A stretch of 64,000 bases of DNA, from positions 124,001 through 188,000 of the IMG/VR virus record IMGVR_UViG_3300041402_000314; one strand, written 5' to 3'. How positions within the stretch are numbered: the first letter of the stretch is position 1; the number at the start of each line of letters is the position of its first letter. This document shows, one piece after another, positions 1-64,000 of this stretch. Both the position numbers and the translations under genes were made by a program. Below the pieces are notes generated by a model that saw nothing but the letters and a program-made list of their open reading frames with translations, made no database searches and was not told the DNA's origin.

Positions 1-96
1 GCATGTCGAAAACCATTTCAAAAAATTGAAATCAACTATAAAAGACAATCTGGATATCATGACACCAGAACATAGAAAAATAGCGGAGAAGAAGGT

Positions 97-297
97 ATGA
101 GTAACGAAATATTAAATAAAATAGCTGGTGTCTTAGAAGAAGGCAAAGTAGTAAAATTGAGTAGTGATGGTGATATCAGTGTTAAAAAGGCTATAGCGAA
201 TCATATCACTATCAGAGATGATAGTGTCGGAGCCATAATTTCTATCAATAAAAAATATCTAAAAGATTTGGTAGATTTCATTCAAAAGGAATTTTAA
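97..297 (+). CDS. Small protein with array-type leader (ILNKIAGVLEE|G), putative internal head protein
   Basis: ORF track; N-terminus resembles the leader shared by ORFs at 914-5299. Confidence 0.55.
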   Translation: MSNEILNKIAGVLEEGKVVKLSSDGDISVKKAIANHITIRDDSVGAIISINKKYLKDLVDFIQKEF

Positions 298-311
298 AGG
301 AGATTGAAAAG

Positions 312-473
312 GTGTATGATACCAAAGTAACATTGAAGAAAGTCGAAGAAGGTTATTATCATGGTTACTATGAAGGAAAGCAGATTCTAGGCGGTAAAAA
401 GAGTGAACTAGTTAGAATGATGAAACTGATGGTTCAGGGTATAATGGAATCCGAGAGAAAGAAGCTGACTTGA
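312..473 (+). CDS. Small hypothetical protein (GTG start, about 53 aa)
   Basis: Hand-translated open frame VYDTKVTLKKVEEGYYHGYYEGK...; below ORF-track cutoff. Confidence 0.45.
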   Translation: MYDTKVTLKKVEEGYYHGYYEGKQILGGKKSELVRMMKLMVQGIMESERKKLT

Positions 474-499
474 CAAACCATATCAATATGTAGTATAAT
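470..499 (+). promoter_or_regulatory. Sigma70-type promoter
   Basis: TTGACA (470-475), 18-nt spacer, TATAAT (494-499). Confidence 0.6.
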
Positions 500-573
500 A
501 GAGACAACTTGGACAGAAAAAACTGTTATGACACACTAAAATATAGATAATCTTGATCTGAAATATGGTTGGT

Positions 574-605
574 AAGCCTAGACGCTGTTAAGTCTAGGCT
601 TTTTT
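574..605 (+). terminator. Intrinsic terminator
   Basis: AAGCCTAGAC/GTCTAGGCTT 10-bp stem followed by T tract. Confidence 0.8.
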
Positions 606-617
606 ATTTTCAGGATA

Positions 618-625
618 TATAAATA
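618..625 (+). promoter_or_regulatory. T4-type late promoter upstream of the small-protein array
   Basis: TATAAATA; same motif recurs before most structural genes. Confidence 0.7.
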
Positions 626-657
626 ATTATAATAAACCTGTAATAAAGGAAACCACT

Positions 658-903
658 ATGAGCTTTAAGGATAAGATTATTAAGTATATCTGGAATAATC
701 TATTAGCATTTGATAGACAAGTTAATGCTCTTCTATGCGGAGACCCAGAGGAAACTATCAGTTCTCGTATGGGTAAATTAGTTGAGCAAGATAGATGTCC
801 TTTCTGTTATTTTATCTGTACACATTTTCTACACAAATTAGACCCAGATCATTGCCAGAAGTCAATTGACAGAGACGAAGGCGATGATGAAATAAAATTT
901 TAG
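658..903 (+). CDS. Phage hypothetical protein, Cys/His-containing
   Basis: RBS AAAGGA; motif NALLCGDPEETISSRMG...C..C...LDPDHC. Confidence 0.7.
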   Translation: MSFKDKIIKYIWNNLLAFDRQVNALLCGDPEETISSRMGKLVEQDRCPFCYFICTHFLHKLDPDHCQKSIDRDEGDDEIKF

Positions 904-913
904 GAGAATAAAT

Positions 914-1519
914 ATGTCAAGTTTCAAAGATTACATGACCAAAGAAAAGAATAATGATATCATCAATGATGGACATTTCCATGTAGAAAAGATGGGAGGT
1001 AGAACAGGTCCACCTATTAGAGTTAAGACCGATGATGGCAGAACAACCCATATCCATAATCAAAGTGATGGTAAGGATACAGTCGAAGCTAAAGATGTAG
1101 GTGGTTTCGTTAATAGGGATGATATAGAAGACAATGTAACTTCTCTTCCAAAAAGCCCAAATCATACCCATATGCAAACTGATGGACAGCATACCTCACC
1201 AGCTATATATCCTGAAGTAGAAGAAGATCAGAAGGGTATTAGTATCGGTGGTATCTCTGAGAAGATAGAACAAGTTCTTGAGGGTAAGGGTAAATTCGAT
1301 AAGAAAAATCTAAAAGGTAAAAATACCAAGATAATAGACCCTCATAACAAAGATAAGATTTGGTATTTTGATGATATACAGGATAATAAGATTAGAGTGA
1401 CACAAGTAGTTTTAGGTAGCATTACAGGTCAAAGTGTTATGTCACTTAAAGATGTGAATGAATTACTTAAAGGATTAGGCAAACAAAGTTTCGGTACTTT
1501 AGGATTTAGGGAGAATTAA
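914..1519 (+). CDS. Putative internal head protein
   Basis: N-term MSSFKDYMTKE resembles T4 IP targeting peptide; internal EKIEQVLE|G copy of array leader. Confidence 0.55.
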   Translation: MSSFKDYMTKEKNNDIINDGHFHVEKMGGRTGPPIRVKTDDGRTTHIHNQSDGKDTVEAKDVGGFVNRDDIEDNVTSLPKSPNHTHMQTDGQHTSPAIYPEVEEDQKGISIGGISEKIEQVLEGKGKFDKKNLKGKNTKIIDPHNKDKIWYFDDIQDNKIRVTQVVLGSITGQSVMSLKDVNELLKGLGKQSFGTLGFREN

Positions 1520-1522
1520 ATA

Positions 1523-1857
1523 ATGGATTTAATAGAGAAGATAGAACAAGTATTAATTGAAGGTAAGATCAAAAAGTTTAAGGGTGATAATCCTTTTTCA
1601 AAATCAAATCTATATATGGTTGGAGCTGGTATGGATACGAATGGAAATCATGTGGTATCGATAAAATTTCCTAATTCCAGCGCATTTACAATTCAAACCG
1701 CTGGTAATTTGAACACCGCTCATGATGCATTGAGAGGGGTGAAAGATTATGAGACCGAAATAGATGATTCCACAAAAAGAAGATAGAAAAAGAGATTGTT
1801 GAATATGTCAAGGATTATGGGTCTAAGGCACAACAATCAAAACTAAAAACATATTAA
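1523..1857 (+). CDS. Putative internal head protein; frame breaks at A5 run 1774-1778 (track ORF ends 1786)
   Basis: Leader MDLIEKIEQVLIE|G; -1 frame continues KKIEKEIVEYVKDYGSKAQQSKLKTY to TAA 1857, just before the next RBS. Confidence 0.55.
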
Positions 1858-1868
1858 AGGGGAATCAA

Positions 1869-2255
1869 ATGAAAATCATAGACAGGATAGACAATATTTT
1901 AAATGAAGCATCTAAAGAAATAGATGAGACTTCTGGTACTGAATTGGAAATGTATATAGAGAATGATAGCCAATTATATAGTCAACAATTTATTCCTATA
2001 GTAAAAAATCTGATGACTAAGAGAGCGCAGGGAAAATATGATAGTAAAAAGGCTGTTAAGCTCTTCATGTATCTTATGGAATCTGGAGCCAAGAAATATG
2101 TTAAGGATTTTGGCGGTACTTGGAATATAATGTTCAATAAGCCTACTAGAGAGTGGACAGCCAAAAGATTTGTGGAGAATTTCGATAACGAAGCCGAAAT
2201 AGGTGGTTACGATGAGTACATACCTAAAAAATATCAAAAGAAAGCTAAGAAATAG
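1869..2255 (+). CDS. Putative internal head protein
   Basis: Leader MKIIDRIDNILNE|A. Confidence 0.65.
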   Translation: MKIIDRIDNILNEASKEIDETSGTELEMYIENDSQLYSQQFIPIVKNLMTKRAQGKYDSKKAVKLFMYLMESGAKKYVKDFGGTWNIMFNKPTREWTAKRFVENFDNEAEIGGYDEYIPKKYQKKAKK

Positions 2256-2263
2256 GAGAAATA

Positions 2264-2992
2264 ATGAGAATCGTAGAGAAAATAGATAAGATATTAAACG
2301 AAGGTAAGAAGACAAAGATCAAGAAGCCGTCATGGAAGGAACTAAAGAAGCGTATCCAGAAACTTAAGAAGATAAAGTTTAAGAAACCTTCTAAGCCTAA
2401 GAATTCCATGACCATTACTAGCAGAATAAAGAAGAGTGCGAAAAAATTATTCAAAAGTCTCTTCAAAAAGATGAGATTAACAGAATCTAGTGATGCTAAA
2501 GTAAAAGCATTGGCTGATTTTAAGGAAGTAGAGACTGATGAAATCACTGATTTGAGTTATGGGTTTGAGGTTGATAGTGAAGAATATATGGTTCTTACTG
2601 ATTCAGAAGCGGATGATGCTACAAAGGAATATATAGAGGAAAGTATTTGGGCTTTTAACACAGATTTTCTTCTTGGTCAGATGACGTTAGCAGATGTCAA
2701 TAAATATTATGGTCTCGAAGATTCATATTACGATGAAGATACAGAAGAAGATGTCGAAATCGGTGATGATGAAGAAGTATTCTATATGGGTATGGGTATG
2801 ACATTAGAGGAATGGATTAAAGAAAAACAAGGCGAGTATGAAAGTGGTAATCAGGAATTACTTCGTCTCATAGATGATATCGATGAATTTGTAGAGGAAG
2901 CTATCAGATGGGATGGTAGAGGTCACTTCTTATCTTCTTATGATGGTGATGAGAATGAAGAAGGCGATTACTACATCTACAGAACAAATTAA
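2264..2992 (+). CDS. Putative internal head protein: basic segment followed by highly acidic domain
   Basis: Leader MRIVEKIDKILNE|G, Lys-rich stretch, second LTE|S site, D/E-rich C-terminal domain. Confidence 0.65.
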   Translation: MRIVEKIDKILNEGKKTKIKKPSWKELKKRIQKLKKIKFKKPSKPKNSMTITSRIKKSAKKLFKSLFKKMRLTESSDAKVKALADFKEVETDEITDLSYGFEVDSEEYMVLTDSEADDATKEYIEESIWAFNTDFLLGQMTLADVNKYYGLEDSYYDEDTEEDVEIGDDEEVFYMGMGMTLEEWIKEKQGEYESGNQELLRLIDDIDEFVEEAIRWDGRGHFLSSYDGDENEEGDYYIYRTN

Positions 2993-3006
2993 GGAGAACT
3001 TAGATA

Positions 3007-3234
3007 ATGGATATTACAGAAAAGATGGAAATAATGTTAGGTGAAGCTTTTGACGTGGAAGAGTTCGATGATGTCAAATCTAAGGCATCTAAGAAGCTCT
3101 TCAAGGTCGTAGAAATTTTAATGAAGGGCGGTGCAAGGGTATTCAAGTTAAGACCTCTTGAAGGCAAAGCTACGGCTTCTGATGAGTTTGATGTCGAGAA
3201 CAAGAAATTCTTTAAAGAATACGTGGCTGCATAA
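3007..3234 (+). CDS. Putative internal head protein
   Basis: Leader MDITEKMEIMLGE|A; RBS GGAG. Confidence 0.6.
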   Translation: MDITEKMEIMLGEAFDVEEFDDVKSKASKKLFKVVEILMKGGARVFKLRPLEGKATASDEFDVENKKFFKEYVAA

Positions 3235-3246
3235 GGAGAGGGAAAT

Positions 3247-3583
3247 ATGAGTATTATAGACAAGATAGATAATATCACTGAAGGTAGAGATACGAGAGGA
3301 GTTCTAACAAAAAGAATCGATTTCGAGAAATTAATTAAGAAGATAAAAGGCATGACTGCTAGAAATGATCATACTGGAGCCTATATATTAATTTCTTCTG
3401 AGATACTGAAAAAATAAGAAGCTGGTAAAGATTTTTACTGCTATAGAAGATATTACCAATGTCGATAATGGGATGTCGGGGAATCTCTCTAAATTTAGTC
3501 ATGAGAAATATCAAGAAATGATGAATCTAGTCAAAGCAAAATTAGATGACCGAGATTATCAAGCAATATACCAATCAACATAA
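3247..3583 (+). CDS. Putative internal head protein; frame breaks at A6 run 3409-3414
   Basis: Leader MSIIDKIDNITE|G; TAA at 3415, +1 frame continues NKKLVKIFTAIEDITNV...YQST to TAA 3583, just before the next RBS. Confidence 0.55.
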
Positions 3584-3591
3584 GGAGAACT

Positions 3592-3936
3592 ATGAGTAAA
3601 TTAATAGATAAGATAGAAAGTGTATTGAATGAAGCTAAGAAAAGAAAAGCCTCTTTCGGGAAAACCAAAGATATGAGTTATGCTGTCCAGATTGATAGCC
3701 TAGATAGTAATGATTTCTATACTCAGGCATTCGGTAGACAAATTAGCGATCTGAGGAAAGCGGATGAATTTATTAAAACAGCTAAGAAAGGTTATGTTGA
3801 TGGTAAAGGCAAAGCAACACTTCCTGCCGTCAGAAAATGGGTAAAGGAAAATCAGCCTTCAGAATTCTATGCTAAATGGAAATCAGATAGTTCTTGGTAT
3901 AAAGATGATAGCATAGAAATCTTTTATAAGAAATAA
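3592..3936 (+). CDS. Putative internal head protein
   Basis: Leader MSKLIDKIESVLNE|A. Confidence 0.65.
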   Translation: MSKLIDKIESVLNEAKKRKASFGKTKDMSYAVQIDSLDSNDFYTQAFGRQISDLRKADEFIKTAKKGYVDGKGKATLPAVRKWVKENQPSEFYAKWKSDSSWYKDDSIEIFYKK

Positions 3937-3944
3937 GGAGAATC

Positions 3945-4118
3945 ATGAATTTCAAAGATTATATATTAAACGAAAAATCTAAAGAAGCTTCAGAAGTTCT
4001 ACAGCTTATGGATAAGGACGAAGACGCTGATTATGGAAAGGCTTTAAAAGCTGTTCTGAAGAAGTATCCTAAAGTTGATAAAAAGGCTTTGGAAAAAGAA
4101 TTGAATAAATATATTTAA
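3945..4118 (+). CDS. Putative internal head protein (57 aa, not in ORF track)
   Basis: RBS AAGGAG; MNFKDYILNE|KSKEASEVLQLMDKDED... Confidence 0.6.
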   Translation: MNFKDYILNEKSKEASEVLQLMDKDEDADYGKALKAVLKKYPKVDKKALEKELNKYI

Positions 4119-4131
4119 GGAGATAGAACTA

Positions 4132-4359
4132 ATGGACATATTAGATAAGATAGACGCAGCACTAAACGAAGATTCAACTGAAAACGCAAAGAAAACCCTT
4201 CAAGCTATTATAGGTACTCTCAAGAAGTCTGAAGGAAAAGATAAGGATGAGATGCTAGATATGGCTAATGGTATAATGGATTACTACAAGAAAGAAAAAT
4301 CCTTTGCGCCTAAACAAGCCGAATGGATTTTCAATACCTCTAAAGCATTATTTAAGTAA
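4132..4359 (+). CDS. Putative internal head protein
   Basis: Leader MDILDKIDAALNE|D. Confidence 0.65.
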   Translation: MDILDKIDAALNEDSTENAKKTLQAIIGTLKKSEGKDKDEMLDMANGIMDYYKKEKSFAPKQAEWIFNTSKALFK

Positions 4360-4368
4360 GGATATAAA

Positions 4369-4581
4369 ATGGATATTATAGAAAAGATAGATGAAACATT
4401 AGAAGAAGCCACATCATCCGATGGTATAGATGTAAAGGGTTTACTGAATGATTTAAGAAAGGCCGAGAACAATATGAAACAATTAGCAAGTACGGTCAAT
4501 CATTTTAAACCCGGTAAAGTTAGAGCAGATGATTATGTCGAACCTATTAAAAATGCTGTTAAAAAATTAAAAGGTAAGTAA
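4369..4581 (+). CDS. Putative internal head protein
   Basis: Leader MDIIEKIDETLEE|A. Confidence 0.65.
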   Translation: MDIIEKIDETLEEATSSDGIDVKGLLNDLRKAENNMKQLASTVNHFKPGKVRADDYVEPIKNAVKKLKGK

Positions 4582-4593
4582 AGGATTAATACT

Positions 4594-4842
4594 ATGTCAA
4601 AGACATTCATAGAATACCTCTCAGAGGCTAGATTTGACGTTATAAGCAAAGAAAAAACAAAAGATGGGCGGAAGCTTCACCATACAGTAGAAATCGCCTC
4701 TAAGACGAAAATAGACGTTGATGATGTCGCTACTAAAGTTGGTTATCCTCCAATGGCTTATGGATTGTCAAAATCCAAGGTAACTAAACTGGATAATGGA
4801 AATTTTAAATATGAATGGGATTCTGCTTCAAATGCAGGATAA
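4594..4842 (+). CDS. Putative internal head protein
   Basis: MSKTFIEYLSE|AR, close to T4 IPII/IPIII MKTYQEFIAE|A. Confidence 0.65.
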   Translation: MSKTFIEYLSEARFDVISKEKTKDGRKLHHTVEIASKTKIDVDDVATKVGYPPMAYGLSKSKVTKLDNGNFKYEWDSASNAG

Positions 4843-4850
4843 GGAGAGAT

Positions 4851-5084
4851 ATGGATATAACTGAGAAGATAGATGTCATTCTCCTAGAAAACGAGCTAGA
4901 TGAGGGTATAAAAGAACTGGCAAAGAACGCTATAATCTCAGTATTGATAAGTATAGCAGTAATGGTAGGCGGTGGCTCACCAGTTAAATTAGCAGTCGAG
5001 AAGGCTCATAAAGAACATCGAGTTACGGATGTGAGTGTTGATCAGCTCGAAAAATTATATAAGTCAATAAAAACGAGGGTGTAA
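4851..5084 (+). CDS. Putative internal head protein (start revised from 4815)
   Basis: RBS AAGGAG before ATG 4851; leader MDITEKIDVILLE. Confidence 0.6.
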   Translation: MDITEKIDVILLENELDEGIKELAKNAIISVLISIAVMVGGGSPVKLAVEKAHKEHRVTDVSVDQLEKLYKSIKTRV

Positions 5085-5086
5085 GG

Positions 5087-5299
5087 ATGGATATTTTAGA
5101 TAAGATAGAAGAAGCTACAGAGAAAAAGAAATTCAATCAGAAGAAATTCTTCATGGCTTATAATAAAGCGTTTACTGTAATGAGAGATATAGTAAGTGAC
5201 CCTAAATTTGGGTTAGATATTGAAGATGCTAGAAAATTAAATAATATAGCTAAAGAATTTTATGATTCTTCTGAAGAAATATGGAAAAGAAATAAATAA
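5087..5299 (+). CDS. Putative internal head protein
   Basis: Leader MDILDKIEEATE|K. Confidence 0.6.
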   Translation: MDILDKIEEATEKKKFNQKKFFMAYNKAFTVMRDIVSDPKFGLDIEDARKLNNIAKEFYDSSEEIWKRNK

Positions 5300-5330
5300 A
5301 TTATCCTATCTACAAAGAAGGAAGAAGTTG

Positions 5331-5361
5331 GGCGGTGTCTATATCAGGCATCGCCTTTTTT
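5331..5361 (+). terminator. Intrinsic terminator closing the array
   Basis: GGCGGTGTCT/AGGCATCGCC stem (G-U pairs only on + strand) then T tract. Confidence 0.8.
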
Positions 5362-5370
5362 ATTTTAAAG

Positions 5371-5378
5371 TATAAATA
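5371..5378 (+). promoter_or_regulatory. T4-type late promoter
   Basis: TATAAATA upstream of 5417. Confidence 0.7.
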
Positions 5379-5416
5379 CTTAAAACGACTTAAATAGATA
5401 AAGGAGATTAATAAAT

Positions 5417-6643
5417 ATGGCTGGTAGAGATGTTAGTAATACTAACTTAGGTAAATTAGAAGCTTTGTATGATATCGTTGATGTTTTATCTGGAACTTCG
5501 GGAGAAGGAGAACAAAAAACGGCTTTCGATGAATTATTGATAGCAGAACTTACTCCAGTTATTCAATTACAATTTCCTTATAATATAAATACGGATTTAT
5601 TATCTATAACTACTTCCGTTTCTGGTGATGTCACTCAATCAAATACTAAAGCAGTTATTGAAACTGGAGCTAGTAGTAGCAGTTCAGCATCTATACAAAG
5701 TAAGAAAGTATTGAAATATAATCCCGGTCAAGGTTCCTTAGTTAGATTTACCGCGTTATTTACTGCTGGAGTAAATGGGTCATCTCAGTTAATTGGAGTC
5801 GGAGATGATCAAGATGGATTTTTTGTAGGTTGTGATGACACTACTTTTGGTATTTTAAGAAGACAGAATGGTGTTGATACATGGACATATCAAACTAATT
5901 GGAACGGTGATAAAGCAGATAATAGTGGAACTTTACCTGTTATAGATTTCACTAAAGGTAATGTATTTCAAATTCGATATCAATGGTTAGGTTATGGTGC
6001 TATAAAATTTTATATAGAAAACCCAAGCAATGGTAAATTAATATTAGTACATACAATTCCATATGCTAATGCTTATACGATAGCATCTATTTACAATCCT
6101 ACTTTACCATTATTTGTAAAGGCAGAAAATACTACAAATGATACTAATATTAAAATAGAAACATCTTCTTTAGCTGGATTCGTTGAGGGCAAATTAGAAA
6201 CTAAATCTTCTTCATTAGTGAAAGCTAAAGGTAATTTAAAAGCTGCAATAACTACAGAAACTAATCTTATAACGATTAGAAACAAAAGTACGTATCAATC
6301 AAAAACTAACAGAGTTAGAGTGAAGCCCATATTTATTTCATTGGCGAACGAAGGAACTAAAACTGTCAAGTACAGGTACTTGTTAAATGCTACTATCGGT
6401 GGTACGCCATCATTTAATAGTATAGATGTGAATAATTCAGTTATTGAATATGATATTGCTGGAACAACAATAACTGATGAAGGAAGTGAACTTTTTACTG
6501 TAGATTTAGCAAAATCTGATTCCGACCGAATAACTTTACCATTTGATATTCCTTTGAATCCCGGAGATTCATTAACTATTACAGCGGAGTCATCTTCATC
6601 TACAGATGCAGAAGCTTCAGTTACATGGGAAGAATTATTTTAA
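5417..6643 (+). CDS. Probable beta-rich virion structural protein
   Basis: Late promoter; Ser/Thr/Gly-rich beta-strand pattern; no family assignment possible by eye. Confidence 0.55.
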   Translation: MAGRDVSNTNLGKLEALYDIVDVLSGTSGEGEQKTAFDELLIAELTPVIQLQFPYNINTDLLSITTSVSGDVTQSNTKAVIETGASSSSSASIQSKKVLKYNPGQGSLVRFTALFTAGVNGSSQLIGVGDDQDGFFVGCDDTTFGILRRQNGVDTWTYQTNWNGDKADNSGTLPVIDFTKGNVFQIRYQWLGYGAIKFYIENPSNGKLILVHTIPYANAYTIASIYNPTLPLFVKAENTTNDTNIKIETSSLAGFVEGKLETKSSSLVKAKGNLKAAITTETNLITIRNKSTYQSKTNRVRVKPIFISLANEGTKTVKYRYLLNATIGGTPSFNSIDVNNSVIEYDIAGTTITDEGSELFTVDLAKSDSDRITLPFDIPLNPGDSLTITAESSSSTDAEASVTWEELF

Positions 6644-6654
6644 AGGGAACTAAC

Positions 6655-6849
6655 ATGGATTCAGATATATTGGTTGATATGAGATCAAAGAAAATATTAG
6701 GCGGTTCCGCTTTCATACATAAGATAAAAGGTTATGTGATATGGAAAGTCTTGTCGATAGATAAGGCAGGAAAGATAAAAGATAATTTTACCTTCAAAGA
6801 CGAGATATTAGCCACTGAGAAATTCGAAGATATCACGGAGATCGATTAA
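6655..6849 (+). CDS. Hypothetical protein
   Basis: MDSDILVDMRSKK..., RBS AAGGG; track start 6625 overlaps upstream gene. Confidence 0.45.
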   Translation: MDSDILVDMRSKKILGGSAFIHKIKGYVIWKVLSIDKAGKIKDNFTFKDEILATEKFEDITEID

Positions 6850-8030
6850 TGTTTTCCAAATACTGCCTCTTTGGGTGTCCAGCCGCAACGTAATCTGGAA
6901 GCTATGACACCATACTTATTTCTGGATATTTCAGCCCATTCTTTCATGGATTTTTTATCACCATCTATAGTTAGACCTTTCTTTTTTCCATAGACTGCCT
7001 TTTCGGGAGACCAACCTATATTCATTCTCCCTCTAATTATTTCTGGGGTATTCCCAGAAAGTTCAGCCCATTCTTTTATAGTTTTAGTTTCTCCGTTGAA
7101 TGTTAAATATTTCTTAGTTTTATGTTCGGAAAATACAGCTTCCTTTTCAGACCATCCATTTCCCAATCTGGTATGTATAGTATTGAAATTAGTTCCAGAT
7201 TTATTAGACCATTCCTTTACGGTTTTAGTTACGCCATTTATTGTTAAATATTTCTTATTTTTATGTTCTGAAAATACTGCTTCTTTAGGAGACCAACCAG
7301 CTTTTAGCCTCCCTCTTATAGTATTAAAGTCTATACCAGAAAGTTCAGACCATTTTTTCACAGATTTAGTTTCACCCTCTACAGTCAGATACAATGTTAT
7401 TTTACATTCATCTCTTATTATTGTCTCGATTCGTTTGCGAATTTGTTCAGGTGATTATTTCTTACCAAATTGGGAATGTTTTTCACCTCTTTGGGAGTCA
7501 CTAATTAATTTCCTAGTTTCTTCAGAATGTGTTTTACCATACATACCATTTTTCTCACCAGATGACATTTCTGAATATCTCAGTCTTTCTTCTGGATTTT
7601 CAAAACGTCTGATTTGTGCCTTTCGTAATTTCTCTATGGTTTCTTCAGTCGGTATATACCCACAACATCCTTCACCTCCATTAGTCTTATTGAGCAAAGG
7701 CCCTAATCCCAAATCTACTCTACCTACCACTCTTATTATATATCTTTCTTTAGCAAAGGCTTCCTGTTCTGTTACATTTTCTAATATCTTGATTATTTTA
7801 GGCTCATAACCATCTTCTATTATTTCTCTAAGTAGATTTAATTTATCCGAATCAATATCTGTATTAATAGCATCTTTGGCATGTACTTCACATCTATCAT
7901 CAAGACCTTTACCTCCATAGATAGGAAGATAGTCTAGTGTTAATTTACCGCCATCATAAATGAAAGTACCTGTATGTCTTGGGTCTAATATTATATATGT
8001 ATAGAAAATAGGGTCTTCGGGATTGGTCAT
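6846..8030 (-). pseudogene. Free-standing GIY-YIG-like homing endonuclease (NUMOD3 plus 4 tandem DNA-binding repeats) split by one in-frame TAA
   Basis: 8030-7455: YTY..LDPR...IYGGKG..DR..H...E..L.N...GGEG and GKTHSEETRK; after TAA 7457-7455 the same frame continues SPEQIRKRIET... into 7394-6846 with four LTxxGETKT.KEW.E.SG....TI..R...GWS..EAV repeats. Confidence 0.75.
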
Positions 8031-8056
8031 GATATTGCTCCTTATATAAATAGATG

Positions 8057-8124
8057 TGAGAGGGACAGCAAGTAGATTGCTCCACTTGTTGCTAGGTAGT
8101 TCGTGCTATCTAGCTAACCTCTTA
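8057..8124 (+). ncRNA. Putative three-way-junction structured RNA, copy 1
   Basis: P1 TGAGAGG/CCTCTTA, GA, P2 CAGCAAGT/ACTTGTTG with GCTCC in loop, P3 CTAGGTAG/CTATCTAG, CTAA; starts 5 nt after TATAAATA 8045-8052. Confidence 0.55.
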
Positions 8125-8131
8125 TTATAAC

Positions 8132-8139
8132 TATTTATA
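8132..8139 (-). promoter_or_regulatory. T4-type late promoter for the GIY-YIG-like gene
   Basis: TATTTATA on + = TATAAATA on -. Confidence 0.55.
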
Positions 8140-8162
8140 CATCGAGATATTTTTCTGGAAAC

Positions 8163-8170
8163 TATAAATA
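8163..8170 (+). promoter_or_regulatory. T4-type late promoter
   Basis: TATAAATA upstream of gp14. Confidence 0.7.
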
Positions 8171-8196
8171 GTTAAAACAATATTAAAAGGAATATT

Positions 8197-8781
8197 ATGA
8201 GTTTTAATTTTACTAACACTCCAGACAGAGCAGTGTATGAAAATACTTTAGCTGAAAGTATCGAAATTTTCGGAATTTCGATAGAATATCTCGTGGTTGA
8301 ATATGACGAAACCAAAGAAAAACTCTATGCTGAAGACAGCAAACCACATACAACCGCTAGATATTTGATGAAAGCACAGGCGGAGTATCTGGGTTCCGAG
8401 GATTTCATGCTAACAAAATTTGGGCTACAGAGCAGTGACCAAATGGAACTCGTCATATCAAAATCAAAATTCGAAGAAATCGTTGGCGATGGTGCGGAAC
8501 CCAAGAGCGGTGATCGTGTATATATTACTTATCAAGATAGATACTATACGGTCGCGGACGCGAAGGAAGAATCCAACATTTTTCTTCAACGGAAATTTTC
8601 GTGGATGCTTATTCTTAACCCTACTGACCTCATTGGAGCCGAAGTTACGCCTAATATTGGTGTACCTGATTATGAGGACGAAGAAGATATTTTTAATGAT
8701 AATGATCTTATCGATGAATTGGATGATGATATCGTAGTAGAGAAGACAGACGATGTTAATCCTTTCGGTGATTGGGAATAG
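8197..8781 (+). CDS. gp14: Neck/head-completion protein, T4 gp14-like
   Basis: E.IEIFG..IEY...LYAED...LTKFGL...D.MEL.I....F.....P..GD.VY motif pattern; position before gp15. Confidence 0.8.
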   Translation: MSFNFTNTPDRAVYENTLAESIEIFGISIEYLVVEYDETKEKLYAEDSKPHTTARYLMKAQAEYLGSEDFMLTKFGLQSSDQMELVISKSKFEEIVGDGAEPKSGDRVYITYQDRYYTVADAKEESNIFLQRKFSWMLILNPTDLIGAEVTPNIGVPDYEDEEDIFNDNDLIDELDDDIVVEKTDDVNPFGDWE

Positions 8782-8806
8782 GAAAGGTTAATAAAGGAGA
8801 CTAATT

Positions 8807-9376
8807 ATGGCAGATGAAACACCAAATACTAATTTAGCGAAACTGGATGTTCTTATCAGTCGTTTACTTGCTGATGAAAATTCTGGTAACTTAAGAACAA
8901 TTAGTACCGTACATGAAAAAATCCACAAAGGAGAAATCTATGTATTTGGACATTATGATACATCGGTAGCTAATAATGGAAACCTAGACATTCTATTTAA
9001 AACAGGAGCTTCTTTAAGAAGTGATATTATAGTTAATATTGCCAGTACAGGAGATGCAGAAGTACGTATTTATGAGGCTCCTACGACAAGTGGTGATGGA
9101 ACACCTTTAACACCGAGAAATAAAAATAGGTACACAACTGATACCGTTACTTTTTCTGTTTTCCATACACCAACGGTTGATGTTGTCGGAACAGAATTAA
9201 TAAATCAGTTTGTTGCTGGTGGTTCTGGTGGTATAAAAATTGGTGCTTCTACTGAAGAAAGAGATGAATGGGTTTTTAAACATGGTGTAAATTATTTGTT
9301 AAGAGCAACAAATATATCTGGCCTATCTGCTAAAATAAATGTTGTTGCCTCCGTATATGAAGCATCTAATATCTGA
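8807..9376 (+). CDS. Probable virion protein, paralog of 56180-56737
   Basis: Shared HEKIHxG, RNxN, EWV...YLLRxxNxSG motifs. Confidence 0.55.
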   Translation: MADETPNTNLAKLDVLISRLLADENSGNLRTISTVHEKIHKGEIYVFGHYDTSVANNGNLDILFKTGASLRSDIIVNIASTGDAEVRIYEAPTTSGDGTPLTPRNKNRYTTDTVTFSVFHTPTVDVVGTELINQFVAGGSGGIKIGASTEERDEWVFKHGVNYLLRATNISGLSAKINVVASVYEASNI

Positions 9377-9384
9377 TATAAATA
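9377..9384 (+). promoter_or_regulatory. T4-type late promoter
   Basis: TATAAATA. Confidence 0.65.
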
Positions 9385-9409
9385 GTTAAAACATGAGGAG
9401 AAAGAATAG

Positions 9410-9562
9410 ATGGGTAATGATAAGACCAATAATAAAAAGTTTAATAGATCAATAACCTTAAATAAACTCAAAAGCTCTACAGATCAAAATAAGACCGTTA
9501 TGGCTATAGCATTTGAAGAAGTTCTGAGAGCAACAACAAATAAAACTAAACAGACTAACTAA
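9410..9562 (+). CDS. Small basic hypothetical protein (50 aa)
   Basis: RBS GAGGAG; hand-translated MGNDKTNNKKFNRS... Confidence 0.45.
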   Translation: MGNDKTNNKKFNRSITLNKLKSSTDQNKTVMAIAFEEVLRATTNKTKQTN

Positions 9563-9564
9563 TT

Positions 9565-10323
9565 ATGAGAACCTATTTTTTCCCAAATATTTTAAAAAAA
9601 ATACATATAGCTTTCCTTTCCCAATTTAAGGATTTGCAAGTAGCTAAATATGATAGTGCTGGTAATATACTTAATATGAGACAGGTTCCTATCACATTCG
9701 GACATAAAGGTAAGGAAATATCTATAGCTCAGAAGAAGGACAAAAGAAATTATTCAACTTTTTTGCCAAGAATTGCCGTGATGATGTCATCTATTAATCC
9801 TGCTCCTGAAAAGAGTAGAGGTGGTCATCTCGTAGAATTATGTAAATATACTACTGGTAGCGCAGATACCCTCCAGAAGTTATATGGTGGTTATCCATAT
9901 AAAATAGGCTATACTCTAACTATTCTTACCGAACATATGGGTGAGGCCAGTCAAATAATAGAACAGATATTACCTAGTTTTGTTCCATTTAAAAATGTGA
10001 CTATCAGGGAATTTGATTTTCTTCCTAGTTTCACTAGAGATATTCCTATATTATTAACTAGCGTAACTCCTACATTTCAAGATGAAACCACAGAAGATGA
10101 AATCAAGAGAATAGAATTCGATATTGAGTTTGATGTTGATTGTATGTTTTATAGACCTATACTCACTAGTGATATTATCAAAACCGTTAATGTTGATCTA
10201 ATTGATAGTTCTTTAGTTCCAGATATAACAGGAAATGATTTAGCTGGTTATGAATATGCTGTTAGTGGTGACGATATTGATGATTTTGATGTATTGACCG
10301 ATGAATGGACTGAATATATTTAA
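9565..10323 (+). CDS. gp15: Tail sheath stabilizer/terminator, T4 gp15-like
   Basis: YF...I...F...F.DLQV...VPITFG...LPRI...PY.I...L.I......QIIEQILPSF.P...RDIPI.L. Confidence 0.85.
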   Translation: MRTYFFPNILKKIHIAFLSQFKDLQVAKYDSAGNILNMRQVPITFGHKGKEISIAQKKDKRNYSTFLPRIAVMMSSINPAPEKSRGGHLVELCKYTTGSADTLQKLYGGYPYKIGYTLTILTEHMGEASQIIEQILPSFVPFKNVTIREFDFLPSFTRDIPILLTSVTPTFQDETTEDEIKRIEFDIEFDVDCMFYRPILTSDIIKTVNVDLIDSSLVPDITGNDLAGYEYAVSGDDIDDFDVLTDEWTEYI

Positions 10324-10331
10324 GGAGAAAT

Positions 10332-10502
10332 GTGAAAAACAGAACTAAGTTCAATTGGCAATGTCCTCATTGTAAGAAAAGAAACATAGAGTCGTGGAAT
10401 TTTCAATTTGATGTACCAAAAGTATATGAAGTTATTGTCCTTTGCTCTAAATGCAATGAAGAATCCAGAATTGATTTTCGTTTTAATATTATGCCTATAT
10501 AA
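10332..10502 (+). CDS. Zn-ribbon protein (GTG start)
   Basis: CPHC...CSKC; RBS AAGGAG. Confidence 0.55.
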   Translation: MKNRTKFNWQCPHCKKRNIESWNFQFDVPKVYEVIVLCSKCNEESRIDFRFNIMPI

Positions 10503-10523
10503 ACTTAGAGAAGAGAGGAACCT

Positions 10524-10871
10524 ATGGATTTAGAAAAATTTAGAATTGGTTTAGTATTTCGTAACAATGATATCATTGTTTTAGGTGAATATAAAGACGA
10601 TGGTACGATGGATGAAGATTCTATGGGTGTCATTTCTGATTTTGATTCCATATATGAAGACTTACCATTAAATAAATTTGGTGTAGTCGAAATCCAGAGA
10701 TCAGAGAAGAATGGTGAAGATCAAATAGAATTAAAAGATTATCATACTTATGCTATAGGTGAAAATGCAGGTATAGAAAGCGTTATGGAGATTTATAGAG
10801 AAGACTCAGAAGATTTTTTCGATATAATAAATGATCTATATGAGTCTATACTAAATGAAATCGCCCACTAA
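10524..10871 (+). CDS. Acidic hypothetical protein
   Basis: ORF track; RBS GAGGA. Confidence 0.6.
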   Translation: MDLEKFRIGLVFRNNDIIVLGEYKDDGTMDEDSMGVISDFDSIYEDLPLNKFGVVEIQRSEKNGEDQIELKDYHTYAIGENAGIESVMEIYREDSEDFFDIINDLYESILNEIAH

Positions 10872-10972
10872 TTATAAATGTGAAGCGTGTAAAGATACTG
10901 GTTATGTATCGGTAAAATGTCTAATAGAGGACTATAAAAGAAAATGTCCTTGTTGTTATGAGGTAAAAATAA

Positions 10973-11176
10973 ATGAGCCAAAAAGAAGAAAAGACGATAG
11001 AGGAAATAACTAAAGAGATCGACATTATTTTCCCTGTAATAGAATCCATTAAATCAATAGACTTACCTGATTATAATGACCCTTGCGCTGGATGTAGTAA
11101 TAATCCTAAAAATAATCCTCATGCATCTGGTATATGCGGATGTACATTACCTTATATGACCAGAACTACTTATTAA
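10973..11176 (+). CDS. Cys-rich hypothetical protein
   Basis: PCAGCSNNP...GICGCTLP. Confidence 0.55.
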   Translation: MSQKEEKTIEEITKEIDIIFPVIESIKSIDLPDYNDPCAGCSNNPKNNPHASGICGCTLPYMTRTTY

Positions 11177-11332
11177 ATGTAATTATAGAGGAGAGCGACT
11201 AAATGGACGATAAGGCTGACCCCGACATCGGCAATTATTTGTATGTGGGAGCCGACCCATGTATAGAATGTGTAAATGGATTATTCGGTACTAATGAAAA
11301 TGACTGTGACTGTATTTTAAAGAGGATGAGAG

Positions 11333-11809
11333 ATGGACAAGAAAAAGAAGAAAGTAGCAGCTAAAGGTTTGGATGATGCTTTTAACATTACCTATGAAGA
11401 AAGTGAATTACCTATTAAGGGTTCTGAGACCGATAATCTTCCTATCATCGATGGTGAGACAGGTAAGATATTAGACTTCCCTGAAGTAGAAAGTGATTTC
11501 GATTTCATTAAAAGAGAATTAAGAGCTAATGTTCAAATGGCTAAAGAAGCTCTCGATAGAGCTATAGAAATTCAGAAGGAAGATGAGAAGGCCAGAAATA
11601 CAGAAGTTATTGCTGATATGATCGACTCTATCAATAGCTGTCTTAAAGAGCTAGGTTCTATTAATAAAATAGAAACCGAGTTAGCTCTTAAGACAAATAA
11701 AGAAACTGGTGAAGATCATGGCGGTGGAGATGTCACTAACAATGTATTGGTTGTCGGTAATACATCCGAGATACTAAAACAAATAGCTGATGGGATGAAG
11801 AAGGATTAA
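11333..11809 (+). CDS. terS: Terminase small subunit, T4 gp16-like
   Basis: DFDFIKREL...AKEAL...ARNTEV...and C-terminal TNNVLVVGNTSEIL typical of T4-like gp16. Confidence 0.75.
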   Translation: MDKKKKKVAAKGLDDAFNITYEESELPIKGSETDNLPIIDGETGKILDFPEVESDFDFIKRELRANVQMAKEALDRAIEIQKEDEKARNTEVIADMIDSINSCLKELGSINKIETELALKTNKETGEDHGGGDVTNNVLVVGNTSEILKQIADGMKKD

Positions 11810-11816
11810 TCCTTCT

Positions 11817-12020
11817 TCATCTCTCCTCTATAGTCTTATAGACAGTTTTAGGGTATTTCTCCAAGAAGGTTTCATTTCTTCCGCATTCATCGCAGATATG
11901 AGGATATTGTGGTGGGTAGCTTATTAGAGCAATTCCTGTTGGGTTCAGAGTTCCTTTACCGCATTCATCACATAGATATCTAATAAGATATGTTTTAACT
12001 TCCTGTTTTACTTCGGGCAT
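11817..12020 (-). CDS. Zn-ribbon protein
   Basis: CDECG...YPH.CDECG. Confidence 0.65.
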   Translation of the reverse strand: MPEVKQEVKTYLIRYLCDECGKGTLNPTGIALISYPPQYPHICDECGRNETFLEKYPKTVYKTIEER

Positions 12021-12021
12021 A

Positions 12022-12210
12022 TCATTTCTCCAATGCCTTTCTAAGGACTTCGGCTATAGATGCAAACTTACCATCATTCTCTATAGGAAATAGAACGTTC
12101 TCATATACATTATCTATCTTTTCACATAGAGCTATGATCAGATCGTCCTTATCCCTACAATTCATATTATACAACTTACCCAACTTTAAGTCTATATCAC
12201 TTCTGGTCAT
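12022..12210 (-). CDS. Hypothetical protein
   Basis: ORF track, tightly packed operon. Confidence 0.55.
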   Translation of the reverse strand: MTRSDIDLKLGKLYNMNCRDKDDLIIALCEKIDNVYENVLFPIENDGKFASIAEVLRKALEK

Positions 12211-12467
12211 GGTGCTATTAACCCCTCTTTAACCGCTTTATCTAATATAGCTGCAATTTCCTTCTCACTCACTGGAAGAAGAGTAATTGGAAACCCATGT
12301 TCTTTTGCTATATTATCTAATTGGTCTGTATTATAGGCAACGATTCTATTTTCTAATTTACCCTCAAGCCATTCGATATATTGGTGGTCGTTAATATTCC
12401 CACGTTTACCACTGGCCTGAAGACCAGTTTCCTTTTCATATGTCTCTTTAAGTGTCATTTTTATCAA
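12207..12467 (-). CDS. Hypothetical protein
   Basis: ORF track, ATGA overlap with next gene. Confidence 0.55.
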   Translation of the reverse strand: MIKMTLKETYEKETGLQASGKRGNINDHQYIEWLEGKLENRIVAYNTDQLDNIAKEHGFPITLLPVSEKEIAAILDKAVKEGLIAP

Positions 12468-12807
12468 CCTCTTTCTTTAGTTTATCCCAATACTTCATTC
12501 GGTAGTTAATATCTTTACTTCCTAATACCATCTGGGATTTGAAATTGAAATTGAATTTTACCTTCTCGAATTCTTCTTCTATATAATTAGTGAAATCTTT
12601 ATCTTCTTTCAGCTTCTCAAATTTTCTCCAGTTCTGATCTGTCTTCTGTAGATCAGATACTAACCATAAGACGAAAGCTAGTAATATAAAAAACATACTG
12701 GAGCCTCCTGCATACATTCGGTATGGTTGAGGCATACTTAAACCACCGATGAAAAGACCAATAAATGTTAGAAAAGATAGCAGTCCGTGTTTCCAAGTAA
12801 TTCTCAT
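12448..12807 (-). CDS. Membrane protein, 2 predicted TM segments
   Basis: Two hydrophobic N-terminal stretches. Confidence 0.6.
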   Translation of the reverse strand: MRITWKHGLLSFLTFIGLFIGGLSMPQPYRMYAGGSSMFFILLAFVLWLVSDLQKTDQNWRKFEKLKEDKDFTNYIEEEFEKVKFNFNFKSQMVLGSKDINYRMKYWDKLKKEVDKNDT

Positions 12808-13010
12808 TTAGTCTCCTTCTGATCACATAGTATCACTTTGGAATCTCTACCGAAAGCAGGAGCCATTCGATTATTGAAAGTATAATAAACTACTCCCTTG
12901 AGGCATATAGTAGACTCTCCACCATATGAATATATACCTTCTATATGTTCACTTTCGTTCTCACAGGCGAACAACATTAAAGCAACCAATATAATTAATA
13001 TCTTTTTCAT
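12804..13010 (-). CDS. Small lipoprotein
   Basis: MKK + hydrophobic core + LFAC lipobox. Confidence 0.65.
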   Translation of the reverse strand: MKKILIILVALMLFACENESEHIEGIYSYGGESTICLKGVVYYTFNNRMAPAFGRDSKVILCDQKETK

Positions 13011-13051
13011 TTTAATTCTCCATTAAAGTAATGATTACGATATAGAACGAC

Positions 13052-13081
13052 ATTATAACACATATCGTTGTTAATATGCAA
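13052..13081 (-). promoter_or_regulatory. Sigma70-type early promoter
   Basis: TTGCAT-18-TATAAT on - strand. Confidence 0.5.
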
Positions 13082-13144
13082 GATAATATTATATGCCTTC
13101 GTCTCAATTTACTCTGATGTGCTGCATGTCTACCGAACGTCATT

Positions 13145-13492
13145 TTAGACTCCTAATGCTATACGGATTTCTTTAGCCTTATCTTCCCGACCACGATCAT
13201 ATGCCTCATTTTGAGCTTCAGATATGATTCTCATTATCTGATTTGGTTTCAAGATACTTAATCCTTGTTTAAAGGCATACAACTCTATAAATTCTTGGGT
13301 CTTTCCCTTTTCAATCAATTCCGTGATATGTGTTCCGACCAAGGATTTTTTGTTAATCCTTCCACCCAACATATTACCTTTACTGTACCAATATTCTTCA
13401 GTGTTTTCCGAAAGATCACTCATGTACCATACAGCAACCGCGCTATTGTATCTCCGTCTTGGCTTCTCACCAATATAAAAGTCATCCCACAT
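13145..13492 (-). CDS. Hypothetical protein
   Basis: ORF track; RBS GGAGA. Confidence 0.6.
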   Translation of the reverse strand: MWDDFYIGEKPRRRYNSAVAVWYMSDLSENTEEYWYSKGNMLGGRINKKSLVGTHITELIEKGKTQEFIELYAFKQGLSILKPNQIMRIISEAQNEAYDRGREDKAKEIRIALGV

Positions 13493-13504
13493 AATAGGTC
13501 TCCT

Positions 13505-14026
13505 CTATTCTAATCTAAATTCTCTTATGATAGTTCCTTTAGGAACATGAAGGATATATTTGTTATAATGTCCAGCATCCGAAGTAGGATTTCCAGTTAA
13601 CCAAGTCATGAACCAATTTCTATGAGTTCTTATTATAAACTTCTCTACTGTAGGTTTGGTATGAGCATCCTCTTTAATATAACTCCTACTCTGTTCGAAT
13701 TTCTCTTTATGGTATCCATCATCTGTATATACATAAGCTTGATAGTACCATGTTGAGCTTATAGAGCCAGTACCTAATATAAAATCTCCTTGTAATCCGC
13801 TATTAGCATCTTTTAAGGAATAAATATATTCGGTTCTCCAAACAACCTGTTCTTCTGAATCAGGATTACCACTAGCGACTAAGAGTAGTAATAGAGTTAT
13901 GATACCTGAGACCACAAATCCTATACATGCTCCACCTATAATAGGCCAAATCTTTCTTTCTGCCCAATATGCTAGAATAGAAAAAATTACTGCTCCTGTT
14001 ACCATTATCCACATCGCACCATTCAT
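13505..14026 (-). CDS. Membrane-anchored protein
   Basis: Two N-terminal TM segments then soluble domain. Confidence 0.6.
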   Translation of the reverse strand: MNGAMWIMVTGAVIFSILAYWAERKIWPIIGGACIGFVVSGIITLLLLLVASGNPDSEEQVVWRTEYIYSLKDANSGLQGDFILGTGSISSTWYYQAYVYTDDGYHKEKFEQSRSYIKEDAHTKPTVEKFIIRTHRNWFMTWLTGNPTSDAGHYNKYILHVPKGTIIREFRLE

Positions 14027-14328
14027 TTCTTACCTCCATAATCTTTTTCATAGTTACCGCTATGTGAAAGTATCCAGTTTAGATAGCCCTCTTCTCCACA
14101 CTCAGGACAATCGTATTCTGGAAGGCTCTCTATTTTATCCATCTTCTCCTTAGAGACATAAAGAAGATGTTCACATTTCCTACATTGAAATACTAGGTCT
14201 TCCGTATCGCTCGATGTACTTTCCTTTTTCTGTTGAGAAGTCATTATGGCGATTTTATGTTTCATAGCCAATTTCTGTAGATCAGTAAAAAAGTCTAAAC
14301 CAGTTTCACCTATTATTTTAAGCTCCAT
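14023..14328 (-). CDS. Zn-finger protein
   Basis: CRKC...CPECG. Confidence 0.6.
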   Translation of the reverse strand: MELKIIGETGLDFFTDLQKLAMKHKIAIMTSQQKKESTSSDTEDLVFQCRKCEHLLYVSKEKMDKIESLPEYDCPECGEEGYLNWILSHSGNYEKDYGGKK

Positions 14329-14694
14329 CTAATCCTCCAATACCGTATATATGGTTTTATTCTCTTCGATGGAATCCACAACAATATCATTCCAACAGTC
14401 AATATTTTCATACCATATGAAACCATGACTGCCGTTTTGTTCTATCAGCAAACCGATATACCAACCAGCATACCATTGTTGATTGACCTGTTCGATGTTG
14501 TATATTTTATTGGTCTCAGTTTTCTTTATCTTCTTACCAATCAGAGGATGATCTTCTAAAACGATGTTGTGGTTATTATTTGGCATTCCTAGACGTTTTC
14601 TTTCATTTCTAATGGCATTGTATAGGTCTAGGTTCAAACTGTCCCTGTATGGGAAATTTGAGCCTTCTGGACTACTTTCTGTTAGGATATACAT
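14329..14694 (-). CDS. Hypothetical protein
   Basis: ORF track; RBS AAGGAG. Confidence 0.6.
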   Translation of the reverse strand: MYILTESSPEGSNFPYRDSLNLDLYNAIRNERKRLGMPNNNHNIVLEDHPLIGKKIKKTETNKIYNIEQVNQQWYAGWYIGLLIEQNGSHGFIWYENIDCWNDIVVDSIEENKTIYTVLED

Positions 14695-14859
14695 CAGTCA
14701 TTTACTCCTTTAGTTTTATTTCTCGTAATAAGATAGAAAAGAGAACTTAAACCCCAATAAAGCATGAATACCACGAAAGGAATCTTGCCTATACAAATGA
14801 GGACAGCTAAAATCATTCCGAGTATAAGCCACAATATGGCGAAACCAGTAAGTAACATC

Positions 14860-15057
14860 TTAAAACTCCGTTTCTTTTATTATATCTTCCATCCACTCAA
14901 CTATTTTTTCACTTTCTACCTGTCTTCTTCTGTATTCCATATAGATGAGAGTTATTTCATTTTCCAACTCAGATATCTTACCTTTGGTTTTATCATATCT
15001 TCTTCTCAAATCCGCAGTCGTAAGCAATTCCAATTCTTTACTTATTACTTCAGACAT
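14860..15057 (-). CDS. Coiled-coil hypothetical protein
   Basis: ORF track; RBS GGAG. Confidence 0.55.
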   Translation of the reverse strand: MSEVISKELELLTTADLRRRYDKTKGKISELENEITLIYMEYRRRQVESEKIVEWMEDIIKETEF

Positions 15058-15233
15058 CTTACTTCTCCTTTAGTTTCGTCTCTAAATAATGTTTTTCTCT
15101 GAGATGTTACACTACCTACAAAGTCTTCTGCACATTTTTCACACATACCATGAGTTATACTTTTATCATCGAAGGGTTCTTTCTCTCCCATCGGCCTATT
15201 ACACCACGAACAGATTCTAATCATTATTTCTCC

Positions 15234-15575
15234 TTACCAAGAAAATCCAGTTGAAATACCATATGCTAAGATCATACCTATTACCATTTCAGTAAAGGCA
15301 TAATAAACGACATCATGGTAATCAAATTTCATCGCAATCCAAAATATGCTTATATTCACTATATGAAATAGAGTTCCGAATATTAAAGTTCTCTGAAATC
15401 CAAATCCATATTCATCAGCGAGAAACATATAGGGAACTATTACACCCATTCCTACACAGAAATAAGATACCATTATAAAAACGGATATGCAAACTGGTAT
15501 AGCGAATACTATTTTAAGAAATATAGCACCATAAGGCTCTATCCTATCATATGTAGTTATATCTAACGTAGACAT
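15234..15575 (-). CDS. Membrane protein, about 3 TM segments
   Basis: Hydrophobic pattern; RBS AAGGAG. Confidence 0.6.
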   Translation of the reverse strand: MSTLDITTYDRIEPYGAIFLKIVFAIPVCISVFIMVSYFCVGMGVIVPYMFLADEYGFGFQRTLIFGTLFHIVNISIFWIAMKFDYHDVVYYAFTEMVIGMILAYGISTGFSW

Positions 15576-15755
15576 TTATCTATCTCCTTACATTCTTCCT
15601 TTAGATAGCATTCGATACACTTCTGCTTGAAGTCTTCGGCCTCTAATTTATTAAGAAGCTTTTGGACTTTCTTGACGTTCTCTTTGTTACGATCTTTTAG
15701 ATTATTTACGAACATGAGAATATAGTAACATAAGCGATATCAGATGCCAAGTAAA

Positions 15756-15950
15756 TTAATTAGGTAGTCTTACAAAGGCAACGACAAAATCCAATATCAG
15801 AGATATGATGATACCCACCGTGAGCAATAATATCAAATATGGGAGTCTTAAGATAAGCGTATATTTATCTGATTCCACATAACACCTGATAAAATAATCC
15901 ATTGTAGTCTTCATCAGACTGTCTTTATAAGTGTAAGAATTAGAACGCAT
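15756..15950 (-). CDS. Small membrane protein
   Basis: C-terminal hydrophobic stretch. Confidence 0.5.
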   Translation of the reverse strand: MRSNSYTYKDSLMKTTMDYFIRCYVESDKYTLILRLPYLILLLTVGIIISLILDFVVAFVRLPN

Positions 15951-16135
15951 TACTTCCGATCTCCTCTGATATGACTTCCTATGAATCCAGCTATAGCTTC
16001 TTCAATAGTGGGATAATTCCACGCAGCATTATCATGTCTAATTATAACTCTCTCAGATGCTATATCATAATATATTTCTAAACGTTTGTCTTTAGATGTA
16101 ATCTTTTTGAGTATATCAGTTAATGGTATATCCAT
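15950..16135 (-). CDS. Hypothetical protein
   Basis: ORF track, TAATG coupling. Confidence 0.5.
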   Translation of the reverse strand: MDIPLTDILKKITSKDKRLEIYYDIASERVIIRHDNAAWNYPTIEEAIAGFIGSHIRGDRK

Positions 16136-16413
16136 TATTTTGTTCCCTCTGGATAATAGTTTATATATTTTCCGTTTGATGCCATAAAGGATAAATATTT
16201 CGGGTAGTGAAATCTATGAGTTACATCTTCAAAGTCCACTCCTTCAAACTGGACCTTGGTGTACTGTTTAGTTTCGTGTTTAAAGTCACTTCCTTCGAAA
16301 AACACCGAATATTTATTTTTCTTTGGAAGATATTCAACCGTAATATTACGGATGTCGCCCACCTCTATCTTTACATTTGTTGTTATATTTTCACCATCAA
16401 AAATAATCTTCAT
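16135..16413 (-). CDS. Hypothetical protein
   Basis: ORF track, TAATG coupling. Confidence 0.55.
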   Translation of the reverse strand: MKIIFDGENITTNVKIEVGDIRNITVEYLPKKNKYSVFFEGSDFKHETKQYTKVQFEGVDFEDVTHRFHYPKYLSFMASNGKYINYYPEGTK

Positions 16414-16414
16414 T

Positions 16415-16756
16415 TTACTGCTCCTCGTCTTCTTCGTCTATCGGATTAAGAACATATTCTCTAGCCAATTCGATTTGGTTAGTGATGAGATCAGATATTT
16501 TCTTATGGGTCTCTATAGTATCATGCTCTTCTTCGACTGTCAAGTAAATATATGAGCCGAAATGACCATTATAATCAACACTATGGATACCATCTATCTT
16601 TTCGAGAGACATATAAAGACATTTACTTGACTCATCATAAGGAATATCGCCCTCGTATTTATCGATGGATAGGAACTCATCAACATCCTCTATAGCAATA
16701 GCATAGCTTTTAGAAACCATTTCAAATTTAAGCATCGTATTTCTCCAAGAGTTCAT
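16415..16756 (-). CDS. Acidic hypothetical protein
   Basis: ORF track; true start may be the internal MLKFEMV. Confidence 0.55.
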   Translation of the reverse strand: MNSWRNTMLKFEMVSKSYAIAIEDVDEFLSIDKYEGDIPYDESSKCLYMSLEKIDGIHSVDYNGHFGSYIYLTVEEEHDTIETHKKISDLITNQIELAREYVLNPIDEEDEEQ

Positions 16757-16934
16757 TTTTTATTTCCATGAGCGCATCCTGCTCTCGGATGAATTCTCTG
16801 GTTTTATGGATAAGATTTGAGGTATTGTGTAATTTCGTCTTTTCGGTTTCATCTTCAGTCTTACTAGCCTTATTCGAAATCATCCAATAGAATTTTTCCA
16901 GTTCCTCTAATATCTTTTCGCCTTCGAGATTCAT
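16728..16934 (-). CDS. Hypothetical protein
   Basis: ORF track; RBS GGAGG. Confidence 0.55.
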   Translation of the reverse strand: MNLEGEKILEELEKFYWMISNKASKTEDETEKTKLHNTSNLIHKTREFIREQDALMEIKNELLEKYDA

Positions 16935-16975
16935 GTCTTGCCTCCAATTAAGATTATGTCTGACTTACTAAATAC

Positions 16976-17004
16976 ATCATATCAGAACTAATCCTTCTTG
17001 TCAA
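16976..17004 (-). promoter_or_regulatory. Sigma70-type early promoter
   Basis: TTGACA-17-TATGAT on - strand. Confidence 0.6.
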
Positions 17005-17647
17005 GATAAATCTCAATGTTTTCGAAACCATATTTTTCTAATTCCTTGGCATAGTCTTCAGCCTCATCCCTAGTCAACCCATATTTGTCTGGTCTTAGAG
17101 ATATAGGATGATCACCAGTAACATACCATTTTTCTTTTCGGTCTTTGGCTTCGTGTATTACAAGATGGAAGTTCTGGGCATTAGTCTTAGCTCTTCGCTC
17201 ACCATTACAGTATTTAGGGTCACAGTTACGCACAAACCAATCGGTTATCATATCATAATCAACCATACGACTGATTGGATGCCAGAATAATACCTTGAGG
17301 TCATCTACAGTATTCCATAGAACAGAAATGTTTACAGGCATATCATTTACTTCACCGACCTTTACCATCAGACCAGAATTATCCTGTACCCACTCATTTT
17401 TACGTTCCTGACAATCTTTCCATAGATAGAGACTTTCACAGCTATTGGCCTCAACCACAAAATCAGTTGTTTTGAATCGAGTATCTGAATGTTTAGTTAG
17501 GTCATATTCATTCACGTCTGACGGCTTTAAGGGAACTGCAATATGTCTGGGGTCTGTGTTGATATGAAACCATAGATTCCCATTATATCGAATTTTCTCT
17601 CCACAAGCAACACAAATAGCTTCTTCACCTTTTTTAGGGTCTTTCAT
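16988..17647 (-). CDS. Phage hypothetical protein, N-terminal CxxC
   Basis: ORF track. Confidence 0.65.
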   Translation of the reverse strand: MKDPKKGEEAICVACGEKIRYNGNLWFHINTDPRHIAVPLKPSDVNEYDLTKHSDTRFKTTDFVVEANSCESLYLWKDCQERKNEWVQDNSGLMVKVGEVNDMPVNISVLWNTVDDLKVLFWHPISRMVDYDMITDWFVRNCDPKYCNGERRAKTNAQNFHLVIHEAKDRKEKWYVTGDHPISLRPDKYGLTRDEAEDYAKELEKYGFENIEIYLDKKD

Positions 17648-17648
17648 C

Positions 17649-17864
17649 TTATTTCTCCCTCTGACTTTCTAATAGGTTTTCGAAATCGATCTGATAATTA
17701 GATAAATCAGTTAGGTCATATGGGTTTATAGGTACACCATGTCTATGACTAGAAGTAACTCTATTTATCTTCCCTAACAATTTCTGAATACCCATCATCA
17801 ACTCTTTATTTTTACAAGTATGTGTAAGGGATTCGCCTTTACAGCCTAGACAAATTTCACTCAT
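17649..17864 (-). CDS. Hypothetical protein
   Basis: ORF track. Confidence 0.5.
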   Translation of the reverse strand: MSEICLGCKGESLTHTCKNKELMMGIQKLLGKINRVTSSHRHGVPINPYDLTDLSNYQIDFENLLESQREK

Positions 17865-17866
17865 GA

Positions 17867-18523
17867 TTAGCTCTCCTCTCCGAGTATATTAAGGATTTCG
17901 GTCTCTTGCTCAATGAGCGTAGAGATAACTTCCTTTATCTGTTCAACAGTAAGCTCCTTATATCTGAGATATTTCGGATTCTTGCTATAATTATCATCAG
18001 AGAATTTTATTCTTTTCTCGCCATGTATGATAAAAGAATAACCTCTATATTCGAACGTAGTCTGAAATTCTGATCTGGAATATGTTTCCAGTTCCACACC
18101 TTCGAAGTTACTGATAACGAATTTTTTGTTATCCTCTTTAATGGGTTTATATTCTCCATCTTCTTTGAGAATCTTCGAGGCATCAGTAAGCATCTCAATG
18201 ACTCTCTTATCAAGAGCGGTAACATCGACCTCGCTGAAATCCTTTCTCAGTTTATTGGCCTTGAGATCATCTAACTTACCGTTATAACCAGCTACCGCAC
18301 TAACCTTTAGTCTGATAGCATGTTTATTTTCACGTATCCATGATTCTGTAAATACTCTTTCCCTGTGGATAGTGACGACAGCATTTTTTCTATAATCAAT
18401 GATGTTGGTCCTGATTTCGCTACCGTCAAGCTCATAAATGTTATTGATGGCATTCAATCTTAATAGAAGGTTTTCCCATCTCAGTTGTAACGCCTCTTGT
18501 TCTGCTCTCGCTTGATCATTCAT
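17867..18523 (-). CDS. Hypothetical protein, first gene after an early promoter
   Basis: ORF track; RBS GGAG. Confidence 0.65.
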   Translation of the reverse strand: MNDQARAEQEALQLRWENLLLRLNAINNIYELDGSEIRTNIIDYRKNAVVTIHRERVFTESWIRENKHAIRLKVSAVAGYNGKLDDLKANKLRKDFSEVDVTALDKRVIEMLTDASKILKEDGEYKPIKEDNKKFVISNFEGVELETYSRSEFQTTFEYRGYSFIIHGEKRIKFSDDNYSKNPKYLRYKELTVEQIKEVISTLIEQETEILNILGEES

Positions 18524-18563
18524 TTTGATTCTCCATATAAAGTTAATTCCGATTTATGAATAC

Positions 18564-18592
18564 AGCATATCAGAACATAACCTAGATGTCAA
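18564..18592 (-). promoter_or_regulatory. Sigma70-type early promoter related to the 20945/22238 repeats
   Basis: TTGACA-17-TATGCT followed by GTATTCATAA. Confidence 0.65.
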
Positions 18593-18822
18593 GTATTATT
18601 ATTTAATATTTTCTCATATTCCCTAATTGGTCTGGTAACGAGTAAATCCGCCCTGAGATTCATACCAATATTTTGTATATTATTCATAGCTTCACCAGCA
18701 TATGATATATCTCCACTATCTCTCATACTACGAGCTGTACGATCAAGATCAATCGCATAGTCTCTTAATTGGTTTGCCATACGATCAATAACTTCCGCTG
18801 TTGGTTCTACATCTATTTTCAT
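18589..18822 (-). CDS. Hypothetical protein
   Basis: ORF track; RBS GGAGG. Confidence 0.55.
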   Translation of the reverse strand: MKIDVEPTAEVIDRMANQLRDYAIDLDRTARSMRDSGDISYAGEAMNNIQNIGMNLRADLLVTRPIREYEKILNNNT

Positions 18823-18968
18823 GATATTTCCTCCGCTTGTTCTATTAAACGTTTAGCACGTTGTAATGATGATTCATAAAGAGAAATGAATCCTTCAGCA
18901 TTAAACCATATAGCCATTTTCAATTCCTCTTTAGCTAGAATTAATAATATGCGTTTTCTGGTAGACAT

Positions 18969-19241
18969 TTAAAAATGCTCCTCTGAGTCATCACCAATAC
19001 AATCATATGCTTTCCTATCATAACTAGAACTAAATCCTAGAAATAAAGAATTTAAAACAGCCGTGATGAGTATAAATGGAAATAGATAAAATAAAGATTC
19101 TAAATCTCTAACGGTAACTACATCAAAATTCATAGTTGCTAAGACAATTAAGCCTAAGATTAACCCACCGAACATTCCAAAGAAAGTGATGATAGTAAGT
19201 CTTTTAAATATCCGAGATTTATTAAGATAGTTTTCAAACAT
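18969..19241 (-). CDS. Membrane protein, 2 TM
   Basis: Hydrophobic pattern. Confidence 0.55.
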   Translation of the reverse strand: MFENYLNKSRIFKRLTIITFFGMFGGLILGLIVLATMNFDVVTVRDLESLFYLFPFILITAVLNSLFLGFSSSYDRKAYDCIGDDSEEHF

Positions 19242-19242
19242 T

Positions 19243-19506
19243 TTATTTCTCCTTCTTTCTTTTAGATGAATATAATACTTTTTCTTGGTCTACTGTTTTC
19301 CACCATTTATTCCAATACTTTTGAAAAATATCAAGTGAGAAAAATAAGAGAACAAAAAGAAGTGTAAAGAATCCTAACATCCCAACTTCCAATATAAATG
19401 GTATATCTTTGACTTTAATTTCTCCAGCATCATTTAATATAATAATACTACTACCAATGATTCCAGAAAGCAACCATAAAATTGCAATTAAAATAAAATC
19501 AATCAT
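19243..19506 (-). CDS. Membrane protein, 2 TM
   Basis: Hydrophobic pattern. Confidence 0.55.
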   Translation of the reverse strand: MIDFILIAILWLLSGIIGSSIIILNDAGEIKVKDIPFILEVGMLGFFTLLFVLLFFSLDIFQKYWNKWWKTVDQEKVLYSSKRKKEK

Positions 19507-19510
19507 TGTA

Positions 19511-19897
19511 TTAATCCTCCATTAATTCAAGACATTGATTAAGTGTTATTAAGGCAAAAGGCATATCTAATTTATATTTAGCGCAATCTCTTACTACAAG
19601 ACCACGTTTAAGACAGCTCTTAGCTGGTGAACCTATTTTACAGTCATTATCTTTGCCTCCACCTTCACAGGTATATTCTATTAATCGGTATATACCATCT
19701 GCTCTAGTCTTACCCTCTCTTATCCACCACGTAGGTATAAAAACAAGTTCTGAAGGGATTACTTCACCTGATATAAGATGAGTTGTGATACCATCTGTCA
19801 ATTCGGCAAATTTAATACCAGTCAACTTACTTATCTTGATCATCTTCGTTAGTTTATCTTTCATCAGACTTCTCCTTTTCAATCGCCTGTTTGACAT
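19511..19897 (-). CDS. Hypothetical protein
   Basis: ORF track. Confidence 0.55.
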   Translation of the reverse strand: MSNRRLKRRSLMKDKLTKMIKISKLTGIKFAELTDGITTHLISGEVIPSELVFIPTWWIREGKTRADGIYRLIEYTCEGGGKDNDCKIGSPAKSCLKRGLVVRDCAKYKLDMPFALITLNQCLELMED

Positions 19898-20381
19898 CTT
19901 CTTCCATCCCTAATACACATTCTTTAACAAACCTCTTCTTTAAATATATTTCACCGCAAGGTTTCTTCATTGGTTGTACACCGACTATTTCATTTTTGTA
20001 TAACTGAGGAAATACCCTTCTAACAGGTAACTCTATTAACTGCCAATGATTGAATAGTTCTTTGAGTAATCTTATCGCCCTTTCTAAAGCCGATTCTTTA
20101 TTATGTTTTCCTTTTGGCGGATAAGGTATTTCTTCATATGTACCATCTGGCAACACATTCCAAACTTTATCACTATCAAAATTGGTTTCTGATGCATCTG
20201 GATTAAGATGTATATGATTATGACCTCTAGGGTTTATCCAGAATACATGTTCTTTCGGATTCCTTAAACAAACATATACAGAATTTCCATCCATTACTCT
20301 ACGCCAACTTTCTTGTCTTTCTATTAGACTTTGACAAATAGGGCAATGTCGCATACCTGTTATTCTGGAAGCTTCATTCAT
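19854..20381 (-). CDS. Zn-ribbon protein carrying a major-capsid (Gol-like) peptide
   Basis: N-terminal CPIC...C...H; internal LPVRRVFPQLYKNEIVGVQPMKKPCGEIY. Confidence 0.65.
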   Translation of the reverse strand: MNEASRITGMRHCPICQSLIERQESWRRVMDGNSVYVCLRNPKEHVFWINPRGHNHIHLNPDASETNFDSDKVWNVLPDGTYEEIPYPPKGKHNKESALERAIRLLKELFNHWQLIELPVRRVFPQLYKNEIVGVQPMKKPCGEIYLKKRFVKECVLGMEEDVKQAIEKEKSDER

Positions 20382-20384
20382 TTG

Positions 20385-20600
20385 TCAAGCTCCCTTAAAG
20401 ATAATAGCATTGATTTCTTTAATTCGCTCCAAATACAATTCAGTCATTTTCTTTCCGTGAGCATCATCACCGAGTCCATCATGTCTCAAATCCAAAGCCA
20501 TATGATTTAAAGCTGCTCTTATGGTCATGGCATGAGCATCATTTAACACTATATTATTAACGGTGATTTTAGGTTCTTTATATATGTTACCCATTTTCAA
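20385..20600 (-). CDS. Hypothetical protein
   Basis: ORF track. Confidence 0.55.
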   Translation of the reverse strand: MKMGNIYKEPKITVNNIVLNDAHAMTIRAALNHMALDLRHDGLGDDAHGKKMTELYLERIKEINAIIFKGA

Positions 20601-20923
20601 ACTCCCTCTAACTTATCTATAAGTTTCTGGTTTTCAAATATTTCAATATGTGGTGTTGTTTCATGTGGGCATACATCAGGAAGAATCAAAACCGAGTTAC
20701 CATGTTGTTCAAGAACTGCAAGCAATGCCTCTTGATTCCTCTTTAGAGCCTCTAACAATTCCAATGCTACAAGAGCGAGTCTATCTTTACCACCAAAACA
20801 ATTATCACAGTAACAATTTTCTCTTGCTATCGGTGTATCATCCTCATCGTATATGTCACTATACATTGGGTTACGTTTATCTTTATAACAAAGATCATCA
20901 TATAGTTTACTCATCACAACCAC
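20597..20923 (-). CDS. Hypothetical protein, first gene after an early promoter
   Basis: CYCDNC motif. Confidence 0.55.
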   Translation of the reverse strand: MVVMSKLYDDLCYKDKRNPMYSDIYDEDDTPIARENCYCDNCFGGKDRLALVALELLEALKRNQEALLAVLEQHGNSVLILPDVCPHETTPHIEIFENQKLIDKLEGV

Positions 20924-20944
20924 CTTTAATTAGTGTTTCAATTG

Positions 20945-20995
20945 ATTATGAGTACAGCTTATCACAGGTAAATATGAATGTCAAGAACTATTTTA
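20945..20995 (-). repeat. 51-bp promoter-containing direct repeat, copy A
   Basis: TTGACA-17-TAAGCT; 46 of 51 nt identical to 22238-22288 by hand alignment. Confidence 0.8.
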
Positions 20996-21154
20996 ATTAA
21001 ATTTATTATTTAAGGTATGAGCCTAATAAATATGCAACGGCTATTACTGCACTGAAAATACCACCAACACATAAAGACTTCATATCCATATCCATTCCGA
21101 GACCTATGACTATTCCTGAAATGATAATCCATGCTGCTAATTTTATATATAAAT

Positions 21155-21445
21155 TCATTTTACTCTCCTTAAAGCACTCTTTTTGATTCCCAGAAATTGA
21201 GCTGTAGACGCATTTGATTTACATACTGTCCTAAAAGATGAATCGAAGTGATGACCAACCACTTCACTATTCATAACGCCAGAAATGAGACGAACTATCG
21301 TTCCTTTCTTAACGCCCGAATGACCGTTAGTTAAAACTTCATATTCATCATCACTTAAATTATGTAATTTACCATCATATCCCTTTATCTGTTTCATTTT
21401 ATTCTCCCTCTCTGCCGAAGTAATCAAGGCTAAACCAACTACCAT
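21155..21445 (-). CDS. Hypothetical protein (likely start at internal MKQIKG)
   Basis: ORF track. Confidence 0.5.
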   Translation of the reverse strand: MVVGLALITSAERENKMKQIKGYDGKLHNLSDDEYEVLTNGHSGVKKGTIVRLISGVMNSEVVGHHFDSSFRTVCKSNASTAQFLGIKKSALRRVK

Positions 21446-21638
21446 TATCCACTAACTCTGTATACAGTCCGTCTATTGATGTTTCCAAGCAATAAAGACT
21501 ATCTCTTTCTGAATAGAAAAACCTTTGGCCTTTAGCACCTAATCTTTTCAACATGTTATTCGCTAACTTACATTGCTCTTCAGCATGTTCTTTGTTCTCA
21601 ATCTTTACCAGTTCAATCCATACTTTAGTTTTAGTCAT
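21399..21638 (-). CDS. Hypothetical protein
   Basis: ORF track; RBS AAGGAG. Confidence 0.55.
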   Translation of the reverse strand: MTKTKVWIELVKIENKEHAEEQCKLANNMLKRLGAKGQRFFYSERDSLYCLETSIDGLYTELVDNGSWFSLDYFGREGE

Positions 21639-21862
21639 TTGATCGCTCCTTTATATTTGATAATTTACCAACCTTAGATACCATATGTCTCGATTGCTTT
21701 ATTCATTTGATCTTTAGTAATCAACCGAACCTCAAAACCAGCGTCATTCCATGCCTTTACAGTTACTAATGATATTGACACATTTTTTGGGTCTGCACTG
21801 ACGATTCCTAAAATTTTCTCACCCATTAGAGGGAATGCACAATAATACATATTATTTCTCCT

Positions 21863-22207
21863 TTATGAAGTAATTCTACCAGCTTTCGAAGCGTCTTCAG
21901 CGTATATACTGAGAGGAAAGTTAAACGATGCGTACCTATCTCTTTCGACACCCAGACCAAATGGTGGGAATCTCATTGCTTCGAGTTCATCCCTAGAAAC
22001 GTATCCTAACTCAGGGAACCCTTGCCCAAGATCACAGAGACCGAAGAACATTCTGCTCTCCTCGTCATATTCCGTAATTAACCATGTACATGCTCCGCCA
22101 CCGAAAAACTTAACTACTGGTATGAAGTCAGACTCCCCACCAGACTCTTGATTGATCTTAGAGTTCCTAACCAGCTTATCTTCGATTATCTTAGTCATTA
22201 GTTTCAT
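21863..22207 (-). CDS. DUF2958-like protein
   Basis: PVVKFF.GGA.TWLITE.D.....FGLCDLG.G.PELGYVS..EL......G..VERD. Confidence 0.8.
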   Translation of the reverse strand: MKLMTKIIEDKLVRNSKINQESGGESDFIPVVKFFGGGACTWLITEYDEESRMFFGLCDLGQGFPELGYVSRDELEAMRFPPFGLGVERDRYASFNFPLSIYAEDASKAGRITS

Positions 22208-22237
22208 TTCGATCTCCTTTAATTAATGTTTCTCTTA

Positions 22238-22288
22238 ATTATGAGTACAGCTTATCATAGGTAGATGTGGAAGTCAAGAACTATTTTA
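22238..22288 (-). repeat. 51-bp promoter-containing direct repeat, copy B
   Basis: TTGACT-17-TAAGCT; see 20945-20995. Confidence 0.8.
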
Positions 22289-22289
22289 T

Positions 22290-22325
22290 AAAAAAAGGTA
22301 GGCCGAATTAACGACCCACCTTTTT
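22290..22325 (-). terminator. Intrinsic terminator closing the channel/TAXI/YjfK/PspA operon
   Basis: On - strand GGTGGGTCG/CGGCCTACC stem (needs G-U pairs, so strand-specific) then T7. Confidence 0.75.
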
Positions 22326-22346
22326 GATACCATATATTTATTATTG

Positions 22347-23108
22347 TTACTTCTTAAGAGCAGCTAAACGATCTTGAATACTCATAGTGGAAGTATCATC
22401 TCCACCACCCATAGCAGCCGTGATATTGGGGTCTTCATCGAGTCCACCAGTAGGCTTCAGAAGACGTGCTTTCATTGTTGATGCATCGGCAGACGCTTTG
22501 GCATCATCAGTACGTTTCTGCATGGCTTCGATAGCAGTATTGATACCACCTGTCTTGCTCCTAATACCACTGGCAAGCTCGGCACGTTTCGCCTTCTTCT
22601 TAGCACGTTCCTCTGCCAGTTGTGCTTTCTGCATACCCTGTTTTGCCTTCTTAAGTTCGGCACGAGCATCTTTGAGAGTATCAGCCGCTTCAGAAGCGGT
22701 AGCTTCGAGTTCATCCAACATTTCCTTGGCATCGATAGCTTCTTGCTTCTCACGCTCGACATCATCTCCCATTTCTTCGAGAAGACCAAGAAGGGTTCCG
22801 AGACTAGCGGATAGAGAGGCAACCTTTGTATCATCGTCTCCTGCTTCTGCTATCTGATTCTGAAGAGTCTCGGCAGCTTGTAACCTCTGATTATAGAGCT
22901 TGACGATTTCATCCGCTTCCCTCTGCTCCTTTCCATGCTCGACTCTCGCCTGACCAGCTTCTTTAAGAATCTGATTTAGGTTATCATCCATCATTTTGAT
23001 GGTGGCTTCAGTAGCTCCCTCGGTATCGTATCTAACGATAGCACCAGCAAGAGCCTCACCCGCATCTTCGATTTTTGTTTTTGTAAACGCTGATAGAAAT
23101 TTTAACAT
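22347..23108 (-). CDS. PspA/IM30-like coiled-coil protein (YjfJ-like)
   Basis: 253 aa all-helical Ala/Glu/Lys-rich; ends IQDRLAALKK; adjacent to a YjfK-like gene as in yjfJ-yjfK. Confidence 0.7.
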   Translation of the reverse strand: MLKFLSAFTKTKIEDAGEALAGAIVRYDTEGATEATIKMMDDNLNQILKEAGQARVEHGKEQREADEIVKLYNQRLQAAETLQNQIAEAGDDDTKVASLSASLGTLLGLLEEMGDDVEREKQEAIDAKEMLDELEATASEAADTLKDARAELKKAKQGMQKAQLAEERAKKKAKRAELASGIRSKTGGINTAIEAMQKRTDDAKASADASTMKARLLKPTGGLDEDPNITAAMGGGDDTSTMSIQDRLAALKK

Positions 23109-23127
23109 TTTATTTCTCCTTTTTATT

Positions 23128-23808
23128 TTAGATTATTGATAGTGACATAGGATGAATTGTAAATCCTTTATATATGACTATATTAGCAAATACCTCACCC
23201 ATATCATCTTCCAGATCGAATTCGACTGCTACCAGTAGATATTCTGTTTCATCGCTGTTGAGAAACCTGTTGAATAGCATAGCATCACTATTATATTCGC
23301 CTTCTTCGGCTTCAGATTGTTCACCAGTTATTTCAATATCTTCCACAATACTGACTGGAGATGACCATTCACCGCTACCCCAAAGTCGTAAATAGGTTTC
23401 ATCGTCTGGAGTCTCAATATCGGAATAGCCTATTAGACCGTCATCCGTATCAAGCCAATCACTCCAATCTTCATCCGATTGAGGCTCAAACCCATAAGTC
23501 TGTTTGAAGAGAATAACTTCAGAACCATCCTTATTGAGTTGCATGAATACTTCATTATCGTTTTCCGTATTCTTCATGTAGACTCTATAAGTCTTATCTC
23601 CGAATATCTTGAGTCGGGAAATTGCGAGGACGGTGTATTTACCGCCCTCGAACCATTCCAATTCAGGATTTAAGAGAGATGGGGTATCATCCAAAGTTAT
23701 CAGGCTGTTTAATCTGATTCCTAGAGGAGCATCATCATGGACAATACCCTTTTTGGAATCCTTACGTTCCTTTAACTTATGTTTGAAGTAATCACCGACA
23801 AAACTCAT
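23128..23808 (-). CDS. DUF2491/YjfK-like protein
   Basis: PLGIRL...LD, W..WL....GLIG, Y.R.W, MLF.R....EYLLV..E pattern. Confidence 0.7.
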   Translation of the reverse strand: MSFVGDYFKHKLKERKDSKKGIVHDDAPLGIRLNSLITLDDTPSLLNPELEWFEGGKYTVLAISRLKIFGDKTYRVYMKNTENDNEVFMQLNKDGSEVILFKQTYGFEPQSDEDWSDWLDTDDGLIGYSDIETPDDETYLRLWGSGEWSSPVSIVEDIEITGEQSEAEEGEYNSDAMLFNRFLNSDETEYLLVAVEFDLEDDMGEVFANIVIYKGFTIHPMSLSII

Positions 23809-23810
23809 GA

Positions 23811-25415
23811 TTATCTCCCACTCGCCTGATTTCTGATAGAGGGTATAACACTATTTATCTCTTCCAGAAGGGCATCAAATACGGCTGGATTTTTATTCTT
23901 CCATTTGTTGGAAATGATCATATCCATATCAACGGTAATGGTATCGATATCACTGCTACCAAGCCATCCAGATTGGAGTTTACCGTAAGTACCTGCCTTG
24001 ATAGTACCGAACTTATAAATTGGCTTATTACCGGGGTCTTTCAGATTATCAAGACTACCATCTTCGATATTAGCCAATTTAAGTTCACCTCTACTACCAA
24101 GTTGTACGGCATTCCTCATGCTTCTGGCATTGATACCAGTAACAGCCAGTAAACAATCGGCTTGCCCATTAGTAACCTTAAGTACATTACCGCTCATACT
24201 CTTAGAGACCTTTACATTCACATCAGCATAATCGCTATTCTCGGCAACGAAATTTGCCCATGTCAGATAAGAACCAGAGTTTTCATAACCCACGAGAACC
24301 GTATTACCTGAGTCGAGGTCATCAATAGAATTGATATCGGCTTCAGTGTTACAAATAAGATGAGCATACTCGGTATATACAGACGGTATCCTTGAATAAT
24401 TTAGCTTAGAGTTGTTCTTCTGAGCATGAATCCAGTAACCGTCTCTTTGTACAAATGCAGCATCACAATGACCAGCATCTATTTTCTTGAGGTTATCCAT
24501 AGTACCTTCTGTACGAAGAACCTTTCCGTCTACGCTCATAGTAGCATTAGAAATCACGTTACCTGCATAGTAATACATACCGTCTGTTCCACCTGTACAA
24601 ATAGTTAGTGTAGGCTTAACGGCATTTGTTACGTCCTGAGATAGTGCAATATCAGCATCAACGCCTTCAGGAAGATAATTGGTATCGCGTGTACCGCTCA
24701 TCTGAGATACTTCACGATCAAGACGATCAAGCTTTGCTCTTAGCTCGGCATTCTCTCTTGCTTGCATATTAGCTTCCTGTCTCCAACCCTGATAACCAGC
24801 ATTGTTATATTGGTTATATGCAAAACTATTATTTGAATTATCTAGCATCATGTAAAGGAACATCGCATCCCACATACCGTAGCTCGAAGAACCGTAATAT
24901 ACATATGATGGCGCATTGTAGCCACTATAATATGAAGTCCTTCTGGTATCATAAGTTCTCGGATTATAATTAGAAGTCCTTTGGGCAATTTTATTATTAC
25001 TATATTTTCTCTTCAGCTTTGAAGTACGTACTGCTTTCTGCTTAGAGGTCTGAGTCTTCTTATTCGACTTCTTGAATTTAGAAGTATACGCAGCACTACG
25101 CTTCTTCGCTACAGTCTTCGGTGCTTTATTTTTAGCCCTTTGCTTACTAATCTTTGTCTTAGATGAGGTAGTCTTTGAGACTGCCTTCATTTTTCTCTTC
25201 GGCCTAGAAGTTGTTACGGTCTTAGACCTTGAAGAACTTCTCTTTCTTGCGTTTGAGAAAGAGCTTTTTGAACTACCCCAACTCTTTGAACTTGAGAAGC
25301 TTTTGGATGAAGAAAAACTCCTTCCGCCTCCACCCCTCCGAGCCTCTACTTCAACATAAGTCCATGTTGATATGAGAATCAATGCCAGTGCTATAATACT
25401 CAATTTGGTTTTCAT
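23811..25415 (-). CDS. Exported fusion: Ser/Lys/Arg-rich region plus TAXI-family TRAP solute-binding domain
   Basis: Signal peptide then ARRGGGGRS; C-terminal ICTGG..G.YY..G, TEGT.DN......DAAFVQ.D, Y.E..HL, SI.DL, G...SGS..T. Confidence 0.75.
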   Translation of the reverse strand: MKTKLSIIALALILISTWTYVEVEARRGGGGRSFSSSKSFSSSKSWGSSKSSFSNARKRSSSRSKTVTTSRPKRKMKAVSKTTSSKTKISKQRAKNKAPKTVAKKRSAAYTSKFKKSNKKTQTSKQKAVRTSKLKRKYSNNKIAQRTSNYNPRTYDTRRTSYYSGYNAPSYVYYGSSSYGMWDAMFLYMMLDNSNNSFAYNQYNNAGYQGWRQEANMQARENAELRAKLDRLDREVSQMSGTRDTNYLPEGVDADIALSQDVTNAVKPTLTICTGGTDGMYYYAGNVISNATMSVDGKVLRTEGTMDNLKKIDAGHCDAAFVQRDGYWIHAQKNNSKLNYSRIPSVYTEYAHLICNTEADINSIDDLDSGNTVLVGYENSGSYLTWANFVAENSDYADVNVKVSKSMSGNVLKVTNGQADCLLAVTGINARSMRNAVQLGSRGELKLANIEDGSLDNLKDPGNKPIYKFGTIKAGTYGKLQSGWLGSSDIDTITVDMDMIISNKWKNKNPAVFDALLEEINSVIPSIRNQASGR

Positions 25416-25442
25416 GTTACTTTATCCTCCTATATTTCCTTA

Positions 25443-26477
25443 TTAGTTTAAATGTAGTTTTAAAATATTGCTCCACCTTGAACATGACGTATAATCAATT
25501 ACACTCCGATTCACCTCCTCCCTCAATTTACTATTCTGTTTAAATAATATTCCATAACTTTCTATATTGAAGTTAGCTTTATGTAAGGTAACACTATTGT
25601 TATCCTTTGTCAAGTGTTTTAATGTAGCATAGTCATAAAATACCACATCATGTAAACCTGCCTCCAGAGATTCGAGAGCATCTTCAGCGGAATCGAGACT
25701 TGAATATTGTACTCCCAGACTAGATAAAAGTTTACTACTGGCAGTATATGACGATGTAGCTATCTTCCCTTTATTACTTAACCACTTCACTGACTTATTG
25801 GTTTCGCTGATATTACTTAATGTAGCAGTAGCCGCCAGAGTAGCTATAAATGAACTGACTAAGATCAGTGCAATATACATCCAGACGGTAGTAGCAAGAC
25901 GGCCTTTTGCTGTTTTGGGAGCTTTATCACCTAGTCCGACAGTAGTAGCTACCACATGAGTAAACCAATATGTATTGAGCCAACCCTTAAAGCCTTTTCC
26001 AAAATCAGGATTATTACGCTCAAAATACCATATAACGGTAGCGATGAAACCGACAATAATTAAATAATTGATACAGGCGATTATAAAATCTACAGATATT
26101 AAGTTACTGATTACCATTAAGAATGTATTATCGGATTTTGTGGCTATTCCAGACGGTGAAGAAAAGTAAGGGTGTGAGAAATCATATTCCTTTTCTCTCT
26201 CGGATGTAATTGTGATAGCGGATAGACCGACATCGACCTCACCAGTTTTGATTTGAGAAAGTATATCTGTTAAAGAAAGTTCCTTTATATCGTAAGTATA
26301 ACCATTCCTAGAAGCAACTGCTTTCCAGAGGTCTATTGTGATTCCATACCAGATACCTCTCTCATCCTTCATAGAGAAAGGTGGCATCTCATCTGTAGCC
26401 ACTACCAAATGGGTTTGGGCATTAGCAGTAGATGTAATGCTTAGAATTAATAGTATGTAAATAAGTAGTCTTTTCAT
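25443..26477 (-). CDS. GluR0-like ligand-gated K+ channel (SBP S1 - TM1 - pore - TM2 - SBP S2)
   Basis: Signal peptide; PPFS, SAITITSERE, DFSHPY (SBP family 3); two TM helices around TTVGLGD; VFYD...ESYGI. Start set at MKRLL after RBS GGAG. Confidence 0.85.
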   Translation of the reverse strand: MKRLLIYILLILSITSTANAQTHLVVATDEMPPFSMKDERGIWYGITIDLWKAVASRNGYTYDIKELSLTDILSQIKTGEVDVGLSAITITSEREKEYDFSHPYFSSPSGIATKSDNTFLMVISNLISVDFIIACINYLIIVGFIATVIWYFERNNPDFGKGFKGWLNTYWFTHVVATTVGLGDKAPKTAKGRLATTVWMYIALILVSSFIATLAATATLSNISETNKSVKWLSNKGKIATSSYTASSKLLSSLGVQYSSLDSAEDALESLEAGLHDVVFYDYATLKHLTKDNNSVTLHKANFNIESYGILFKQNSKLREEVNRSVIDYTSCSRWSNILKLHLN

Positions 26478-26487
26478 GATTGTCTCC

Positions 26488-26516
26488 ATTATACCTAATT
26501 ATAATTTATTTGTCAA
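26488..26516 (-). promoter_or_regulatory. Consensus sigma70 promoter of the channel operon
   Basis: TTGACA-17-TATAAT on - strand. Confidence 0.75.
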
Positions 26517-26878
26517 GCTTTATTTTCAATTTCCCTTATGGAATGTTCCATACTTTTAATTCCATTATTGTTTTCTTTTCTTATCTCGAAGAAATTTTCC
26601 ATCGACAAATCTCTATACATTAAAAGTCTAGCATATATTGAGGTGAAGTCATTATTAATTTTGAATACATCACCTGTTGTTTTTAAGTCCTGATTAAATC
26701 TAATTACATATATAATAGCTTGGGCAGAATATTTCTTTCTACCTGCTTTCTTCATTTTATATGCTAGTTGTTTAAATTCCTTAAAGATATGTGGATTTTC
26801 TTGGTGGAATTCTTTAAACCGTTTTAAGGTCCTTTTTGAATAATGTCCAAATAACCCATTCCATTTTTCGTCTTTCAT
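26513..26878 (-). CDS. Phage hypothetical protein, paralog of 33332-33706
   Basis: F..FH.ENP.I...F...A......GRK.YS....IR.....FKINND....YARL...FF. Confidence 0.7.
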   Translation of the reverse strand: MKDEKWNGLFGHYSKRTLKRFKEFHQENPHIFKEFKQLAYKMKKAGRKKYSAQAIIYVIRFNQDLKTTGDVFKINNDFTSIYARLLMYRDLSMENFFEIRKENNNGIKSMEHSIREIENKA

Positions 26879-26897
26879 TTTATTTCTCCCTTGGTTA

Positions 26898-27128
26898 TTA
26901 ATGTTTCACATACTGATTATAATGTACTATGTCAAAATAAGGAATCCATCTTGTAAACTCACAACCGCAATCTATTCCTATTAGTGGCAACCTCTCAGGG
27001 TCTAAACTTACAACTTTACCAATATATTCTGGCCTGTCTTGACAATCATAAGTTTTTCTGGAAAAATGCTTTACGCTATCACCGATATTTAATTCGATGT
27101 CGTTTCTGTCTGATGTTTTCATTACCAA
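26898..27128 (-). CDS. Hypothetical protein
   Basis: ORF track. Confidence 0.55.
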   Translation of the reverse strand: MVMKTSDRNDIELNIGDSVKHFSRKTYDCQDRPEYIGKVVSLDPERLPLIGIDCGCEFTRWIPYFDIVHYNQYVKH

Positions 27129-27169
27129 TCTCCTATCTCTATTGAAGTTAACTCCGACTTACTGATTAC

Positions 27170-27222
27170 ATCATATCAAGCCCTACTAAAAAAGTCAAGA
27201 AAAAAAGTTAGGTGTATAAATA
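27170..27222. promoter_or_regulatory. Back-to-back early (-) and late (+) promoters
   Basis: TTGACT-17-TATGAT on - (27170-27198); TATAAATA on + (27215-27222). Confidence 0.7.
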
Positions 27223-27242
27223 ATTATAGATTATAGGAGAAT

Positions 27243-28868
27243 ATGGCTAAAAAAGATTATTATTTGGACGAAGAGGGAAACCCTGTTTTACCGTCCAATA
27301 CAACATTACTTCCCAAAATCGCGCGATACGATGGCAAGCCTAAAATCAAACGTGCTGGCATTAAAATGGAGCTTACTAGAGATCAGCTAGAAGAGATGGC
27401 TAAATGCTCTGCTGACGTAGAATACTTCATGTCAAGATATTGTTATATCGTTCACCCAGACAAGGGTAAACATAATATAGAGCTATATCCTTTTCAGTAT
27501 GACTTTGTTAATCACCTAAGAGATAATAGATTTTCTATTGTATTGGCTCCCAGACAATGCGGTAAATCTACAATTACTGCAATGTATGTACTCCACTATA
27601 TTCTTTTCAATGATGATAAGAAAGCTATTATCATGGCTAACAAGCTAAAGATAGCCAAAGAGATATTCCAGAAAGTTAGGATTGCCTATGAGTATCTACC
27701 GATTTTCCTTCAGGCTGGTGTCGTAGAATGGGCAAAGACTAGCTGTACCCTAGAGAATGGTTCTGGATGTTCTGCTGAAGCGACTAGCGCAGACGGTATG
27801 AGGGGTATATCTGGAAACCTTATTATCCTTGATGAGTTTGCTTTCCTCAAGAAGAATATAGCTGATGAATTCTTTACATCCATGTATCCGACTATATCAG
27901 CATCCAAAGAGGCGAAACTTATAATCATCTCTACTCCGAATGGTATGAACCACTATCATTCGATATGGAATAAAGCGGTTAAAAAGAAGAATACATTTGC
28001 GCCATTCAAGGTTAAATGGAATGATGTACCTGATCGTGATGAAGATTTCAAAGAAGAAACAATTAAGAATATTGGTAAGCTTAAATGGAATCAGGAATAT
28101 GAGTGTTCCTTTATAGGTAGTTCTAAAACATTAATTAAACCAGAAATTCTTGAGCAGTTAGAATCCGCAGACCCTATAGAGATTATAGATAACTGTTTTA
28201 AGATATACGAACAACCTATTGCTGGAAATACCTATGTTGTAGGTGCAGACTCCGCTAAAGGTACTGGTGGTGATTATTCTGTTTCTCAAGTCATAGATAT
28301 TACAGCCTTTCCATTTAGACAAGTTGCCGTCTATAGGAATAATGAGATAAGCACAAATAAGTATGGTGATAAAGTATATGAAATAGCTATGAAGTATAAT
28401 GAAGCTTTTGTCATGTGCGAGAATAACGATGTCGGTCAAGCAGTAGTGAATAAATTATGGCATGACTTAGAATACGAGAATCTAGTCAACTATGCTGCTA
28501 CTAAAGCTGGTAGAAAAGATATAGGTATTAGAGCTACCAAGAAAACTAAATCTATGGGATGTGATCTACTTCAGGAATTCTTTGAGGATTTCTTAATAGA
28601 GATATTTGACTTAGATACCATATATGAAATATCTAAATTCGAGGAAACATCTACTGGTATATTCAAGGCAGAAGATGGAGAACATGACGATACTGTTATG
28701 GCTCTTCTCTGGGCATTGTTTATTATAAAGACTAATTATATTGACCGAGAAGATGATATCAGGGCTTCTAGGGATAGTGATGAAGACCAATATGATGATG
28801 AACCACTAGCACCCATCATAATCGATGGGGCTGGTGAAGAAGACGGTAATTTTTTATTCCATAACTAA
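27243..28868 (+). CDS. terL: Terminase large subunit, T4 gp17-like
   Basis: Walker A APRQCGKST, Walker B LIILDEFAF, STPNG.NH, QEYEC.F, nuclease GAD...G.G.DYS and HDD.VMA. Confidence 0.95.
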   Translation: MAKKDYYLDEEGNPVLPSNTTLLPKIARYDGKPKIKRAGIKMELTRDQLEEMAKCSADVEYFMSRYCYIVHPDKGKHNIELYPFQYDFVNHLRDNRFSIVLAPRQCGKSTITAMYVLHYILFNDDKKAIIMANKLKIAKEIFQKVRIAYEYLPIFLQAGVVEWAKTSCTLENGSGCSAEATSADGMRGISGNLIILDEFAFLKKNIADEFFTSMYPTISASKEAKLIIISTPNGMNHYHSIWNKAVKKKNTFAPFKVKWNDVPDRDEDFKEETIKNIGKLKWNQEYECSFIGSSKTLIKPEILEQLESADPIEIIDNCFKIYEQPIAGNTYVVGADSAKGTGGDYSVSQVIDITAFPFRQVAVYRNNEISTNKYGDKVYEIAMKYNEAFVMCENNDVGQAVVNKLWHDLEYENLVNYAATKAGRKDIGIRATKKTKSMGCDLLQEFFEDFLIEIFDLDTIYEISKFEETSTGIFKAEDGEHDDTVMALLWALFIIKTNYIDREDDIRASRDSDEDQYDDEPLAPIIIDGAGEEDGNFLFHN

Positions 28869-28881
28869 AAGGAGAAATAAA

Positions 28882-28980
28882 ATGTTTTATTGTAAACTAT
28901 GTACAACCACTTTTAATCTGTTGGGTGACTCATCTAGTATTGCATTGATACTATGTGCGACTTTAACAGTATTAGGATAA
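28882..28980 (+). CDS. 32-aa hydrophobic peptide
   Basis: Strong RBS AAAGGAG; MFYCKLC...IALILCATLTVLG. Confidence 0.35.
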   Translation: MFYCKLCTTTFNLLGDSSSIALILCATLTVLG

Positions 28981-29220
28981 CGTTTTAGTTTTACTGATAT
29001 GATCTTCCAATAACTCATAAGCCTTTTTTAAATTATCTAAAAGAGGCTTATGAGATGGAGTCATAATATAGAGTTCCTTACTATCGGAAGTCTCAGGGAT
29101 AACTACGTTTAACGCATTATCTGGACAGCCTTTAATTTCAGCATTAATGCTATTGGCTAGTTTCTTTAAATTAGTGATAGCTTCTAAGGCTTCACTAGCC
29201 TTTTCTTTTCCTGTTTTCAT
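28972..29220 (-). CDS. Hypothetical protein
   Basis: ORF track. Confidence 0.55.
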   Translation of the reverse strand: MKTGKEKASEALEAITNLKKLANSINAEIKGCPDNALNVVIPETSDSKELYIMTPSHKPLLDNLKKAYELLEDHISKTKTLS

Positions 29221-29792
29221 TACTGCTCCTTTGGTATCTTGAGAATCACTTTCATATAGGGTGTATCTCCATCTTTACATAAAAGATTTTCCACTATATA
29301 GTCCATAGTTTCTACATTACACGCGAGATAGTTTTGTATTCCGTCAAAAAGATGAGCCTGTTCTATCACTATAGTTTCTACGTTCTCATCCTCATCTTCA
29401 ACTGGCGGTCTGGTTCTCTTCCATCCATTTTTCCCATGAATGATTTCTTTATCTACTTTACTGATATATCCAGTTATTCCAATTGTACGCAAACCATTAA
29501 CACTATCACAGATAGTAAATAATAGTGCGCCAGATTTTTCCCATAGTTCACCCTCATTATCAGGTCTGATTTCTCTCTCTTTATAATAAGGTCGCCAACC
29601 AGCATTGTTTATATTACTCAATCCTATAGGTTCTCTTCTGACATCACCAAATCTATCAAACCAATATACTGCATCATTATGAAAATCTTTTCTAGCATAT
29701 AGATTTTCATAATCTGATAAAATTGCCTTTCCAGTTTCTTCTAAAGCGGATTCTATATTCATGATACTAATTTTTTCCTCGTAGCGTCCCAA
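29220..29792 (-). CDS. Member of a three-copy paralog family
   Basis: MNIESALEETGKA, PY..EREIRPDNEGELWEK, IHGKNGW. Confidence 0.65.
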   Translation of the reverse strand: MGRYEEKISIMNIESALEETGKAILSDYENLYARKDFHNDAVYWFDRFGDVRREPIGLSNINNAGWRPYYKEREIRPDNEGELWEKSGALLFTICDSVNGLRTIGITGYISKVDKEIIHGKNGWKRTRPPVEDEDENVETIVIEQAHLFDGIQNYLACNVETMDYIVENLLCKDGDTPYMKVILKIPKEQ

Positions 29793-30175
29793 TATGAATC
29801 GCGATAACCAGTATCACAATAATAATCATTAGATTGAACTTTGGAGAATATCTGACTGATTTTAATATCATTCGAACCAAGGATATTGATAAACCAATTA
29901 CCTTCTTTCGTTTCAGGTAGAGCAGACTCAATCTTTTTCCAAAGTAGATACTTATTCACATGTATATTATACTCATCGTCACGATAAGCGTCATAGAGAG
30001 CAAGTATATTCTTAACCGAGGCATCGGGTACAGTTAGAACCGTTCGGTTCTTCTCCTGCAATCTACGGGCTTCTATTTCCTGTTCCCTCTTTTCTATTCT
30101 AGCCTGTATTTCTGCTTTTTGTTTTGCTTTCTCTTTTCTCTTCTTCTGTACATATTTAAAGATCATCGGTTCCAT
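29759..30175 (-). CDS. Hypothetical protein
   Basis: ORF track. Confidence 0.55.
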   Translation of the reverse strand: MEPMIFKYVQKKRKEKAKQKAEIQARIEKREQEIEARRLQEKNRTVLTVPDASVKNILALYDAYRDDEYNIHVNKYLLWKKIESALPETKEGNWFINILGSNDIKISQIFSKVQSNDYYCDTGYRDSYWDATRKKLVS

Positions 30176-30819
30176 TCCTCCACTTGTCTTAAAATTTCAA
30201 TAGCAATTCCTTCTTTTTCCATACAGGTTGTTGCGCCTTCATTAGTTACGATATGAGCGACATGACAATTTTCTCTAATCATTTCCTCTTTATCATTGGT
30301 AACAACCATATCACAGCCATTTTTATCTATAGATTCATACCCAAGATTAACTAGCTCTCTATAAGACGCTCCTACCTCAAACTTAAACCCAACAAGGTAA
30401 GCTTCTGGATTCCATTTCTTTATATAGGAAATCACCTTTGGAGTCTTTCTGATATTATCTCTCATATAATCTATGAAAGCATCAGCATCATTAGACTTCA
30501 CCTTAACAGGATTCTCTCTATTGAATGTGAAATCGGATACAGCCATAGCATGGATAATAACATCAGCTTTGGGAACATATCTTTCCATTTTCTCCATAAG
30601 GTCTTTAGTGTCTTTAACATCAATAAACCATAGTCTTTCATCGTTATAATACGGGTTTGGTAATATGGAATTTCTACCATGTATAAAAAATACATCATGT
30701 CCGTCTTTCAAAAATGTTTCAGCTATAATAGCACCTAATTTCCCTGTACTGATATTAGTAAGGACTCGGACATCATCGATATATTCAGTTGTCCCACCAG
30801 ATGTAATTAATATTTTCAT
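30163..30819 (-). CDS. coaB: Phosphopantothenate-cysteine ligase (CoaB-like)
   Basis: ITSGGT.EYID.VR..TN.STG.LG, IHAMAVSDF, LVGFKFE, CD..V.ND. Confidence 0.85.
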   Translation of the reverse strand: MKILITSGGTTEYIDDVRVLTNISTGKLGAIIAETFLKDGHDVFFIHGRNSILPNPYYNDERLWFIDVKDTKDLMEKMERYVPKADVIIHAMAVSDFTFNRENPVKVKSNDADAFIDYMRDNIRKTPKVISYIKKWNPEAYLVGFKFEVGASYRELVNLGYESIDKNGCDMVVTNDKEEMIRENCHVAHIVTNEGATTCMEKEGIAIEILRQVEEWNR

Positions 30820-31376
30820 CGTTGCCTCGCTATGTCTATTAGGATTTGTGTAGGGTCTACCAGATAATCTGGTAGATGCTCACCAAGTTTCCAAGGTATA
30901 CCAGTAGTCATATAGGATTTAAGAGCTAAGTGAAGCATAGTCGTAGGCCGACCCTTATCTGTTTTCAACACTCTTCTAACGTCACCTAGATATGTTCCAG
31001 TTACAACCCTATCTCCTATCTTTAACATCCTATCTATTTTTATTTCACCATAACAGAATATACCAGACTCCCCTCTAATGTATATTCCTTCGGTCTCTTC
31101 CCACCAAGGACAATCAGCATTGGCTCCAGTGAAAGCCTCCATCAGAACTACTGTACCGTCTTCAATAGAATATACTGGCGTATGCTCTGGACAATATAAA
31201 TCTATTCCTTTATGGATATCATGTTTTCTATCGACTCCAAATGCGCCTACATGACTATCTACAGGAATTTCTACCTCTTTCGTTATATCGATATCTTGGA
31301 AACTCATCGAATTTCCAGTAATACCCTTATATATCATATTTAGTGGAAATGTCTTATTCATAAAACTCATCCTCAT
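30816..31376 (-). CDS. M23-family metallopeptidase
   Basis: HKGIDL..P..TPVY....GTV and HL motif. Confidence 0.8.
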   Translation of the reverse strand: MRMSFMNKTFPLNMIYKGITGNSMSFQDIDITKEVEIPVDSHVGAFGVDRKHDIHKGIDLYCPEHTPVYSIEDGTVVLMEAFTGANADCPWWEETEGIYIRGESGIFCYGEIKIDRMLKIGDRVVTGTYLGDVRRVLKTDKGRPTTMLHLALKSYMTTGIPWKLGEHLPDYLVDPTQILIDIARQR

Positions 31377-31899
31377 TTTTCATAATTTCAGAGACTATAA
31401 CATCTACTGGAGCCAACTTACCTCTCCCTATATCTCCACACGCAAGACGGCCTTCTACTGGACGAATTATAACAATCCCATCCTCGATAAGCCGATCTAT
31501 ATTTCTTTTATTAGCTGGAGCATAATACATAACTGTATTCATGGCAGGACAGACTATAACAAATCTCTTTTTCATAGCCATATATGTCGTGCTGATCAGA
31601 TCATCGGCTATACCATTTGCCATCTTACCGATAATATTGGCAGTAGCAGGAGCTATGACCATTTTATGCGCCCACTCTTGAGCGTATTGTATATGAGATA
31701 TTTCACCGTTACTATCATCGAAGGTATTAGTAATGACACCCTCACCAGACAATGCAGCCAAAGTACATTCACCTATCATATATTTGGCATTCTCCGACAT
31801 CATAACTTTCACATTACAATCATTCTTTCTGAGTAGGTTAATAAGGTCACATGCCTTGTATGCTGATATGCTACTGGTAACTGCTAAAAGTATGTTCAT
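31354..31899 (-). CDS. coaC: Phosphopantothenoylcysteine decarboxylase (CoaC-like HFCD flavoprotein)
   Basis: SISAYKA, HI......IAPATAN.IGKMANGIADDL, PAMN..M, LACGD.G.GKL. Confidence 0.9.
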   Translation of the reverse strand: MNILLAVTSSISAYKACDLINLLRKNDCNVKVMMSENAKYMIGECTLAALSGEGVITNTFDDSNGEISHIQYAQEWAHKMVIAPATANIIGKMANGIADDLISTTYMAMKKRFVIVCPAMNTVMYYAPANKRNIDRLIEDGIVIIRPVEGRLACGDIGRGKLAPVDVIVSEIMKNEDEFYE

Positions 31900-31901
31900 T
31901 C

Positions 31902-32183
31902 TTACTCCTCAAATAAATTATAACATTTTGGTCTGTTAGCTAGGTCTGATAATACATCACCATGACAACTATTTGGCTTACACCAACACCCTAATATTTT
32001 ACCCTCTAGTTCTGGTAAGGAATTCATGAGGTCTGGTTGATCGAGAATCCAAGCCCTATATTTATCAATGACTTCCTTTCTGGTTCCGTCCTTACCTATG
32101 ATAAATGGATTACTCCACTTAGAAGGTCGGCCTATATAAAGATCGAATCTATCCTTCTCACAATGGACTACTAAATTATCCAC
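31902..32183 (-). CDS. DUF4326-like protein
   Basis: YIGRPSKW.NPF.IGKDGTR.EVI.KY...L.GK.LGCWCKP..CHGDVL. Confidence 0.85.
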   Translation of the reverse strand: MDNLVVHCEKDRFDLYIGRPSKWSNPFIIGKDGTRKEVIDKYRAWILDQPDLMNSLPELEGKILGCWCKPNSCHGDVLSDLANRPKCYNLFEE

Positions 32184-32781
32184 GTTCTACTTTTTCACAA
32201 TCATCGACCACTATTAAAGACACCTCATCATCTACAATATATCTATTCTTGTCTTCGAACCCCCATCCATACTCTATATCTTCTATGCCAATTATTCTAT
32301 ATGCTCTGCCTATTTTATCTTTATACCAAAAATTATCATTCGAACAATCTGTTATTTTTACCCAGAAAGGAAATTCAGGTTCCATATTCTCCAAAACCCT
32401 ATCAGCATATTCCTTCATTGATTCCTCTACGGCTGGACAGAGACGTGTCCATCCATTTTTACCATGAATAACATCTGACCCTAACTCTTTATTATTTCCA
32501 TCAACAAAGCATATGTCATCAACGCAATATTTGACAGTAAAATATTTATTACCATCTTTCTCCCACATTTCTTCTGCATCTTCTGGCCTTATCTTTTCAT
32601 CTTCGACATAAGGCAACCACTCGGTATTCATTATGGGATGTATAGATACCCTAAACGTCTTTTCATTAGTCCCATAATTAAACCAATAAAGGTCATCTTC
32701 GAATATAGTAACATATCCACCACAATCATCATTCACTGGAATAGCTTTCCCTGTTGGTATCAGGGCATCTTTAATATTCAT
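32176..32781 (-). CDS. Member of a three-copy paralog family (different C-terminus)
   Basis: MNIKDALIPTGKA, IRPEDAEEMWEK, IHGKNGW. Confidence 0.65.
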   Translation of the reverse strand: MNIKDALIPTGKAIPVNDDCGGYVTIFEDDLYWFNYGTNEKTFRVSIHPIMNTEWLPYVEDEKIRPEDAEEMWEKDGNKYFTVKYCVDDICFVDGNNKELGSDVIHGKNGWTRLCPAVEESMKEYADRVLENMEPEFPFWVKITDCSNDNFWYKDKIGRAYRIIGIEDIEYGWGFEDKNRYIVDDEVSLIVVDDCEKVERG

Positions 32782-33332
32782 TTCTTCTCCTCCGCTGGTA
32801 TTATGAGTATCATTTTCATAGGTGGTTTCATGGTTAATTCAGTATGTTGAAAGTAAGTCATATCACTTTTTGAATTGACTAAATCAGGATAGAAATAGAC
32901 TTCATTATGGATTTCTTTTCTTTTCCATTTTACCCCTTCAATCTCTATCCTCTCCACATTCTCATCTTTTACTTTGGGATATTCACGAATCCAACCGTCT
33001 TTGCTATGAATAGCCCTTGCTATACCCGTAACGCTCTGACCACTCTCGTTAACGAACTCTAATGAAGCACCAGAAATCCGAATAGTAAAATATTTATAAG
33101 CACCTCTCTTCCATAATTCAAATGCATTCTCAGGAACTATCTCTTCGACTTCATGGTATGGTTCCCAATCACCTTCTAAGATATCTAAGTGTCCGACTTC
33201 TCTATCACAAGCTCCTGATCTTACATCCACCCACCAAAGAGTATCATCAAACCATTTAACATATTCAACTTTTTCACCATCCAATACCAATACTACTTTC
33301 CCTGTTGGTTCTAAAGCATCTTTAATATCCAT
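32778..33332 (-). CDS. Member of a three-copy paralog family
   Basis: MDIKDALEPTGKV, EIVPENAFELWKR, IHSKDGW. Confidence 0.65.
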   Translation of the reverse strand: MDIKDALEPTGKVVLVLDGEKVEYVKWFDDTLWWVDVRSGACDREVGHLDILEGDWEPYHEVEEIVPENAFELWKRGAYKYFTIRISGASLEFVNESGQSVTGIARAIHSKDGWIREYPKVKDENVERIEIEGVKWKRKEIHNEVYFYPDLVNSKSDMTYFQHTELTMKPPMKMILIIPAEEKK

Positions 33333-33706
33333 TATTTCCCTCTCACTCTTTTCATTTTCTTAAATTTAAAGAATCCATACATTTCAGGATTTCTATATAC
33401 AACCAATCTAGCATATAAGGCTATCAGATCATTAGATAGCTTGAACTCACTACCTTGAGTCTCTATAGTCGTATACCATCTTATTCTTTGAGCAACCGCC
33501 CAATGACTATAGTGTTTCCTGCCTGTTTTAAATGCTTCTAAGGAAAACTTTTCAAATGATTTATAGATATCAGGATTCTTCTTATGATATCCCATAAAGG
33601 TTTTCATAAGCCCTTTATCTGCACCACCAAACAATTCCTGTTTTAATGTCAATCTCTCATTGGAGACTTTCATTTCTTCTCCAGAAGTTTTTGTGCGCCC
33701 ATCCAT
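33332..33706 (-). CDS. Phage hypothetical protein, paralog of 26513-26878
   Basis: F..YHKKNP.IY..F...S....GRKHYS...IRW...FKLSND....YARL. Confidence 0.65.
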   Translation of the reverse strand: MDGRTKTSGEEMKVSNERLTLKQELFGGADKGLMKTFMGYHKKNPDIYKSFEKFSLEAFKTGRKHYSHWAVAQRIRWYTTIETQGSEFKLSNDLIALYARLVVYRNPEMYGFFKFKKMKRVRGK

Positions 33707-34059
33707 ATCTCTCTAGCCCAAAAACTCTTTTCTTTGGGGTCATGGGTACGTACCCATTTCGCATAAGGAGATTTTCTATTTTCACAAGGCATTTCCACAC
33801 ATTCTATTTTAGGATAAGACCATAGCTCATAAAGAGAACAATAAGCTTTACAATTCTTTTCATCCCCATCTACCATCGCCTTAGATTTTCTCCTTGTGAA
33901 TTCACAGCAAGAGCAACTACAATTCATATAGTCATACTTTCTCCATTCAGGCCAACTACTTTTTTGAGCCACTGGATTTTCCTCTAACCATTTCCATAGC
34001 TCAATAGTTATTTCAATTGATTTCTTTTTCGTCAGTCTATATTTTATAAATTCTTCCAT
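33670..34059 (-). CDS. Cys-rich hypothetical protein
   Basis: CSCSCCE...C...C...C pattern. Confidence 0.6.
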   Translation of the reverse strand: MEEFIKYRLTKKKSIEITIELWKWLEENPVAQKSSWPEWRKYDYMNCSCSCCEFTRRKSKAMVDGDEKNCKAYCSLYELWSYPKIECVEMPCENRKSPYAKWVRTHDPKEKSFWAREIWMGAQKLLEKK

Positions 34060-34283
34060 TAGTCTACTCCTTCAAAACATCCATAATCTTCCATAGCTTC
34101 TCTTAAAAGAAGATGTACCATAGGGTCAAAACTTTTATGAAGCATACCATAATATTTTATTATCTGTTTTGCGTCCACATCGCCTTCTTCTGCCTTTAGA
34201 CCAATCTTCTTACCATGTTCTATTAATATCGGAAGCGTTGATGCATCAAACATATCCCTGTCTATTTGCCAACTTGTATTCAT
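34059..34283 (-). CDS. Hypothetical protein
   Basis: ORF track. Confidence 0.55.
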   Translation of the reverse strand: MNTSWQIDRDMFDASTLPILIEHGKKIGLKAEEGDVDAKQIIKYYGMLHKSFDPMVHLLLREAMEDYGCFEGVD

Positions 34284-34447
34284 TTAGTCTCCCTTCAAAG
34301 CTTTCATAATTACTTCATATTCTGCTCTGGTTATACGACAACCAGAACACTTAATTGAATTACCCGAAGTCATTTTCTGTCTAAGGCTTTCTATTACATC
34401 TTCCTTAGTCAGTTCCTTATCTATTATATCACTCATCATAACCTCAT

Positions 34448-34476
34448 ATTATATCATTAAAAGAATTCTTTGTCAA
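34448..34476 (-). promoter_or_regulatory. Sigma70-type early promoter
   Basis: TTGACA-17-TATAAT on - strand. Confidence 0.65.
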
Positions 34477-34936
34477 TAACTGTTTCACCGTCTCTGATTC
34501 CCATCAAGAGTTTACCTAATAGATTCTTACCCTCAGTAAGGAGACAATTAATACACACACAATCGCCCCAGATATTATCATGCCAGTTATTCCATTCTAC
34601 TATCTCACCTTCGGTCTCATCCAGACGTTTACGCCATTCAGTACCTTCAGCGAATTTATGTCTGAGAGCCATCATCATAACACCTACTTTGATGTTCTCC
34701 CAATCATCTCTTATAATCAATTTACGTCCAGCTCTTTTAGATTTAGCTGCTGACATCTCACCAACGACTGATCTTAGATAACGGTCTTTTGTTTTCATGG
34801 ACTGATAGAATGCTTCGGGAGTTTTGGATACAATACCATCATAATCCATTGGTGTTTCAAATGGTTCAAAGTTACTAAACCAATTATATACGTAGCCATT
34901 TCTATAGGATATATTACTTGGAACTTTTCTTCTCAT
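34457..34936 (-). CDS. NADAR (YbiA-like) family protein
   Basis: FSNF, E.FYQ..K, K..GRK...R.DWE..K..VM..AL..KF, E.N.W.D..WG, G.NLLGKLLM..R. Confidence 0.9.
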   Translation of the reverse strand: MRRKVPSNISYRNGYVYNWFSNFEPFETPMDYDGIVSKTPEAFYQSMKTKDRYLRSVVGEMSAAKSKRAGRKLIIRDDWENIKVGVMMMALRHKFAEGTEWRKRLDETEGEIVEWNNWHDNIWGDCVCINCLLTEGKNLLGKLLMGIRDGETVIDKEFF

Positions 34937-35119
34937 TCAGTCTTCTCCCATTAACCAGCTTTTACATCTTTCCTCATCATGAATTATGACATTAAAGAAA
35001 TGGTCACGATCTCTCTTATATCTCTTTTCACATTCTTCAGAACAGGCAAAGTCACCATCAACACCTAAAAGAATAGCTCCGTATTCTGGTACATCTCCTT
35101 TACATACCCAACATTTCAT
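34937..35119 (-). CDS. Small Zn-binding protein (TRASH/YHS-like)
   Basis: CWVC...FACSEEC. Confidence 0.55.
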   Translation of the reverse strand: MKCWVCKGDVPEYGAILLGVDGDFACSEECEKRYKRDRDHFFNVIIHDEERCKSWLMGED

Positions 35120-35121
35120 TA

Positions 35122-35559
35122 TTACTCCTCGATCACATGTCTTTCAGTAAACAGCTCCATTGCCTTGTCCTGATCTTCCTGATAGAATATGATGGAGTCA
35201 GTAATCAAAAATAGATTACAAAGGAATTGGCCTAGTCTTATTTGAGGATGTTTAACAACATACTTAGTGAAATAAAGCTGGATAGCATCGGTATATTGTG
35301 TTTCATTGACTTTTGGATTCTCCATCATTATTCTCCATTCACAATCAGCATAGTGATTTTCGACTATACCATTAATTTCTGGTGCAGACCTTTTACAATC
35401 GGCACATCGCTGATATGGATTACCGCCACCAATTGGCTCGGAAGGATAATCAAAATTTAACTTTTTATCTTCAAACTTTTTGAATCTAACCTCGGCCTGA
35501 TAATCATCAGGATTAAAATGTCGGCTTTCCATATCACCACTCATAATACATTCCTCCAT
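35122..35559 (-). CDS. Hypothetical protein, first gene after an early promoter
   Basis: CADC...H...C motif; RBS GGAGG. Confidence 0.6.
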   Translation of the reverse strand: MEECIMSGDMESRHFNPDDYQAEVRFKKFEDKKLNFDYPSEPIGGGNPYQRCADCKRSAPEINGIVENHYADCEWRIMMENPKVNETQYTDAIQLYFTKYVVKHPQIRLGQFLCNLFLITDSIIFYQEDQDKAMELFTERHVIEE

Positions 35560-35571
35560 TATTTAAACCCT

Positions 35572-35623
35572 ATTATAACAGAATGGAACTCTTCTGTCAA
35601 GAAAAATCCTGAAAGTATAAATA
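35572..35623. promoter_or_regulatory. Back-to-back early (-) and late (+) promoters
   Basis: TTGACA-17-TATAAT on - (35572-35600); TATAAATA on + (35616-35623). Confidence 0.75.
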
Positions 35624-35663
35624 ATTAAAACATTAAGAACTATTATTTTAAGGAGATAGATTT

Positions 35664-37304
35664 ATGCCACAATTACTTTCACCCGATGTAAACATAGTCG
35701 AAAGAGATTTAAGTGCTTTTGTTGCGTCTGTAGCTACCAGTATAGCAGTATATGTAGGTAGGGCTACTAAAGGACCAGTATGGGAAAAGACACAGGTTTC
35801 CAATGAAAGACAGTTTGCAGAACTATTCGGTGAGCCGACATCAACTGATTATGAGGATTTTTTTACCGCTGCTGGATTCCTTCAGTATGGTAACACCTTG
35901 TATTACACAAGAGTCGTTGATACCGCAACTGCTAAAAACTCACAATTAAACGTAAGCACTGGTGCTGCTCCTTCTGCTGGAGATGGTGATTATGTTGCTG
36001 ATTGGGAAGAATATACGCCCTCATTCGGTGCTGAGAAAATGCAAGTGTACGCTAAGTATCCGGGAGCTTACGGTGACACTGATTTCAAAGTAGCAATGAT
36101 CAGTAATACAGATTGGGCTACTATAGGTACATCACCTACTCTCTCTGGTTATGAGTCTGTCATCGATCAAGGTCCAGAGCTTGCTACAGAATTCCTTGTT
36201 ATCGTATCTGCTCTACAGTCAGATGGAGAATATGAAATCCTCGAAACTTACCTTGTTTCTGATACCGAAGGAACTAAGGACTTCGAAGGCAATAACATGT
36301 ATGTCGATGAGGTCATTAATAAAGGCTCAAACTACATACTAGTATTCAATAATACTGGCGTGTCCGCTGAACTACAGTCGTTTGCTGAGACTGCTCCTGC
36401 TAATGGTGCGGACGGTGATATAAATGAAGCCGATATCGTACTAGGATATGATCTTTATGATAACCCTGAAGAAATCGAAATCAACTATGTGATAGGTGGT
36501 AGTCATACTACTGTTGCAACTGCAAATGCTATTCTTGCGCTATGTGTTGCAAGAGCAGACTGTTTTGCGATTCTCGATGTTCCTAAATCTGATGTTGTAG
36601 GTATTGCTAGTATTTCAACCGCTGTAAGTAATGTAGTAGACTATAGAAAGACGGAACTTAATGCTAATACTTCTTACGGTGCGCTATATGCTAACTGGCT
36701 TTATATCTATGATAAATATAACGATACAAACAGATGGGTTCCGAGTGGTGGTCATGTAGCTGGTATCTATGCCCATACTGCTAATGTAGAGGATGCATGG
36801 TTCGCTCCTGCTGGACTTAATAGAGGTATTTTGAGTAACGTTATTAAGCTGGCTATGAATCCGGGTAAATCTTATAGAGATACGCTATATAAGAATCAAA
36901 TCAATCCATTGGTTAGTTTCCCCGGTCAAGGAATTAGTGTTTGGGGTCAAAAGACTCTCCAGACTAAACCTTCTGCATTCGATAGAGTTAATGTTAGATT
37001 ACTCTTTCTATACATGGAAAAAGCTATTGGTAGAAGTGCAAAATATGTTGTTTTCGAACAAAATGATCAGCTTACTAGAAGTATCTTTAAGAACCAGATT
37101 GAACCATTCCTTGATGATATCAAAGGCAGAAGAGGTATATATGACTTCTTAGTATTGGTAGATGAATCCGTTAATACGCCCGAAAGAGTGGACAGAAATG
37201 AGTTTCATTGTGAAATTTTCGTAAAACCAGTTAAGAGTGCAGAATTTATCGTACTTCGTTTCACTGCGACAAAAACTGGTGTAGACTTTAGTGAGTTAAC
37301 TTAA
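35664..37304 (+). CDS. gp18: Tail sheath protein, T4 gp18-like
   Basis: SPDVNIVERDLS, GP, WFAPAGLNRG, RD.LY...INP, WGQKT, FDR.NVR.LF, FE.ND..TR, IFVKP.KS.EFI.L.F. Confidence 0.95.
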   Translation: MPQLLSPDVNIVERDLSAFVASVATSIAVYVGRATKGPVWEKTQVSNERQFAELFGEPTSTDYEDFFTAAGFLQYGNTLYYTRVVDTATAKNSQLNVSTGAAPSAGDGDYVADWEEYTPSFGAEKMQVYAKYPGAYGDTDFKVAMISNTDWATIGTSPTLSGYESVIDQGPELATEFLVIVSALQSDGEYEILETYLVSDTEGTKDFEGNNMYVDEVINKGSNYILVFNNTGVSAELQSFAETAPANGADGDINEADIVLGYDLYDNPEEIEINYVIGGSHTTVATANAILALCVARADCFAILDVPKSDVVGIASISTAVSNVVDYRKTELNANTSYGALYANWLYIYDKYNDTNRWVPSGGHVAGIYAHTANVEDAWFAPAGLNRGILSNVIKLAMNPGKSYRDTLYKNQINPLVSFPGQGISVWGQKTLQTKPSAFDRVNVRLLFLYMEKAIGRSAKYVVFEQNDQLTRSIFKNQIEPFLDDIKGRRGIYDFLVLVDESVNTPERVDRNEFHCEIFVKPVKSAEFIVLRFTATKTGVDFSELT

Positions 37305-37319
37305 GATATAAATATTTAA

Positions 37320-37377
37320 GGAAGGACAGTGGGTAGCTCCCATTGATGATGTGTTTACTCCATATCATCTTACTTCC
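37320..37377 (+). ncRNA. Putative three-way-junction structured RNA, copy 2 (5' leader of nuclease gene)
   Basis: P1 GGAAG/CTTCC, GA, P2 CAGTGGG/CCCATTG with GCTCC, P3 ATGATGTG/CATATCAT, CTTA; starts 6 nt after TATAAATA 37307-37314. Confidence 0.55.
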
Positions 37378-37407
37378 ATACATAACTTAAATAATGGAGT
37401 AAACATT

Positions 37408-38388
37408 ATGAAAGAAAAAATAATTTGTCATATTTGCTATAAAGAATTTAATTCTATTCTTAGTTTATCGAGACACATCAAACCCGCTCACAGTATATCA
37501 AGTAAAGATTATTTTGATAAATTTATCAAAAAAGAGAAAAGTGGTTTATGCTCAGTATGTTCAAATCCTACTCGTTTTGTTAATTTCGGTATAGGATACA
37601 AAAAATATTGTTCAAATAGCTGTCATAACAGAGATAAGAAAGCTCTGACAGATATAAGAGATGCACTTATCTATGAAGAAAAAATAAAAACCGAAACGAT
37701 AGTTTTTGACTGTGAGATTTGCGGATATAAAATTTTTAATAACTATCATGGTATTGGTTCTCATCTAAAACATAAACATAACTTATCTATACAAGAATAT
37801 TATGATAAATATTATTTAGAAAATATATTAGATAAGAAATGTAACATTTGTGACCGAGAAACATCATTTCGCTCTTTAGAAGTTGGGTATACTAAATATT
37901 GCTCTATTTCTTGTAGTAACAAGGAAGAGGTTAACATATTAGCAAGAAAGAAAGGTATAAATAAGAAAGAAGTAAAGGAGAGACAGTCTCGTAATTTATC
38001 ACAGAGAATTTTAAATGGGACTTTTAATCCATTCGCTAAAAAATTTAAAACTGGATATTTTTATTCTGAGAAAAATCAGAAAGATTTGTATTACCGTTCA
38101 TCATATGAATTAAAAGCATATCAAATGTTGGAACAGATGTCTTTAGTTAACATATATGAAACTGAACCATTTAGAATACCTTATAAGGATATGAAAGGTG
38201 TAACTAGAAATTATATACCTGATATTTTGATTATCTATGAAGATGGTATGAGAGAATTGGTAGAAGTGAAACCAGAAAATTTATTAAAGGATGAAACCAT
38301 TCAAATAAAAACAGAATCTGCCAAACAGTATTGTAAAGCCAATAACATGTCCTTTAATATATGGACTGAAAAATTCCTAGAACTATAA
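37408..38388 (+). CDS. Free-standing putative homing endonuclease: repeated Zn fingers plus TnsA-like PD-(D/E)xK domain
   Basis: CxxC...HxxxxH and CxxC...YC repeats; YRSSYE...EPF.IPY....Y.PD.......LVEVKP; start revised to ATG 37408 after GGAG. Confidence 0.75.
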   Translation: MKEKIICHICYKEFNSILSLSRHIKPAHSISSKDYFDKFIKKEKSGLCSVCSNPTRFVNFGIGYKKYCSNSCHNRDKKALTDIRDALIYEEKIKTETIVFDCEICGYKIFNNYHGIGSHLKHKHNLSIQEYYDKYYLENILDKKCNICDRETSFRSLEVGYTKYCSISCSNKEEVNILARKKGINKKEVKERQSRNLSQRILNGTFNPFAKKFKTGYFYSEKNQKDLYYRSSYELKAYQMLEQMSLVNIYETEPFRIPYKDMKGVTRNYIPDILIIYEDGMRELVEVKPENLLKDETIQIKTESAKQYCKANNMSFNIWTEKFLEL

Positions 38389-38391
38389 ATA
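38384..38391 (+). promoter_or_regulatory. T4-type late promoter
   Basis: TATAAATA. Confidence 0.65.
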
Positions 38392-38406
38392 ATTAAAAAG
38401 GATAAT

Positions 38407-38661
38407 ATGAGTACCATAGATAAGATAGATAGTCTATTAGAAGCGAAGAAACCTCTAAAAGGAAAAGTGGTGGACTTAGCTAAAAAATTCAAGAAAGGTG
38501 ATATTGTCAAAAGGAAAGATGGTAAGCCCTTTCTTGATACAGGAAGCCATGAATTAAATCCAGCATATCGACTAAAAGTACGTGATGTTGAAGAAGGTAA
38601 AATATGGATTGAATATTCAATCGGGTGGATTAACCCAGAAAAATTAATAAAAACCAAATAG
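38407..38661 (+). CDS. Isolated putative internal head protein
   Basis: Leader MSTIDKIDSLLE|A matches the 914-5299 array. Confidence 0.6.
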   Translation: MSTIDKIDSLLEAKKPLKGKVVDLAKKFKKGDIVKRKDGKPFLDTGSHELNPAYRLKVRDVEEGKIWIEYSIGWINPEKLIKTK

Positions 38662-38703
38662 AGTTAACATAAAAATATATAGATAAATAAGGAGAAATAA
38701 AAC

Positions 38704-39213
38704 ATGCCTTTCAATGTTTCAGAATTTAGAGCAAAAGTAAGGGATTTTGCTAGACAATACCTATTCGAGATGGAGATTCTTTTTCCACAACCAGTAGGTA
38801 AAGGCGAAATCGCTAACTGGACGGTAGAAGCGTCCGCAATACCCGGAAGAATCATCGAGCCAATTGATGTTCCTTTCATGGGACAGCAATATAAAATAGC
38901 TGGAATGGTGTCATATGACCCTTGGAATATAACCTTTAGAATGGATGATGGCTATGAAGTATATAAGCTTTTCAGAGCATGGTCTGAGTTAGTTCATGGT
39001 ACTGAGTCTAATATCGCTGCGTTCCCTGCACAATACAAGTCTAACCCGATTGTATACCAATTGGATTCTGCTGGAAATAGACTGAATGCAATCACTCTTA
39101 ACGGTGCGTGGCCTTCAACTGTTAGTGAAATCGCCATTACTCAAGGTGATTCTGCTGTACAGACATTTGATGTAACATTCGATTATGACTTCAGTAAATT
39201 TGAAGTCCTTTAA
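38704..39213 (+). CDS. gp19: Tail tube protein, T4 gp19-like
   Basis: FRA....ARQYLFE, A.IPG......VPF.G...K.AG...YDPW.ITF..D, F..WS, AWP..VSEI, TF.VTF.YD. Confidence 0.92.
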   Translation: MPFNVSEFRAKVRDFARQYLFEMEILFPQPVGKGEIANWTVEASAIPGRIIEPIDVPFMGQQYKIAGMVSYDPWNITFRMDDGYEVYKLFRAWSELVHGTESNIAAFPAQYKSNPIVYQLDSAGNRLNAITLNGAWPSTVSEIAITQGDSAVQTFDVTFDYDFSKFEVL

Positions 39214-39229
39214 TATCAACTAATAATTA

Positions 39230-39261
39230 CCTGTGAGGGTAGGCAATCTTACCCTCACAGG
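39230..39261. other. Strong hairpin after tail tube gene (terminator or processing site)
   Basis: Perfect 12-bp inverted repeat CCTGTGAGGGTA/TACCCTCACAGG; no U tract on + strand. Confidence 0.55.
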
Positions 39262-39327
39262 AATATTCTCTTCCCCCCATTACTTCCAGCTACACCCTCT
39301 GACGTAAATCTCTGCGTCCACTACCTA

Positions 39328-39353
39328 TATAAATAATTGAAAAACTATAAATA
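39328..39353 (+). promoter_or_regulatory. Tandem T4-type late promoters
   Basis: TATAAATA at 39328-39335 and 39346-39353. Confidence 0.65.
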
Positions 39354-39374
39354 CTTAAAATGGGAGAACTGTAA

Positions 39375-40130
39375 ATGAGTAAACTTGATGATGTGTTAAA
39401 TCATATGGAGGAAACCACCTATTCTTTTAATGTACCGCTACTTAGTAACAAGAAAGAAAAGGTAGAGTTTAGACCTCTTAAAACTAAAGATCAGAAATTA
39501 TTGGCGGTAGAAGGTGCTGATGGAACGAGTAAATTTGATAATTTCACAATAATGCTCAAACTTCTCGATAGCTGTCTCCGTAAAAACAAAACATCTCTAG
39601 GTAGTATGCTACTGGAAGATTTTTATTGGTTGATTATAAATCTAAGAATAAAGTCTTTGGGTAACACACTGGAATTATATGGTACTTGCGAACAATGTAA
39701 TACTAATAAAATTCCTTTCGTATTAGATTTGGAAAAGGATATGGAGATAACTTATTTAGACGGTATCAAGAATAACGAATTAAAAATATCCGATAAATTA
39801 ACTTTATTCCTTAAGCACATATGCCTTGAAGACATGTTAGAAATTCTTAAAAGAGAAGAAGATACTGATGGCGGTGGTATGGAATTATCACTGGCTTACA
39901 TGATTGATTATATAGAATTTAATGAAGAGATAATCGATGTAGATAATACCGATAGTAGAATAGCATTGATGGATGAATTATCTGCTGATCAATTAAAGTA
40001 TTTTAAAACATTCCTCGAAGAAAATGCTTTTGGTATGAAAGTAAAAAAGAGTTTCAAATGTACTAATGAAAAATGTGGAGAGGAAACTAAAGTAGAATTA
40101 GAAGGTTTTGATATAATTGATTTTTTTTAA
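39375..40130 (+). CDS. gp26: Baseplate hub assembly protein, gp26-like
   Basis: FRP.K.KD.K.L, LRIKSLG...EL...C..C, C-terminal C....CG...LEG...DFF. Confidence 0.8.
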   Translation: MSKLDDVLNHMEETTYSFNVPLLSNKKEKVEFRPLKTKDQKLLAVEGADGTSKFDNFTIMLKLLDSCLRKNKTSLGSMLLEDFYWLIINLRIKSLGNTLELYGTCEQCNTNKIPFVLDLEKDMEITYLDGIKNNELKISDKLTLFLKHICLEDMLEILKREEDTDGGGMELSLAYMIDYIEFNEEIIDVDNTDSRIALMDELSADQLKYFKTFLEENAFGMKVKKSFKCTNEKCGEETKVELEGFDIIDFF

Positions 40131-40309
40131 TAACTGTTCAAGGCGAAGTGACATTTGAAGACCTCTTATATGAAATACACTATCTAAGTACCCATTGTAA
40201 TATGGATTCGAGGTATGTAGAGAATCTACCTATATTCGAAAGAGAATTCCATATACACACACTAATAGCTAGATTAAAGAAGGAAGCTGATGCCAACGAA
40301 GGAAAGTAA
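40121..40309 (+). CDS. gp51: gp51-like hub assembly ORF in the -1 frame (frameshift product or GTG 40148 start)
   Basis: FFLITVQGEVTFEDLLYEIHYLSTHCNMDSRYVENLPIFERE...; LP.FER resembles gp51; not in ORF track. Confidence 0.6.
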   Translation, partial: FFLITVQGEVTFEDLLYEIHYLSTHCNMDSRYVENLPIFEREFHIHTLIARLKKEADANEGK

Positions 40310-41945
40310 AGAAATAGGGAAAGAAATTAAGAATGCCTTTAAAGTGCCGTCTGAAGAGATGGTTAAAGTCATTACTGAAATCAATAGGACTACAGAGAAT
40401 AAAATTGCCGATCTATCGAAATCGCAAAAAACGTTCTTAAAGGGTTTTGTTGAAAAAGAATCTCCTCTATTAGACAAAACATTCAAATTCTTCAAAGAAG
40501 GTAAGAAGCGAGAAAAAATAAAGGCGATTCTACAGGCTAAGACTATGGGACCAGTAATGGTGAAAGGTCTTTCTCTCGGTCTACTTAAATTCGGAATTGG
40601 TGGTGCTTTAGGCGCAGCTAAAATATTTGACGTAACTGAAAAATATCAGGATTATGTTAAAGATGCGGATGCCGAGAAAAAACAAGAAATGGTTAACCTT
40701 GTCGATGAATTGAGAAGTGGTGAAAATCCTAAGACTATGGAAGAGATCGAAAAGACCTTGAAGAAGCAAGGTGTTAAGGGCTTCGAGTTAACTGCTATCA
40801 TGAAGGATTATTCTAAGATACTCGATGATCGCATGAGGGAAGTAGTTACTCAGGGTCTTGAATCTAAAAAAGAAACAAATTCGATTCTTTCCGAACTAGT
40901 AGAAAAAGGCGTTATAAGTAAAGGAGATTTAAAAGCTCAAGAAGATGTTAAGCTAAAAGTTCAAAAGGCTAAGAAGAAACAAATACCTGCTACTAAAGTA
41001 GAACAGAAGACTTCCGATACTCTCCAGAAATTAACCAATGTAACTGGTGTTGTTGGTGACGAGAATAAAGAAAAATTAGTCGAGATAGCTCAAGCCATAG
41101 ATAAGAATCGTTATGAGATTGTTAATGTACAGGAATATCTTAATTTGATGGTCGATACTCAAAAAGATAGTAATAAAGTAGCTATCGAGAGAGCGACCAT
41201 TGACGATAAGAGATTAAATCTCGAAAAGCAAGTAGAACAGAATGATCAACTAAGACATCTCGAACTTATGAAAGCTGGTGAAGATGGTGGAGATGGTAAG
41301 GGTGGTCTATTTGAAGGCTTCAAGGGATTTAAAACAGCCTTATCAAGTGCTATTCCTCTTATAAAGGGTTTGGGTACTGCTGGTCTAGTTGCTGGTGCTG
41401 CATTTGCTGGATTTAAAATTGGTGGGGAAATCAATAAAGGTATTAATAGTATGGTCTCTTTCCTAACTGGTAAAGAAGGTGATACATTTGGTGGATGGTT
41501 ATATGATATAACTCATCCTAGCGAAGATAGAGTTGAAGTAGAAGCAAAAGCTGGAAAAAAGACTACTGGTGTTATAGCTGAAATGAATGAACTTAGAAAG
41601 ACATTTGGTTCTGGGTTTCAGAGAAAATTAAAGGCTCGTGGATATACAGGACCGATGACTCGCAAATCAGTTACCGAGTTCTTTGAATCTCAAAAGAAAC
41701 CTTCCCTTCAGAAAGAAGTGGAGAAAGCTGAAGCAACAAAGATTAAAATGGAAAAGGAACGCAAACAAAAGGAAATGGCTATATTTGAGAGAATGTCAGA
41801 TGAAGATGCCATTAGTGCAATAACAGCAAAAGCATTGGCTGAGATGAATATTAATGTGGGCGGTGGCGTTAGTAAATTGGATAAGATACCTTCCAATTCT
41901 GATGATCTACCACTAGCATATGCAGCTAAAGGAGGAACTTCTTAA
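40290..41945 (+). CDS. Probable tape measure / hub protein (gp29-like position)
   Basis: 551 aa coiled-coil, Gly/Ala hydrophobic stretch GLGTAGLVAGAAFAG; between gp51 and gp48. Confidence 0.65.
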   Translation: MPTKESKEIGKEIKNAFKVPSEEMVKVITEINRTTENKIADLSKSQKTFLKGFVEKESPLLDKTFKFFKEGKKREKIKAILQAKTMGPVMVKGLSLGLLKFGIGGALGAAKIFDVTEKYQDYVKDADAEKKQEMVNLVDELRSGENPKTMEEIEKTLKKQGVKGFELTAIMKDYSKILDDRMREVVTQGLESKKETNSILSELVEKGVISKGDLKAQEDVKLKVQKAKKKQIPATKVEQKTSDTLQKLTNVTGVVGDENKEKLVEIAQAIDKNRYEIVNVQEYLNLMVDTQKDSNKVAIERATIDDKRLNLEKQVEQNDQLRHLELMKAGEDGGDGKGGLFEGFKGFKTALSSAIPLIKGLGTAGLVAGAAFAGFKIGGEINKGINSMVSFLTGKEGDTFGGWLYDITHPSEDRVEVEAKAGKKTTGVIAEMNELRKTFGSGFQRKLKARGYTGPMTRKSVTEFFESQKKPSLQKEVEKAEATKIKMEKERKQKEMAIFERMSDEDAISAITAKALAEMNINVGGGVSKLDKIPSNSDDLPLAYAAKGGTS

Positions 41946-43003
41946 TGGCAACAGCGAATAATCCTAATGAAAATAGAATAGCTACAGTTCCTAGAAATTG
42001 GAAAACCATGTTCGGAAACAAGAACGATGGTGACATTAATAATATGTTTCTGGTTATTGAAGCATGGTCCCCGCCGTCAATTAAGGTTCTCACTACCGAT
42101 CTGACTAATATATATAATTATGCGTCCTCAGAGTTCCTAGAAGGCTTTAGATTCTTTTATCCGAGGGATAACATACAAGAACAGATTAAACACTCCTATA
42201 GCGAATCCTCGTCCACCTACAGCGAAGCTATAGCTGGATTCAGAGGCGGACTTACTAAAAATCTTACTGCGGTAGTAGAAGCTAGTACAGGTGCAACAGG
42301 CGGAGCATTAACTGAAGAACCTCATATTTTTACTAAATCAGAAAGAAGATCATTCTCTATTAATATACCACTAATAGCTTATGATGATTTGGAAAAGGAT
42401 ATATATGCGATAACTAAGTTTTTTAGAAAAAATTCTTATCCGAGAAGATCAAATGATTCTGGGGGAAAAGCTCTTCTTAATACAATTCAATATCCTAGCG
42501 TATTTAAAATAAGAGGTGGTTTGTTCGATACAAACCAACCCGCGAAAGGTAGCACATTTGTATTAGAAGATTGTACGTTCGACTATAATCCAAATGTCAA
42601 GTCATTTATAAAAGGATTACCAACAGAAGTTGTTTTAACATTAGGCTTTACTGAGTTGAATCTTTTATTTGGTGAAGATTTTGACGCTACTCCAGTGAAT
42701 GTAAATATTGGAGAATCTGGTGGTGCATCTACACTACCATCCAAGAACAAATTCAATGAAGGGGCGATTGGTATGAGAGGGGAAACTGCTCTTATAACTG
42801 ATGTTAGTGAATATCTCAGAAAGTCTAAATTAGCTAAGAGAATTACTAATTTACCAGAAACAATAGAAGGTAAATTAAAGGACGAGGCAAGAAGTATAGT
42901 TCAAGAAAGTTCGTTGTATAAAAAAGTTACGGCACTGACTGATAATGACCCTGTACATCTTGCCGAAGTAAAGGCAATATTGGGTAAGATAAGAGGATTA
43001 TAA
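41945..43003 (+). CDS. gp48: Baseplate tail-tube cap, gp48-like
   Basis: F..SERRSFS...,YP..F.I, VLE.....YNP, G.P....L.L.F.E. Confidence 0.7.
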   Translation: MATANNPNENRIATVPRNWKTMFGNKNDGDINNMFLVIEAWSPPSIKVLTTDLTNIYNYASSEFLEGFRFFYPRDNIQEQIKHSYSESSSTYSEAIAGFRGGLTKNLTAVVEASTGATGGALTEEPHIFTKSERRSFSINIPLIAYDDLEKDIYAITKFFRKNSYPRRSNDSGGKALLNTIQYPSVFKIRGGLFDTNQPAKGSTFVLEDCTFDYNPNVKSFIKGLPTEVVLTLGFTELNLLFGEDFDATPVNVNIGESGGASTLPSKNKFNEGAIGMRGETALITDVSEYLRKSKLAKRITNLPETIEGKLKDEARSIVQESSLYKKVTALTDNDPVHLAEVKAILGKIRGL

Positions 43004-43004
43004 T

Positions 43005-43340
43005 ATGGCTAAAAAAATAAGAAGCGGTACAAAGTCAATTATAAATATTTTAGGGTATACGGAATATAACGGCGAGACCATTACTAATATATTCCAAAAA
43101 TTTAGCATCAAGCAAAGTAATTTACTTAACGTTAACTTCTATGATGAATATATCGTACAAAGTAGCGATAGATGGGACAGTATTTCATATAAGTTTTACA
43201 ATACTACAACTCTTTGGTGGATGATAGCTAATTATAATGGAATATTTGACCCTTTCGAAGAATTGGTAGTAGGTGAAAAAATTAAAATAGTTAAACCAGA
43301 ATTGGTATCAAGTCTAATTCTAGGATTGAGAAATAGATAA
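43005..43340 (+). CDS. gp53: Baseplate wedge protein, gp53-like (LysM-type)
   Basis: EY.VQ..DRWD.ISY.FY....LWW.I...N.I.DP. Confidence 0.8.
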   Translation: MAKKIRSGTKSIINILGYTEYNGETITNIFQKFSIKQSNLLNVNFYDEYIVQSSDRWDSISYKFYNTTTLWWMIANYNGIFDPFEELVVGEKIKIVKPELVSSLILGLRNR

Positions 43341-43342
43341 AA

Positions 43343-44587
43343 ATGGCAGAACATAAAATAACATATAAATTAAAGGGCATTAAACCGCCTTATGTTGGTG
43401 GAGAAATAGAAATTAATCCAACTGCGGTTGTTCAATTTTACTTCATAGAAAGTATAGAAAACATGTTTCTAACTGGTAAGATAGAAATAGAAGATATTGG
43501 AGGTCTCTTAGAAAAACTCCCATTGACAGGAGAAGAAACACTAGAAGTTATTATAGAGCAAGACTTAAAAGGCGATACCGAAATAATTTCTCTAAAGACA
43601 CTGGAATTTGAATTCTATAATATTGAATTGGGAATTACTGATAGAATTAAAACAACTAAGTATATATGTCATCTAGTGGAAAAAGGTTTTTTTGATTTTG
43701 TTAATAAGAGTTATAGTAAGTCGTATAAAGAGAAACACGTAAGCGATATAGTTGAAGATATATGTAAAAATCAACTCGGTTTAGAAAGCGATCAATATGA
43801 TGTAGAAGATACTTCAGATAAAGTAAATTTTATAATTCCGTATTGGAAACCTCTTACTTCATTGAAATATTTTACGAGGATTGCAAGGAGAAAACAAAGC
43901 CCAACTGAAAGCGGTTATCTTTTTTACTCTACTACAGGCGATGAGGATACTGAGAATCCTATCAAAAAATTCGTTTCTTTCGCTACTCTATTAGAAGTAA
44001 AACCAGATACAAGTGCAGAAAAAAAATATTACTTTAAGAAGAATAGTATCAATCCTAATTTTATCAATAACTTTCAAGATGTTAAAAATCCTAATTTTAA
44101 GAATAGAAAGATACTGAAAGATGGTGTTTCTGGAAAGAAATATTACGGTGTGGATTTTGTAACTGATAAGACACTCTATACCGTTGAAAAGAAATATAGT
44201 GAATTTGTAGCCAGTGCTAAAATGTCTGGGAATGTATCATATCTTTCTATTGGATTAGATGACGTGGATAGCGAAGTAGAATTTATGGGCTATCCAGATA
44301 GAAAATTAATAGAGGCACGACAAGATTTTAGATTTAGAATGTCTTTAGAGAGCTTTAATAAAAGAGAAGTTCTTGTTGATGGAGCATTGAATAGAAATTG
44401 CGGAAAGACCATATATGTCGAACAGGCAACCGATAATCCAGATGAGCTACATAATGTCGAACATTCTGGTACATGGTTAATAAAAACTATTACTCATAGC
44501 TTCATGATAAAATCTTATGATCAGAAACTTGTAATATTAAAGGACGCTTACGAGTCCACTGAAGTAGAAGGTCATGATAGTGTATAA
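43343..44587 (+). CDS. Baseplate hub protein, gp27-like
   Basis: ESI...F.TG.I...D..GL.E.LP..GEE, F.IP.W.P, YLF; precedes gp5. Confidence 0.65.
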   Translation: MAEHKITYKLKGIKPPYVGGEIEINPTAVVQFYFIESIENMFLTGKIEIEDIGGLLEKLPLTGEETLEVIIEQDLKGDTEIISLKTLEFEFYNIELGITDRIKTTKYICHLVEKGFFDFVNKSYSKSYKEKHVSDIVEDICKNQLGLESDQYDVEDTSDKVNFIIPYWKPLTSLKYFTRIARRKQSPTESGYLFYSTTGDEDTENPIKKFVSFATLLEVKPDTSAEKKYYFKKNSINPNFINNFQDVKNPNFKNRKILKDGVSGKKYYGVDFVTDKTLYTVEKKYSEFVASAKMSGNVSYLSIGLDDVDSEVEFMGYPDRKLIEARQDFRFRMSLESFNKREVLVDGALNRNCGKTIYVEQATDNPDELHNVEHSGTWLIKTITHSFMIKSYDQKLVILKDAYESTEVEGHDSV

Positions 44588-44609
44588 ATATTCATAAGGA
44601 GAAAAAATA

Positions 44610-45593
44610 ATGTTTAGTCATGAAACTTTCAATCAGACAGAAACTAATTTCAATCATATTTATTTAGGTGTTGTAGAAGATAATAACGACCCTGATAAAG
44701 CAGGAAAGGTACAGGTAAGAATAGCTGGTTTACATACACCTAAGAAATCTCAGTCAAATACTGAGGGTATTCCAACAGAAGAATTACCTTGGGCTTTGCC
44801 GATGATGCCAATTACAAGTGGTGCGGTAAGCGGTCTAGGATATAATGGTGTTCCTGTACAGGGTGATTGGGTAGCTCTTTTCTTTATCGGTGGTAATCAC
44901 AATAATCCTGTTTATTTTGGAACATTAAAAAGTAAACCTGTTACTCCTGTAGATAGTAGCAAGGGATTTAATGACCCTAAAGGTAAATATCCTCTGGAAA
45001 CAGATAAAGCCGATTGGAATAAAGAGGCTAGATATGATGGCTCAGAAGAACTAAAATCATTAAAGGATGGAAATGTTGAAACCTTTGAACCTTCATCACC
45101 AGCGGAACCAGTTTATCCGAACAACACTGTATTTGAGACTCCAGATGGCGGTATTGTTGTTGAATATGATTCAACTCCTACTAAAGAAAGATGGCATGTT
45201 TTTCATAAGGCTTCAAAGTCATATATTGAGATTGGTCCGAATGGTGATATGGTAATGAAAAGCACTGGTGATAAATATGAGATATCAGCAAAAGGTAGAA
45301 AAATATTTGTAAAGGACAATGATGTTCAACAGATAGATGGTAATCTCACTATAACTGTTGCTGGTGATGCTACATTAGAAGCGACTAATATTAAGCTTGA
45401 TGTATCAACAGTTATAGATGCATTAGCAGCTACTATAAATTTAGGTTCGGGTGCTGAAAAGGCTGTTTTAGGTGATACCCTTGCAATTTTATATGCAGCA
45501 CATACGCATTTAACAACATCACCCGGAAACCCGACAAGTATACCGAGCAACGTCTTAACTACAGCATTATCAAACAAGGTAAATTTAGATTAA
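44610..45593 (+). CDS. gp5: Baseplate central spike, gp5-like OB fold, no lysozyme domain
   Basis: GVVED.NDP...G.VQVR..G.H, LPWA, G.WV..FF..G...P; C-terminal HTH apex; late promoter 44583-44590. Confidence 0.88.
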   Translation: MFSHETFNQTETNFNHIYLGVVEDNNDPDKAGKVQVRIAGLHTPKKSQSNTEGIPTEELPWALPMMPITSGAVSGLGYNGVPVQGDWVALFFIGGNHNNPVYFGTLKSKPVTPVDSSKGFNDPKGKYPLETDKADWNKEARYDGSEELKSLKDGNVETFEPSSPAEPVYPNNTVFETPDGGIVVEYDSTPTKERWHVFHKASKSYIEIGPNGDMVMKSTGDKYEISAKGRKIFVKDNDVQQIDGNLTITVAGDATLEATNIKLDVSTVIDALAATINLGSGAEKAVLGDTLAILYAAHTHLTTSPGNPTSIPSNVLTTALSNKVNLD

Positions 45594-45608
45594 AAAGGTA
45601 TATAAGAT

Positions 45609-46103
45609 ATGACAACTAATATTTCAACAGCACATCCAACTAAATTTAGATTAGTATTTCCTTTTCTTCCTTTCTTAGGAGAGAACGAGAAAGGAGATGC
45701 CTTAATATTATATTGTAGTGAAGTAACACTACCCGATTTAAGTATGGAACCAGATATTATACCTAATCAAATGTATGATAGTAAATTCGCTACAAAAAAT
45801 CTAAGTTATGGTGATATGGAGGTAGTATATACTATCGATGAGAAATTCACCAACTATAAATTGCTATTTGAGTGGATGATGTATCTTAAAGACCCTGAAA
45901 GATTTGAAGTTAGAAATGAAAAGATAGATGCCAGTCTTATGATCTATACTAATAATGATAACCCTACATTCAAGTTTAATTTGAAAAGTATATTCCCCAT
46001 TAATCTTAGTGGAATTAACTTCAGCAAGAAAACTGCTGATACTGAGGATATGGAAAATAATGTAACATTCGCAATGGAATATTACTTAATAGAGGAAGTA
46101 TAA
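45609..46103 (+). CDS. gp3: Tail completion protein, gp3-like (tube fold)
   Basis: V.LP, YGD....Y.IDE...NY..LFEWM, DA.L.I..N..NP, FP..LS...F. Confidence 0.75.
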   Translation: MTTNISTAHPTKFRLVFPFLPFLGENEKGDALILYCSEVTLPDLSMEPDIIPNQMYDSKFATKNLSYGDMEVVYTIDEKFTNYKLLFEWMMYLKDPERFEVRNEKIDASLMIYTNNDNPTFKFNLKSIFPINLSGINFSKKTADTEDMENNVTFAMEYYLIEEV

Positions 46104-46104
46104 T

Positions 46105-46491
46105 ATGGCTAATGGAGATAGTATATATTCTGATTTAGACATGAAATGGAGAAAGTTGACCAGCGGTGATGTTTATAAGGTGTTTGATGAGACAGCTATA
46201 AACCAAGCACTTCTTTCCCTTTTTAGTACCTTTAAGGGTGAAAGATATTTCAACCCTACATATGGCTCACGGATACCTTTTCTTCTCTTCGAACCTTTTG
46301 ATTCGTTGACGGCACAGCTTATTGTAGAGGACATTCAGGAATCCGTAAGAGTATGGGAACCTAGAGTAGAAATAACAGATTTGGATATTGATATGGATTT
46401 CGATAAACAAGTTTATAACGTAACAATGGTTTATAGAATAAAATCAACTACAGAAACAGGTCTTTTCGAAACCATACTAAAAACAAAATAA
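46105..46491 (+). CDS. gp25: Baseplate wedge/sheath initiator, gp25-like
   Basis: AI.Q.L..L..T.KGER.FNP.YGS.I..LLFEP...WEPRV. Confidence 0.9.
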   Translation: MANGDSIYSDLDMKWRKLTSGDVYKVFDETAINQALLSLFSTFKGERYFNPTYGSRIPFLLFEPFDSLTAQLIVEDIQESVRVWEPRVEITDLDIDMDFDKQVYNVTMVYRIKSTTETGLFETILKTK

Positions 46492-46499
46492 TATAAACA

Positions 46500-46507
46500 T
46501 ATAAATA
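46500..46507 (+). promoter_or_regulatory. T4-type late promoter
   Basis: TATAAATA upstream of gp6. Confidence 0.65.
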
Positions 46508-46543
46508 ATTACATAGATTCCAAACTATTATAAAGGATTATAC

Positions 46544-48076
46544 ATGGCATTACAACTAAACTATTCGTCTTTCGATTTCAACACTATCAAACAAAATTTG
46601 ATTACCTTACTCGAAAATGACCCTGTTTTCAAAGACTATAATTTTGGAGGGAGTAATATCAATACCTTCATCGAATTGATTTCTGGTATTGGAGACCTAT
46701 TCAATTTTTACATCAATGCGATGGCTGATGAATCATACATCCAATCTTCTGAATTATATGAAACTGTGAATAAATTGGTAAACCTTATAGGTTACAATCC
46801 TAGTGGCTATACGGCTTCTTCTCTTACTGTAGATTTATCGGCATCTATAGATTTTTCTAATGATGATGACTACTTTGAGATACCCAAATGGACTGGTTTT
46901 AGTGTTTTCTCGACTTCTCCAGAAGGTGAAGATATAAAATATACCAATCCTTCTAAGGTAATATCCGTAGGTGTTGCCGGAACTAATATATTTGATGATA
47001 GTGTTTTTCTAATTCAGGGTATAAAGGAAGTATCAGACCCTTATATAGGTACAGGTAATGCCTTTCAGACTATAGAAATAGAAGAAGATAAAGCTATTGA
47101 GGGATATATAGAAGTAACTATAGATGATGTAGTATGGACTTATGTTGAAAACTTACATAGAAATGTAGATAGTACCTCGAAAGTATTCACCACTAGATAT
47201 AACAAAAACAAGAAAGTCGAACTCTCTTTTGGAGATGGAGTTTTTGGCGTTATTCCTCCAATGAGTTCGGAAATTATTGTTACCTATATCAAAACATTGG
47301 GCGTGGATGGACAGATAGGAGCCAATGAAGTAACTGAAATGGACACTCCTATAGTAATTACTTTAGCTAACGGTACACCTACTGAAACAGAAATAGATTT
47401 TATTATTACTCAAACAGACGCTTCAGATGGAGGTAGGATACCTCTTAGTATTGAAGAAGTGAGAGAGTATGGTCCTAAATCATTCAGAACTCAAGATAGA
47501 GTAGTTACATCTCAAGATCATGAAGATATATTAATTTCGGAGTTTAGTGAATATGTCTTACAGGCAATAGTATTAAGCAGTGATGATTATTTTGATTTAT
47601 CGGGCGAATCTCCATCTACTAGCGGTAATTATTATAACAATGCTTATCTATATGTTTTACCTATAACAGGAAACACCATTACAGGTAACTTACAACAAGA
47701 GATGTTAGACTTCTTAGAAGATTATAAAATGGCTACCCTACATTATAATCTAAAGAATGTGGATTTTAGGGATATAGATACTGATATCAGCTTTAAGAGA
47801 CAGCCAGAAACCGTTAGAACTGTATTGGAAGTTAGCACCGATATCGAAACCACAGTAAAGGGATATTTTAGTAGATCAGAAAGAAAAATAAGTGAGGATT
47901 TGAAATATTCAGACCTTCTCAGTCAATTACAGAGTATAGAGGGAATATCTAGTTTAACTCTTTCACTCAGTTCTGATTTAGAAGCTGGCCTTAAGTATGA
48001 AAACATAGAGATGGGATTAGTACAATTCCCTATATTAAACAATTTAACTATAGCCTCCGCTGGAACAGGAGAATAA
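46544..48076 (+). CDS. gp6: Baseplate wedge subunit, gp6-like
   Basis: DF..IK..L...L.....FKDYNF.GS, E.Y..S..L...V..L...IGY.P, FGDG.FG..P, Q.R.VT..D. Confidence 0.9.
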   Translation: MALQLNYSSFDFNTIKQNLITLLENDPVFKDYNFGGSNINTFIELISGIGDLFNFYINAMADESYIQSSELYETVNKLVNLIGYNPSGYTASSLTVDLSASIDFSNDDDYFEIPKWTGFSVFSTSPEGEDIKYTNPSKVISVGVAGTNIFDDSVFLIQGIKEVSDPYIGTGNAFQTIEIEEDKAIEGYIEVTIDDVVWTYVENLHRNVDSTSKVFTTRYNKNKKVELSFGDGVFGVIPPMSSEIIVTYIKTLGVDGQIGANEVTEMDTPIVITLANGTPTETEIDFIITQTDASDGGRIPLSIEEVREYGPKSFRTQDRVVTSQDHEDILISEFSEYVLQAIVLSSDDYFDLSGESPSTSGNYYNNAYLYVLPITGNTITGNLQQEMLDFLEDYKMATLHYNLKNVDFRDIDTDISFKRQPETVRTVLEVSTDIETTVKGYFSRSERKISEDLKYSDLLSQLQSIEGISSLTLSLSSDLEAGLKYENIEMGLVQFPILNNLTIASAGTGE

Positions 48077-48086
48077 TAAATAAGAC

Positions 48087-50090
48087 ATGGCATTTAATCC
48101 TATTACAACAGGTTCACCTTTTGATGGTTTTTTCGAAGAACATCTTCCCAAATTCTTCTTCGAAAAATTCAAAGGAAATGACTTAATTAGAATTCAGAGT
48201 ATCCTATCTAATTTGGAAATAGCTTTCGATAATATTTATCAGAAAACAAAAGAATTTCCAGATAATTTGGATATTGATATTGCTGAAGTAAAATATCTTT
48301 TTCATCTAGGGTCATTATTGGGCATTCCCGATATTGAGGATTTAAGTAAATATTTCGATAGTGATGGAAATTTAGATACCGCATTAATAAATCAGAGTCA
48401 GTATGATAAGTTATATGTCCATCAAAGAACTCAAATTGCGGATGCTGTTGCTGGCTATCTATTAAAAGGAACTAAAGAAAGCATCATAAGATTATTACAA
48501 AGTTATGGAATAATTACAGATGTTAGGGAGCTATGGGCGGAGAATATCATAGAAGGACCGTATTTTGAATATGAAAATTCATTAATAACTAGATATGGAA
48601 GTGCTATAACTGGTTCAGTATCGGGAGACGTATATACTGAAGACGAGCCTATTGATATAATTTCGGAGATTTCGGCTACGGTTCCATCGATAACAGGAAT
48701 AGGCGATATTGAACAATTCGAAATGAATAACTATGGGTACAAATATTTATTGGATGATAATAATACGCTTTATTATAAAACATCTACAGTAGCCGAAATA
48801 TCTGGAAGTACAGAAGACACATGGTACGAATATGATTCATCCACATTGACTATAAGTGGGGATATTATAGAGTTTAAATTATTAAACGATAAAATTTATC
48901 TAAGAACAGATGCCTATGATCTAGCGGTTTTAGATTATCATCTTGACGATCTAACCATTACCCCAGATTTCAGCATTGATAATAATGATCTAATATTCTT
49001 TGATTTCATCGAAAATGGAACATATATCTTCTTGGATAGGGACTCTAAACTAGAAGTAAGAAACGTTGATGATTATCAGCGTCTAGCTAATAGTATTGAT
49101 AAGCCTGTAAGCAATACCGAAGATATCAATCAAATATTATTAAAAGAAGATAAAGAGTATCTGATTATAAATACTAACAAGAAAGGATATATTTTAAACG
49201 TTGATACGAACGGAGGAACTTATAATCTAAATTCTCCTGCTACCGTATATGATTTATTAATAGACTCGGACGAAATCAACTATAAAGGTTTTCGTATTGA
49301 AGACAACTCTTTCACTATTTTAAAATACAATACTTCTGATATTGCTTTAACTGGTAGTTATTTTAGTTTTGATGACGATGATAATATGTCGATCACAACC
49401 CCAACCGTTTCAATTGCTTTCACTGAAGTAAATGATTACCACCAACATTTGGAACGTGTTTTGGTATTAGGTGACACTAATTTTGGAATTTTTAACTTAA
49501 AAGATAAATCTATAGTTGTTTATAATTATGTGACAACAGGCTACGATTATAAAAAAGTTTTTGATTTGGATTTGTTTTACTTCTTAAGATTTAGTGGGTC
49601 TGATTTAGACCTAACAAAAATAACTGGATGGAACTCTTTTAAAGAATTTCTATACAAAACACATTATTTTGATTTAACCGTTGGTGAAGATATTTTAGAT
49701 GGAGTTATCGATTTTACCATTACTACCTCTTCATTAAGAACATTTGTAGAAGATTTACTATTATTAGTTAAACCCATTCATACTGAATTAAGAGCGTTAA
49801 CTACGATATTTGCTAATTATTTAGAAGATAGTATTACTGTTACTAATAATGATTTATTATCGGAAGTTCCTGTCGTTTCGGGCGGCCCTGAATTCTCATT
49901 AATAATGTTAGCGAAATATAATGGTATACATCCTTGGAAACGAACAAATGCACAACCTCTTAAATATAATAACGATGGGATTGGCGGAAATCCGACATTC
50001 AAATATGGTGATACCACCTTCAATTTTGAAATTGATACCGATAATACCGATTTAGATAATTTAGTGTATTATAACACATCTTTACCATAA
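48087..50090 (+). CDS. Baseplate wedge subunit, gp7/P2 gpI-like
   Basis: YL.HLG.LLG, Y.LKGT.ESI..LL...G, VKP.HT; follows gp6. Confidence 0.65.
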   Translation: MAFNPITTGSPFDGFFEEHLPKFFFEKFKGNDLIRIQSILSNLEIAFDNIYQKTKEFPDNLDIDIAEVKYLFHLGSLLGIPDIEDLSKYFDSDGNLDTALINQSQYDKLYVHQRTQIADAVAGYLLKGTKESIIRLLQSYGIITDVRELWAENIIEGPYFEYENSLITRYGSAITGSVSGDVYTEDEPIDIISEISATVPSITGIGDIEQFEMNNYGYKYLLDDNNTLYYKTSTVAEISGSTEDTWYEYDSSTLTISGDIIEFKLLNDKIYLRTDAYDLAVLDYHLDDLTITPDFSIDNNDLIFFDFIENGTYIFLDRDSKLEVRNVDDYQRLANSIDKPVSNTEDINQILLKEDKEYLIINTNKKGYILNVDTNGGTYNLNSPATVYDLLIDSDEINYKGFRIEDNSFTILKYNTSDIALTGSYFSFDDDDNMSITTPTVSIAFTEVNDYHQHLERVLVLGDTNFGIFNLKDKSIVVYNYVTTGYDYKKVFDLDLFYFLRFSGSDLDLTKITGWNSFKEFLYKTHYFDLTVGEDILDGVIDFTITTSSLRTFVEDLLLLVKPIHTELRALTTIFANYLEDSITVTNNDLLSEVPVVSGGPEFSLIMLAKYNGIHPWKRTNAQPLKYNNDGIGGNPTFKYGDTTFNFEIDTDNTDLDNLVYYNTSLP

Positions 50091-50102
50091 CAGGAGATTA
50101 AA

Positions 50103-50627
50103 ATGATAGAAATTAAAGATGAAAGCAGTTCAATATTAAAAGGCGAACTCCATATTAAAATGTTTGACCGCGATGAACTAATTTTTGAAGGCTCGGAAAG
50201 AAATTTGGTAGTGGATAATAGTCAAATAATAGTAACTGGTTTGATTGCTTCAGATTTTGCGAATTATACTATATCACAAATAGGATTCGGTGATGGTACA
50301 ACTCCTGCTATATCAGGCGATGCTATACTTCAAGGAGATTATACTAGAAAGAAAGATGCTGATATAGGCGATAATGTAATATTTGGAGCTAATATAGCAC
50401 AGGTTTATTGGAATGTTGACTATGATAATGATATAGGTGGAAAAACATTCGAGGGCGGTATAGGCGGTACTTGGACTGATGGCGACCCATTTACAATAAA
50501 GGAATTTGGATTATTTTCTACTAATAATAATATATTCAATAGAATTGTTTGGACAGGACCAGATTTAGTTATGGATGTGGGTATACAAATCGAAGGGCAT
50601 TTCGCAATAACAGTAAACATAACTTAA
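50103..50627 (+). CDS. Baseplate/tail-fibre attachment protein
   Basis: NLVVD, IGFGDGTTPA...D, IKEFGLF pattern of fibre-collar domains. Confidence 0.55.
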   Translation: MIEIKDESSSILKGELHIKMFDRDELIFEGSERNLVVDNSQIIVTGLIASDFANYTISQIGFGDGTTPAISGDAILQGDYTRKKDADIGDNVIFGANIAQVYWNVDYDNDIGGKTFEGGIGGTWTDGDPFTIKEFGLFSTNNNIFNRIVWTGPDLVMDVGIQIEGHFAITVNIT

Positions 50628-50643
50628 AAATAAGGATTATAAC

Positions 50644-51786
50644 ATGGCGATAATTAGCGATACTTCAATAACACCAATATTGAGTTCAGACGATGTAACC
50701 GCTGAGACTGCGAATACTGCTCACGATGAATTGAAAGTCCATATAGAAACTTTAAATACTTATCTTTCTGCACAAGTCGAGGATTGGATTGTTATCGATT
50801 CCGAAGGCGATTATGCAACATTAACGGCTTATCTTGCAGATGCACCAGCGGCAGGAGATAGAATACTTGTTAAGGAAGATCAAACCGTTACCGTCCAGAC
50901 GGGTATCCCTTCAGATGTAACTATAAAGTTTCTGGATGGCGCGAACCTTTTAAGCTCGACCGCAATTGCTACATCATTATTGAAGATGGGAAGCAACGTT
51001 ATAATTGAAGGCGTATTAAATATTGTTATGAATCAAGCCGGAACAACTGCAAAAGCAGTTGAGTTTGATGGAGACAATGTAGTTGGTAAAATAAATGTTT
51101 CTAATGTATCGTCAGGTATAGTGACAACTGCTTATCACATCAATGGTAATAAAACAGGAAATAGAATTGATGGGTTTGTTCAAAATACAGGAGGCGGTAC
51201 ATTAACAAATTACTTTATTGATAATTCTACTGAGGATTCAAACCTATTGATACTTGTGGACGCTGCAAATAATATAATTAGAACTAACGGAACTGCTTTT
51301 GTTGATTTATTGAATCCACAAGATATTGCAGGAGAAAAAACATTGCTTTCTAGCCCCATATTAAAAGGCACGGCTCCATCTTTGAGACTTGAAGAAACTG
51401 GCGTAGCTGCGGATAATGGAAAATGGGCTATCGCTGCCAACGGTGAAATATTAACTTTAGCTGTGGTCAATGATGCTGAATCGAGTTCGTCTACCGCGTT
51501 AGCTATAAGCAGAACTGATACAACAGTTGATACAATTAATTTATTACCAACTAATTTACAACACAATGGAACAAAAATACCTACTGTCAGCAGTACAGAT
51601 ACATTGTCAAATAAATCCTTTTCCGATTTGCCTGTATGCGATGTTGGAATAACTCTAGTTCCGGGAGGCACTACTACCCCAACGCATAGTGCGCCGCTAG
51701 GGACTTTATGGGTTGGTTCTAATGCTACTTTATGGATAAATGAAAACGGTGCTACACAGTGGATAATTGTTGGACTTCAAAATTAA
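50644..51786 (+). CDS. Tail fibre/spike protein
   Basis: Asn/Thr/Gly-rich beta-helix-like middle; position after baseplate. Confidence 0.6.
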   Translation: MAIISDTSITPILSSDDVTAETANTAHDELKVHIETLNTYLSAQVEDWIVIDSEGDYATLTAYLADAPAAGDRILVKEDQTVTVQTGIPSDVTIKFLDGANLLSSTAIATSLLKMGSNVIIEGVLNIVMNQAGTTAKAVEFDGDNVVGKINVSNVSSGIVTTAYHINGNKTGNRIDGFVQNTGGGTLTNYFIDNSTEDSNLLILVDAANNIIRTNGTAFVDLLNPQDIAGEKTLLSSPILKGTAPSLRLEETGVAADNGKWAIAANGEILTLAVVNDAESSSSTALAISRTDTTVDTINLLPTNLQHNGTKIPTVSSTDTLSNKSFSDLPVCDVGITLVPGGTTTPTHSAPLGTLWVGSNATLWINENGATQWIIVGLQN

Positions 51787-51925
51787 TATTTCGATTTAAT
51801 GGCTGTTAAAAGTGAAGATGAGAGTATAGCACATATAAATTGGCAATGTCCTAATTATATTTGTCAAGATATTCCTGCAAAATTAGTAGTGGAAACTTTT
51901 AATCAAGAAATTTTTAAATGAGTGT

Positions 51926-51965
51926 AAAACATGAGAAGTTATCCCTAGAACTTCTCATGTTTTTT
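51926..51965. terminator. Bidirectional intrinsic terminator
   Basis: 15-bp inverted repeat AAAACATGAGAAGTT/AACTTCTCATGTTTT between convergent genes. Confidence 0.8.
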
Positions 51966-51976
51966 GATTTATCTTT

Positions 51977-52363
51977 TTAAAAGTTTAATCTTCCTTCAAG
52001 TATATTAAATTTACCTGCATTATTACTTGCGTACCTACCATCTACAGCGTGTTGGCATTCATGCCTAAACTTTATCTCAAAGTTACCAACTTCTTTTTTA
52101 ATCCCTAAAGCATAGTTAATTTGCTTAGGGTATGCTCCACGCTCATCTATATCTCTCATTAATGTTGTCTCTTTAATAAAGAGTGTAGGCCACTTCTTAG
52201 ATTTGATCTCTATATATATTCCTGCGTAGTAAGATATGTCTCTACCCTCTAAACCGATTTTCCCATAATTAAGATACTTTCCTAAAAACAAATATCCCGA
52301 TGTTTCAGCAAAACATGTAGACGGAAATAGTAGTAATAATAAAAGTAAGATCATTTTTTTCAT
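51977..52363 (-). CDS. Small exported, possibly outer-membrane beta-barrel protein
   Basis: Signal peptide MKKMILLLLLL...CFA; alternating beta pattern; ends GRLNF. Confidence 0.55.
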   Translation of the reverse strand: MKKMILLLLLLLFPSTCFAETSGYLFLGKYLNYGKIGLEGRDISYYAGIYIEIKSKKWPTLFIKETTLMRDIDERGAYPKQINYALGIKKEVGNFEIKFRHECQHAVDGRYASNNAGKFNILEGRLNF

Positions 52364-52408
52364 TTTATCCTCTCCTCCATTAAAGTTATCTCACTCACTT
52401 ATAATTAC

Positions 52409-52471
52409 ATCATACCACAACCATTCAGTAAAGTCAATCATTTTTTCAATAAAAAGTAAAAGATATAAATA
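52409..52471. promoter_or_regulatory. Back-to-back early (-) and late (+) promoters
   Basis: TTGACT-17-TATGAT on - (52409-52437); TATAAATA on + (52464-52471). Confidence 0.7.
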
Positions 52472-52513
52472 ATTGAAAGTAATTTTATTTCATTTAAGGA
52501 CAAATTATAAACC

Positions 52514-52888
52514 ATGACTGAAGAAGAAAAATTAGAAAGGAGAGAGTCATTGAGTGAAGATGCTATCGAAGACGTAGTTAGAAAAACTTTACAGCGGATG
52601 AACGGCGAGAAAGACATCATTGCTAATAGAGCCACTGATAGAATTGTCAAGGAAATGAGTAAAAAATTCCATCTTGACTTCGAGGACGAAGAAGAAAAGA
52701 AGCAATTTAAAGCATCTATACCACAATTAATTGAACTAAATAAATATCTTAATACTACCAAAAAAAGTGCTAGATGGATAGTCCTGCTTTTATTAGCATG
52801 GGCGTTACAAGATGTTTTCGCATGGGTTTGGGAAACTTCCAAAGCTTTATACGATTGGATAGAAGTATTAAAAATTAGCGGGAAATAA
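52514..52888 (+). CDS. Lysis-cassette membrane protein (holin/antiholin candidate)
   Basis: C-terminal TM segment; first gene of cassette. Confidence 0.45.
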   Translation: MTEEEKLERRESLSEDAIEDVVRKTLQRMNGEKDIIANRATDRIVKEMSKKFHLDFEDEEEKKQFKASIPQLIELNKYLNTTKKSARWIVLLLLAWALQDVFAWVWETSKALYDWIEVLKISGK

Positions 52889-52890
52889 TT

Positions 52891-53448
52891 ATGATAGTTT
52901 ATTGGAGCGTAGGACATGACGCAAAGCGAAAAGGCGCATATAATGAGAAATATAACATATATGAATATGATGTATGTGTTGAACTAACTCAATATTGCAT
53001 CGAGGAAGCACTAGGATTGGATATAGACAGCGAAAAAGTTTATTCCGACTGTCTGGGTGCAGCAATAAAAGAAATCAATCAGAAGGCAAATACGGACGAT
53101 ATAGCTATAGAGGTTCATGTTAACTCCATCTCTGCTCAACATGCGGATAGAATTCATGGTTGTGAAGTCGAATACTATAAAGGCAGTAAGCGAGGAAAAA
53201 AATTAGCATATTATGTCCAGAACTCAATAAAGGCTTTTCATAAATTGAGAGATTGTAAGAACGATGCTAGAGACGATCTTGGATTTTTAGAGAAGACTAA
53301 ATGTACTGCTATCATCCCAGAACCTTTCTTTCTTTCGAGTGATCAAAATGTACAGCGATTTCTAATAGGCGATAGAGAAGCAAAATTACGAGGTCTTGCA
53401 TATACGATAGCTTTAGGCGTAAAACAATTTATAGATCAGGAGACGTAA
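52891..53448 (+). CDS. Endolysin, N-acetylmuramoyl-L-alanine amidase (Amidase_3)
   Basis: GH.....GA....E, IEVH.NS, G.EV.Y, L.FL..T.C.AI..EP.F. Confidence 0.85.
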   Translation: MIVYWSVGHDAKRKGAYNEKYNIYEYDVCVELTQYCIEEALGLDIDSEKVYSDCLGAAIKEINQKANTDDIAIEVHVNSISAQHADRIHGCEVEYYKGSKRGKKLAYYVQNSIKAFHKLRDCKNDARDDLGFLEKTKCTAIIPEPFFLSSDQNVQRFLIGDREAKLRGLAYTIALGVKQFIDQET

Positions 53449-53741
53449 TGGCTGAAGAAAAGAAATTAGGATTTTGGGGATACTTTAAACCATTGGTTTG
53501 TGATAATGATAGTGGATTGTCATTAGGGAGGATATCTTTCTGGATAGTTCTTTATAAGGCTCTAAGCATATGGGAAGTTATCGTAAGCACTAAGGGAGAG
53601 GTGTCTATAGTAGATATACCACCATATTTATTTTATCTATTAGGCGCATTACTAGCTTATGGATGTTATAAAAAATTAACAGACCCGAAATCCATCATAT
53701 TAATTAAAGCGTGGAAAGGAACGGATAAAGAAAATGTTTAG
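53448..53741 (+). CDS. Holin candidate, 2 TM
   Basis: SLGRI plus two hydrophobic helices, basic C-terminus; follows endolysin. Confidence 0.6.
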   Translation: MAEEKKLGFWGYFKPLVCDNDSGLSLGRISFWIVLYKALSIWEVIVSTKGEVSIVDIPPYLFYLLGALLAYGCYKKLTDPKSIILIKAWKGTDKENV

Positions 53742-54156
53742 TGCAATAATAGATATTTTTAAGAACTTAACAGCCATTATAAAGAATCTGAATCTAACTA
53801 GAGAACAGACTATTATAGCCTTATGTGTCTTTGCGTTAGCGGGGAGCTTATGGGCAGTCAGTCATTATAAAGGTGAGGCCAATAAATTTGAAATAGATTT
53901 ACTTTCTACTCAAAAAGAATTGTTCATCGAAAGAAATAATCCGACAATCGATACTAATATCAAAGAGAAGAAACAGCTACAGTCTGAATTGAATAATAAG
54001 AACAAAGAATTAGTAATGCTTTATAAAAAATATAACGATCTTCTGAGTAGTGGAATCACATACACAGAAGCAATGGAGGGATTAGGTGATATCAACAATA
54101 CGCAAGACATCTGTGATGCTTGGGTTCGTCTTGGTTTCTATATTTGTGACGAATAG
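53734..54156 (+). CDS. Inner-membrane spanin-like protein
   Basis: N-terminal TM, coiled coil, C-terminal Cys pair. Confidence 0.5.
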   Translation: MFSAIIDIFKNLTAIIKNLNLTREQTIIALCVFALAGSLWAVSHYKGEANKFEIDLLSTQKELFIERNNPTIDTNIKEKKQLQSELNNKNKELVMLYKKYNDLLSSGITYTEAMEGLGDINNTQDICDAWVRLGFYICDE

Positions 54157-54508
54157 CGCATTTGCCGAAGAAGATAAAAAAGTACATTTAAACGTTCCAC
54201 ATTCTATGAATGCTCTCATAACTTTTCAACATTGTAAAGTAAATTCAAAAGTCAAAGATGAAAAGATAATTGTCCTCAGTGATATTATAGCAAAGGAAGA
54301 AGAAAAAGTCAAGAATCTTTTTGATCAGAATAGATTATCTATTGAGAATAGTGATATGCATAAGAAGCAAGCTAAAGAATGGAAGAAAGAATATAAACAA
54401 TGTACAAAGGAATTGATAGATGCTAAAGACTGGCCTATATGGAAATTCGATTTTAAAAGTATAAGTGTAGGTTCAATATTAACATTACTTGCAATATTAG
54501 TAATTTAG
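54086..54508 (+). CDS. Second spanin-like protein (signal peptide, coiled coil, C-terminal TM)
   Basis: Overlaps previous gene; SAFA|E cleavage site, no lipobox. Confidence 0.45.
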   Translation: MISTIRKTSVMLGFVLVSIFVTNSAFAEEDKKVHLNVPHSMNALITFQHCKVNSKVKDEKIIVLSDIIAKEEEKVKNLFDQNRLSIENSDMHKKQAKEWKKEYKQCTKELIDAKDWPIWKFDFKSISVGSILTLLAILVI

Positions 54509-54519
54509 GAGATAAATAA

Positions 54520-55023
54520 ATGCTTAAAAAATCAAATGTAGAAATAGTATATCAAATTGAAAGATATACACCAGATATCAAAACAAAGACCGTTAATGTA
54601 GAGATAGCAACGGGTACTATTTTAGATGGTATTTTCGTGTCAGATAACAGAGGACTAACTTTTCTTTCAATATCTAATATCCCCGATAAAACTATACAAA
54701 AATCAGAATCTTTGATTGTTGATGTAAATGGTCAAGTAACCCTATCAGAAACGCCAATCGATAATAATGACATAGAAGTCGGTGGAGTAGCACAAGAACC
54801 CATTACAGGCCAATTAGTAACTTGTTCTGGTTATGTAGAAAATGATATTGTGGCTGTTAGTTATTACCATATTGTGGCAGGTAGAAATTGGTTTAATGAA
54901 GCAGCTAATTTTGTTAAAGAAGATAATCCTGAATACGCAGGATTAGATGATTATCAATATAACGCTAAAAGATTATGGTCTATACTTATTGAAATGGGAT
55001 TAATATCAGGAGCGATTGTATAA
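54520..55023 (+). CDS. Probable virion/tail-associated protein
   Basis: Beta-rich; in late operon. Confidence 0.5.
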   Translation: MLKKSNVEIVYQIERYTPDIKTKTVNVEIATGTILDGIFVSDNRGLTFLSISNIPDKTIQKSESLIVDVNGQVTLSETPIDNNDIEVGGVAQEPITGQLVTCSGYVENDIVAVSYYHIVAGRNWFNEAANFVKEDNPEYAGLDDYQYNAKRLWSILIEMGLISGAIV

Positions 55024-55665
55024 ATGGCAATAACTTACGCCACATGGAATCCTGCTGATAAAGGACCGAGGATAGGTACTAGCGGGGGTGATCTTACTGC
55101 ATATAAAACTGCAACTGTCCCATGGAACGCAATCAGGGCGACACAAGGGAAGTCTTCAGGAAAATGGTATTTTGAGGTAACATTAGGGGCAGGGGCTTTA
55201 GATGATGTAGTTTTGGGATTTGGGACTATTGATTCATACCTTGGTGATGCTGCTGCCATCCATGGCCTTCCGGGTTTTGATACTTCTCCTGATTATAGTT
55301 GGGGATGGTTTGCTGGAGATGGTAAGCAAAGATATTATAATAGAGTTACCGGAGCATTAATATTTACTGCTGTAGGTAGTGATATTATTCGTTTAAAAGT
55401 TGATTTAGATAGTGGGTATGCTTATATAGCAAAAAATGGAGGAGCGTTTAGCGCAACAACACTTAACAATACGAGCATGGCAGGATTAGATATATACCCT
55501 ATGGCTGGATTATATACCCAGAACCACTATTGTATCGCTAATTTCGGGGCATCATCTTTTACCTATTCTGTCCCTGATGGATATAATTCAGGATGGTATG
55601 AAGGCGAAGAACCTGCTGGAAATAGGCGAAGAAAAGTAATACAAACAAGACAATTAGGAAATTAA
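55024..55665 (+). CDS. SPRY/B30.2-domain protein, probably tail-associated
   Basis: WNP.DK, RAT.GKSSGKWYFEV, D.I....DLD.G, YP, NFG...F.Y.VP.GY. Confidence 0.85.
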   Translation: MAITYATWNPADKGPRIGTSGGDLTAYKTATVPWNAIRATQGKSSGKWYFEVTLGAGALDDVVLGFGTIDSYLGDAAAIHGLPGFDTSPDYSWGWFAGDGKQRYYNRVTGALIFTAVGSDIIRLKVDLDSGYAYIAKNGGAFSATTLNNTSMAGLDIYPMAGLYTQNHYCIANFGASSFTYSVPDGYNSGWYEGEEPAGNRRRKVIQTRQLGN

Positions 55666-55666
55666 T

Positions 55667-56176
55667 ATGTGGAAATTACAAGCAACCGCAACAATAAATC
55701 TAAAAATTCCATTAATTAATAGTGATGGTACACAAGCTATAGGGGAGACTTCTGGCCTATTCACTAAAATTATAGCTCCAGACGGAAGCGTTATAAGCGG
55801 ATACACAGAAGCAACTTTTAGTGAGCCGAATAGCGATGGTGTATATAATGTGTCTTTTCCTTCTAATGCTCCTACGAAAGCGTTTTTACTTGAAGATCAA
55901 GCCAATCCATATAGTGTAACTCTCGATAGTTCAACCGCAGATGTTGAATCTATGACTATTAATGTATGGATAACCTCTGTATATCCTTGGGAAACATCTT
56001 TAGAATCTACACTAGAAAGTATTAGTGGAGATATCCAAGATATAGAATTTGATACTACTGGTTTAGCCTTAGAATCTACCTTAGAATCTGTCAGTGGTGA
56101 TATAAATAGTATTAAGGGTACAGGTTATGATGAAAATATACACAGTCTTAAAGAAATTAAAAATAGAATAGGATAA
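55667..56176 (+). CDS. Probable virion protein with internal LESTLES.SGDI repeat
   Basis: ORF track; repeat visible in translation. Confidence 0.55.
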   Translation: MWKLQATATINLKIPLINSDGTQAIGETSGLFTKIIAPDGSVISGYTEATFSEPNSDGVYNVSFPSNAPTKAFLLEDQANPYSVTLDSSTADVESMTINVWITSVYPWETSLESTLESISGDIQDIEFDTTGLALESTLESVSGDINSIKGTGYDENIHSLKEIKNRIG

Positions 56177-56179
56177 TAC

Positions 56180-56737
56180 ATGGCTGGAATAAATATAGTA
56201 GATAGTGTAAAAATATTAGGCAATGATGATGCTTCTGAAGCTATCGTAGACCAATACAATAAAGCTTTAGCTGTTATTACTACCGAACATGAAAAAATCC
56301 ATGAAGGAAAGGGATATACAGTTAGTTTAGATTTTATAGTTCCTGAAAACGGATTTGTTGATATTTTAATGGTTAATCCTGCTCTAAATTGGCCTCACTT
56401 AAGATATTATGCTAGTGAAACAACTGGTGCGCCATGTCAAATATGTTTTTTTAGAGAGCCAACTGTAAATGATAATGGTTCATTGGCATCTAGTAGAAAT
56501 AATAATTTTAATTCCGACAATATATCCAATATGCAAGTGTATTCCGCTCCTGATATTGCTGATGTTGGCGATGAACAAGATTGTGATTATATTGTAGGCG
56601 GAAAGTTTGAAGGTGGGTCAGTATCACCAGCAATAAATGAATGGGTATTAGTTCCTTCAGAAAAATATTTGCTACGATTTGAAAATAAATCAGGAATACC
56701 AGTAGACTTAAATATACACCTATTTTATTATGAATAA
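56180..56737 (+). CDS. Probable virion protein, paralog of 8807-9376
   Basis: HEKIHEG, RNNN, EWV...YLLRFENKSG. Confidence 0.55.
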   Translation: MAGINIVDSVKILGNDDASEAIVDQYNKALAVITTEHEKIHEGKGYTVSLDFIVPENGFVDILMVNPALNWPHLRYYASETTGAPCQICFFREPTVNDNGSLASSRNNNFNSDNISNMQVYSAPDIADVGDEQDCDYIVGGKFEGGSVSPAINEWVLVPSEKYLLRFENKSGIPVDLNIHLFYYE

Positions 56738-56749
56738 AAGGAGAATTAA

Positions 56750-57478
56750 ATGAGAGGTTGGTCAAATATACAAGCTATAGGAGAAAGAGATAGTATAGCT
56801 GTAGTTTCTCAAGGTAGTGATTTATGGCATCATCCCACTATAACTTCTATAACTACTCCGCCTAGTGGTGGAGAGCAGATGGAAATATACAGCACTGATG
56901 ATGAAGATAATATTATAGGTACTGGTATCAGACAAATTTATCTTCATTATTTAGATTCTGCTGGTGATGCTGCTTATGAAATATTAGATATGGATGGGAC
57001 TACGCCTGTTGCTACCAGTGCTGATGATATACGATTTATACAAGACATACATTCTATATCTAATGGCGATAATGGAGTAGCAGTAGGGAATATATTTATA
57101 AGAAGCATAGCCAATCCAACAACAAACATATATGACTTTATAGAATTGGGTGGAAATATGTCATTAACTATTCAAAAAATGGTTCCTGCTAATAAGACTT
57201 TATATATAACTCATTGGCATGGTTCGGCATCTGGAAAAAATTCTGTAGCTATGAGGCTTAGAAGTACCGATCATCATGGCGAATTATTTGAAAATACATT
57301 TATATTTAAAGATACTGTCGCTCTTGAAAACTCGTCTTTTAGTAGAACTTGGAGCAAAGAAGAATGGGTTCCTATTCCAGAATTCTCTATTGTAAAGATT
57401 TCTGTTTGGACTTCTGGAGCTGGAGCAAATGTAGCTGGCGGTTGGAATGGTGTCTTAATAGATAAAACAAGCACATAA
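56750..57478 (+). CDS. Probable virion protein
   Basis: Beta-rich; late operon. Confidence 0.55.
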   Translation: MRGWSNIQAIGERDSIAVVSQGSDLWHHPTITSITTPPSGGEQMEIYSTDDEDNIIGTGIRQIYLHYLDSAGDAAYEILDMDGTTPVATSADDIRFIQDIHSISNGDNGVAVGNIFIRSIANPTTNIYDFIELGGNMSLTIQKMVPANKTLYITHWHGSASGKNSVAMRLRSTDHHGELFENTFIFKDTVALENSSFSRTWSKEEWVPIPEFSIVKISVWTSGAGANVAGGWNGVLIDKTST

Positions 57479-57490
57479 AGGATATTATAA

Positions 57491-58423
57491 ATGCAATCAT
57501 ATTTTAAACATGGCATGGGTGATGCCTTAACACTATATTTCGAAATCTTCAGAAATAATGTTGGTCAAACTGGCGAGACACCTACTGTAGCCATCCAGAA
57601 AAAATCTAATGATGAATGGCTAAATGATACTCTCGATGGATGGCAAGCAGAATATAATGATATTGCTTTATCTGAAGCCTCTTCTGCTGATCTACCCGGT
57701 ATATACAATATTAATATTTCCCATATAGATGCTACTGCCGAAACATACAATTGCTATTTCAAAAATACTGGCGATAATGCTGGAAGTGATTTTGAAGCTC
57801 ATGTATTCACTGGAGCAGTTTATGTTCCTTCAAGTTCTGCATATGCGTCTGAAACTGTTCTAGGCCACTTGGATGATATCAAACACAAAGATGGTAATAA
57901 GACCTTTGACAATACTACAGATTCCTTAGAGGCTATTGTTGATAATGGTGTGAGTTCTGCCGACTTAGACTTGATCGCTAAAGAGGCTACTCTACTTGGC
58001 GTATCTGGAGACATAGAAGATATTAATTCTGGATTATTTGATGTAGGCGGAGACATAGCCAAAGTTATCGTTCAACCAGTACAAGGTAATTTCGATTATA
58101 CTAGCATCAAGAATCAGAGAGTTGAGATCAAACGTGGTTCTAGTGCCGATATACCTTATTCTCTAAGTCAAAATATCAGTGGTTATGACGTATATTTCGG
58201 AGTTAAGAAGGACTTTAGAAGCGATACCTTTGATATCCTAGAGAAAGACATTACGGCATATGTATCAGACTTCGAGACTGGTACAGGAACTATAAACTTA
58301 ACTGTTGCCGAAACTGACCTAGAAGATGGTGACTACATAGGTGAAATGAGACTAGAGCAAGGCGATGAAGTAGTTAAGCCTGTCGAATTCAGACTACGAA
58401 TACTACCGACTATTTTCACATAA
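57491..58423 (+). CDS. Probable virion protein with Ig/BppU-like C-terminal domain
   Basis: G.I.L....TDL..G.Y.GE.R pattern at C-terminus. Confidence 0.5.
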   Translation: MQSYFKHGMGDALTLYFEIFRNNVGQTGETPTVAIQKKSNDEWLNDTLDGWQAEYNDIALSEASSADLPGIYNINISHIDATAETYNCYFKNTGDNAGSDFEAHVFTGAVYVPSSSAYASETVLGHLDDIKHKDGNKTFDNTTDSLEAIVDNGVSSADLDLIAKEATLLGVSGDIEDINSGLFDVGGDIAKVIVQPVQGNFDYTSIKNQRVEIKRGSSADIPYSLSQNISGYDVYFGVKKDFRSDTFDILEKDITAYVSDFETGTGTINLTVAETDLEDGDYIGEMRLEQGDEVVKPVEFRLRILPTIFT

Positions 58424-58441
58424 CTACCGACTCCTTTGTGA

Positions 58442-58449
58442 TATAAATA
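58442..58449 (+). promoter_or_regulatory. T4-type late promoter of the glycosyltransferase cluster
   Basis: TATAAATA. Confidence 0.7.
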
Positions 58450-58473
58450 ATTAAAATATCACAAAGGAGTCTT

Positions 58474-59229
58474 ATGTCTGATCAAAGAGTTTCCATTATT
58501 ATCCCGAATAAAAATAGTTATGAAATGTTAAAGGATTGCATTGATTCTATTTTCCTTACCACCTCTTATCCCAACTACGAGATAGTCATTGTAGAAAATG
58601 GGTCAACAGAGGAAGATATATTTGAGTATTATGAAATCTTGAAAAAGAATCATAGTAATCTCAGAGTATTCACCTATAAAGAACCTTTCAATTTTTCCGC
58701 TATAAACAATTTTGCTGTCCGACAAACAAACAGTGAATTCCTGTTATTTCTCAATAATGATACCAAAATAATCAATGAAGATTGGCTAATCGCTATGGTT
58801 CGCATTCTTAAGAATAAAAAGAATGGCGTAGCTGGTGCTACTCTCCTTTACGATGATGATACTGTCCAACATGCAGGAATAGCAACAGACCCTAAATGGA
58901 TAGCATACCACATCAACCATAAAATTACAAGAGAAAACATTCCGACTAAATCAATGACGGTTGATGCTGTTACTGGCGCATGTTTATTAACTACAACCGA
59001 TATATTCAATAAGGTGGGTGGCTTCGATGAGAACCTTCCTATTGCATATAATGATGTCGATTTCTGTCTAAAGGTAAGAGATAGAGGCTACAAGATTAAA
59101 TGGACTCCGAATTCTCTACTATATCATTACGAATCTAAGACAAGAGGATTGGATGACGGAACAGAGAAGAGAGCTAGACTTAAACGTGAATCTGAATACA
59201 TGAGGTCAAAATGGAAGACAAAACTTTAG
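58474..59229 (+). CDS. Glycosyltransferase family 2
   Basis: VSIIIP, VENGS, FNFSAINN, LFLNNDT, AVTGACL, GGFDE.L..AYND.DFCL. Confidence 0.92.
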   Translation: MSDQRVSIIIPNKNSYEMLKDCIDSIFLTTSYPNYEIVIVENGSTEEDIFEYYEILKKNHSNLRVFTYKEPFNFSAINNFAVRQTNSEFLLFLNNDTKIINEDWLIAMVRILKNKKNGVAGATLLYDDDTVQHAGIATDPKWIAYHINHKITRENIPTKSMTVDAVTGACLLTTTDIFNKVGGFDENLPIAYNDVDFCLKVRDRGYKIKWTPNSLLYHYESKTRGLDDGTEKRARLKRESEYMRSKWKTKL

Positions 59230-59996
59230 TCAATTTAGTAATAGTCACATTTAATCGTTGGGAATATACCGAACAGTGTATACCGAGTATAAGAGAAACC
59301 GCTTCTGATAATATTCCATACATAATAACCGTTGTCGATAATGGCTCGACTGATGGGACTCCAGACAAATTAAAGGAAATGTATAATGCTGGTCTCATAG
59401 ATCATCTTATATTACTCAAAGAGAATATCGGTATCTCTAAGGCTCAAAATCTAGGGTGGAAATGTCATGAAGAAGTTCCTTTCTATGCTAAGATAGATAA
59501 TGATATTATATTCAATAAAAATGGCTGGTTAAATGGCATTATAAATACTTTTGAGAAGACCACCAATATCGGTGCTTTAGGTTATCAATGCTCTGATGAC
59601 GGTGCTGAATACCCTGCTGTTATAGATAACGGAGTCGAGTATAGAGTTAAGAATGGCAATATTGGCGGAGCCTGTTTCTTCGTACCGAAACATATCAATG
59701 AGGAACTAGGATATTGGTGTGAGGAATATGGCAAGTATGGTGAAGAGGATGCCGACTATGGGATGCGTATTACCGTCTCAGGCCACTTAAATTGTTATAT
59801 GATGGATAGGTCTACCATTACCCATTTACCAGACGAGAAAGGCGATTATAGGTCTTTCAAGGATAATGAGAGAGAAGAGAACTTGAAGGGAAATTTCTGG
59901 AATCTGATCAAGGAATATAGAGCTGGAAAAAGACCTTTGAAAATAGAGACAAATATTTTAGATGAAGCTGATATCGAAGGAGAATATATAAGATGA
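59211..59996 (+). CDS. Glycosyltransferase family 2
   Basis: IVTFNR, VVDNGSTDGT, N.G...A.N.G, KIDND, YG.EDADY. Confidence 0.9.
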   Translation: MEDKTLVNLVIVTFNRWEYTEQCIPSIRETASDNIPYIITVVDNGSTDGTPDKLKEMYNAGLIDHLILLKENIGISKAQNLGWKCHEEVPFYAKIDNDIIFNKNGWLNGIINTFEKTTNIGALGYQCSDDGAEYPAVIDNGVEYRVKNGNIGGACFFVPKHINEELGYWCEEYGKYGEEDADYGMRITVSGHLNCYMMDRSTITHLPDEKGDYRSFKDNEREENLKGNFWNLIKEYRAGKRPLKIETNILDEADIEGEYIR

Positions 59997-60430
59997 AAAT
60001 ACCTGAATTGATAGACGAATATTTTGAAATTCTTGATAGATTGATTGAAATTAATAAATTAAGAAGAGAGGAAATCCATGTTAACATAAAAAATATGATA
60101 GGTTCCCAATATTACATTGATGAATACTGTACAATTAAATGTGATATTGGGAGACAAACTGGAAAGTCTGAATATGTTAGGAGAAGAGGTAATAAAAATA
60201 CATTAGTAATTGTAACTAAGTCCGCATATAAGGCACATTATAAAGATTTTGAGGGAACGGTAATGTCACCAATAGAGATTATGAACGGTAAGATACGTGG
60301 AATTGAAAGATTCGAAACCATATTTATAGAGGAACCTTCTTTTACTCTTAAGAATGTTTCTAAAGATCAATTATATAATGAGTTGGTGGATAATACGAAA
60401 GAACAAACCTTTATTATATTAGGAATGTAA
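59993..60430 (+). CDS. Compact P-loop NTPase-like protein
   Basis: Walker A-like GRQTGKS; Walker B-like TIFIEE. Confidence 0.5.
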   Translation: MKIPELIDEYFEILDRLIEINKLRREEIHVNIKNMIGSQYYIDEYCTIKCDIGRQTGKSEYVRRRGNKNTLVIVTKSAYKAHYKDFEGTVMSPIEIMNGKIRGIERFETIFIEEPSFTLKNVSKDQLYNELVDNTKEQTFIILGM

Positions 60431-60431
60431 G

Positions 60432-60809
60432 ATGAAGAAAGAATATGCTCATGAAATTGATATGACTCACCTAGTACCACCATATAAGGCAAAAGAAAGC
60501 GATCTTATTTTTAATAATAGACCTACTCAGGAAGATGTTATTAAAGCTGAAAGGGATGATAAACTTATTATTATATTATTAGAAGTTCCTGAATTGACTT
60601 GTGATGAGCTGATTGCGTTTACAAAGGGATATCTAAATTGTTTAGGAATTGAAGAATCTAGCCTTAACATACAAACATATGTGGTATCTGAAATAATAGA
60701 TTATGATGGTTGGAAAGAGAGTTTTCTTAAAAATTATTTACTGATTAACGAAATGCATGAGCCTTGGTTTGCTCCTGCTGGATTTAATAGAGGTATGATA
60801 AAAAAATGA
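60432..60809 (+). CDS. Hypothetical protein ending in a tail-sheath signature peptide
   Basis: C-terminal PWFAPAGFNRG. Confidence 0.55.
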   Translation: MKKEYAHEIDMTHLVPPYKAKESDLIFNNRPTQEDVIKAERDDKLIIILLEVPELTCDELIAFTKGYLNCLGIEESSLNIQTYVVSEIIDYDGWKESFLKNYLLINEMHEPWFAPAGFNRGMIKK

Positions 60810-60845
60810 AAATTGGACTTGTAGATTAAGGCGACAAACTAACGA

Positions 60846-60853
60846 TATAAATA
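60846..60853 (+). promoter_or_regulatory. T4-type late promoter
   Basis: TATAAATA. Confidence 0.65.
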
Positions 60854-60885
60854 CTTAAAATAATAGCTTATAGGAGAAAGAAAAA

Positions 60886-61443
60886 ATGGAATACGAATTA
60901 GGTGAACCAGCTAAAATTATATTGAAGGAACTGACTGATAGAGGACATTTAGATAAAGATAATTTACCTAAAATATGGATAGAAACAGGTACGTATAAAG
61001 GTCATAGTACAAAAAGTTTCGCAGAAGTATTTGACCATGTTTATACTATTGAAATCAAACCAGAATTAACCGAAGAGGCTAAAGAATATTGTAAAGACTT
61101 TGATAACATTACATATTTGAATGGTCCTTCTCCCACAGTATTGAATGAGCTATTACCTACCTTAAAAGAAACTTATGCTATATTCTTAGATGCTCATCAT
61201 AGTGGTGGTGATACTGGTCTTGATGAGAAATACGGAGCGCATGGAACGCCTCTTGAAGAGGAACTAGCCATTATAGGGAAATACAGTAAAGACGGTCTTA
61301 TCGTAATCGATGATTGTGTAGACCTTGGCTCTTATAATTACCCAACTCCTCAAAAATTAGAAACTGTTATGAAGGGTATTAATGGTAACTATAAGGTGGA
61401 GTTCATGGAAATACTTAGACGTATAGGCGTATGCTACACGTAA
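60886..61443 (+). CDS. Class I SAM-dependent methyltransferase (probably glycan O-methylation)
   Basis: IETGTY.G.S, YTIE, IFLDAH.SG, IVIDD. Confidence 0.75.
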   Translation: MEYELGEPAKIILKELTDRGHLDKDNLPKIWIETGTYKGHSTKSFAEVFDHVYTIEIKPELTEEAKEYCKDFDNITYLNGPSPTVLNELLPTLKETYAIFLDAHHSGGDTGLDEKYGAHGTPLEEELAIIGKYSKDGLIVIDDCVDLGSYNYPTPQKLETVMKGINGNYKVEFMEILRRIGVCYT

Positions 61444-61461
61444 GATAAAATCTTAGGAGAA

Positions 61462-62196
61462 TTGAAAATGAAATTAGCTTTATTGTGTCCGACAAGAGAA
61501 AGAGTAGGGAGTGTTAGAAGATTAGTCGATTCTATTTTAGCGACAACTACCGATACCAACAACATAATTCTTTATCTAGGAATAGATGATGACGACCCTA
61601 CTAAAGGGGAAGTGGAAGAAATGGTTTCAGAATATTCTTTTGTTAAAGTAATCACTGTTCCTAGTGACGGCACAGGAGAATTCATAGGGTTGGGAAAAAT
61701 ATGGAATCATATGGTAACAGAAGTACCCGATGAAATATTTGCTATGATAGGCGATGATATGGTTTTCGAAACCAAAAATTGGGATGTCGAGATACTAGGG
61801 GAATTTGAAAGAAGTGCAGATAAGATAATTCTCGTCCATTGTAATGACGGTATGAGAGGTATCAATGAGCCTTTGGCTGTCAATTCGTTTATATCCAGAA
61901 TATATTATGAAACATTTGGACAATATGTGAGAGAAGAATGGAAACATGAGTATCATGATACATGGTTACATGATGTTTTCACTAGGTTAGGAAGAAGAAT
62001 CTATAGACATGATATAGTTTTATTCCATCACCATCCATGCAATCCAAATTCAGAGGCAGTTGGTGATAAAACCACCGAAAGATTGGATTCTTCAAGAACT
62101 CATAATAATGATGCGAACCCACATAAATCGTTCGAAGACTTAATTCCATTAAGAGTAGCAGAAGTGGCTAAATTACAGGAGATTATCAATGGTTAA
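61462..62196 (+). CDS. GT-A fold glycosyltransferase
   Basis: PTR.R, GID.DDP, WN, GDDM.F..K.WD, DTWL. Confidence 0.75.
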   Translation: MKMKLALLCPTRERVGSVRRLVDSILATTTDTNNIILYLGIDDDDPTKGEVEEMVSEYSFVKVITVPSDGTGEFIGLGKIWNHMVTEVPDEIFAMIGDDMVFETKNWDVEILGEFERSADKIILVHCNDGMRGINEPLAVNSFISRIYYETFGQYVREEWKHEYHDTWLHDVFTRLGRRIYRHDIVLFHHHPCNPNSEAVGDKTTERLDSSRTHNNDANPHKSFEDLIPLRVAEVAKLQEIING

Positions 62197-62755
62197 ATTA
62201 TCCTTATTAATATGTACATTGGAAAATCGAAAAGACTTTCTAGCTAAATTAATGGCTTGTATTGATAAGCAAAAGACAGATGAAGTGGAGGTGCTATTTT
62301 CTCTTGATAATGGGGATAAGACAACAGGGCAGAAAAGAAACGAATTGTTAGAGCAAGCTCAAGGCGAATATACGGCTTTCTTGGACGATGATGATATGAT
62401 ATCAGATGACTATGTTTCGTTAGTCTTGGATGCTATCAATAAAAGCAATCCTGATGTAATAGGTATGCATCTCTTAATGACCGTAGATGGTGAGAACGAA
62501 GAACGTACATATCATGCCCTGAAGTATGATCATTGGTGGGATGAACCAGACCCAGAAAGACCGGGTAGAACCAGATATTTTAGAAATCCAAATCATCTCA
62601 ATCCAGTAAAAAAAGAATTAGCTTTAAAAACAAAATTCATAGATACTGATTGGGGCGAAGACCTTGAATATAGTAAAGGATTGCTCCAGTATCTCAAAAC
62701 CGAAGAATATATCGAATCTCCGATATACTACTATCTCTGTAGGAGCAATAAATGA
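62189..62755 (+). CDS. Glycosyltransferase family 2
   Basis: LSLLICTL..R, G.KRN.L...A.GEY.AF.DDDD, GED. Confidence 0.85.
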   Translation: MVKLSLLICTLENRKDFLAKLMACIDKQKTDEVEVLFSLDNGDKTTGQKRNELLEQAQGEYTAFLDDDDMISDDYVSLVLDAINKSNPDVIGMHLLMTVDGENEERTYHALKYDHWWDEPDPERPGRTRYFRNPNHLNPVKKELALKTKFIDTDWGEDLEYSKGLLQYLKTEEYIESPIYYYLCRSNK

Positions 62756-63432
62756 ACATAAGAATTGACCAGTCCGCAGGTTTTGGCGATATCTTTTTCT
62801 GTCAAAAAATAGGAAGGAGATTGATCGAGCTTGGACATACGGTATATTGGCCTATTTTTCATGGATATAGTTATGTATCCCAATATATACCTGAATTCCG
62901 TTGGTGTGAACCACCAGCGAACGAAGGTTTTGAAAATTTAAACCTCGGACAGGCAAGCATTTTAATCGGATGGGATGACCCTAGTGATATCGATGATAAG
63001 GTCATGGAATCCAAATACGATTACGCTAATACTCTTTATGATATTGGCGACTATTCGGATTGGCCTGATTATCTCAAAATAAACAGATATCACGACAAAG
63101 AGAAATTATTATCTGATAAGGTTCTTAAAAATGTTCCCGATGAATTTTGTGTCATAAATAGACATTTCGCAACTGAATGTTTATTTCTTGAAGAAGAGAT
63201 AAAATCAGATTTGCCTATAGTAGAGATAAACAAACTACCCGGATTTACCTTATTTGATTGGTGTGGAGTCTTGGAGAAGGCGACTGAGATTAGGATTCCC
63301 GATTCCAGCTTTCCATATCTCGTAGAAATGTTAGATACTACCGATGACCTTTACATGTATAATCGTACAGGGGAACCCTATATAAGAACTAAAAAGATTT
63401 GGAAGAAAAAATGGAGGTTTATGGATTCATGA
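62752..63432 (+). CDS. Glycosyltransferase-like protein (GT-B-like motifs)
   Basis: G.GDI.F, LFDW.G..EKA.EI...DSSF. Confidence 0.55.
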   Translation: MNIRIDQSAGFGDIFFCQKIGRRLIELGHTVYWPIFHGYSYVSQYIPEFRWCEPPANEGFENLNLGQASILIGWDDPSDIDDKVMESKYDYANTLYDIGDYSDWPDYLKINRYHDKEKLLSDKVLKNVPDEFCVINRHFATECLFLEEEIKSDLPIVEINKLPGFTLFDWCGVLEKATEIRIPDSSFPYLVEMLDTTDDLYMYNRTGEPYIRTKKIWKKKWRFMDS

Positions 63433-64000
63433 AATTTTTAATAACAGGCGTAGACGGATTTGTAGGTAAACATTTAGCTGATGTCCTTCTCGGAAAGGGT
63501 TGTGAAGTATATGGTCTCACCAGAAGAACGAAACACGATGAATCGAACATAACGTATTTATTCGAAGATATAAACGATAAGGTGGGAATATATAAGCTAT
63601 TCAAAGAACATTCTTTTGATGGTGTATTCCATCTAGCAGGATTAACCCATCCACCGACATCATTTAAAGAACCAGTACAATATTTTGAGACCAATGCTTT
63701 AGGGTCTATAAATATATGTGATGCTATACAGAAGACAAATAAAGAATGTGTGTTGATGCAATGTTCTACTCCAGAAGTTTATGGTATATGTCCTAGTGAT
63801 AAAGAGATAGATGAATCCTTTCCACTTAGACCTATGAACCCTTATGGAGTTTCTAAAGCAGGAGCAGATTTATATATTTTAGAAAGAGCTAGAAATAACG
63901 AGATAAAGGCATTCCTTACCAGAAGTGGTTCGCATACTGGTCCGGGTAGACCTGCTAATTATTCAATATCTTCAGATGCTATTCAGATAGCTAAAATATT
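63429..64000 (+). CDS. NAD-dependent sugar-nucleotide dehydratase/reductase (Gmd/Rmd-like), truncated by window end
   Basis: Hand-translated MKFLITGVDGFVGKHL, FHLAG, SF..P, ST.EVYG, P.NPYGVSK; absent from ORF track because it has no stop. Confidence 0.88.
   Translation, partial: MKFLITGVDGFVGKHLADVLLGKGCEVYGLTRRTKHDESNITYLFEDINDKVGIYKLFKEHSFDGVFHLAGLTHPPTSFKEPVQYFETNALGSINICDAIQKTNKECVLMQCSTPEVYGICPSDKEIDESFPLRPMNPYGVSKAGADLYILERARNNEIKAFLTRSGSHTGPGRPANYSISSDAIQIAKI

What the first reader, a model, noticed from the sequence alone, without database searches (positions are those of the whole stretch)
97..5299. Array of about 14 unrelated small proteins sharing a capsid-targeting / prohead-protease leader
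Seen: consecutive ORFs start with M(D/S/K/R)I(I/L/T)(D/E)KI(D/E)xxLxE or M(S)xF(K/I)(D/E)YxxE (e.g. MDIIEKIDETLEE|A, MKIIDRIDNILNE|A, MSKTFIEYLSE|AR, MNFKDYILNE|K). After the Glu the sequences are unrelated. Most of the block sits between a late promoter (618) and a terminator (5331). Established: T4 internal proteins carry a ~10-aa targeting leader (MKTYQEFIAE) removed by gp21 after (I/L)xE; they are injected with the DNA, and IPI* inhibits GmrSD. Inference: a large modular arsenal of injected payloads, probably anti-defence or host-takeover factors, using two leader types. The array may extend upstream of the window.
Basis: partly seen in the sequence, partly recalled or inferred. Interest (0 to 1): 0.82.

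Follow-up and report, generated by a model that had tools for sequence, protein, structure and literature searches.

The report
Giant array of capsid-targeted phage proteins
An uncultivated T4-like phage carries more than 20 tandem small genes whose unrelated proteins all start with a short, swappable tag that matches the known T4 signal for loading proteins into the phage head and injecting them into the host, so this is an unusually large version of a known system.

Summary
In window 97-5299, 14 of 16 consecutive + strand ORFs begin with one of two short leaders that end in (L/I)xE. The parts after the leader show no similarity to each other.

The array extends about 3.7 kb upstream of the window. 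There it holds 7 more leader genes, including a third leader type, and it surrounds the neck gene gp13.

The same contig encodes a T4-type head module: portal, S77 (gp21-like) prohead protease with its catalytic His and Ser, scaffold and major capsid protein. Array operons and head genes share the same extended T4-type late promoter.

Leader type B (MxKTFxEY(L/I)xE) is essentially the T4 internal-protein capsid targeting sequence (MKTYQEFIAE, MKTFKEF). Type A (MDI(I/L)(E/D)KI(D/E)xxLxE) also heads a small gene between portal and protease.

In related phages, orthologous cargoes carry the other leader type, carry no leader at all, or are fused behind an internal leader. The leader is therefore a modular address tag under peptide-level selection.

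The concept is already known from T-even internal proteins (Ip1-3 inhibit GmrSD). What is new is the scale, the several interchangeable leader classes, the fusions, and the deep-branching lineage. Packaging, cleavage and anti-defence roles are inferred, not shown.

The parts
97..297 (+). Leader gene, 66 aa, type A-like (MSNEILNKIAGVLEE|GK). It is the last gene of the upstream sub-operon.
   Evidence: PSSM 12.8 bits
312..473 (+). Leaderless 53-aa gene (GTG start) embedded in the array and conserved in relatives.
   Evidence: 85% identity in L104
574..601 (+). Intrinsic-terminator-like hairpin that ends the upstream sub-operon.
618..625 (+). T4-type late promoter TATAAATA, in the extended form TATAAATAATTA also found before the portal, scaffold and capsid genes.
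658..903 (+). Leaderless Cys/His-rich 81-aa gene. It is not an array cargo.
   Evidence: (phrog_3342, residues 3-74)
914..1519 (+). Two-module fusion, 201 aa. Type B leader MSSFKDYMTKE|K plus cargo X, then an internal type A leader GGISEKIEQVLE|GK (codons from 1250) plus cargo Y.
   Evidence: the L104 orthologue ends right after the internal leader
1523..1786 (+). Type A leader gene (MDLIEKIEQVLIE|GK). Its C-terminus is frameshifted; the continuation is readable in another frame at 1765-1857.
   Evidence: the L103 orthologue has a type B leader and the longer C-terminus
1869..2255 (+). Type A leader gene, 128 aa (MKIIDRIDNILNE|A).
2264..2992 (+). Type A leader (MRIVEKIDKILNE|G), then a lysine-rich linker of about 60 aa, then an acidic cargo domain (about aa 70-242) that occurs alone in other phages.
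3007..3234 (+). Type A leader gene, 75 aa (MDITEKMEIMLGE|A).
3247..3583 (+). Type A leader gene (MSIIDKIDNITE|G), apparently split by a frameshift at an A-run near 3405. The pieces are 3247-3417 and 3419-3583.
3592..3936 (+). Type A leader gene, 114 aa (MSKLIDKIESVLNE|A).
3945..4118 (+). Type B leader gene, 57 aa (MNFKDYILNE|K). The orthologue in L103 carries a type A leader.
4132..4359 (+). Type A leader gene, 75 aa (MDILDKIDAALNE|D). In L103 it is fused behind another cargo with its leader kept internally.
4369..4581 (+). Type A leader gene, 70 aa (MDIIEKIDETLEE|A).
4594..4842 (+). Type B leader gene, 82 aa (MSKTFIEYLSE|A). This is the closest match to the T4 CTS.
4851..5084 (+). Type A leader gene, 77 aa (MDITEKIDVILLE|N). 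The true start is the second ATG, which has an AAGGAG ribosome-binding site.
5087..5299 (+). Degenerate type A leader gene, 70 aa (MDILDKIEEATE|K, with Ala at P3).
   Evidence: 14.2 bits
5330..5356 (+). Intrinsic-terminator-like hairpin that closes the array.
38407..38661 (+). Dispersed type A leader gene, 84 aa (MSTIDKIDSLLE|A), between the sheath/endonuclease genes and the tail tube gene. It has its own TATAAATA at 38384.

Best explanation
This is a hyper-expanded internal-protein locus of a deep-branching, uncultivated T4-like myovirus.

Each gene encodes a 10-22 residue N-terminal propeptide fused to an unrelated, mostly small and basic cargo. Three propeptide classes occur:
- Type A: MDI(I/L)(E/D)KI(D/E)xxLxE.
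- Type B: Mx(K)(T)Fx(D/E)Y(L/I)xE, which matches the T4 capsid targeting sequence.
- Type C, found only upstream of the window: MxKxLLTQGNDV..LMxQI(D/N)E.

The genes are transcribed late together with the head genes.

Proposed mechanism (inferred). The amphipathic propeptide binds the gp22-type scaffolding core, so the protein is built into the prohead. The gp21-type S77 protease then cuts after the (L/I)xE Glu and frees the cargo inside the head. Fusion proteins with internal leaders would be cut into separate cargoes. The cargoes leave with the DNA at infection and act before any phage gene is expressed. By analogy with T4 Ip1-3, the most likely roles are neutralising host defences or otherwise preparing the cell.

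Evolution. The array changes by cassette gain, loss, fusion and leader exchange, partly through recombination between the similar leader sequences.

Shown here: the anatomy of the array, the leader statistics, the head module and protease, the promoters, the modularity and swapping of leaders, and the turnover between relatives.

Inferred: scaffold binding, cleavage, packaging, injection and cargo function.
For: - Leader statistics are far beyond chance.
- Type B matches T4 IPII/IPIII MKTYQEFIAE|A and IPI MKTFKEF. The aromatic residues are spaced as at the T4 targeting positions 4 and 7, and the aliphatic residue and Glu as at processing positions 8 and 10 (PMC9026906).
- The same contig has portal, S77 protease, scaffold and gp23. 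The protease is 28% identical to T4 gp21 and keeps His in GELGHP and Ser in GISTRG.
- A type A leader heads the 102-aa gene between portal and protease, the position of T4 gp67/gp68. Related contigs L006 and L009 show the same.
- The scaffold has 17 [LI]xE against 8.5 expected; T4 gp22 has 16 against 5.8. The capsid protein has ILE45|A46 just before its conserved core.
- The extended late promoter TATAAATA(A/C)TT precedes the array sub-operons and the head genes.
- Peptide-level selection on the leader: pairwise identity at codon positions 1, 2 and 3 is 0.67, 0.76 and 0.44, and the flanks are near random.
- Modularity. w1523 (type A) corresponds to L103_9662 (type B), and w3945 (type B) to L103_11638 (type A). 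The w2264 cargo carries a type A leader in close relatives, a type B-like leader in P0010, P0012 and P0016, and no leader in the homologues of about 140 aa.
- Fusions keep an internal LxE site.
- High gene turnover between relatives whose gp13 and gp14 are 60-89% identical.
- Other contigs hold arrays of 7-10 such genes.
- Cargoes are small and mostly basic (pI at least 8.2 in 18 of 22), like T4 IPII and IPIII.
Against: - There are no virion proteomics, so neither cleavage nor packaging has been observed.
- Four of 24 leaders lack L or I at P3 (V, V, M, A).
- Type A has no experimentally characterised counterpart.
- No cargo shows homology to any known anti-defence protein or to T4 IPs.
- Some genes are frameshifted or truncated, so part of the array may be decaying.
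- More than 20 different cargoes would have to share limited head space, so copy numbers per virion may be low or only some may be packaged.
- The nearest deposited relatives, HTVC008M and C48C1, lack such leaders. Nothing can therefore be transferred from a cultured system.
Confidence: 0.75

Rival explanations
1. The leader-bearing proteins are mainly structural or assembly components of the prohead core, or DNA-condensing basic head proteins. They would be targeted and cleaved like T4 gp67/gp68, but they would not be host-directed effectors.
For: The type A leader also heads the gene in the gp67/gp68 position. The scaffold itself starts with a similar motif, MNPLEKLIEFIE. Most cargoes are small, lysine-rich and basic. 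The literature reports IP lysines contacting DNA phosphates in T4 heads (PMC3012670).
Against: Core assembly proteins are expected to be conserved, but array content differs strongly between close relatives. At least two cargo domains occur as stand-alone genes in unrelated phages without T4-type heads. All three T4 IPs turned out to be defence inhibitors (PMC12373910).
Confidence: 0.15
2. The conserved 5' ends are primarily DNA-level recombination sites for cassette shuffling, or translation-initiation elements. The encoded peptide would have no targeting role.
For: Leader DNA copies share exact runs of up to about 16 nt (D8). One relative (L104) has a deletion whose endpoints lie in two leaders. 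Repoila-type elements are known at T-even IP loci (PMC2839356).
Against: Conservation is at the protein level: codon position 3 identity is 0.44 against 0.67 and 0.76 at positions 1 and 2. Orthologues swap between two leader classes that are unlike at the DNA level yet both end in (L/I)xE. The same peptide is found on dispersed genes and in distant contigs with different codons.
Confidence: 0.05
3. The genes are one fast-diverging paralogous family. Only the N-terminus would have stayed recognisable.
For: Tandem arrangement, similar sizes, shared N-terminus.
Against: There is no residual similarity between mature parts. Sizes range from 44 to 229 aa. Several cargoes belong to different PHROG families found in unrelated phages without the leader. 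The w2264 cargo is a distinct, well-folded domain (pLDDT 93.8) with leaderless homologues.
Confidence: 0.03

Closest known systems
T4 / T-even internal proteins IPI, IPII, IPIII (Ip1-3) with the capsid targeting sequence (CTS)
   Same: A short N-terminal propeptide sits on otherwise unrelated small proteins. Type B is near-identical in pattern to MKTYQEFIAE and MKTFKEF. The propeptide ends in (L/I)xE, the gp21 site. The genome has a gp21-type protease and a gp22-type scaffold. The genes cluster in a hypervariable locus whose content differs between relatives. The literature already describes T-even IPs as a diverse set of defence-countering proteins that share only the CTS (PMC3012670, PMC9026906, PMC12373910).
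   Different: Scale: at least 21 leader genes in one locus of about 9 kb, plus 2 dispersed, against 3 in T4, 'at least 10' reported for T-even phages (PMC12373910) and 'more than 30' variants in all (PMC2839356). A dominant second leader class (A) and a third (C) occur, and they are interchangeable on orthologous cargo. Multi-cargo fusions carry internal leaders. The locus lies between gp13 and gp14. The host phage has only about 31-36% capsid-protein identity to T4 and to any deposited phage. No cargo is homologous to T4 IPs.
T4 prohead core proteins gp67 and gp68, and the gp24, gp22 and gp21 propeptides
   Same: They have N-terminal propeptides removed at (L/I)xE: MAKINELLRE|S, MLKEQLIAE|A, MLLIPETHELVLE|N. 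A type A leader gene occupies the gp67/gp68 position between portal and protease.
   Different: Those are conserved single-copy assembly genes. The array genes are variable, and relatives show that none is needed in every genome.
phiKZ / SPN3US inner-body and ejection proteins processed by a gp21-related protease
   Same: Many head-internal proteins are cleaved after Glu by a T4 gp21 homologue, and paralogous sets of packaged proteins are ejected into the host (PMC9026906, PMC5694885).
   Different: From my own recall, the cleavage motif there is (S/A/G)xE and the propeptides are long; PMC9026906 states only cleavage after Glu with few other determinants. Here P3 is L or I in 20 of 24. This phage has a canonical T4-like head, neck and tail gene set.
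Phage P1 Dar anti-restriction proteins (DarA, DarB, Hdf and others)
   Same: Head-packaged, injected anti-restriction proteins whose incorporation is linked to head morphogenesis (PMC12810830, PMC9024508).
   Different: As far as I recall, packaging there is hierarchical and protein-dependent rather than through a shared short cleavable leader. No homology was detected.

Membership tests
T4-type CTS-bearing internal proteins | N-terminal propeptide of about 10-19 aa with hydrophobic or aromatic targeting positions (4 and 7 in IPIII) and processing positions (L/I at 8, E at 10) | tested here: met
   Type B leaders keep the spacing aromatic, then aromatic at +3, aliphatic at +1 and Glu at +2, as in T4 IPII/IPIII. 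Type A keeps an extended amphipathic pattern that ends in LxE. The positions come from PMC9026906.
T4-type CTS-bearing internal proteins | The genome encodes a gp21-type (Peptidase_S77) prohead protease and a gp22-type scaffolding core | tested here: met
   L004 8392-9069 matches PF03420 (4.9e-20) and phrog_207 (2.3e-54), with the catalytic His and Ser aligned to T4 gp21 and PDB 5jbl. L004 9138-9923 matches PF25623 T4_CASP.
T4-type CTS-bearing internal proteins | Mature parts are unrelated to each other, and the locus is hypervariable between related phages | tested here: met
   All-vs-all BLASTP of the mature parts. Orthologue mapping against L103 and L104 shows gains, losses, fusions and leader swaps.
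T4-type CTS-bearing internal proteins | Synthesis at the time of prohead assembly | tested here: inconclusive
   T4-type late promoters precede the array sub-operons and the head genes. These are only promoter motifs; no expression data exist.
T4-type CTS-bearing internal proteins | The protein is present in the mature virion with the propeptide removed after Glu | not testable with these tools
   The phage is an uncultivated metagenomic contig, and no proteomics are available.
T4-type CTS-bearing internal proteins | Injection with the DNA and action on a host target (for example GmrSD inhibition by Ip1-3) | not testable with these tools
   No cargo resembles T4 IPs or any Pfam family. The w2264 cargo fold has no PDB match.
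phiKZ-like inner-body / ejection proteins | (S/A/G)xE cleavage motif (my own recall, not checked in a paper here) and a phiKZ-like genome background | tested here: not met
   P3 is L or I in 20 of 24 leaders. The genome has T4-type portal, gp23, gp13/14/15, sheath, gp5 and gp6.
PeSL-type mobile promoter/stem-loop cassettes of T4-like hyperplastic regions | Each shuffled gene is flanked by a composite early-promoter plus stem-loop motif | tested here: not met
   Array genes are separated by only about 8-90 nt with a ribosome-binding site and no promoter or hairpin. A single composite lies at 470-625: a 12/12 sigma-70-like promoter, a hairpin and a late promoter.

The most novel reading that the evidence does not exclude
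In a widespread, uncultivated lineage of T4-like phages, the capsid-targeting propeptide has become a general, interchangeable address label with at least three classes. It lets the phage load a large and rapidly changing set of more than 20 unrelated cargoes into the head, including multi-cargo polyproteins cut apart by the prohead protease. Leader-to-leader recombination drives cassette gain, loss and fusion. If so, the leader is a sequence handle for finding injected effectors, and thus candidate anti-defence proteins, directly in metagenomes.
Probability: 0.45. Interest if true: 0.65.

Novelty: new variant of a known kind. Interest (0 to 1): 0.55.

Why it matters
Injected phage proteins act before any phage gene is expressed, and all three T4 examples are now known to block host restriction systems. 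Very few such proteins are known, and almost all come from coliphages.

This locus suggests that the T4 targeting tag is conserved across phages whose capsid proteins share only about 31-36% identity. It also shows that the tag can label more than 20 cargoes in one genome, and that it is exchanged freely between cargoes.

That gives a simple sequence rule for finding candidate injected effectors in uncultivated phages, and a catalogue of new small proteins to screen against defence systems. One of them has a confidently predicted fold with no solved relative. It also offers alternative tags for protein-delivery vectors based on T4-like capsids.

Tried and rejected
- Megablast of the first 8 kb against deposited phages found nothing.
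- The best tblastn hit of the neighbouring 408-aa structural gene, the huge-phage record LR745208, is high-GC and has no leaders or array.
- The nearest deposited relatives by capsid protein were scanned. HTVC008M (88 kb scanned) and C48C1 (31 kb around the head module) lack both leader types, and gp13 and gp14 are adjacent in C48C1.
- tblastn of the head-module leader gene against deposited phages gave no match.
- Pfam on 10 window cargoes and 4 upstream ones gave nothing above threshold. PHROGs gave only function-unknown families.
- A faint ArdA lead for the w2264 cargo (score 0.55) was not supported. The AlphaFold model has pLDDT 93.8 but no PDB match at E<=0.001, and it matches only uncharacterised viral proteins in BFVD.
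- BLASTP of T4 IPI, IPII and IPIII against all array proteins showed only leader-level resemblance.
- [LI]xE is not depleted in the mature cargoes: 19 observed against 21 expected.
- Rfam and tRNA scans of the window found nothing.
- Sigma-70-like promoters are not enriched overall in the array.
- Repoila et al. 1994 could not be read.
- I did not read frameshifted genes through their stops; the pieces were treated separately.

Full report
**Origin and genome context**

The window is bases 124001-188000 of a 204,149-bp IMG/VR contig, IMGVR_UViG_3300041402_000314. It has about 33-35% G+C and no close DNA relative among deposited phages.

The window encodes a T4-like myovirus structural set:
- neck protein gp14-like (8197-8781)
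- gp15/gp3-like sheath stabiliser (9565-10323)
- small and large terminase (11333-11809 and 27243-28868)
- sheath (35664-37304) and tail tube (38704-39213)
- baseplate hub, gp48-like, gp5-like and gp6-like proteins

Its capsid protein is at most about 36% identical to that of any deposited phage. The best hits are Phage C48C1, Pelagibacter phage HTVC008M, Stenotrophomonas Smp14-like phages and Melnitz. This is therefore a deep branch of the T4 superfamily.

**Check of the observation**

Window 97-5299 holds 16 consecutive + strand ORFs with AAGGAG-type ribosome-binding sites and very short spacers. Fourteen of them start with a leader.

- Type A, M(D/K/R/S)(I/L)(I/V/T/L)(E/D)(K/R)(I/M)(D/E)xx(L/I)xE, or a degenerate form of it, is at 97, 1523, 1869, 2264, 3007, 3247, 3592, 4132, 4369, 4851 and 5087.
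- Type B, M(S/N)(K)(T)F(K/I)(D/E)Y(L/I/M)x(x)E, is at 914, 3945 and 4594.
- ORF 312-473 has no leader.
- ORF 658-903 resembles type B only in its first residues (MSFKD). It matches phrog_3342 over its whole length and has no Glu site, so it is not a member.

The statistics are clear. A type A regex hits nine times in the six-frame translation of all 64 kb, always directly after the start Met of a + strand ORF at 1529-4857. A position-specific scoring matrix (PSSM) run over 87 kb of the contig gives scores above 12 bits almost only at array N-termini. That includes sites that were not used to build the matrix. Type B has six N-terminal matches against 0.2 expected from shuffled translations.

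After the Glu, the proteins show no pairwise BLASTP similarity at E<0.05.

The late promoter TATAAATA at 618 and the terminator at 5330-5356 are present. TATAAATA occurs 27 times in the window against 15.8 expected. Of these, 23 are on the + strand, and many sit just upstream of structural genes.

**Extension beyond the window**

Walking upstream on the same contig (loci L001, L003, L004) shows that the array continues for about 3.7 kb. The additional leader genes, in L001 coordinates, are:
- 869, type B: MNFKEYLDE|A
- 1948 and 2272, a third 21-22 residue leader (type C): M(T)K(D/N)(L/V)LTQGNDV..(F/E)LM(N/S)QI(D/N)E|
- 2589, type A-like: MKKLMEQLDLVLE|G
- 3003, type A-like: MSKRLLEQLDSVLITE|D
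- 3599 and 4187, type B: MSKTFSEYIKE|G and MNKTFKEYLKE|G

The neck gene gp13 (L001 1148-1888; phrog_211 here, PF26809 in relatives) lies inside the array. No leader genes lie further upstream.

The locus thus holds 21 leader genes, or 22 cargo modules when the fusion in 914-1519 is counted. It fills most of the 10.9 kb between gp13 and gp14. Those two genes are adjacent in C48C1.

Two further leader genes are dispersed. One is at window 38407-38661, with its own late promoter. The other is in the head module.

**The head module and the protease**

About 9 kb upstream of the array, the contig encodes the following, in L004 coordinates:
- portal gp20 (6196-7854; PF07230, 5e-123)
- a 102-aa gene with a type A leader (8072-8380; MSVIDKIDNLLNE|A)
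- a Peptidase_S77 prohead protease (8392-9069)
- a gp22-type scaffold (9138-9923)
- the gp23 capsid protein (10001-11143)

The protease is 28% identical to T4 gp21. It keeps the His of GELNHP and the Ser of GVSSRG. These are the two positions replaced by Ala in the solved T4 gp21 structure 5jbl.

Three observations fit a conserved (L/I)xE specificity:
- The scaffold starts MNPLEKLIEFIE|K.
- The scaffold has 17 [LI]xE motifs against 8.5 expected from composition. This mirrors T4 gp22, with 16 against 5.8. Sheath, portal and the 408-aa structural protein are depleted.
- The capsid protein has ILE45|A46 immediately before the first block that aligns with mature T4 gp23.

These points are consistent with that specificity but do not prove it.

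**Comparison with T4**

I read the T4 sequences from NC_000866 with the tools:
- IPII and IPIII start MKTYQEFIAE|A.
- IPI starts MKTFKEFTS...ITE|A.
- gp24, gp22, gp68 and gp21 start MAKINELLRE|S, MLKEQLIAE|A, MLLIPETHELVLE|N and MNEPQLLIE|T.

Type B leaders reproduce the T4 capsid targeting sequence (CTS). The spacing of aromatic, aromatic, aliphatic and Glu residues is the same. Mullaney and Black mapped these positions as targeting residues 4 and 7 and processing residues 8 and 10 (summarised in PMC9026906).

Type A has no characterised counterpart. It is an amphipathic extension ending in LxE, and it sits on the gene in the gp67/gp68 position. The same holds in related contigs L006 and L009.

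**The leader is a selected, modular peptide**

Across ten type A copies, pairwise identity is 0.67, 0.76 and 0.44 at codon positions 1, 2 and 3. The 36 nt downstream (0.32) and the 20 nt upstream (0.38) are near random. Selection therefore acts on the peptide, not on the DNA.

Homologues of the 242-aa protein w2264 show modularity directly:
- Close relatives (57-84% identity) keep the type A leader.
- More distant full-length relatives carry type B-like leaders on the same linker and cargo: P0010 MKNLEHFLNE|G, P0012 MKSFKTFYEE|V, P0016 MKALNEFLNE|S.
- About 70 homologues of roughly 140 aa are the bare cargo domain.

Two related contigs were compared in detail. They were fetched through P0003 and P0002: L103 from ENA ERZ23498475 and L104 from ERZ23498525. 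Their gp13 and gp14 are 60-89% identical to this contig's.
- w1523 (type A) has a 72%-identical orthologue with a type B leader, MTTFKEYINE|GKIKKF.
- w3945 (type B) has a 79%-identical orthologue with a type A leader, MDIVEKIDNILE|AKSKEAS.
- w4132 is fused in L103 behind another cargo, with its leader kept internally as ...IDMALHE|N.
- w914 in the window is itself such a fusion.
- In L104, the segment between the internal leader of w914 and the leader of w1523 is missing. That is what recombination between two leaders would produce.
- Many genes are unique to one of the three phages.

**Distribution**

A degenerate DNA pattern for the first eight residues of type A found 79 stretches in IMG/VR. 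Fifteen of the 82 individual pattern matches in them continue with a complete leader ending in x(L/I)xE. Several contigs hold arrays that mix both leader types: about 10 consecutive genes in L041 and 7 in L035, with smaller sets in L027 and L056.

A type B pattern found about 30 other contigs. Most of them carry one of two conserved proteins that start M(M/A)KTFKEY(L/I)(S/T)E|S.

The tag system is therefore widespread in uncultivated T4-like phages. The locus here is the largest I saw, but my census is small.

**The cargoes**

Mature sizes are 44-229 aa. Eighteen of 22 have pI of at least 8.2.

No window cargo matches a Pfam family. A few match function-unknown PHROGs, and those matches start after the leader.

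The upstream cargo at L001 2589-2993 belongs to phrog_1915. That family is widespread in mycobacteriophages, rV5-like coliphages and phiCbK-like phages, where it lacks the leader. In several of those records the gene lies near a genome end or in a terminal repeat.

The w2264 cargo domain gives a confident model (pLDDT 93.8, pTM 0.83) with a conserved DGRGHF motif. It has no PDB match at E<=0.001 and matches only uncharacterised viral proteins in BFVD.

No cargo resembles T4 IPI, IPII or IPIII. An anti-defence role therefore rests on analogy only. In T4, Ip1, Ip2 and Ip3 each inhibit a distinct GmrSD type IV restriction enzyme (PMC12373910).

**What is known and what is new**

The literature already states that T-even internal proteins are a diverse set of proteins sharing only a CTS and encoded in hypervariable loci. 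It says they are probably an arms-race arsenal. It gives three in T4, 'at least 10' reported for T-even phages and 'more than 30' variants in all (PMC3012670, PMC9026906, PMC2839356, PMC12373910).

The finding is therefore a member of a known kind. The features that I did not find described in the papers I searched and read are:
- its size in one genome (at least 21 tandem genes plus 2 dispersed)
- the coexistence and interchange of several leader classes
- multi-cargo fusions with internal cleavable leaders
- its position between gp13 and gp14
- conservation of the T4-type CTS in a lineage this far from the T-evens

**Verdict**

The capsid-targeting and prohead-protease reading is well supported by sequence evidence (confidence about 0.75) but has not been demonstrated. 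The anti-defence payload role is plausible and untested.

Noticed in passing
window 470-625: A perfect 12/12 sigma-70-like promoter (TTGACA-18-TATAAT, 470-499) is followed about 75 nt later by a strong hairpin terminator (574-601) and then the late promoter (618-625). This could be a short early transcript or small RNA, or a PeSL-like composite element that splits the array into two operons. There is no Rfam match.
   Followed up: partly
window 1765-1857 (with 1523-1786): The C-terminus of the 87-aa gene is frameshifted relative to its 109-aa orthologue in L103. The missing tail (KKKIEKEIVEYVKDYGSKAQQSKLKTY) is readable in another frame. The same truncated end occurs in the independent assembly L104, so this is a real allele or a slippage site at an A-run rather than an assembly error.
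   Followed up: partly
window 3247-3583: A leader gene appears split by a frameshift at the run ctgaaaaaataag near 3405. The orthologue in L104 is also truncated, to 40 aa, which suggests that array members decay.
   Followed up: partly
L001 3599-4113 (upstream of the window): A type B leader gene whose cargo contains an HExxH motif (HELTH; phrog_16532 and phrog_10499, function unknown). It is possibly continued by the next ORF after a frameshift, so it is a candidate packaged metallopeptidase.
   Followed up: no
window 2264-2992: The cargo domain (about aa 70-242) is predicted with high confidence (pLDDT 93.8) but has no match among solved structures. It carries an invariant DGRGHF...D.E motif and is common as a stand-alone phage protein of about 140 aa. 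In this phage it sits behind a lysine-rich linker of about 60 residues.
   Followed up: yes
window 6846-8030, 37351-38388; L003 1624-2703: Several homing-endonuclease-type genes interrupt the structural modules. They are a protein with repeated HNH-associated DNA-binding modules (6846-7394, minus strand), a GIY-YIG gene (7455-8030, minus strand), a TnsA-like endonuclease ORF between sheath and tail tube, and a GIY-YIG gene directly after the capsid gene.
   Followed up: partly
window 22000-26500, minus strand: A local G+C rise (0.39-0.42 against about 0.34) covers large genes with only function-unknown PHROG matches: 23811-25415 (phrog_6856) and 25443-26489 (phrog_10776).
   Followed up: no
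L014 3837-6798 and 9800-10459 (IMGVR_UViG_3300009716_000068): A more distant T4-like contig carries three tandem paralogues of about 300 aa plus a fourth gene, all starting MKL(S/Q/V)I(L/I)LE(A/S). This is another leader-like N-terminus ending in LxE, but here on related rather than unrelated proteins.
   Followed up: no

What the first reader, a model, noticed from the sequence alone, without database searches (positions are those of the whole stretch)
2264..2992. Two-stage payload: polybasic segment joined by a second protease-type site to a very acidic domain (DNA-mimic candidate)
Seen: leader ending LNE|G, then about 55 residues dominated by Lys (GKKTKIKKPSWKELKKRIQKLKK...), then LTE|S, then about 170 residues rich in Asp/Glu. 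Established: DNA mimics such as Ocr and ArdA are highly acidic inhibitors of DNA-binding defence enzymes. Inference: the basic part neutralises the acidic part or ties it to DNA until head maturation releases it.
Basis: inference. Interest (0 to 1): 0.6.

Follow-up and report, generated by a model that had tools for sequence, protein, structure and literature searches.

The report
Capsid-packaged ArdA-like acidic protein precursor

Summary
ORF 2264-2992 (+) encodes 242 aa: a 13-aa leader ending LNE|G, a 61-aa polybasic segment (net +24) ending LTE|S, and a 168-aa acidic domain (net -41), the most acidic stretch in this 204-kb T4-like phage genome.

The leader is shared by at least 12 otherwise unrelated genes. 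One lies directly upstream of the gp21-type prohead protease. T4 gp21 cuts after L/I-x-E.

The three-part layout is conserved in 31 relatives. Hydrophobic-x-E sites flank the basic module in nearly all, including where the module is internal to longer polyproteins.

The basic module occurs only with this acidic domain. A profile search of 1.84 billion proteins found no other partner.

The acidic domain folds confidently (pLDDT 97). It belongs to a large uncharacterised phage family, mostly standalone proteins of about 140 aa, with no clear PDB match.

"Short-core" relatives link the family to ArdA domain 3 (hhalign 95.8%, score 52 against at most 19 for shuffles). The window's protein itself does not hit ArdA.

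Verdict: most likely a T4-style internal protein carrying an ArdA-related acidic inhibitor, with a dedicated polybasic counter-charge segment. Packaging, cleavage, DNA mimicry and target are all inferred. It is a new variant of known kinds.

The parts
618..625 (+). TATAAATA, a T4-type late-promoter-like motif 33 nt upstream of the first gene of the same-strand array that contains the target. The next copy is at 5371-5378.
   Evidence: 27 copies against 15.8 expected. The copies lie 25-45 nt upstream of TerL, the sheath, the baseplate and other structural genes. Function is inferred.
1869..2255 (+). Upstream neighbour, 128 aa, with the same leader (MKIIDRIDNILNE). Its homologue is fused in one polypeptide to the polybasic and acidic modules in metagenomic protein P0019.
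   Evidence: 41% identity, E 6e-22 to the N-terminal module of P0019.
2254..2259 (+). Ribosome-binding site AGGAGA.
   Evidence: read from the sequence.
2264..2302 (+). Leader, residues 1-13 (MRIVEKIDKILNE). Candidate capsid-targeting sequence ending in the protease-type site L-N-E|G.
   Evidence: At least 12 ORFs in the genome share it, including one directly upstream of the prohead protease. Analogy with the T4 CTS (PMC9026906, PMC3012670).
2303..2485 (+). Polybasic module, residues 14-74, net +24, ending in L-T-E|S (codons at 2477-2485).
   Evidence: an alignable module of about 60 aa with conserved hydrophobic positions in 28 relatives; found only upstream of this acidic domain.
2486..2989 (+). 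Acidic domain, residues 75-242, net -41. A compact alpha/beta fold belonging to a large uncharacterised phage family.
   Evidence: pLDDT 96.9; no PDB match, only uncharacterised phage proteins.
2579..2641 (+). Strand plus helix (EYMVLTD-SEADD...), collinear with the first strand and helix of ArdA domain 3 in the short-core relatives.
   Evidence: Transitive evidence, low confidence at this end of the alignment.
2699..2800 (+). Extra acidic insertion of about 30 aa, present only in the forms that carry the polybasic module. Boundaries are approximate.
   Evidence: 31 of 31 polybasic forms have it, 156 of 157 others lack it. One search gives its predicted secondary structure.
2864..2989 (+). C-terminal helix, DGRGH loop and hairpin (...YYIYRTN). 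This is the most conserved part. It aligns, through the short-core relatives, with the ArdA 'anti-restriction motif' helix and the VF-motif strand.
   Evidence: invariant residues; ArdA features from PMC2731889.
1523..5299 (+). Array of about ten small same-strand genes with the shared leader, in which the target sits. It lies in the late structural region upstream of gp14 (8197-8781) and gp15 (9565-10323).
   Evidence: A related phage locus, L004, has the same array between gp13 and gp15.

Best explanation
The gene encodes the precursor of a T4-style internal (head-packaged, ejected) protein.

Proposed sequence of events:
1. It is transcribed late with its neighbours.
2. The 13-residue leader takes it into the prohead core.
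3. The phage's gp21-type protease cuts after LNE13 and after LTE74. This releases a 61-residue polybasic peptide and a 168-residue, very acidic folded domain.
4. The acidic domain is the effector. It is a derived relative of ArdA domain 3 and most likely acts as an inhibitor of a host DNA-binding defence enzyme (restriction-type). It is delivered with the DNA, so it acts before any phage gene is expressed.
5. The polybasic module is a dedicated add-on for this unusually acidic cargo. It offsets the charge and/or ties the cargo to DNA, so that the cargo can stay in a DNA-filled head and leave with the DNA.

What is shown: the sequence anatomy, its conservation, the protease gene, the leader family, the confident predicted fold of the domain, the exclusive pairing of the basic and acidic modules, and the profile link to ArdA through intermediates.

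What is inferred: packaging, both cleavages, ejection, DNA mimicry, the target, and the role of the basic peptide.
For: The phage is T4-like and has the protease.
- TerL is about 40% identical to gp17 of T4-like cyanophages.
- It encodes a Peptidase_S77 prohead protease, gp14 and gp15, and a portal, leader-ORF, protease, scaffold, MCP module.
- The MCP carries an I-L-E|A motif ahead of its conserved core. The scaffold starts with a leader-like motif.
- T4 gp21 cuts after L/I-x-E, and CTS leaders are 10-19 residues long (PMC9026906).

The leader behaves as a phage-specific shared signal.
- It is shared by at least 12 unrelated ORFs.
- In another phage the homologue carries that phage's different shared leader.

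The sites are conserved.
- Hydrophobic-x-E flanks both ends of the basic module in about 29-30 of 31 relatives. This holds even where the module is internal to polyproteins.
- The upstream gene is fused to the basic and acidic modules in P0019.

Expression context fits late genes: the array lies among late structural genes behind a TATAAATA motif.

The acidic domain is an autonomous unit.
- It is a standalone protein of about 140 aa in hundreds of phages.
- It folds at pLDDT 96.9.

The link to ArdA.
- Four short-core relatives hit Pfam ArdA below threshold, all at profile positions about 90-148.
- hhalign of short-core against ArdA: 95.8%, score 52.2, against shuffles of 12.0 +/- 2.3 with a maximum of 19.2.
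- hhalign of short-core against the window's family: 99.8%, E 2e-30.
- ArdA 2w82 ranks 5th-6th of 350,542 chains for the short-core model.

The basic module is exclusive to this cargo, and within the late-gene array the other leader-bearing cargos are neutral or basic.

Precedent: T4 Ip1-3 are injected anti-restriction proteins that share only their leader (PMC12373910, PMC3012670).
Against: - There are no virion, proteomic or expression data. No RNA run holds the region.
- L/I-x-E is a short, common motif, and the folded acidic domain contains further copies of it.
- The window's protein does not hit ArdA in Pfam. Neither do any of the 120 full-family members.
- The direct profile comparison fails or is weak (P 0.006-0.04).
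- ArdA domains 1 and 2, which make up most of its DNA-like surface, are absent.
- The family's strictly conserved D-G-R-G-H loop is unlike the loosely conserved surfaces of classical DNA mimics. It could be a specific binding or catalytic site.
- Known T4 internal proteins are basic. In T4 most core-protein fragments leave the head (PMC9026906), so a -41 domain might also be expelled rather than retained.
- The polybasic and acidic forms are a single clade, so their strict co-occurrence may reflect one evolutionary event.
Confidence: 0.5

Rival explanations
1. It is a packaged inhibitor but not a DNA mimic. The acidic domain is a specific protein-protein inhibitor of some other host factor, for example a type IV GmrSD-like nuclease as for T4 Ip1-3, a nucleoid protein or a nuclease. 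On this reading the ArdA relationship is only a shared small fold.
For: - T4 Ip1-3 each block one specific GmrSD variant by direct binding (PMC12373910).
- The family has strictly conserved non-acidic residues: W55, F57, F61, R145, H147, Y152 and the glycines.
- ArdA domains 1 and 2 are missing.
Against: - The acidity is extreme and is conserved across the family. Standalone forms have a mean net charge of -22.7 over about 140 aa, which is typical of DNA mimics.
- The packaged subfamily has added a further acidic insertion.
Confidence: 0.2
2. The roles are reversed. The polybasic peptide is the product kept in the head, as a DNA-condensing internal peptide. The acidic domain is a removable neutralising pro-domain or core filler that is expelled after cleavage, as most T4 core-protein fragments are.
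For: - Known T4 internal proteins are basic, and most core-protein cleavage fragments leave the head (PMC9026906).
- The basic module never occurs without the acidic domain, as expected if it must be masked.
- A second gene in this genome (G000:C1:38303-38812) pairs an acidic stretch with a polybasic tail across an L-Q-E site.
Against: - The acidic domain is an old, autonomous, well-folded family present in hundreds of phages without any basic module. So the basic module is the add-on.
- A 168-aa folded domain with conserved loops is more than a charge mask needs.
Confidence: 0.15
3. It is not packaged and not cleaved. The leader is only a conserved N-terminal helix of a paralogous family of cytoplasmic late proteins, and the x-E motifs are coincidental. 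The intact protein would be an acidic factor with a DNA-binding or nucleic-acid-tethering basic tail.
For: - There is no direct evidence for packaging.
- L/I-x-E motifs are frequent.
- ArdA domains are fused to DNA-binding ArdC-N in polyvalent proteins and are proposed to be recruited to DNA uncleaved (PMC5512222).
Against: - The leader also heads the ORF next to the prohead protease and resembles the N-terminus of the scaffold.
- The leader changes with the phage while the cargo stays the same.
- The sites flank the basic module in about 30 of 31 relatives, including internal positions in polyproteins.
- The gene lies in the late structural gene region.
Confidence: 0.1

Closest known systems
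T4-type internal proteins (Ip1/IPI*, Ip2, Ip3, Alt) with a capsid-targeting sequence
   Same: - A short N-terminal leader ending in L/I-x-E.
- The leader is shared by otherwise unrelated genes clustered in a variable locus.
- The phage has a gp21-type prohead protease.
- There is precedent for injected anti-restriction function (PMC9026906, PMC3012670, PMC12373910).
   Different: - The cargo is strongly acidic (-41), whereas T4 Ips are basic.
- A second, internal protease-type site separates a dedicated polybasic module from the cargo.
- Some relatives are multi-module polyproteins.
- The leader sequence differs from T4's.
- Nothing has been shown experimentally.
ArdA (PF07275; Tn916 Orf18 structure 2W82), a DNA-mimic inhibitor of type I restriction-modification enzymes
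   Same: - Very acidic.
- Through short-core intermediates, the conserved core (strand, helix, 'anti-restriction motif' helix, C-terminal hairpin with the VF-type strand) is collinear with ArdA domain 3 (PMC2731889).
- Both occur in phages and mobile elements.
   Different: - No direct Pfam or profile hit for the window's protein or its 120 closest family members.
- ArdA domains 1 and 2 are absent.
- A helical insertion of about 50-90 aa splits the core.
- A distinctive invariant DGRGH loop is present.
- The structural match is not significant.
- ArdA is expressed in the recipient cell rather than packaged in a capsid.
Ocr (T7 gp0.3)
   Same: A small, very acidic phage protein. The standalone relatives of the window's domain sit in arrays of small, probably early, genes.
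   Different: No sequence or fold similarity was found. Ocr is made after entry and is not packaged.
Polyvalent proteins and P1 DarA/DarB (injected multi-domain anti-restriction proteins; Iyer et al. 2017)
   Same: - Anti-defence modules delivered with the DNA.
- There, ArdA domains are joined to a DNA-binding module (ArdC-N) that is proposed to bring them to the entering DNA (PMC5512222).
- Relatives P0019, P0022, P0123 and P0125 are multi-module chains.
   Different: Here the modules are small and separated by prohead-protease-type sites. The DNA-binding partner would be a simple polybasic peptide, not ArdC-N.

Membership tests
T4-type internal protein (CTS-bearing, gp21-processed) | N-terminal leader of about 10-19 residues ending in L/I-x-E | tested here: met
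   Residues 1-13 end in L-N-E. T4 rule from PMC9026906.
T4-type internal protein (CTS-bearing, gp21-processed) | The same leader on several otherwise unrelated genes of the same phage, clustered in a variable locus | tested here: met
   At least 12 ORFs, 9-10 of them in window 1523-5299. Related phages have their own shared leader.
T4-type internal protein (CTS-bearing, gp21-processed) | The phage encodes a gp21-family (Peptidase_S77) prohead protease | tested here: met
   G000:C1:109317-109763, 72.3 bits against a cut-off of 27. ORF 109251-109928.
T4-type internal protein (CTS-bearing, gp21-processed) | Late expression together with head genes | tested here: inconclusive
   Same-strand array behind TATAAATA at 618, among the gp13-gp15 neck genes. 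No RNA data.
T4-type internal protein (CTS-bearing, gp21-processed) | Present in virions in processed form and ejected with the DNA | not testable with these tools
   The phage is known only from a metagenome.
T4-type internal protein (CTS-bearing, gp21-processed) | The mature product is basic, as the T4 internal proteins are described | tested here: not met
   The cargo domain has net -41. Only the excised 61-aa module is basic. T4 internal proteins are described as basic proteins in PMC9026906.
ArdA (PF07275) | Match to the Pfam ArdA model above the gathering score | tested here: not met
   No hit for P0001 or for any of 120 family members at E<=1. Short-core relatives score 17-22 bits against a cut-off of 27.
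ArdA (PF07275) | Three-domain monomer (domains 1, 2 and 3) | tested here: not met
   Only a domain-3-like core aligns, at ArdA profile positions about 99-182 of 183. Domain definitions from PMC2731889.
ArdA (PF07275) | Domain 3 with the 'anti-restriction motif' helix and the VF-motif strand | tested here: inconclusive
   Met for the short-core relatives (hhalign 95.8%, score 52.2 against a shuffle maximum of 19.2). For the window's family itself the same register appears only at P 0.006-0.04.
ArdA (PF07275) | Structural superposition on 2W82 | tested here: inconclusive
ArdA (PF07275) | Large net negative charge | tested here: met
   31% D/E, net -41 over 168 aa. Family mean is -22.7 over about 140 aa.
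ArdA (PF07275) | Elongated dimer whose carboxylates trace B-DNA; inhibition of type I R-M enzymes | not testable with these tools
Ocr (T7 gp0.3) | Sequence or fold similarity to Ocr | tested here: not met
   No Ocr family or chain appears among the Pfam, PDB-sequence or fold-search hits.

The most novel reading that the evidence does not exclude
A previously undescribed delivery design. An ArdA-related, DNA-mimic-like inhibitor is pre-loaded into T4-like capsids as an electrostatically escorted precursor. The prohead protease converts one chain into a polybasic peptide plus an acidic effector. The two stay together in the DNA-filled head as a pseudo 'DNA-histone' pair and separate on ejection: the peptide goes to DNA, and the effector goes to a restriction-type enzyme. 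This would show how phages package cargos whose charge is incompatible with condensed DNA. It would also define a new, widespread phage anti-defence family (hundreds of standalone members) rooted in ArdA domain 3.
Probability: 0.25. Interest if true: 0.75.

Novelty: new variant of a known kind. Interest (0 to 1): 0.6.

Why it matters
Internal-protein loci of T4-like phages are known hotspots of injected anti-restriction proteins, but only Ip1-3 of T4 have known targets, and all of them are basic.

This locus suggests three things:
- Distant, uncultured T4-like phages from marine sediment use the same leader-plus-protease logic.
- That logic can carry a very acidic, ArdA-related cargo.
- Doing so required a dedicated polybasic module bracketed by two cleavage-type sites.

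The finding also gives a first functional lead (a link to ArdA domain 3) for a large uncharacterised phage protein family, with 438 clusters in the protein search and 267 IMG/VR loci.

If confirmed, it would give a testable rule for packaging charge-incompatible proteins into capsids. That is relevant to the T4 CTS-based protein delivery platforms.

Tried and rejected
- **Family scans.** Pfam, PHROGs and NCBIfam on the whole protein and on its parts gave only noise and the unannotated phrog_15770. The neighbouring small ORFs gave nothing either.
- **PDB by sequence.** Searches with the family profile and with P0206 gave nothing.
- **Direct profile comparison with ArdA.** The family against one ArdA sequence and against seven ArdA sequences gave no hit.
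- **Pfam on all 120 family members.** None touches ArdA.
- **Phage and plasmid collections.** These gave one phage hit, a hypothetical protein of Alicyclobacillus phage KKP_3916, and one weak plasmid hit. There were no informative annotations.
- **Complex prediction, polybasic segment against acidic domain.** The result was no verdict (score 0.01). It is evidence neither for nor against binding.
- **Neighbourhood clustering of 80 IMG/VR loci with standalone homologues.** The recurrent neighbours look like a small terminase subunit, a GGCT-like protein and unknowns, judged by eye from the sequences. No known anti-defence genes appeared. One locus has a weak ArdC-N hit and an integrase nearby.
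- **Position of standalone genes within contigs.** There is no clear bias towards contig ends (reading).
- **Electrostatics.** These could not be computed because model coordinates are not exposed.
- **Scaffold or core-protein homology.** I considered this for the acidic domain and rejected it, because no similarity turned up in any search.

Full report
**1. The observation**

The window is bases 124001-188000 of a 204,149-bp IMG/VR virus record, estimated 89% complete. The likely source is a marine sediment metagenome, and cold-seep runs hold small shares of it.

ORF 2264-2992 (+) has an AGGAGA ribosome-binding site and encodes 242 aa.
- Residues 1-13 end in L-N-E and are followed by G14.
- Residues 14-74 hold 26 K/R against 2 D/E (net +24, pI 11.5) and end in L-T-E, followed by S75.
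- Residues 75-242 hold 52 D/E against 11 K/R (net -41, pI about 4).

Among all 478 ORFs of 60 aa or more in the genome, this ORF contains the most acidic 168-aa window. It also contains one of the three most basic 61-aa windows.

**2. Genomic setting**

The phage is a distant T4-like myovirus:
- TerL is about 40% identical to gp17 of T4-like cyanophages.
- A tail sheath, a baseplate wedge and other tail proteins are present.
- gp14 is at 8197-8781 and gp15 at 9565-10323.

Outside the window there is a canonical head module:
- portal (genome 107055-108713);
- a 102-aa ORF (108931-109239);
- a Peptidase_S77/gp21-type prohead protease (109251-109928; 72 bits against a cut-off of 27);
- scaffold (109997-110782);
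- major capsid protein (110860-112002).

The target lies in a tight same-strand array of small genes (about 658-5299). The array is bracketed by the T4 late-promoter motif TATAAATA at 618 and 5371. The same motif precedes TerL, the sheath and the baseplate genes. In a related phage (locus L004) the same array lies between gp13 and gp15.

**3. The leader**

At least 12 ORFs in the genome begin with a variant of M-x-I-I-E-K-I-D-x-x-L-N-E. Nine or ten of them are in window 1523-5299, and their products are otherwise unrelated. The similarity is visible at the DNA level as 29-65-nt repeats at the 5' ends of the genes.

Further points:
- One leader-bearing ORF sits directly upstream of the prohead protease, the position of gp67/gp68 in T4 (gene order from my own knowledge).
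- The scaffold begins with a similar motif ending in x-E|G.
- The MCP has an I-L-E|A motif ahead of its conserved core.
- In a different phage (L015) the homologue of the target carries that phage's own leader, and its neighbours share that leader type (M-S-K-A-x-E-V-I...E). So the leader follows the phage, not the cargo.

This matches the known behaviour of T4 capsid-targeting sequences. They are 10-19-residue propeptides that take internal proteins into the prohead core. gp21 removes them by cutting after L/I-x-E (PMC9026906). They are the only feature shared by otherwise diverse injected anti-restriction proteins (PMC3012670, PMC12373910).

**4. The second site and the basic module**

The word search found 438 relatives of the acidic domain. 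A second search over a longer length range found 105.

Thirty-one proteins carry a polybasic stretch directly upstream of the acidic domain:
- In 29 of the 31, a hydrophobic-x-E motif (LTE, LVE, LQE, IKE, MKE, IRE, MCE, LNE and others) sits at the junction. This is the position where the standalone homologues start.
- A hydrophobic-x-E motif also immediately precedes the basic stretch in nearly all. This includes proteins in which the module is internal to longer chains (P0019, P0022, P0123, P0125).
- In P0019 the first module is a homologue of the window's upstream gene 1869-2255 (41% identity, E 6e-22). Two adjacent genes here are therefore one polyprotein elsewhere.

The basic stretch is not mere low complexity. 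It aligns as a module of about 60 residues with conserved aromatic and aliphatic positions.

The module is exclusive to this cargo:
- A word search with it found only long forms.
- An exhaustive HMMER profile search of 1.84 billion representatives found six proteins. All six are long forms carrying the acidic domain.

Two further associations:
- Within the late-gene array the other leader-bearing cargos are neutral or basic (net +1 to +8). The only leader-matching ORFs elsewhere with acidic content are genome 49368-49670 (net -10) and the acidic-plus-polybasic gene 38303-38812.
- The 31 polybasic forms all carry an extra acidic insertion of about 30 residues, which 156 of 157 other family members lack. 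This is probably one clade and so one evolutionary event.

Both cleavages therefore have strong comparative support. They remain inferences.

**5. The acidic domain**

With a 120-sequence alignment, AlphaFold2 gives a compact alpha/beta domain at pLDDT 96.9.

The family is large. There are 267 loci in IMG/VR alone. It is viral and carries no Pfam, PHROG or NCBIfam annotation.

Most members are standalone proteins of 135-150 aa with a mean net charge of -22.7. They sit in arrays of tiny same-strand ORFs.

No enzyme and no solved fold matches the domain.

Invariant residues include W55, F57, F61, E119 and N122, a D-G-R-G-H-F loop, and a Y-D-G-x-E...Y-I-Y-R hairpin.

**6. The link to ArdA**

The second homologue search turned up four "short-core" relatives (P0206, P0214, P0216, P0209). 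They keep the family's first strand and helix and its C-terminal helix, loop and hairpin. In place of the helical insertion they have a short segment.

Evidence linking these four to ArdA:
- Each hits Pfam ArdA below threshold (E 2e-4 to 1e-2), always at profile positions about 90-148 of 155.
- I took seven annotated ArdA proteins, from plasmid R46 and six phages.
  - hhalign of the short-core alignment against them gives 95.8% probability and score 52.2.
  - 200 column-shuffled ArdA alignments gave 12.0 +/- 2.3 with a maximum of 19.2, and the reversed alignment gave 12.4.
- The greedy alignment is collinear over the whole of ArdA domain 3. It includes the helix that carries the "anti-restriction motif" at the ArdA dimer interface and the C-terminal VF-motif strand. 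Domain definitions are from PMC2731889.
- hhalign of short-core against the window's family gives 99.8%, E 2e-30.

The limits of this link:
- The window's family against ArdA directly gives nothing. With short-core match columns it gives only P 0.006-0.04, in the same register.

I conclude that the family is probably a derived offshoot of ArdA domain 3. It is not a member of the ArdA family: domains 1 and 2 are absent and the Pfam criterion is not met.

**7. Mechanism**

The best-supported reading is a T4-style internal-protein precursor. The leader targets it to the prohead core, and the gp21-type protease cuts after E13 and E74. This yields a 7.3-kDa polybasic peptide and a 19.6-kDa acidic effector. 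The effector is ejected with the DNA and blocks a DNA-binding defence enzyme.

The polybasic module looks like an adaptation for packaging a cargo whose charge is otherwise incompatible with condensed DNA. This is inference. The complex prediction returned no verdict.

An analogy exists in polyvalent proteins. There, ArdA is joined to DNA-binding ArdC-N, which is proposed to bring it to the entering DNA (PMC5512222).

The rival readings are:
- a specific inhibitor that is not a DNA mimic;
- reversed roles, with the basic peptide retained and the acidic domain expelled, as most T4 core-protein fragments are (PMC9026906);
- no packaging or cleavage at all.

**8. Novelty**

Leader-bearing internal-protein hotspots and ArdA are both known. 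As far as the searched literature shows, the following are not described:
- an ArdA-related acidic cargo in such a locus;
- a dedicated polybasic module bracketed by two prohead-protease-type sites;
- the large standalone family itself.

I class the finding as a new variant of known kinds, with moderate to high interest. All functional steps still need experimental testing.

Noticed in passing
window 1523-5299 (+): About ten small genes share the leader M-x-I-I-E-K-I-D-x-x-L-N-E and 29-65-nt DNA repeats at their 5' ends. Their products have no family hits. This looks like a hyperplastic internal-protein locus between the neck genes.
   Followed up: partly
window 914-1519 (+): This 201-aa ORF has an internal leader-like motif (I-S-E-K-I-E-Q-V-L-E followed by G-K-G-K) in mid-protein (DNA repeat at 1252-1274). 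It could be a two-cargo polyprotein or a recombination relic.
   Followed up: no
G000:C1:38303-38812 (-), outside the window: A second gene with a leader-like N-terminus, about 100 acidic residues, an L-Q-E motif and then the most basic 61-aa window of the genome (+31). This is the same acid/base pairing in the reverse order.
   Followed up: partly
window 23128-25415 (-), within 22000-26000: Two adjacent genes lie in an island of higher G+C (0.39-0.415 against about 0.33-0.35). One encodes a 226-aa acidic protein (168-aa window of -33). The other encodes a 534-aa protein with a hydrophobic N-terminus and a Ser/Lys-rich basic region.
   Followed up: no
window 6846-8030 (-): A GIY-YIG/NUMOD3 homing-endonuclease gene (7455-8030) and a 182-aa ORF made of four repeats of about 45 aa with no Pfam hit (6846-7394). 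Both are on the opposite strand, inside the late structural cluster.
   Followed up: partly
window-wide, e.g. 618, 5371, 8163, 27215, 35616, 37307, 46500: TATAAATA occurs 27 times against 15.8 expected, mostly on the + strand 25-45 nt upstream of structural genes. This is consistent with T4-type late promoters.
   Followed up: partly
metagenomic proteins P0019, P0022, P0123, P0125: These are longer chains (347-574 aa). Extra N-terminal modules precede the polybasic and acidic pair and are separated from it by hydrophobic-x-E motifs. P0125 is labelled as coming from a Pseudoalteromonas MAG.
   Followed up: partly
L005 (ENA contig, 130,654 bp), gene at 6001-6420: A standalone homologue lies about 5 kb from an ORF with a weak ArdC-N hit and about 5 kb from a phage integrase. 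It may be on a temperate element.
   Followed up: no
L001:2807-3325 (Alicyclobacillus phage KKP_3916, OQ846916.1): The only GenBank phage record hit by the protein search. It is a 172-aa 'hypothetical protein', 35% identical to the acidic domain, with no leader and no basic module.
   Followed up: partly

Follow-up and report, generated by a model that had tools for sequence, protein, structure and literature searches.

Homing endonucleases are everywhere in large phages, yet how a phage tolerates many of them, and how the nucleases avoid damaging their own carrier, is known only for a few T4 cases that rely on unrelated local hairpins. In these T4-family homing-endonuclease genes (HEGs; I-TevI, I-TevII, I-TevIII, segB and Aeh1 mobE), translation is limited by RNA structures at the ribosome-binding site in combination with TATAAATA late promoters, and a further hairpin lies just upstream of the ribosome-binding site of seg43(25) (PMC2988022). 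We describe a small folded RNA with a three-way junction (3WJ) that sits beside the HEGs of a 204-kb T4-like phage (IMG/VR record IMGVR_UViG_3300041402_000314), of which a 64,000-nucleotide stretch, hereafter the window, was analyzed, and beside the HEGs of related phages. As in the T4 cases, an RNA structure is associated with the initiation region of an HEG and with late promoters, and presumably serves to limit or delay translation of a nuclease. However, the T4 structures are simple local hairpins with no homology to one another, in which the Shine-Dalgarno sequence lies in the stem, whereas here a conserved, homologous scaffold is shared by unrelated HEGs, contact would be made by apical loops at long range, and in 10 of 17 copies the RNA is on the opposite strand and can act only in trans. 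The Shine-Dalgarno sequences were not sequestered in local hairpins: initiation regions of the divergent type folded at only 0 to -4 kcal/mol, and in the copies with a downstream HEG the Shine-Dalgarno sequence was single-stranded or in a loop and was predicted to be contacted by a distant loop.

Type I toxin-antitoxin antisense RNAs (Sib/Ibs, IstR-1/TisB, Sok/Hok) likewise lie beside or overlap the gene for a harmful protein and pair at or near its translation initiation region, and the Sib RNAs show cognate specificity among several paralogous copies (PMC2943612). The RNA described here shares the adjacent position, the complementarity to the initiation region and the cognate specificity, but its targets are endonucleases of 191-390 aa from mobile elements in a lytic phage rather than small hydrophobic membrane peptides, its specificity determinant is one 6-9-nt loop on a conserved 3WJ, and a cis version also exists. 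Recognition through complementary apical loops appears comparable to the kissing-loop antisense control of plasmids (CopA/CopT, RNA I/RNA II), and in the divergent copies the two overlapping transcripts would be full antisense partners whose loops could nucleate pairing; here, however, an extra, non-antisense match to the Shine-Dalgarno region is selected, the scaffold is a 3WJ, and the targets are HEGs. HEARO/IscB omega-RNA and other nuclease-associated RNAs in Rfam are also structured RNAs consistently found next to a nuclease gene of a mobile element, but they show no sequence or structure match to the present RNA and guide the nuclease to DNA, whereas the loops here match the nuclease's own mRNA and the nucleases are classical protein-guided HEGs. 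A non-coding RNA linked to an HEG is also known from another T4-like phage, namely the CfrI antisense RNA of cyanophage S-PM2 (Millard et al. 2010, cited in PMC10690425). We regard the 3WJ RNA as a new RNA family that uses a known regulatory principle.

Structure, covariation and distribution of the 3WJ RNA

Copy 1 of the 3WJ RNA occupies 8058-8123 (+) and consists of P1 (8058-8063/8118-8123, with GAGAGG as its first arm), a GA junction (8064-8065), P2 (8066-8073/8084-8091, with a G-U at its third pair and a loop at 8074-8083), P3 (8092-8099/8106-8113), and a CTAA junction (8114-8117). Copy 2, at 37320-37377 (+), has the same organization, with P1 at 37320-37324/37373-37377, GA at 37325-37326, P2 at 37327-37333/37339-37345, P3 at 37346-37353/37361-37368 with its loop at 37354-37360, and a CTTA junction at 37369-37372. 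Every element listed for copy 1 in the original prediction was confirmed. The + strand of copy 1 folded into exactly this 3WJ at -29.4 kcal/mol (z = -4.0), with 0 of 200 shuffles as good, and copy 2 folded at -21.9 kcal/mol (z = -3.2), whereas the reverse strands folded less well. Two covariance models, R1 and R2, scored copy 1 at 86.3 and 84.7 bits and copy 2 at 42 and 59.6 bits, respectively.

A covariance-model search revealed that these are two of seven copies in the phage (E from 1e-14 to 1e-22), and 10 more copies were found in five other metagenomic phage contigs from IMG/VR, metagenome and MAG sequences. Pattern hits comprising a lone hairpin without P3 (three cases) or lacking P1 (one case) were rejected as false positives. 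In a 13-sequence alignment, 95.8% of the cells were paired and 16 of 21 pairs changed on both sides, which no shuffle of 500 reached, and sliding the register reduced pairing to 29-51%. Because MAFFT misaligned copy 2, the model was built from three copies with a hand-checked structure and the remaining copies were aligned to it; this alignment leans toward the structure, although the slid-register control and the independent single-sequence folds guard against this bias. The G-U pairs (19, against 2 A-C) place the structure on the GGACAG strand.

No Rfam 15 family (ribozymes, riboswitches, HEARO, RAGATH motifs, ToxI, phage sRNAs) was matched: the whole window gave 0 hits at gathering score, both copies gave only noise at E > 1, and nothing was found at the 3WJ in seven other copies searched at permissive E-values. 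No tRNA or tmRNA was present in the window. A blastn search of GenBank phages revealed no relative of the element and no close relative of the phage, and the GIY-YIG protein had only 28-44% identical relatives there; a search for related loci with the GIY-YIG alignment confirmed nothing. Relatives of the tail sheath were at most 51% identical, and the model found no copy in their loci or in 41 whole records, so the family is confined to a narrow clade.

The junction is nearly invariant, comprising the G closing P1, GA, the C-G/A-U/G-U base of P2, P3 directly abutting P2 without a linker, and a 3-4 nt junction (CUAA, CUUA, or UUA/UGA in two copies). This is more conservation than a plain antisense RNA needs and hints at an extra partner. 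The core could thus be a binding site for a protein or small ligand, or a self-cleaving ribozyme, with the loop contacts serving as an expression platform. We consider this unlikely, as no Rfam ribozyme or riboswitch model matched the copies searched, the junction has only 5-6 unpaired bases, and no candidate ligand or protein emerges from a gene context consisting only of HEGs from unrelated families. Another unlikely possibility is that the 3WJ is a portable, reprogrammable licensing module captured by different selfish nucleases, in which binding of a phage or host factor, or a metabolite, to the invariant junction would decide whether the loops clamp the ribosome-binding site. Nuclease synthesis would then be released only in a particular state, for example late infection or co-infection with a competitor genome, which would make the RNA a new riboregulator class dedicated to taming mobile nucleases.

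Complementarity between the apical loops and HEG initiation regions

In copy 1, the P2 loop sequence ATTGCTCC (8076-8083) is repeated exactly at 8034-8041, and this repeat is the complement of GGAGCAAT, the Shine-Dalgarno region of the minus-strand GIY-YIG gene, which lies 3 nt before its ATG (8030-8028). The surrounding initiation region is unstructured (-0.9 kcal/mol), as are the other target initiation regions. In copy 2, the nuclease gene lies downstream on the same strand, and the loop matching its Shine-Dalgarno region is the P3 loop rather than the P2 loop: the top of P3 plus its loop (37352-37363) is complementary over 12 nt to 37394-37405, which contains GGAGTAAA. When the whole leader was folded, this target sat in the loop of a small hairpin, so that the contact is a 7-nt loop-loop match.

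In each of the 17 copies, an apical loop is complementary (6-12 nt) to the translation initiation region of the neighboring HEG, and the match covaries. In the 10 copies with a divergent HEG, the P2 loop shares 6-9 nt with the Shine-Dalgarno complement, always centered at position -11, and the 2-5 variable bases next to CUCC in the loop change together with the bases flanking GGAG in the ribosome-binding site, giving 8 distinct sequence pairs. In five of the seven copies with a downstream HEG, a 6-nt P2 loop is exactly complementary to the loop of a small hairpin placed 3-4 nt before the Shine-Dalgarno sequence, an arrangement resembling that of seg43(25); the five loop pairs all differ, and the hairpin stems covary. 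Additionally, the P3 loop matches the start codon (8 nt, in one copy) or the Shine-Dalgarno region (6 nt in one case and 12 nt in copy 2). In the divergent copies, a P3 loop match to the nuclease start region was found only in one copy (5 nt), and is therefore not general. Cognate matches exceeded non-cognate ones (7.3 against 4.25 nt), with 0 of 50,000 permutations of the 16 copies tested as good, and the duplex energy showed the same trend (-15.9 against -11.5 kcal/mol; 0 of 20,000).

These observations support the core of the original prediction, namely an RNA whose loop pairs with the Shine-Dalgarno region of the nuclease to silence it. The best explanation, which we hold with moderate confidence (transcription, pairing and repression are all inferred, and no transcript data exist), is a modular anti-ribosome-binding-site device that travels with free-standing HEGs in a clade of T4-like phages. 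With the HEG on the opposite strand, as in copy 1, the RNA would be made from its own late promoter and its P2 loop would pair in trans with the Shine-Dalgarno region of the HEG mRNA. With the HEG downstream on the same strand, as in copy 2 and six other copies, the 3WJ would be part of the 5' leader, and its loops would dock in cis onto the Shine-Dalgarno region, the start codon, or the loop of the small hairpin. In both cases, the 30S subunit would be kept off, and the potentially genome-damaging nuclease would be made only at a low or delayed level, although the direction of the effect (repression or activation) is not shown. The alternative in the original prediction, that the RNA is bound by the nuclease, is unlikely because unrelated nuclease families share the RNA. 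The 8 Shine-Dalgarno-directed pairs and 5 kissing-loop pairs constitute a natural set of orthogonal loop-target pairs, each copy being retargeted simply by changing a loop, and the scaffold could serve as a compact template for programmable translational repressors.

The element could instead act at the DNA level, with the repeated 6-9-mers as operator or recognition sites for the nuclease or the palindromic segment as a recombination or cruciform site of the mobile cassette. I-TevI represses its own late promoter through an operator that resembles its homing site (PMC2988022), and in the divergent copies the two repeats flank a promoter. This possibility appears very unlikely, as unrelated nuclease families share the same element, the two elements in cis copies are inverted rather than direct and each sits in the loop of a hairpin whose stem covaries, and the strand-asymmetric G-U pairs indicate RNA.

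Predicted late promoters and alternative roles of the transcripts

The T4-type late promoter core TATAAATA occurs at 27 sites in the window against 15.8 expected, 23 of them on the coding strand, and 34 gene-proximal sites gave the extended consensus TATAAATA-N-TTA-(A/T)-AA. In copy 1, the core lies at 8045-8052 (+), exactly 5 nt before P1, so that the predicted transcript would start at the first base of P1. This spacing is kept in 9 copies, even where extra bases are inserted between the promoter and the Shine-Dalgarno complement. The promoter of copy 2 (37307-37314, +) is also 5 nt before P1 and fits the extended consensus well; since it lies upstream of the whole 3WJ, even the late mRNA would be repressed, and how the HEG is ever expressed is not explained by the model. 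The late-promoter reading in the original prediction thus holds, although the + strand core before divergent copies lacks the downstream TTAAAA part of the extended consensus. The terminator scan found no clear terminator at the 3WJ, so a discrete small RNA, as opposed to the 5' leader of a downstream late mRNA, is not established.

A minus-strand late promoter at 8125-8139, comprising TATAAATA (8132-8139) followed by GTTATAA, fits the extended consensus and is present after all 10 divergent copies. It would start the late mRNA of the nuclease at the mirror image of P1, making its leader fully complementary to the 3WJ RNA. This raises the possibility that the functional molecule is the HEG mRNA itself, whose mirror leader also folds (-19 to -35 kcal/mol) and shows a copy of the gene's own Shine-Dalgarno sequence in a loop, which would serve as a ribosome standby or decoy site or as the ribosome-binding site of a short upstream ORF. 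The better fit of the minus-strand promoter favors this view, and a UUG or AUG follows the mirror loop in several copies. However, it seems very unlikely, given that the G-U pairs favor the GGACAG strand, that in the seven cis copies the GGACAG strand is the HEG mRNA strand and the orientation relative to the gene is thus not constant, and that identity of the bases flanking GGAG cannot be explained by pairing with 16S rRNA but needs a copy-specific complementary partner, which only the + strand loop supplies.

Alternatively, the 3WJ and its two facing promoters could be mainly a transcription module, acting as a structured stop or 5'-stabilizer that ends read-through and restarts late transcription on both sides, so that inserting the HEG does not harm the flanking phage genes; the loop matches would then be secondary. 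P1 is followed by U-rich tracts in many copies (up to eight U), both promoters are predicted to start transcripts exactly at the edges of the structure, T4 HEG cassettes are known to carry promoters for downstream genes (PMC2988022), and a solo copy persists next to an 11-codon HEG remnant. [quoted passage not shown]

HEGs associated with the 3WJ RNA

All 17 copies lie next to a free-standing HEG, one of them only a remnant, and these genes belong to unrelated families, including GIY-YIG, HNH, zinc-finger/TnsA-like, zinc-finger/T5orf172 and a zinc-ribbon type. All four LEM-3-type GIY-YIG genes of the genome have a 3WJ, whereas four other nuclease-like genes of the genome lack it. The presumed target of copy 1 is a GIY-YIG + NUMOD3 gene at 7455-8030 (-; 191 codons), supported by Pfam PF22945 (2.6e-9) and PF07460 (1.3e-12), both above cut-off, with three paralogs in the genome, each with its own 3WJ. 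An in-frame TAA (7455-7457) is followed by a continuation of the same reading frame at 6846-7454 (-), which gave no Pfam hit but holds four roughly 45-residue repeats that are probably the DNA-binding part of the nuclease; the gene is therefore split, or decayed. Stop-codon recoding was rejected as a single cause for the split nuclease genes because the two stops differ (TAA and TGA). The presumed cis target of copy 2 is a zinc-finger + TnsA-like (PD-(D/E)xK) endonuclease gene at 37408-38388 (+; PF08722 at 7.2e-16), inserted between the tail sheath and tail tube genes. Other insertion sites likewise lie between core genes, namely beside gp15, between gp53 and gp5, and between gp46- and gp47-like genes.

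A family of three-way-junction elements in a T4-like phage

The 204,149-bp IMG/VR virus record (the window spanning bases 124001-188000) has a G+C content of 35% and comes from a marine-sediment metagenome. It is a T4-like phage: the ORF at 35664-37304 is a tail sheath gene, and the T4 late-promoter core TATAAATA occurs 27 times in the window against 15.8 expected, with 23 of these sites on the + strand. Across the genome, 34 such sites lie within 60 nt upstream of ORFs and share the extended consensus TATAAATA-N-TTA-A-AA, which is longer than the T4 octamer and often runs straight into an AAGGA ribosome-binding site (e.g., window 8163-8178). The phage also carries, outside the window at genome positions 5246-26400, a cluster of 28 predicted tRNA genes, one of which (5928-6001) has the anticodon CUA (an amber-suppressor type, labeled Pyl by ARAGORN), and two HNH genes lie in the same cluster. 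The original prediction had described a three-way-junction (3WJ) RNA beside a GIY-YIG-like nuclease, with a loop complementary to the nuclease ribosome-binding site, and all of its listed features were present at their positions. The + strand from 8053 to 8130 folds into exactly the proposed 3WJ (-29.4 kcal/mol, z = -4.0), and copy 2 behaves likewise (-21.9 kcal/mol, z = -3.2), whereas the reverse complements fold worse. The minus-strand ORF at 7455-8030 is a GIY-YIG + NUMOD3 homing-endonuclease-type gene.

A simple pattern search found two further copies in the genome, and a covariance model built from three copies found seven in total, which was confirmed with a broader model. In genome coordinates, the copies are c1 (132054-132127, +; window 8054-8127), c2 (161315-161380, +; window 37315-37380), and, outside the window, c3 (75213-75286, +), c4 (82735-82809, +), c5 (43251-43324, -), c6 (112128-112201, -), and c7 (48086-48162, -). 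Ten more copies were obtained from pattern scans and from the contexts of homologous nucleases: two in a 128-kb viral contig (G001), three in a 78-kb viral contig (G002), one in a 15-kb metagenome contig, with an identical copy in a second contig (M1), three next to homologs of the c5 nuclease on contigs from another sediment study (E1-E3), and one on a 14-kb contig binned with a MAG (L152). Two further contigs end inside the element. In contrast, no copy was found in 41 other T4-like viral records, including two complete genomes of about 133 kb, or in GenBank phages by blastn, and no Rfam family matched any copy. An unrelated viral contig (IMG/VR contig 3300044300_001711; positions 7900-8110 of locus L018) carries tandem A-rich repeats, each holding a GC-rich hairpin that shares the GGACAGCAAG...CTTGTTG arms but lacks P1 and P3, and is probably a different repeat element picked up by the pattern. 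The 3WJ element is a new RNA family, absent from Rfam and from the literature that could be searched, that uses a known regulatory principle in a new modular form.

Structure, strand, and neighboring nuclease genes

In the 13-sequence alignment to the model, 95.8% of cells form standard pairs and 16 of 21 pairs show changes on both sides, including all 8 pairs of P3. The covariation score was 0.615 against 0.22 for shuffles, with 0 of 500 shuffles as good, and pairing fell to 29-51% when the register was slid by 1-3 columns. Although the alignment was fitted to the model, each copy also folds into the same 3WJ on its own. G-U pairs number 19 on the GGACAG strand, while only 2 positions would be G-U on the other strand; the structured molecule is therefore RNA of the GGACAG strand, although its transcription is inferred. 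This asymmetry argues against two alternative readings, namely a function of the mirror leader of the nuclease mRNA and a DNA operator. The conserved features comprise the G-C pair closing P1, the junction GA, the base of P2 (C-G, A-U, then G-U, the last being U-U in c6 and c7), the absence of a linker between P2 and P3, the start of P3, usually C-U, and a 3-4 nt junction before P1', usually CU(A/U)A. Why the junction is so conserved is not explained by the mechanism proposed below, and a ligand-binding, protein-binding, or ribozyme core was considered as another reading.

Every copy adjoins a free-standing nuclease gene of a kind found in homing cassettes, of which only an 11-codon remnant is left beside c3. 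LEM-3-type GIY-YIG genes neighbor c1, c5, c6, c7, E1-E3, and one G002 copy; classical GIY-YIG genes neighbor one G002 copy and M1; and HNH genes neighbor one G002 copy and L152. The remaining neighbors are a zinc finger with an HNH-like motif, read by eye (one G001 copy), a zinc finger + TnsA-like gene (c2), a zinc finger + T5orf172 gene (c4), and a zinc-ribbon repeat protein (one G001 copy). The insertion points are classic homing-endonuclease gene (HEG) sites between core genes: sheath and tube, beside gp15, between gp53 and gp5, and between gp46- and gp47-like genes. Copy c3 (genome positions 75150-75300; L003 1440-1600) is a solo element in which only a Shine-Dalgarno sequence, an ATG, and 11 codons of the divergent gene remain, overlapping the end of a + strand gene; its + strand promoter box is degenerate (TATAAGTA), but the 3WJ and the opposing promoter are intact, directly in front of a RuvC-like gene. 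The GIY-YIG gene beside copy 1 has an in-frame TAA after codon 191 (window 7455-7457, -), after which the frame runs on into four roughly 45-residue repeats with no Pfam hit (6846-7454, -), and the zinc-finger/T5orf172 gene beside c4 (genome positions about 81800-82700, -) likewise has an in-frame TGA between its domains. Two of the six nuclease genes that have the RNA are therefore split or decaying, or are read through. The converse association does not hold: four other nuclease-like genes of this genome lack the RNA. A short (about 165 aa) TnsA-like PD-(D/E)xK protein gene at genome positions 105938-106397 (-) has no 3WJ and faces a + strand gene that has two tandem late promoters.

Covariation of the loops with the nuclease translation initiation region

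In the divergent arrangement, comprising 10 copies including copy 1, the nuclease gene starts 20-34 nt upstream of the model match on the other strand. The 3' part of the P2 loop repeats the 6-9 bases that lie just before the + strand promoter, which are the complement of the nuclease's Shine-Dalgarno region, and the bases next to the constant CUCC/GGAG differ between copies and change together. The bases shared by the loop and the Shine-Dalgarno complement are ATTGCTCC in c1, GGCTCC in c3, ATAGCTCC in c4, ATAGCTCCT in c7, CACTCC in c5, CTTACTCC in c6, ACTTACTCC in E2, ATACACTC in the G001 copy, ATGACTCC in E1, and AATTCTCCA in E3. The target begins at -11 relative to the start codon in nine of these copies and at -12 in c7.

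In the same-strand arrangement, comprising 7 copies including copy 2, five copies have a 6-nt P2 loop exactly complementary to the loop of a small hairpin that ends 3-4 nt before the Shine-Dalgarno sequence. The five loop pairs all differ (GUGGUG/CACCAC, CGCUAA/UUAGCG, UUCCCG/CGGGAA, UUGACG/CGUCAA, and CUGGUA/UACCAG), and the hairpin stems themselves covary. In several of these copies, the P3 loop matches a second part of the same initiation region: the start codon over 8 nt in M1, the Shine-Dalgarno sequence over 6 nt in L152, and UGGAA at the start codon in two G002 copies. The P3 loops of the cis-type copies (loci L142, L143, L122, and L152) share UUCC(A) or CUCCUA, which are complementary to UGGAA at the start codon or to the Shine-Dalgarno sequence of the downstream nuclease gene, and together with the P2 kissing loop this suggests a two-point clamp, in which the 3WJ would hold the ribosome-binding site from both sides. 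In copy 2, the top of P3 and its loop are complementary over 12 nt to the Shine-Dalgarno region, which lies in the loop of a small hairpin when the whole leader is folded, and in the second G001 copy a 7-nt stretch of the P3 loop matches the Shine-Dalgarno region.

The longest loop-to-target complement averaged 7.3 nt for cognate pairs against 4.25 nt for non-cognate pairs, with none of 50,000 permutations doing as well, and duplex energies averaged -15.9 against -11.5 kcal/mol, with 0 of 20,000 permutations as good. The nuclease paralogs are only 35-59% identical; the cassettes are therefore old, and the matches have been maintained by selection rather than by recent copying. We propose a conserved scaffold that presents copy-specific loops to the initiation region of the adjacent nuclease mRNA, in trans for divergent genes and in cis for downstream genes, which would block 30S binding and keep nuclease synthesis low or delayed. 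Transcription, physical pairing, and the direction of the effect are inferred, and how the copy-2 nuclease is ever translated is unexplained if even its late mRNA carries the 3WJ. The original prediction of a late small RNA silencing the nuclease is supported in its core, with the corrections that copy 2 would work in cis through its P3 loop and that a small RNA is not established. None of the alternatives, whether a mirror-leader function, a DNA operator, a ligand-binding, protein-binding, or ribozyme core, or a transcriptional insulator and promoter cassette, explains the loop-target covariation across unrelated nuclease families and across both orientations. The proposal extends a principle already established for T4-family HEGs, in which local hairpins sequester the ribosome-binding site and late promoters set the timing (PMC2988022), and it also parallels cognate-specific, multi-copy type I antitoxin RNAs (PMC2943612).

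Transcription signals flanking the element

In nine copies, a perfect TATAAATA lies exactly 5 nt before the first base of P1, and a tenth copy has one mismatch. The spacing to P1 is kept even where 11 extra bases separate the promoter from the Shine-Dalgarno complement, as in c7 and E1, and with T4-type late initiation the RNA would begin at P1. A terminator scan called none after the 3WJ, although U-rich tracts follow P1, and the RNA may be either a discrete species of about 70 nt or the leader of the next late mRNA. After every divergent copy, there is a minus-strand late promoter that fits this phage's extended consensus and would start the nuclease's late mRNA at the mirror image of P1; the two transcripts would therefore be complementary over the whole 3WJ. 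However, the match between the loop and the Shine-Dalgarno region lies outside the antisense overlap and cannot be a by-product of it. The mirror leader also folds, whereas the Shine-Dalgarno region beyond it is unstructured. In c6 (genome positions 112128-112201) and c7 (48086-48162), the replacement of the otherwise invariant G-U in P2 by U-U creates, on the opposite strand, an AUG about 12 nt after the GGAG of the mirror loop, which is in frame with the nuclease ORF in c6 and opens a 10-codon ORF ending at the nuclease's Shine-Dalgarno sequence in c7.
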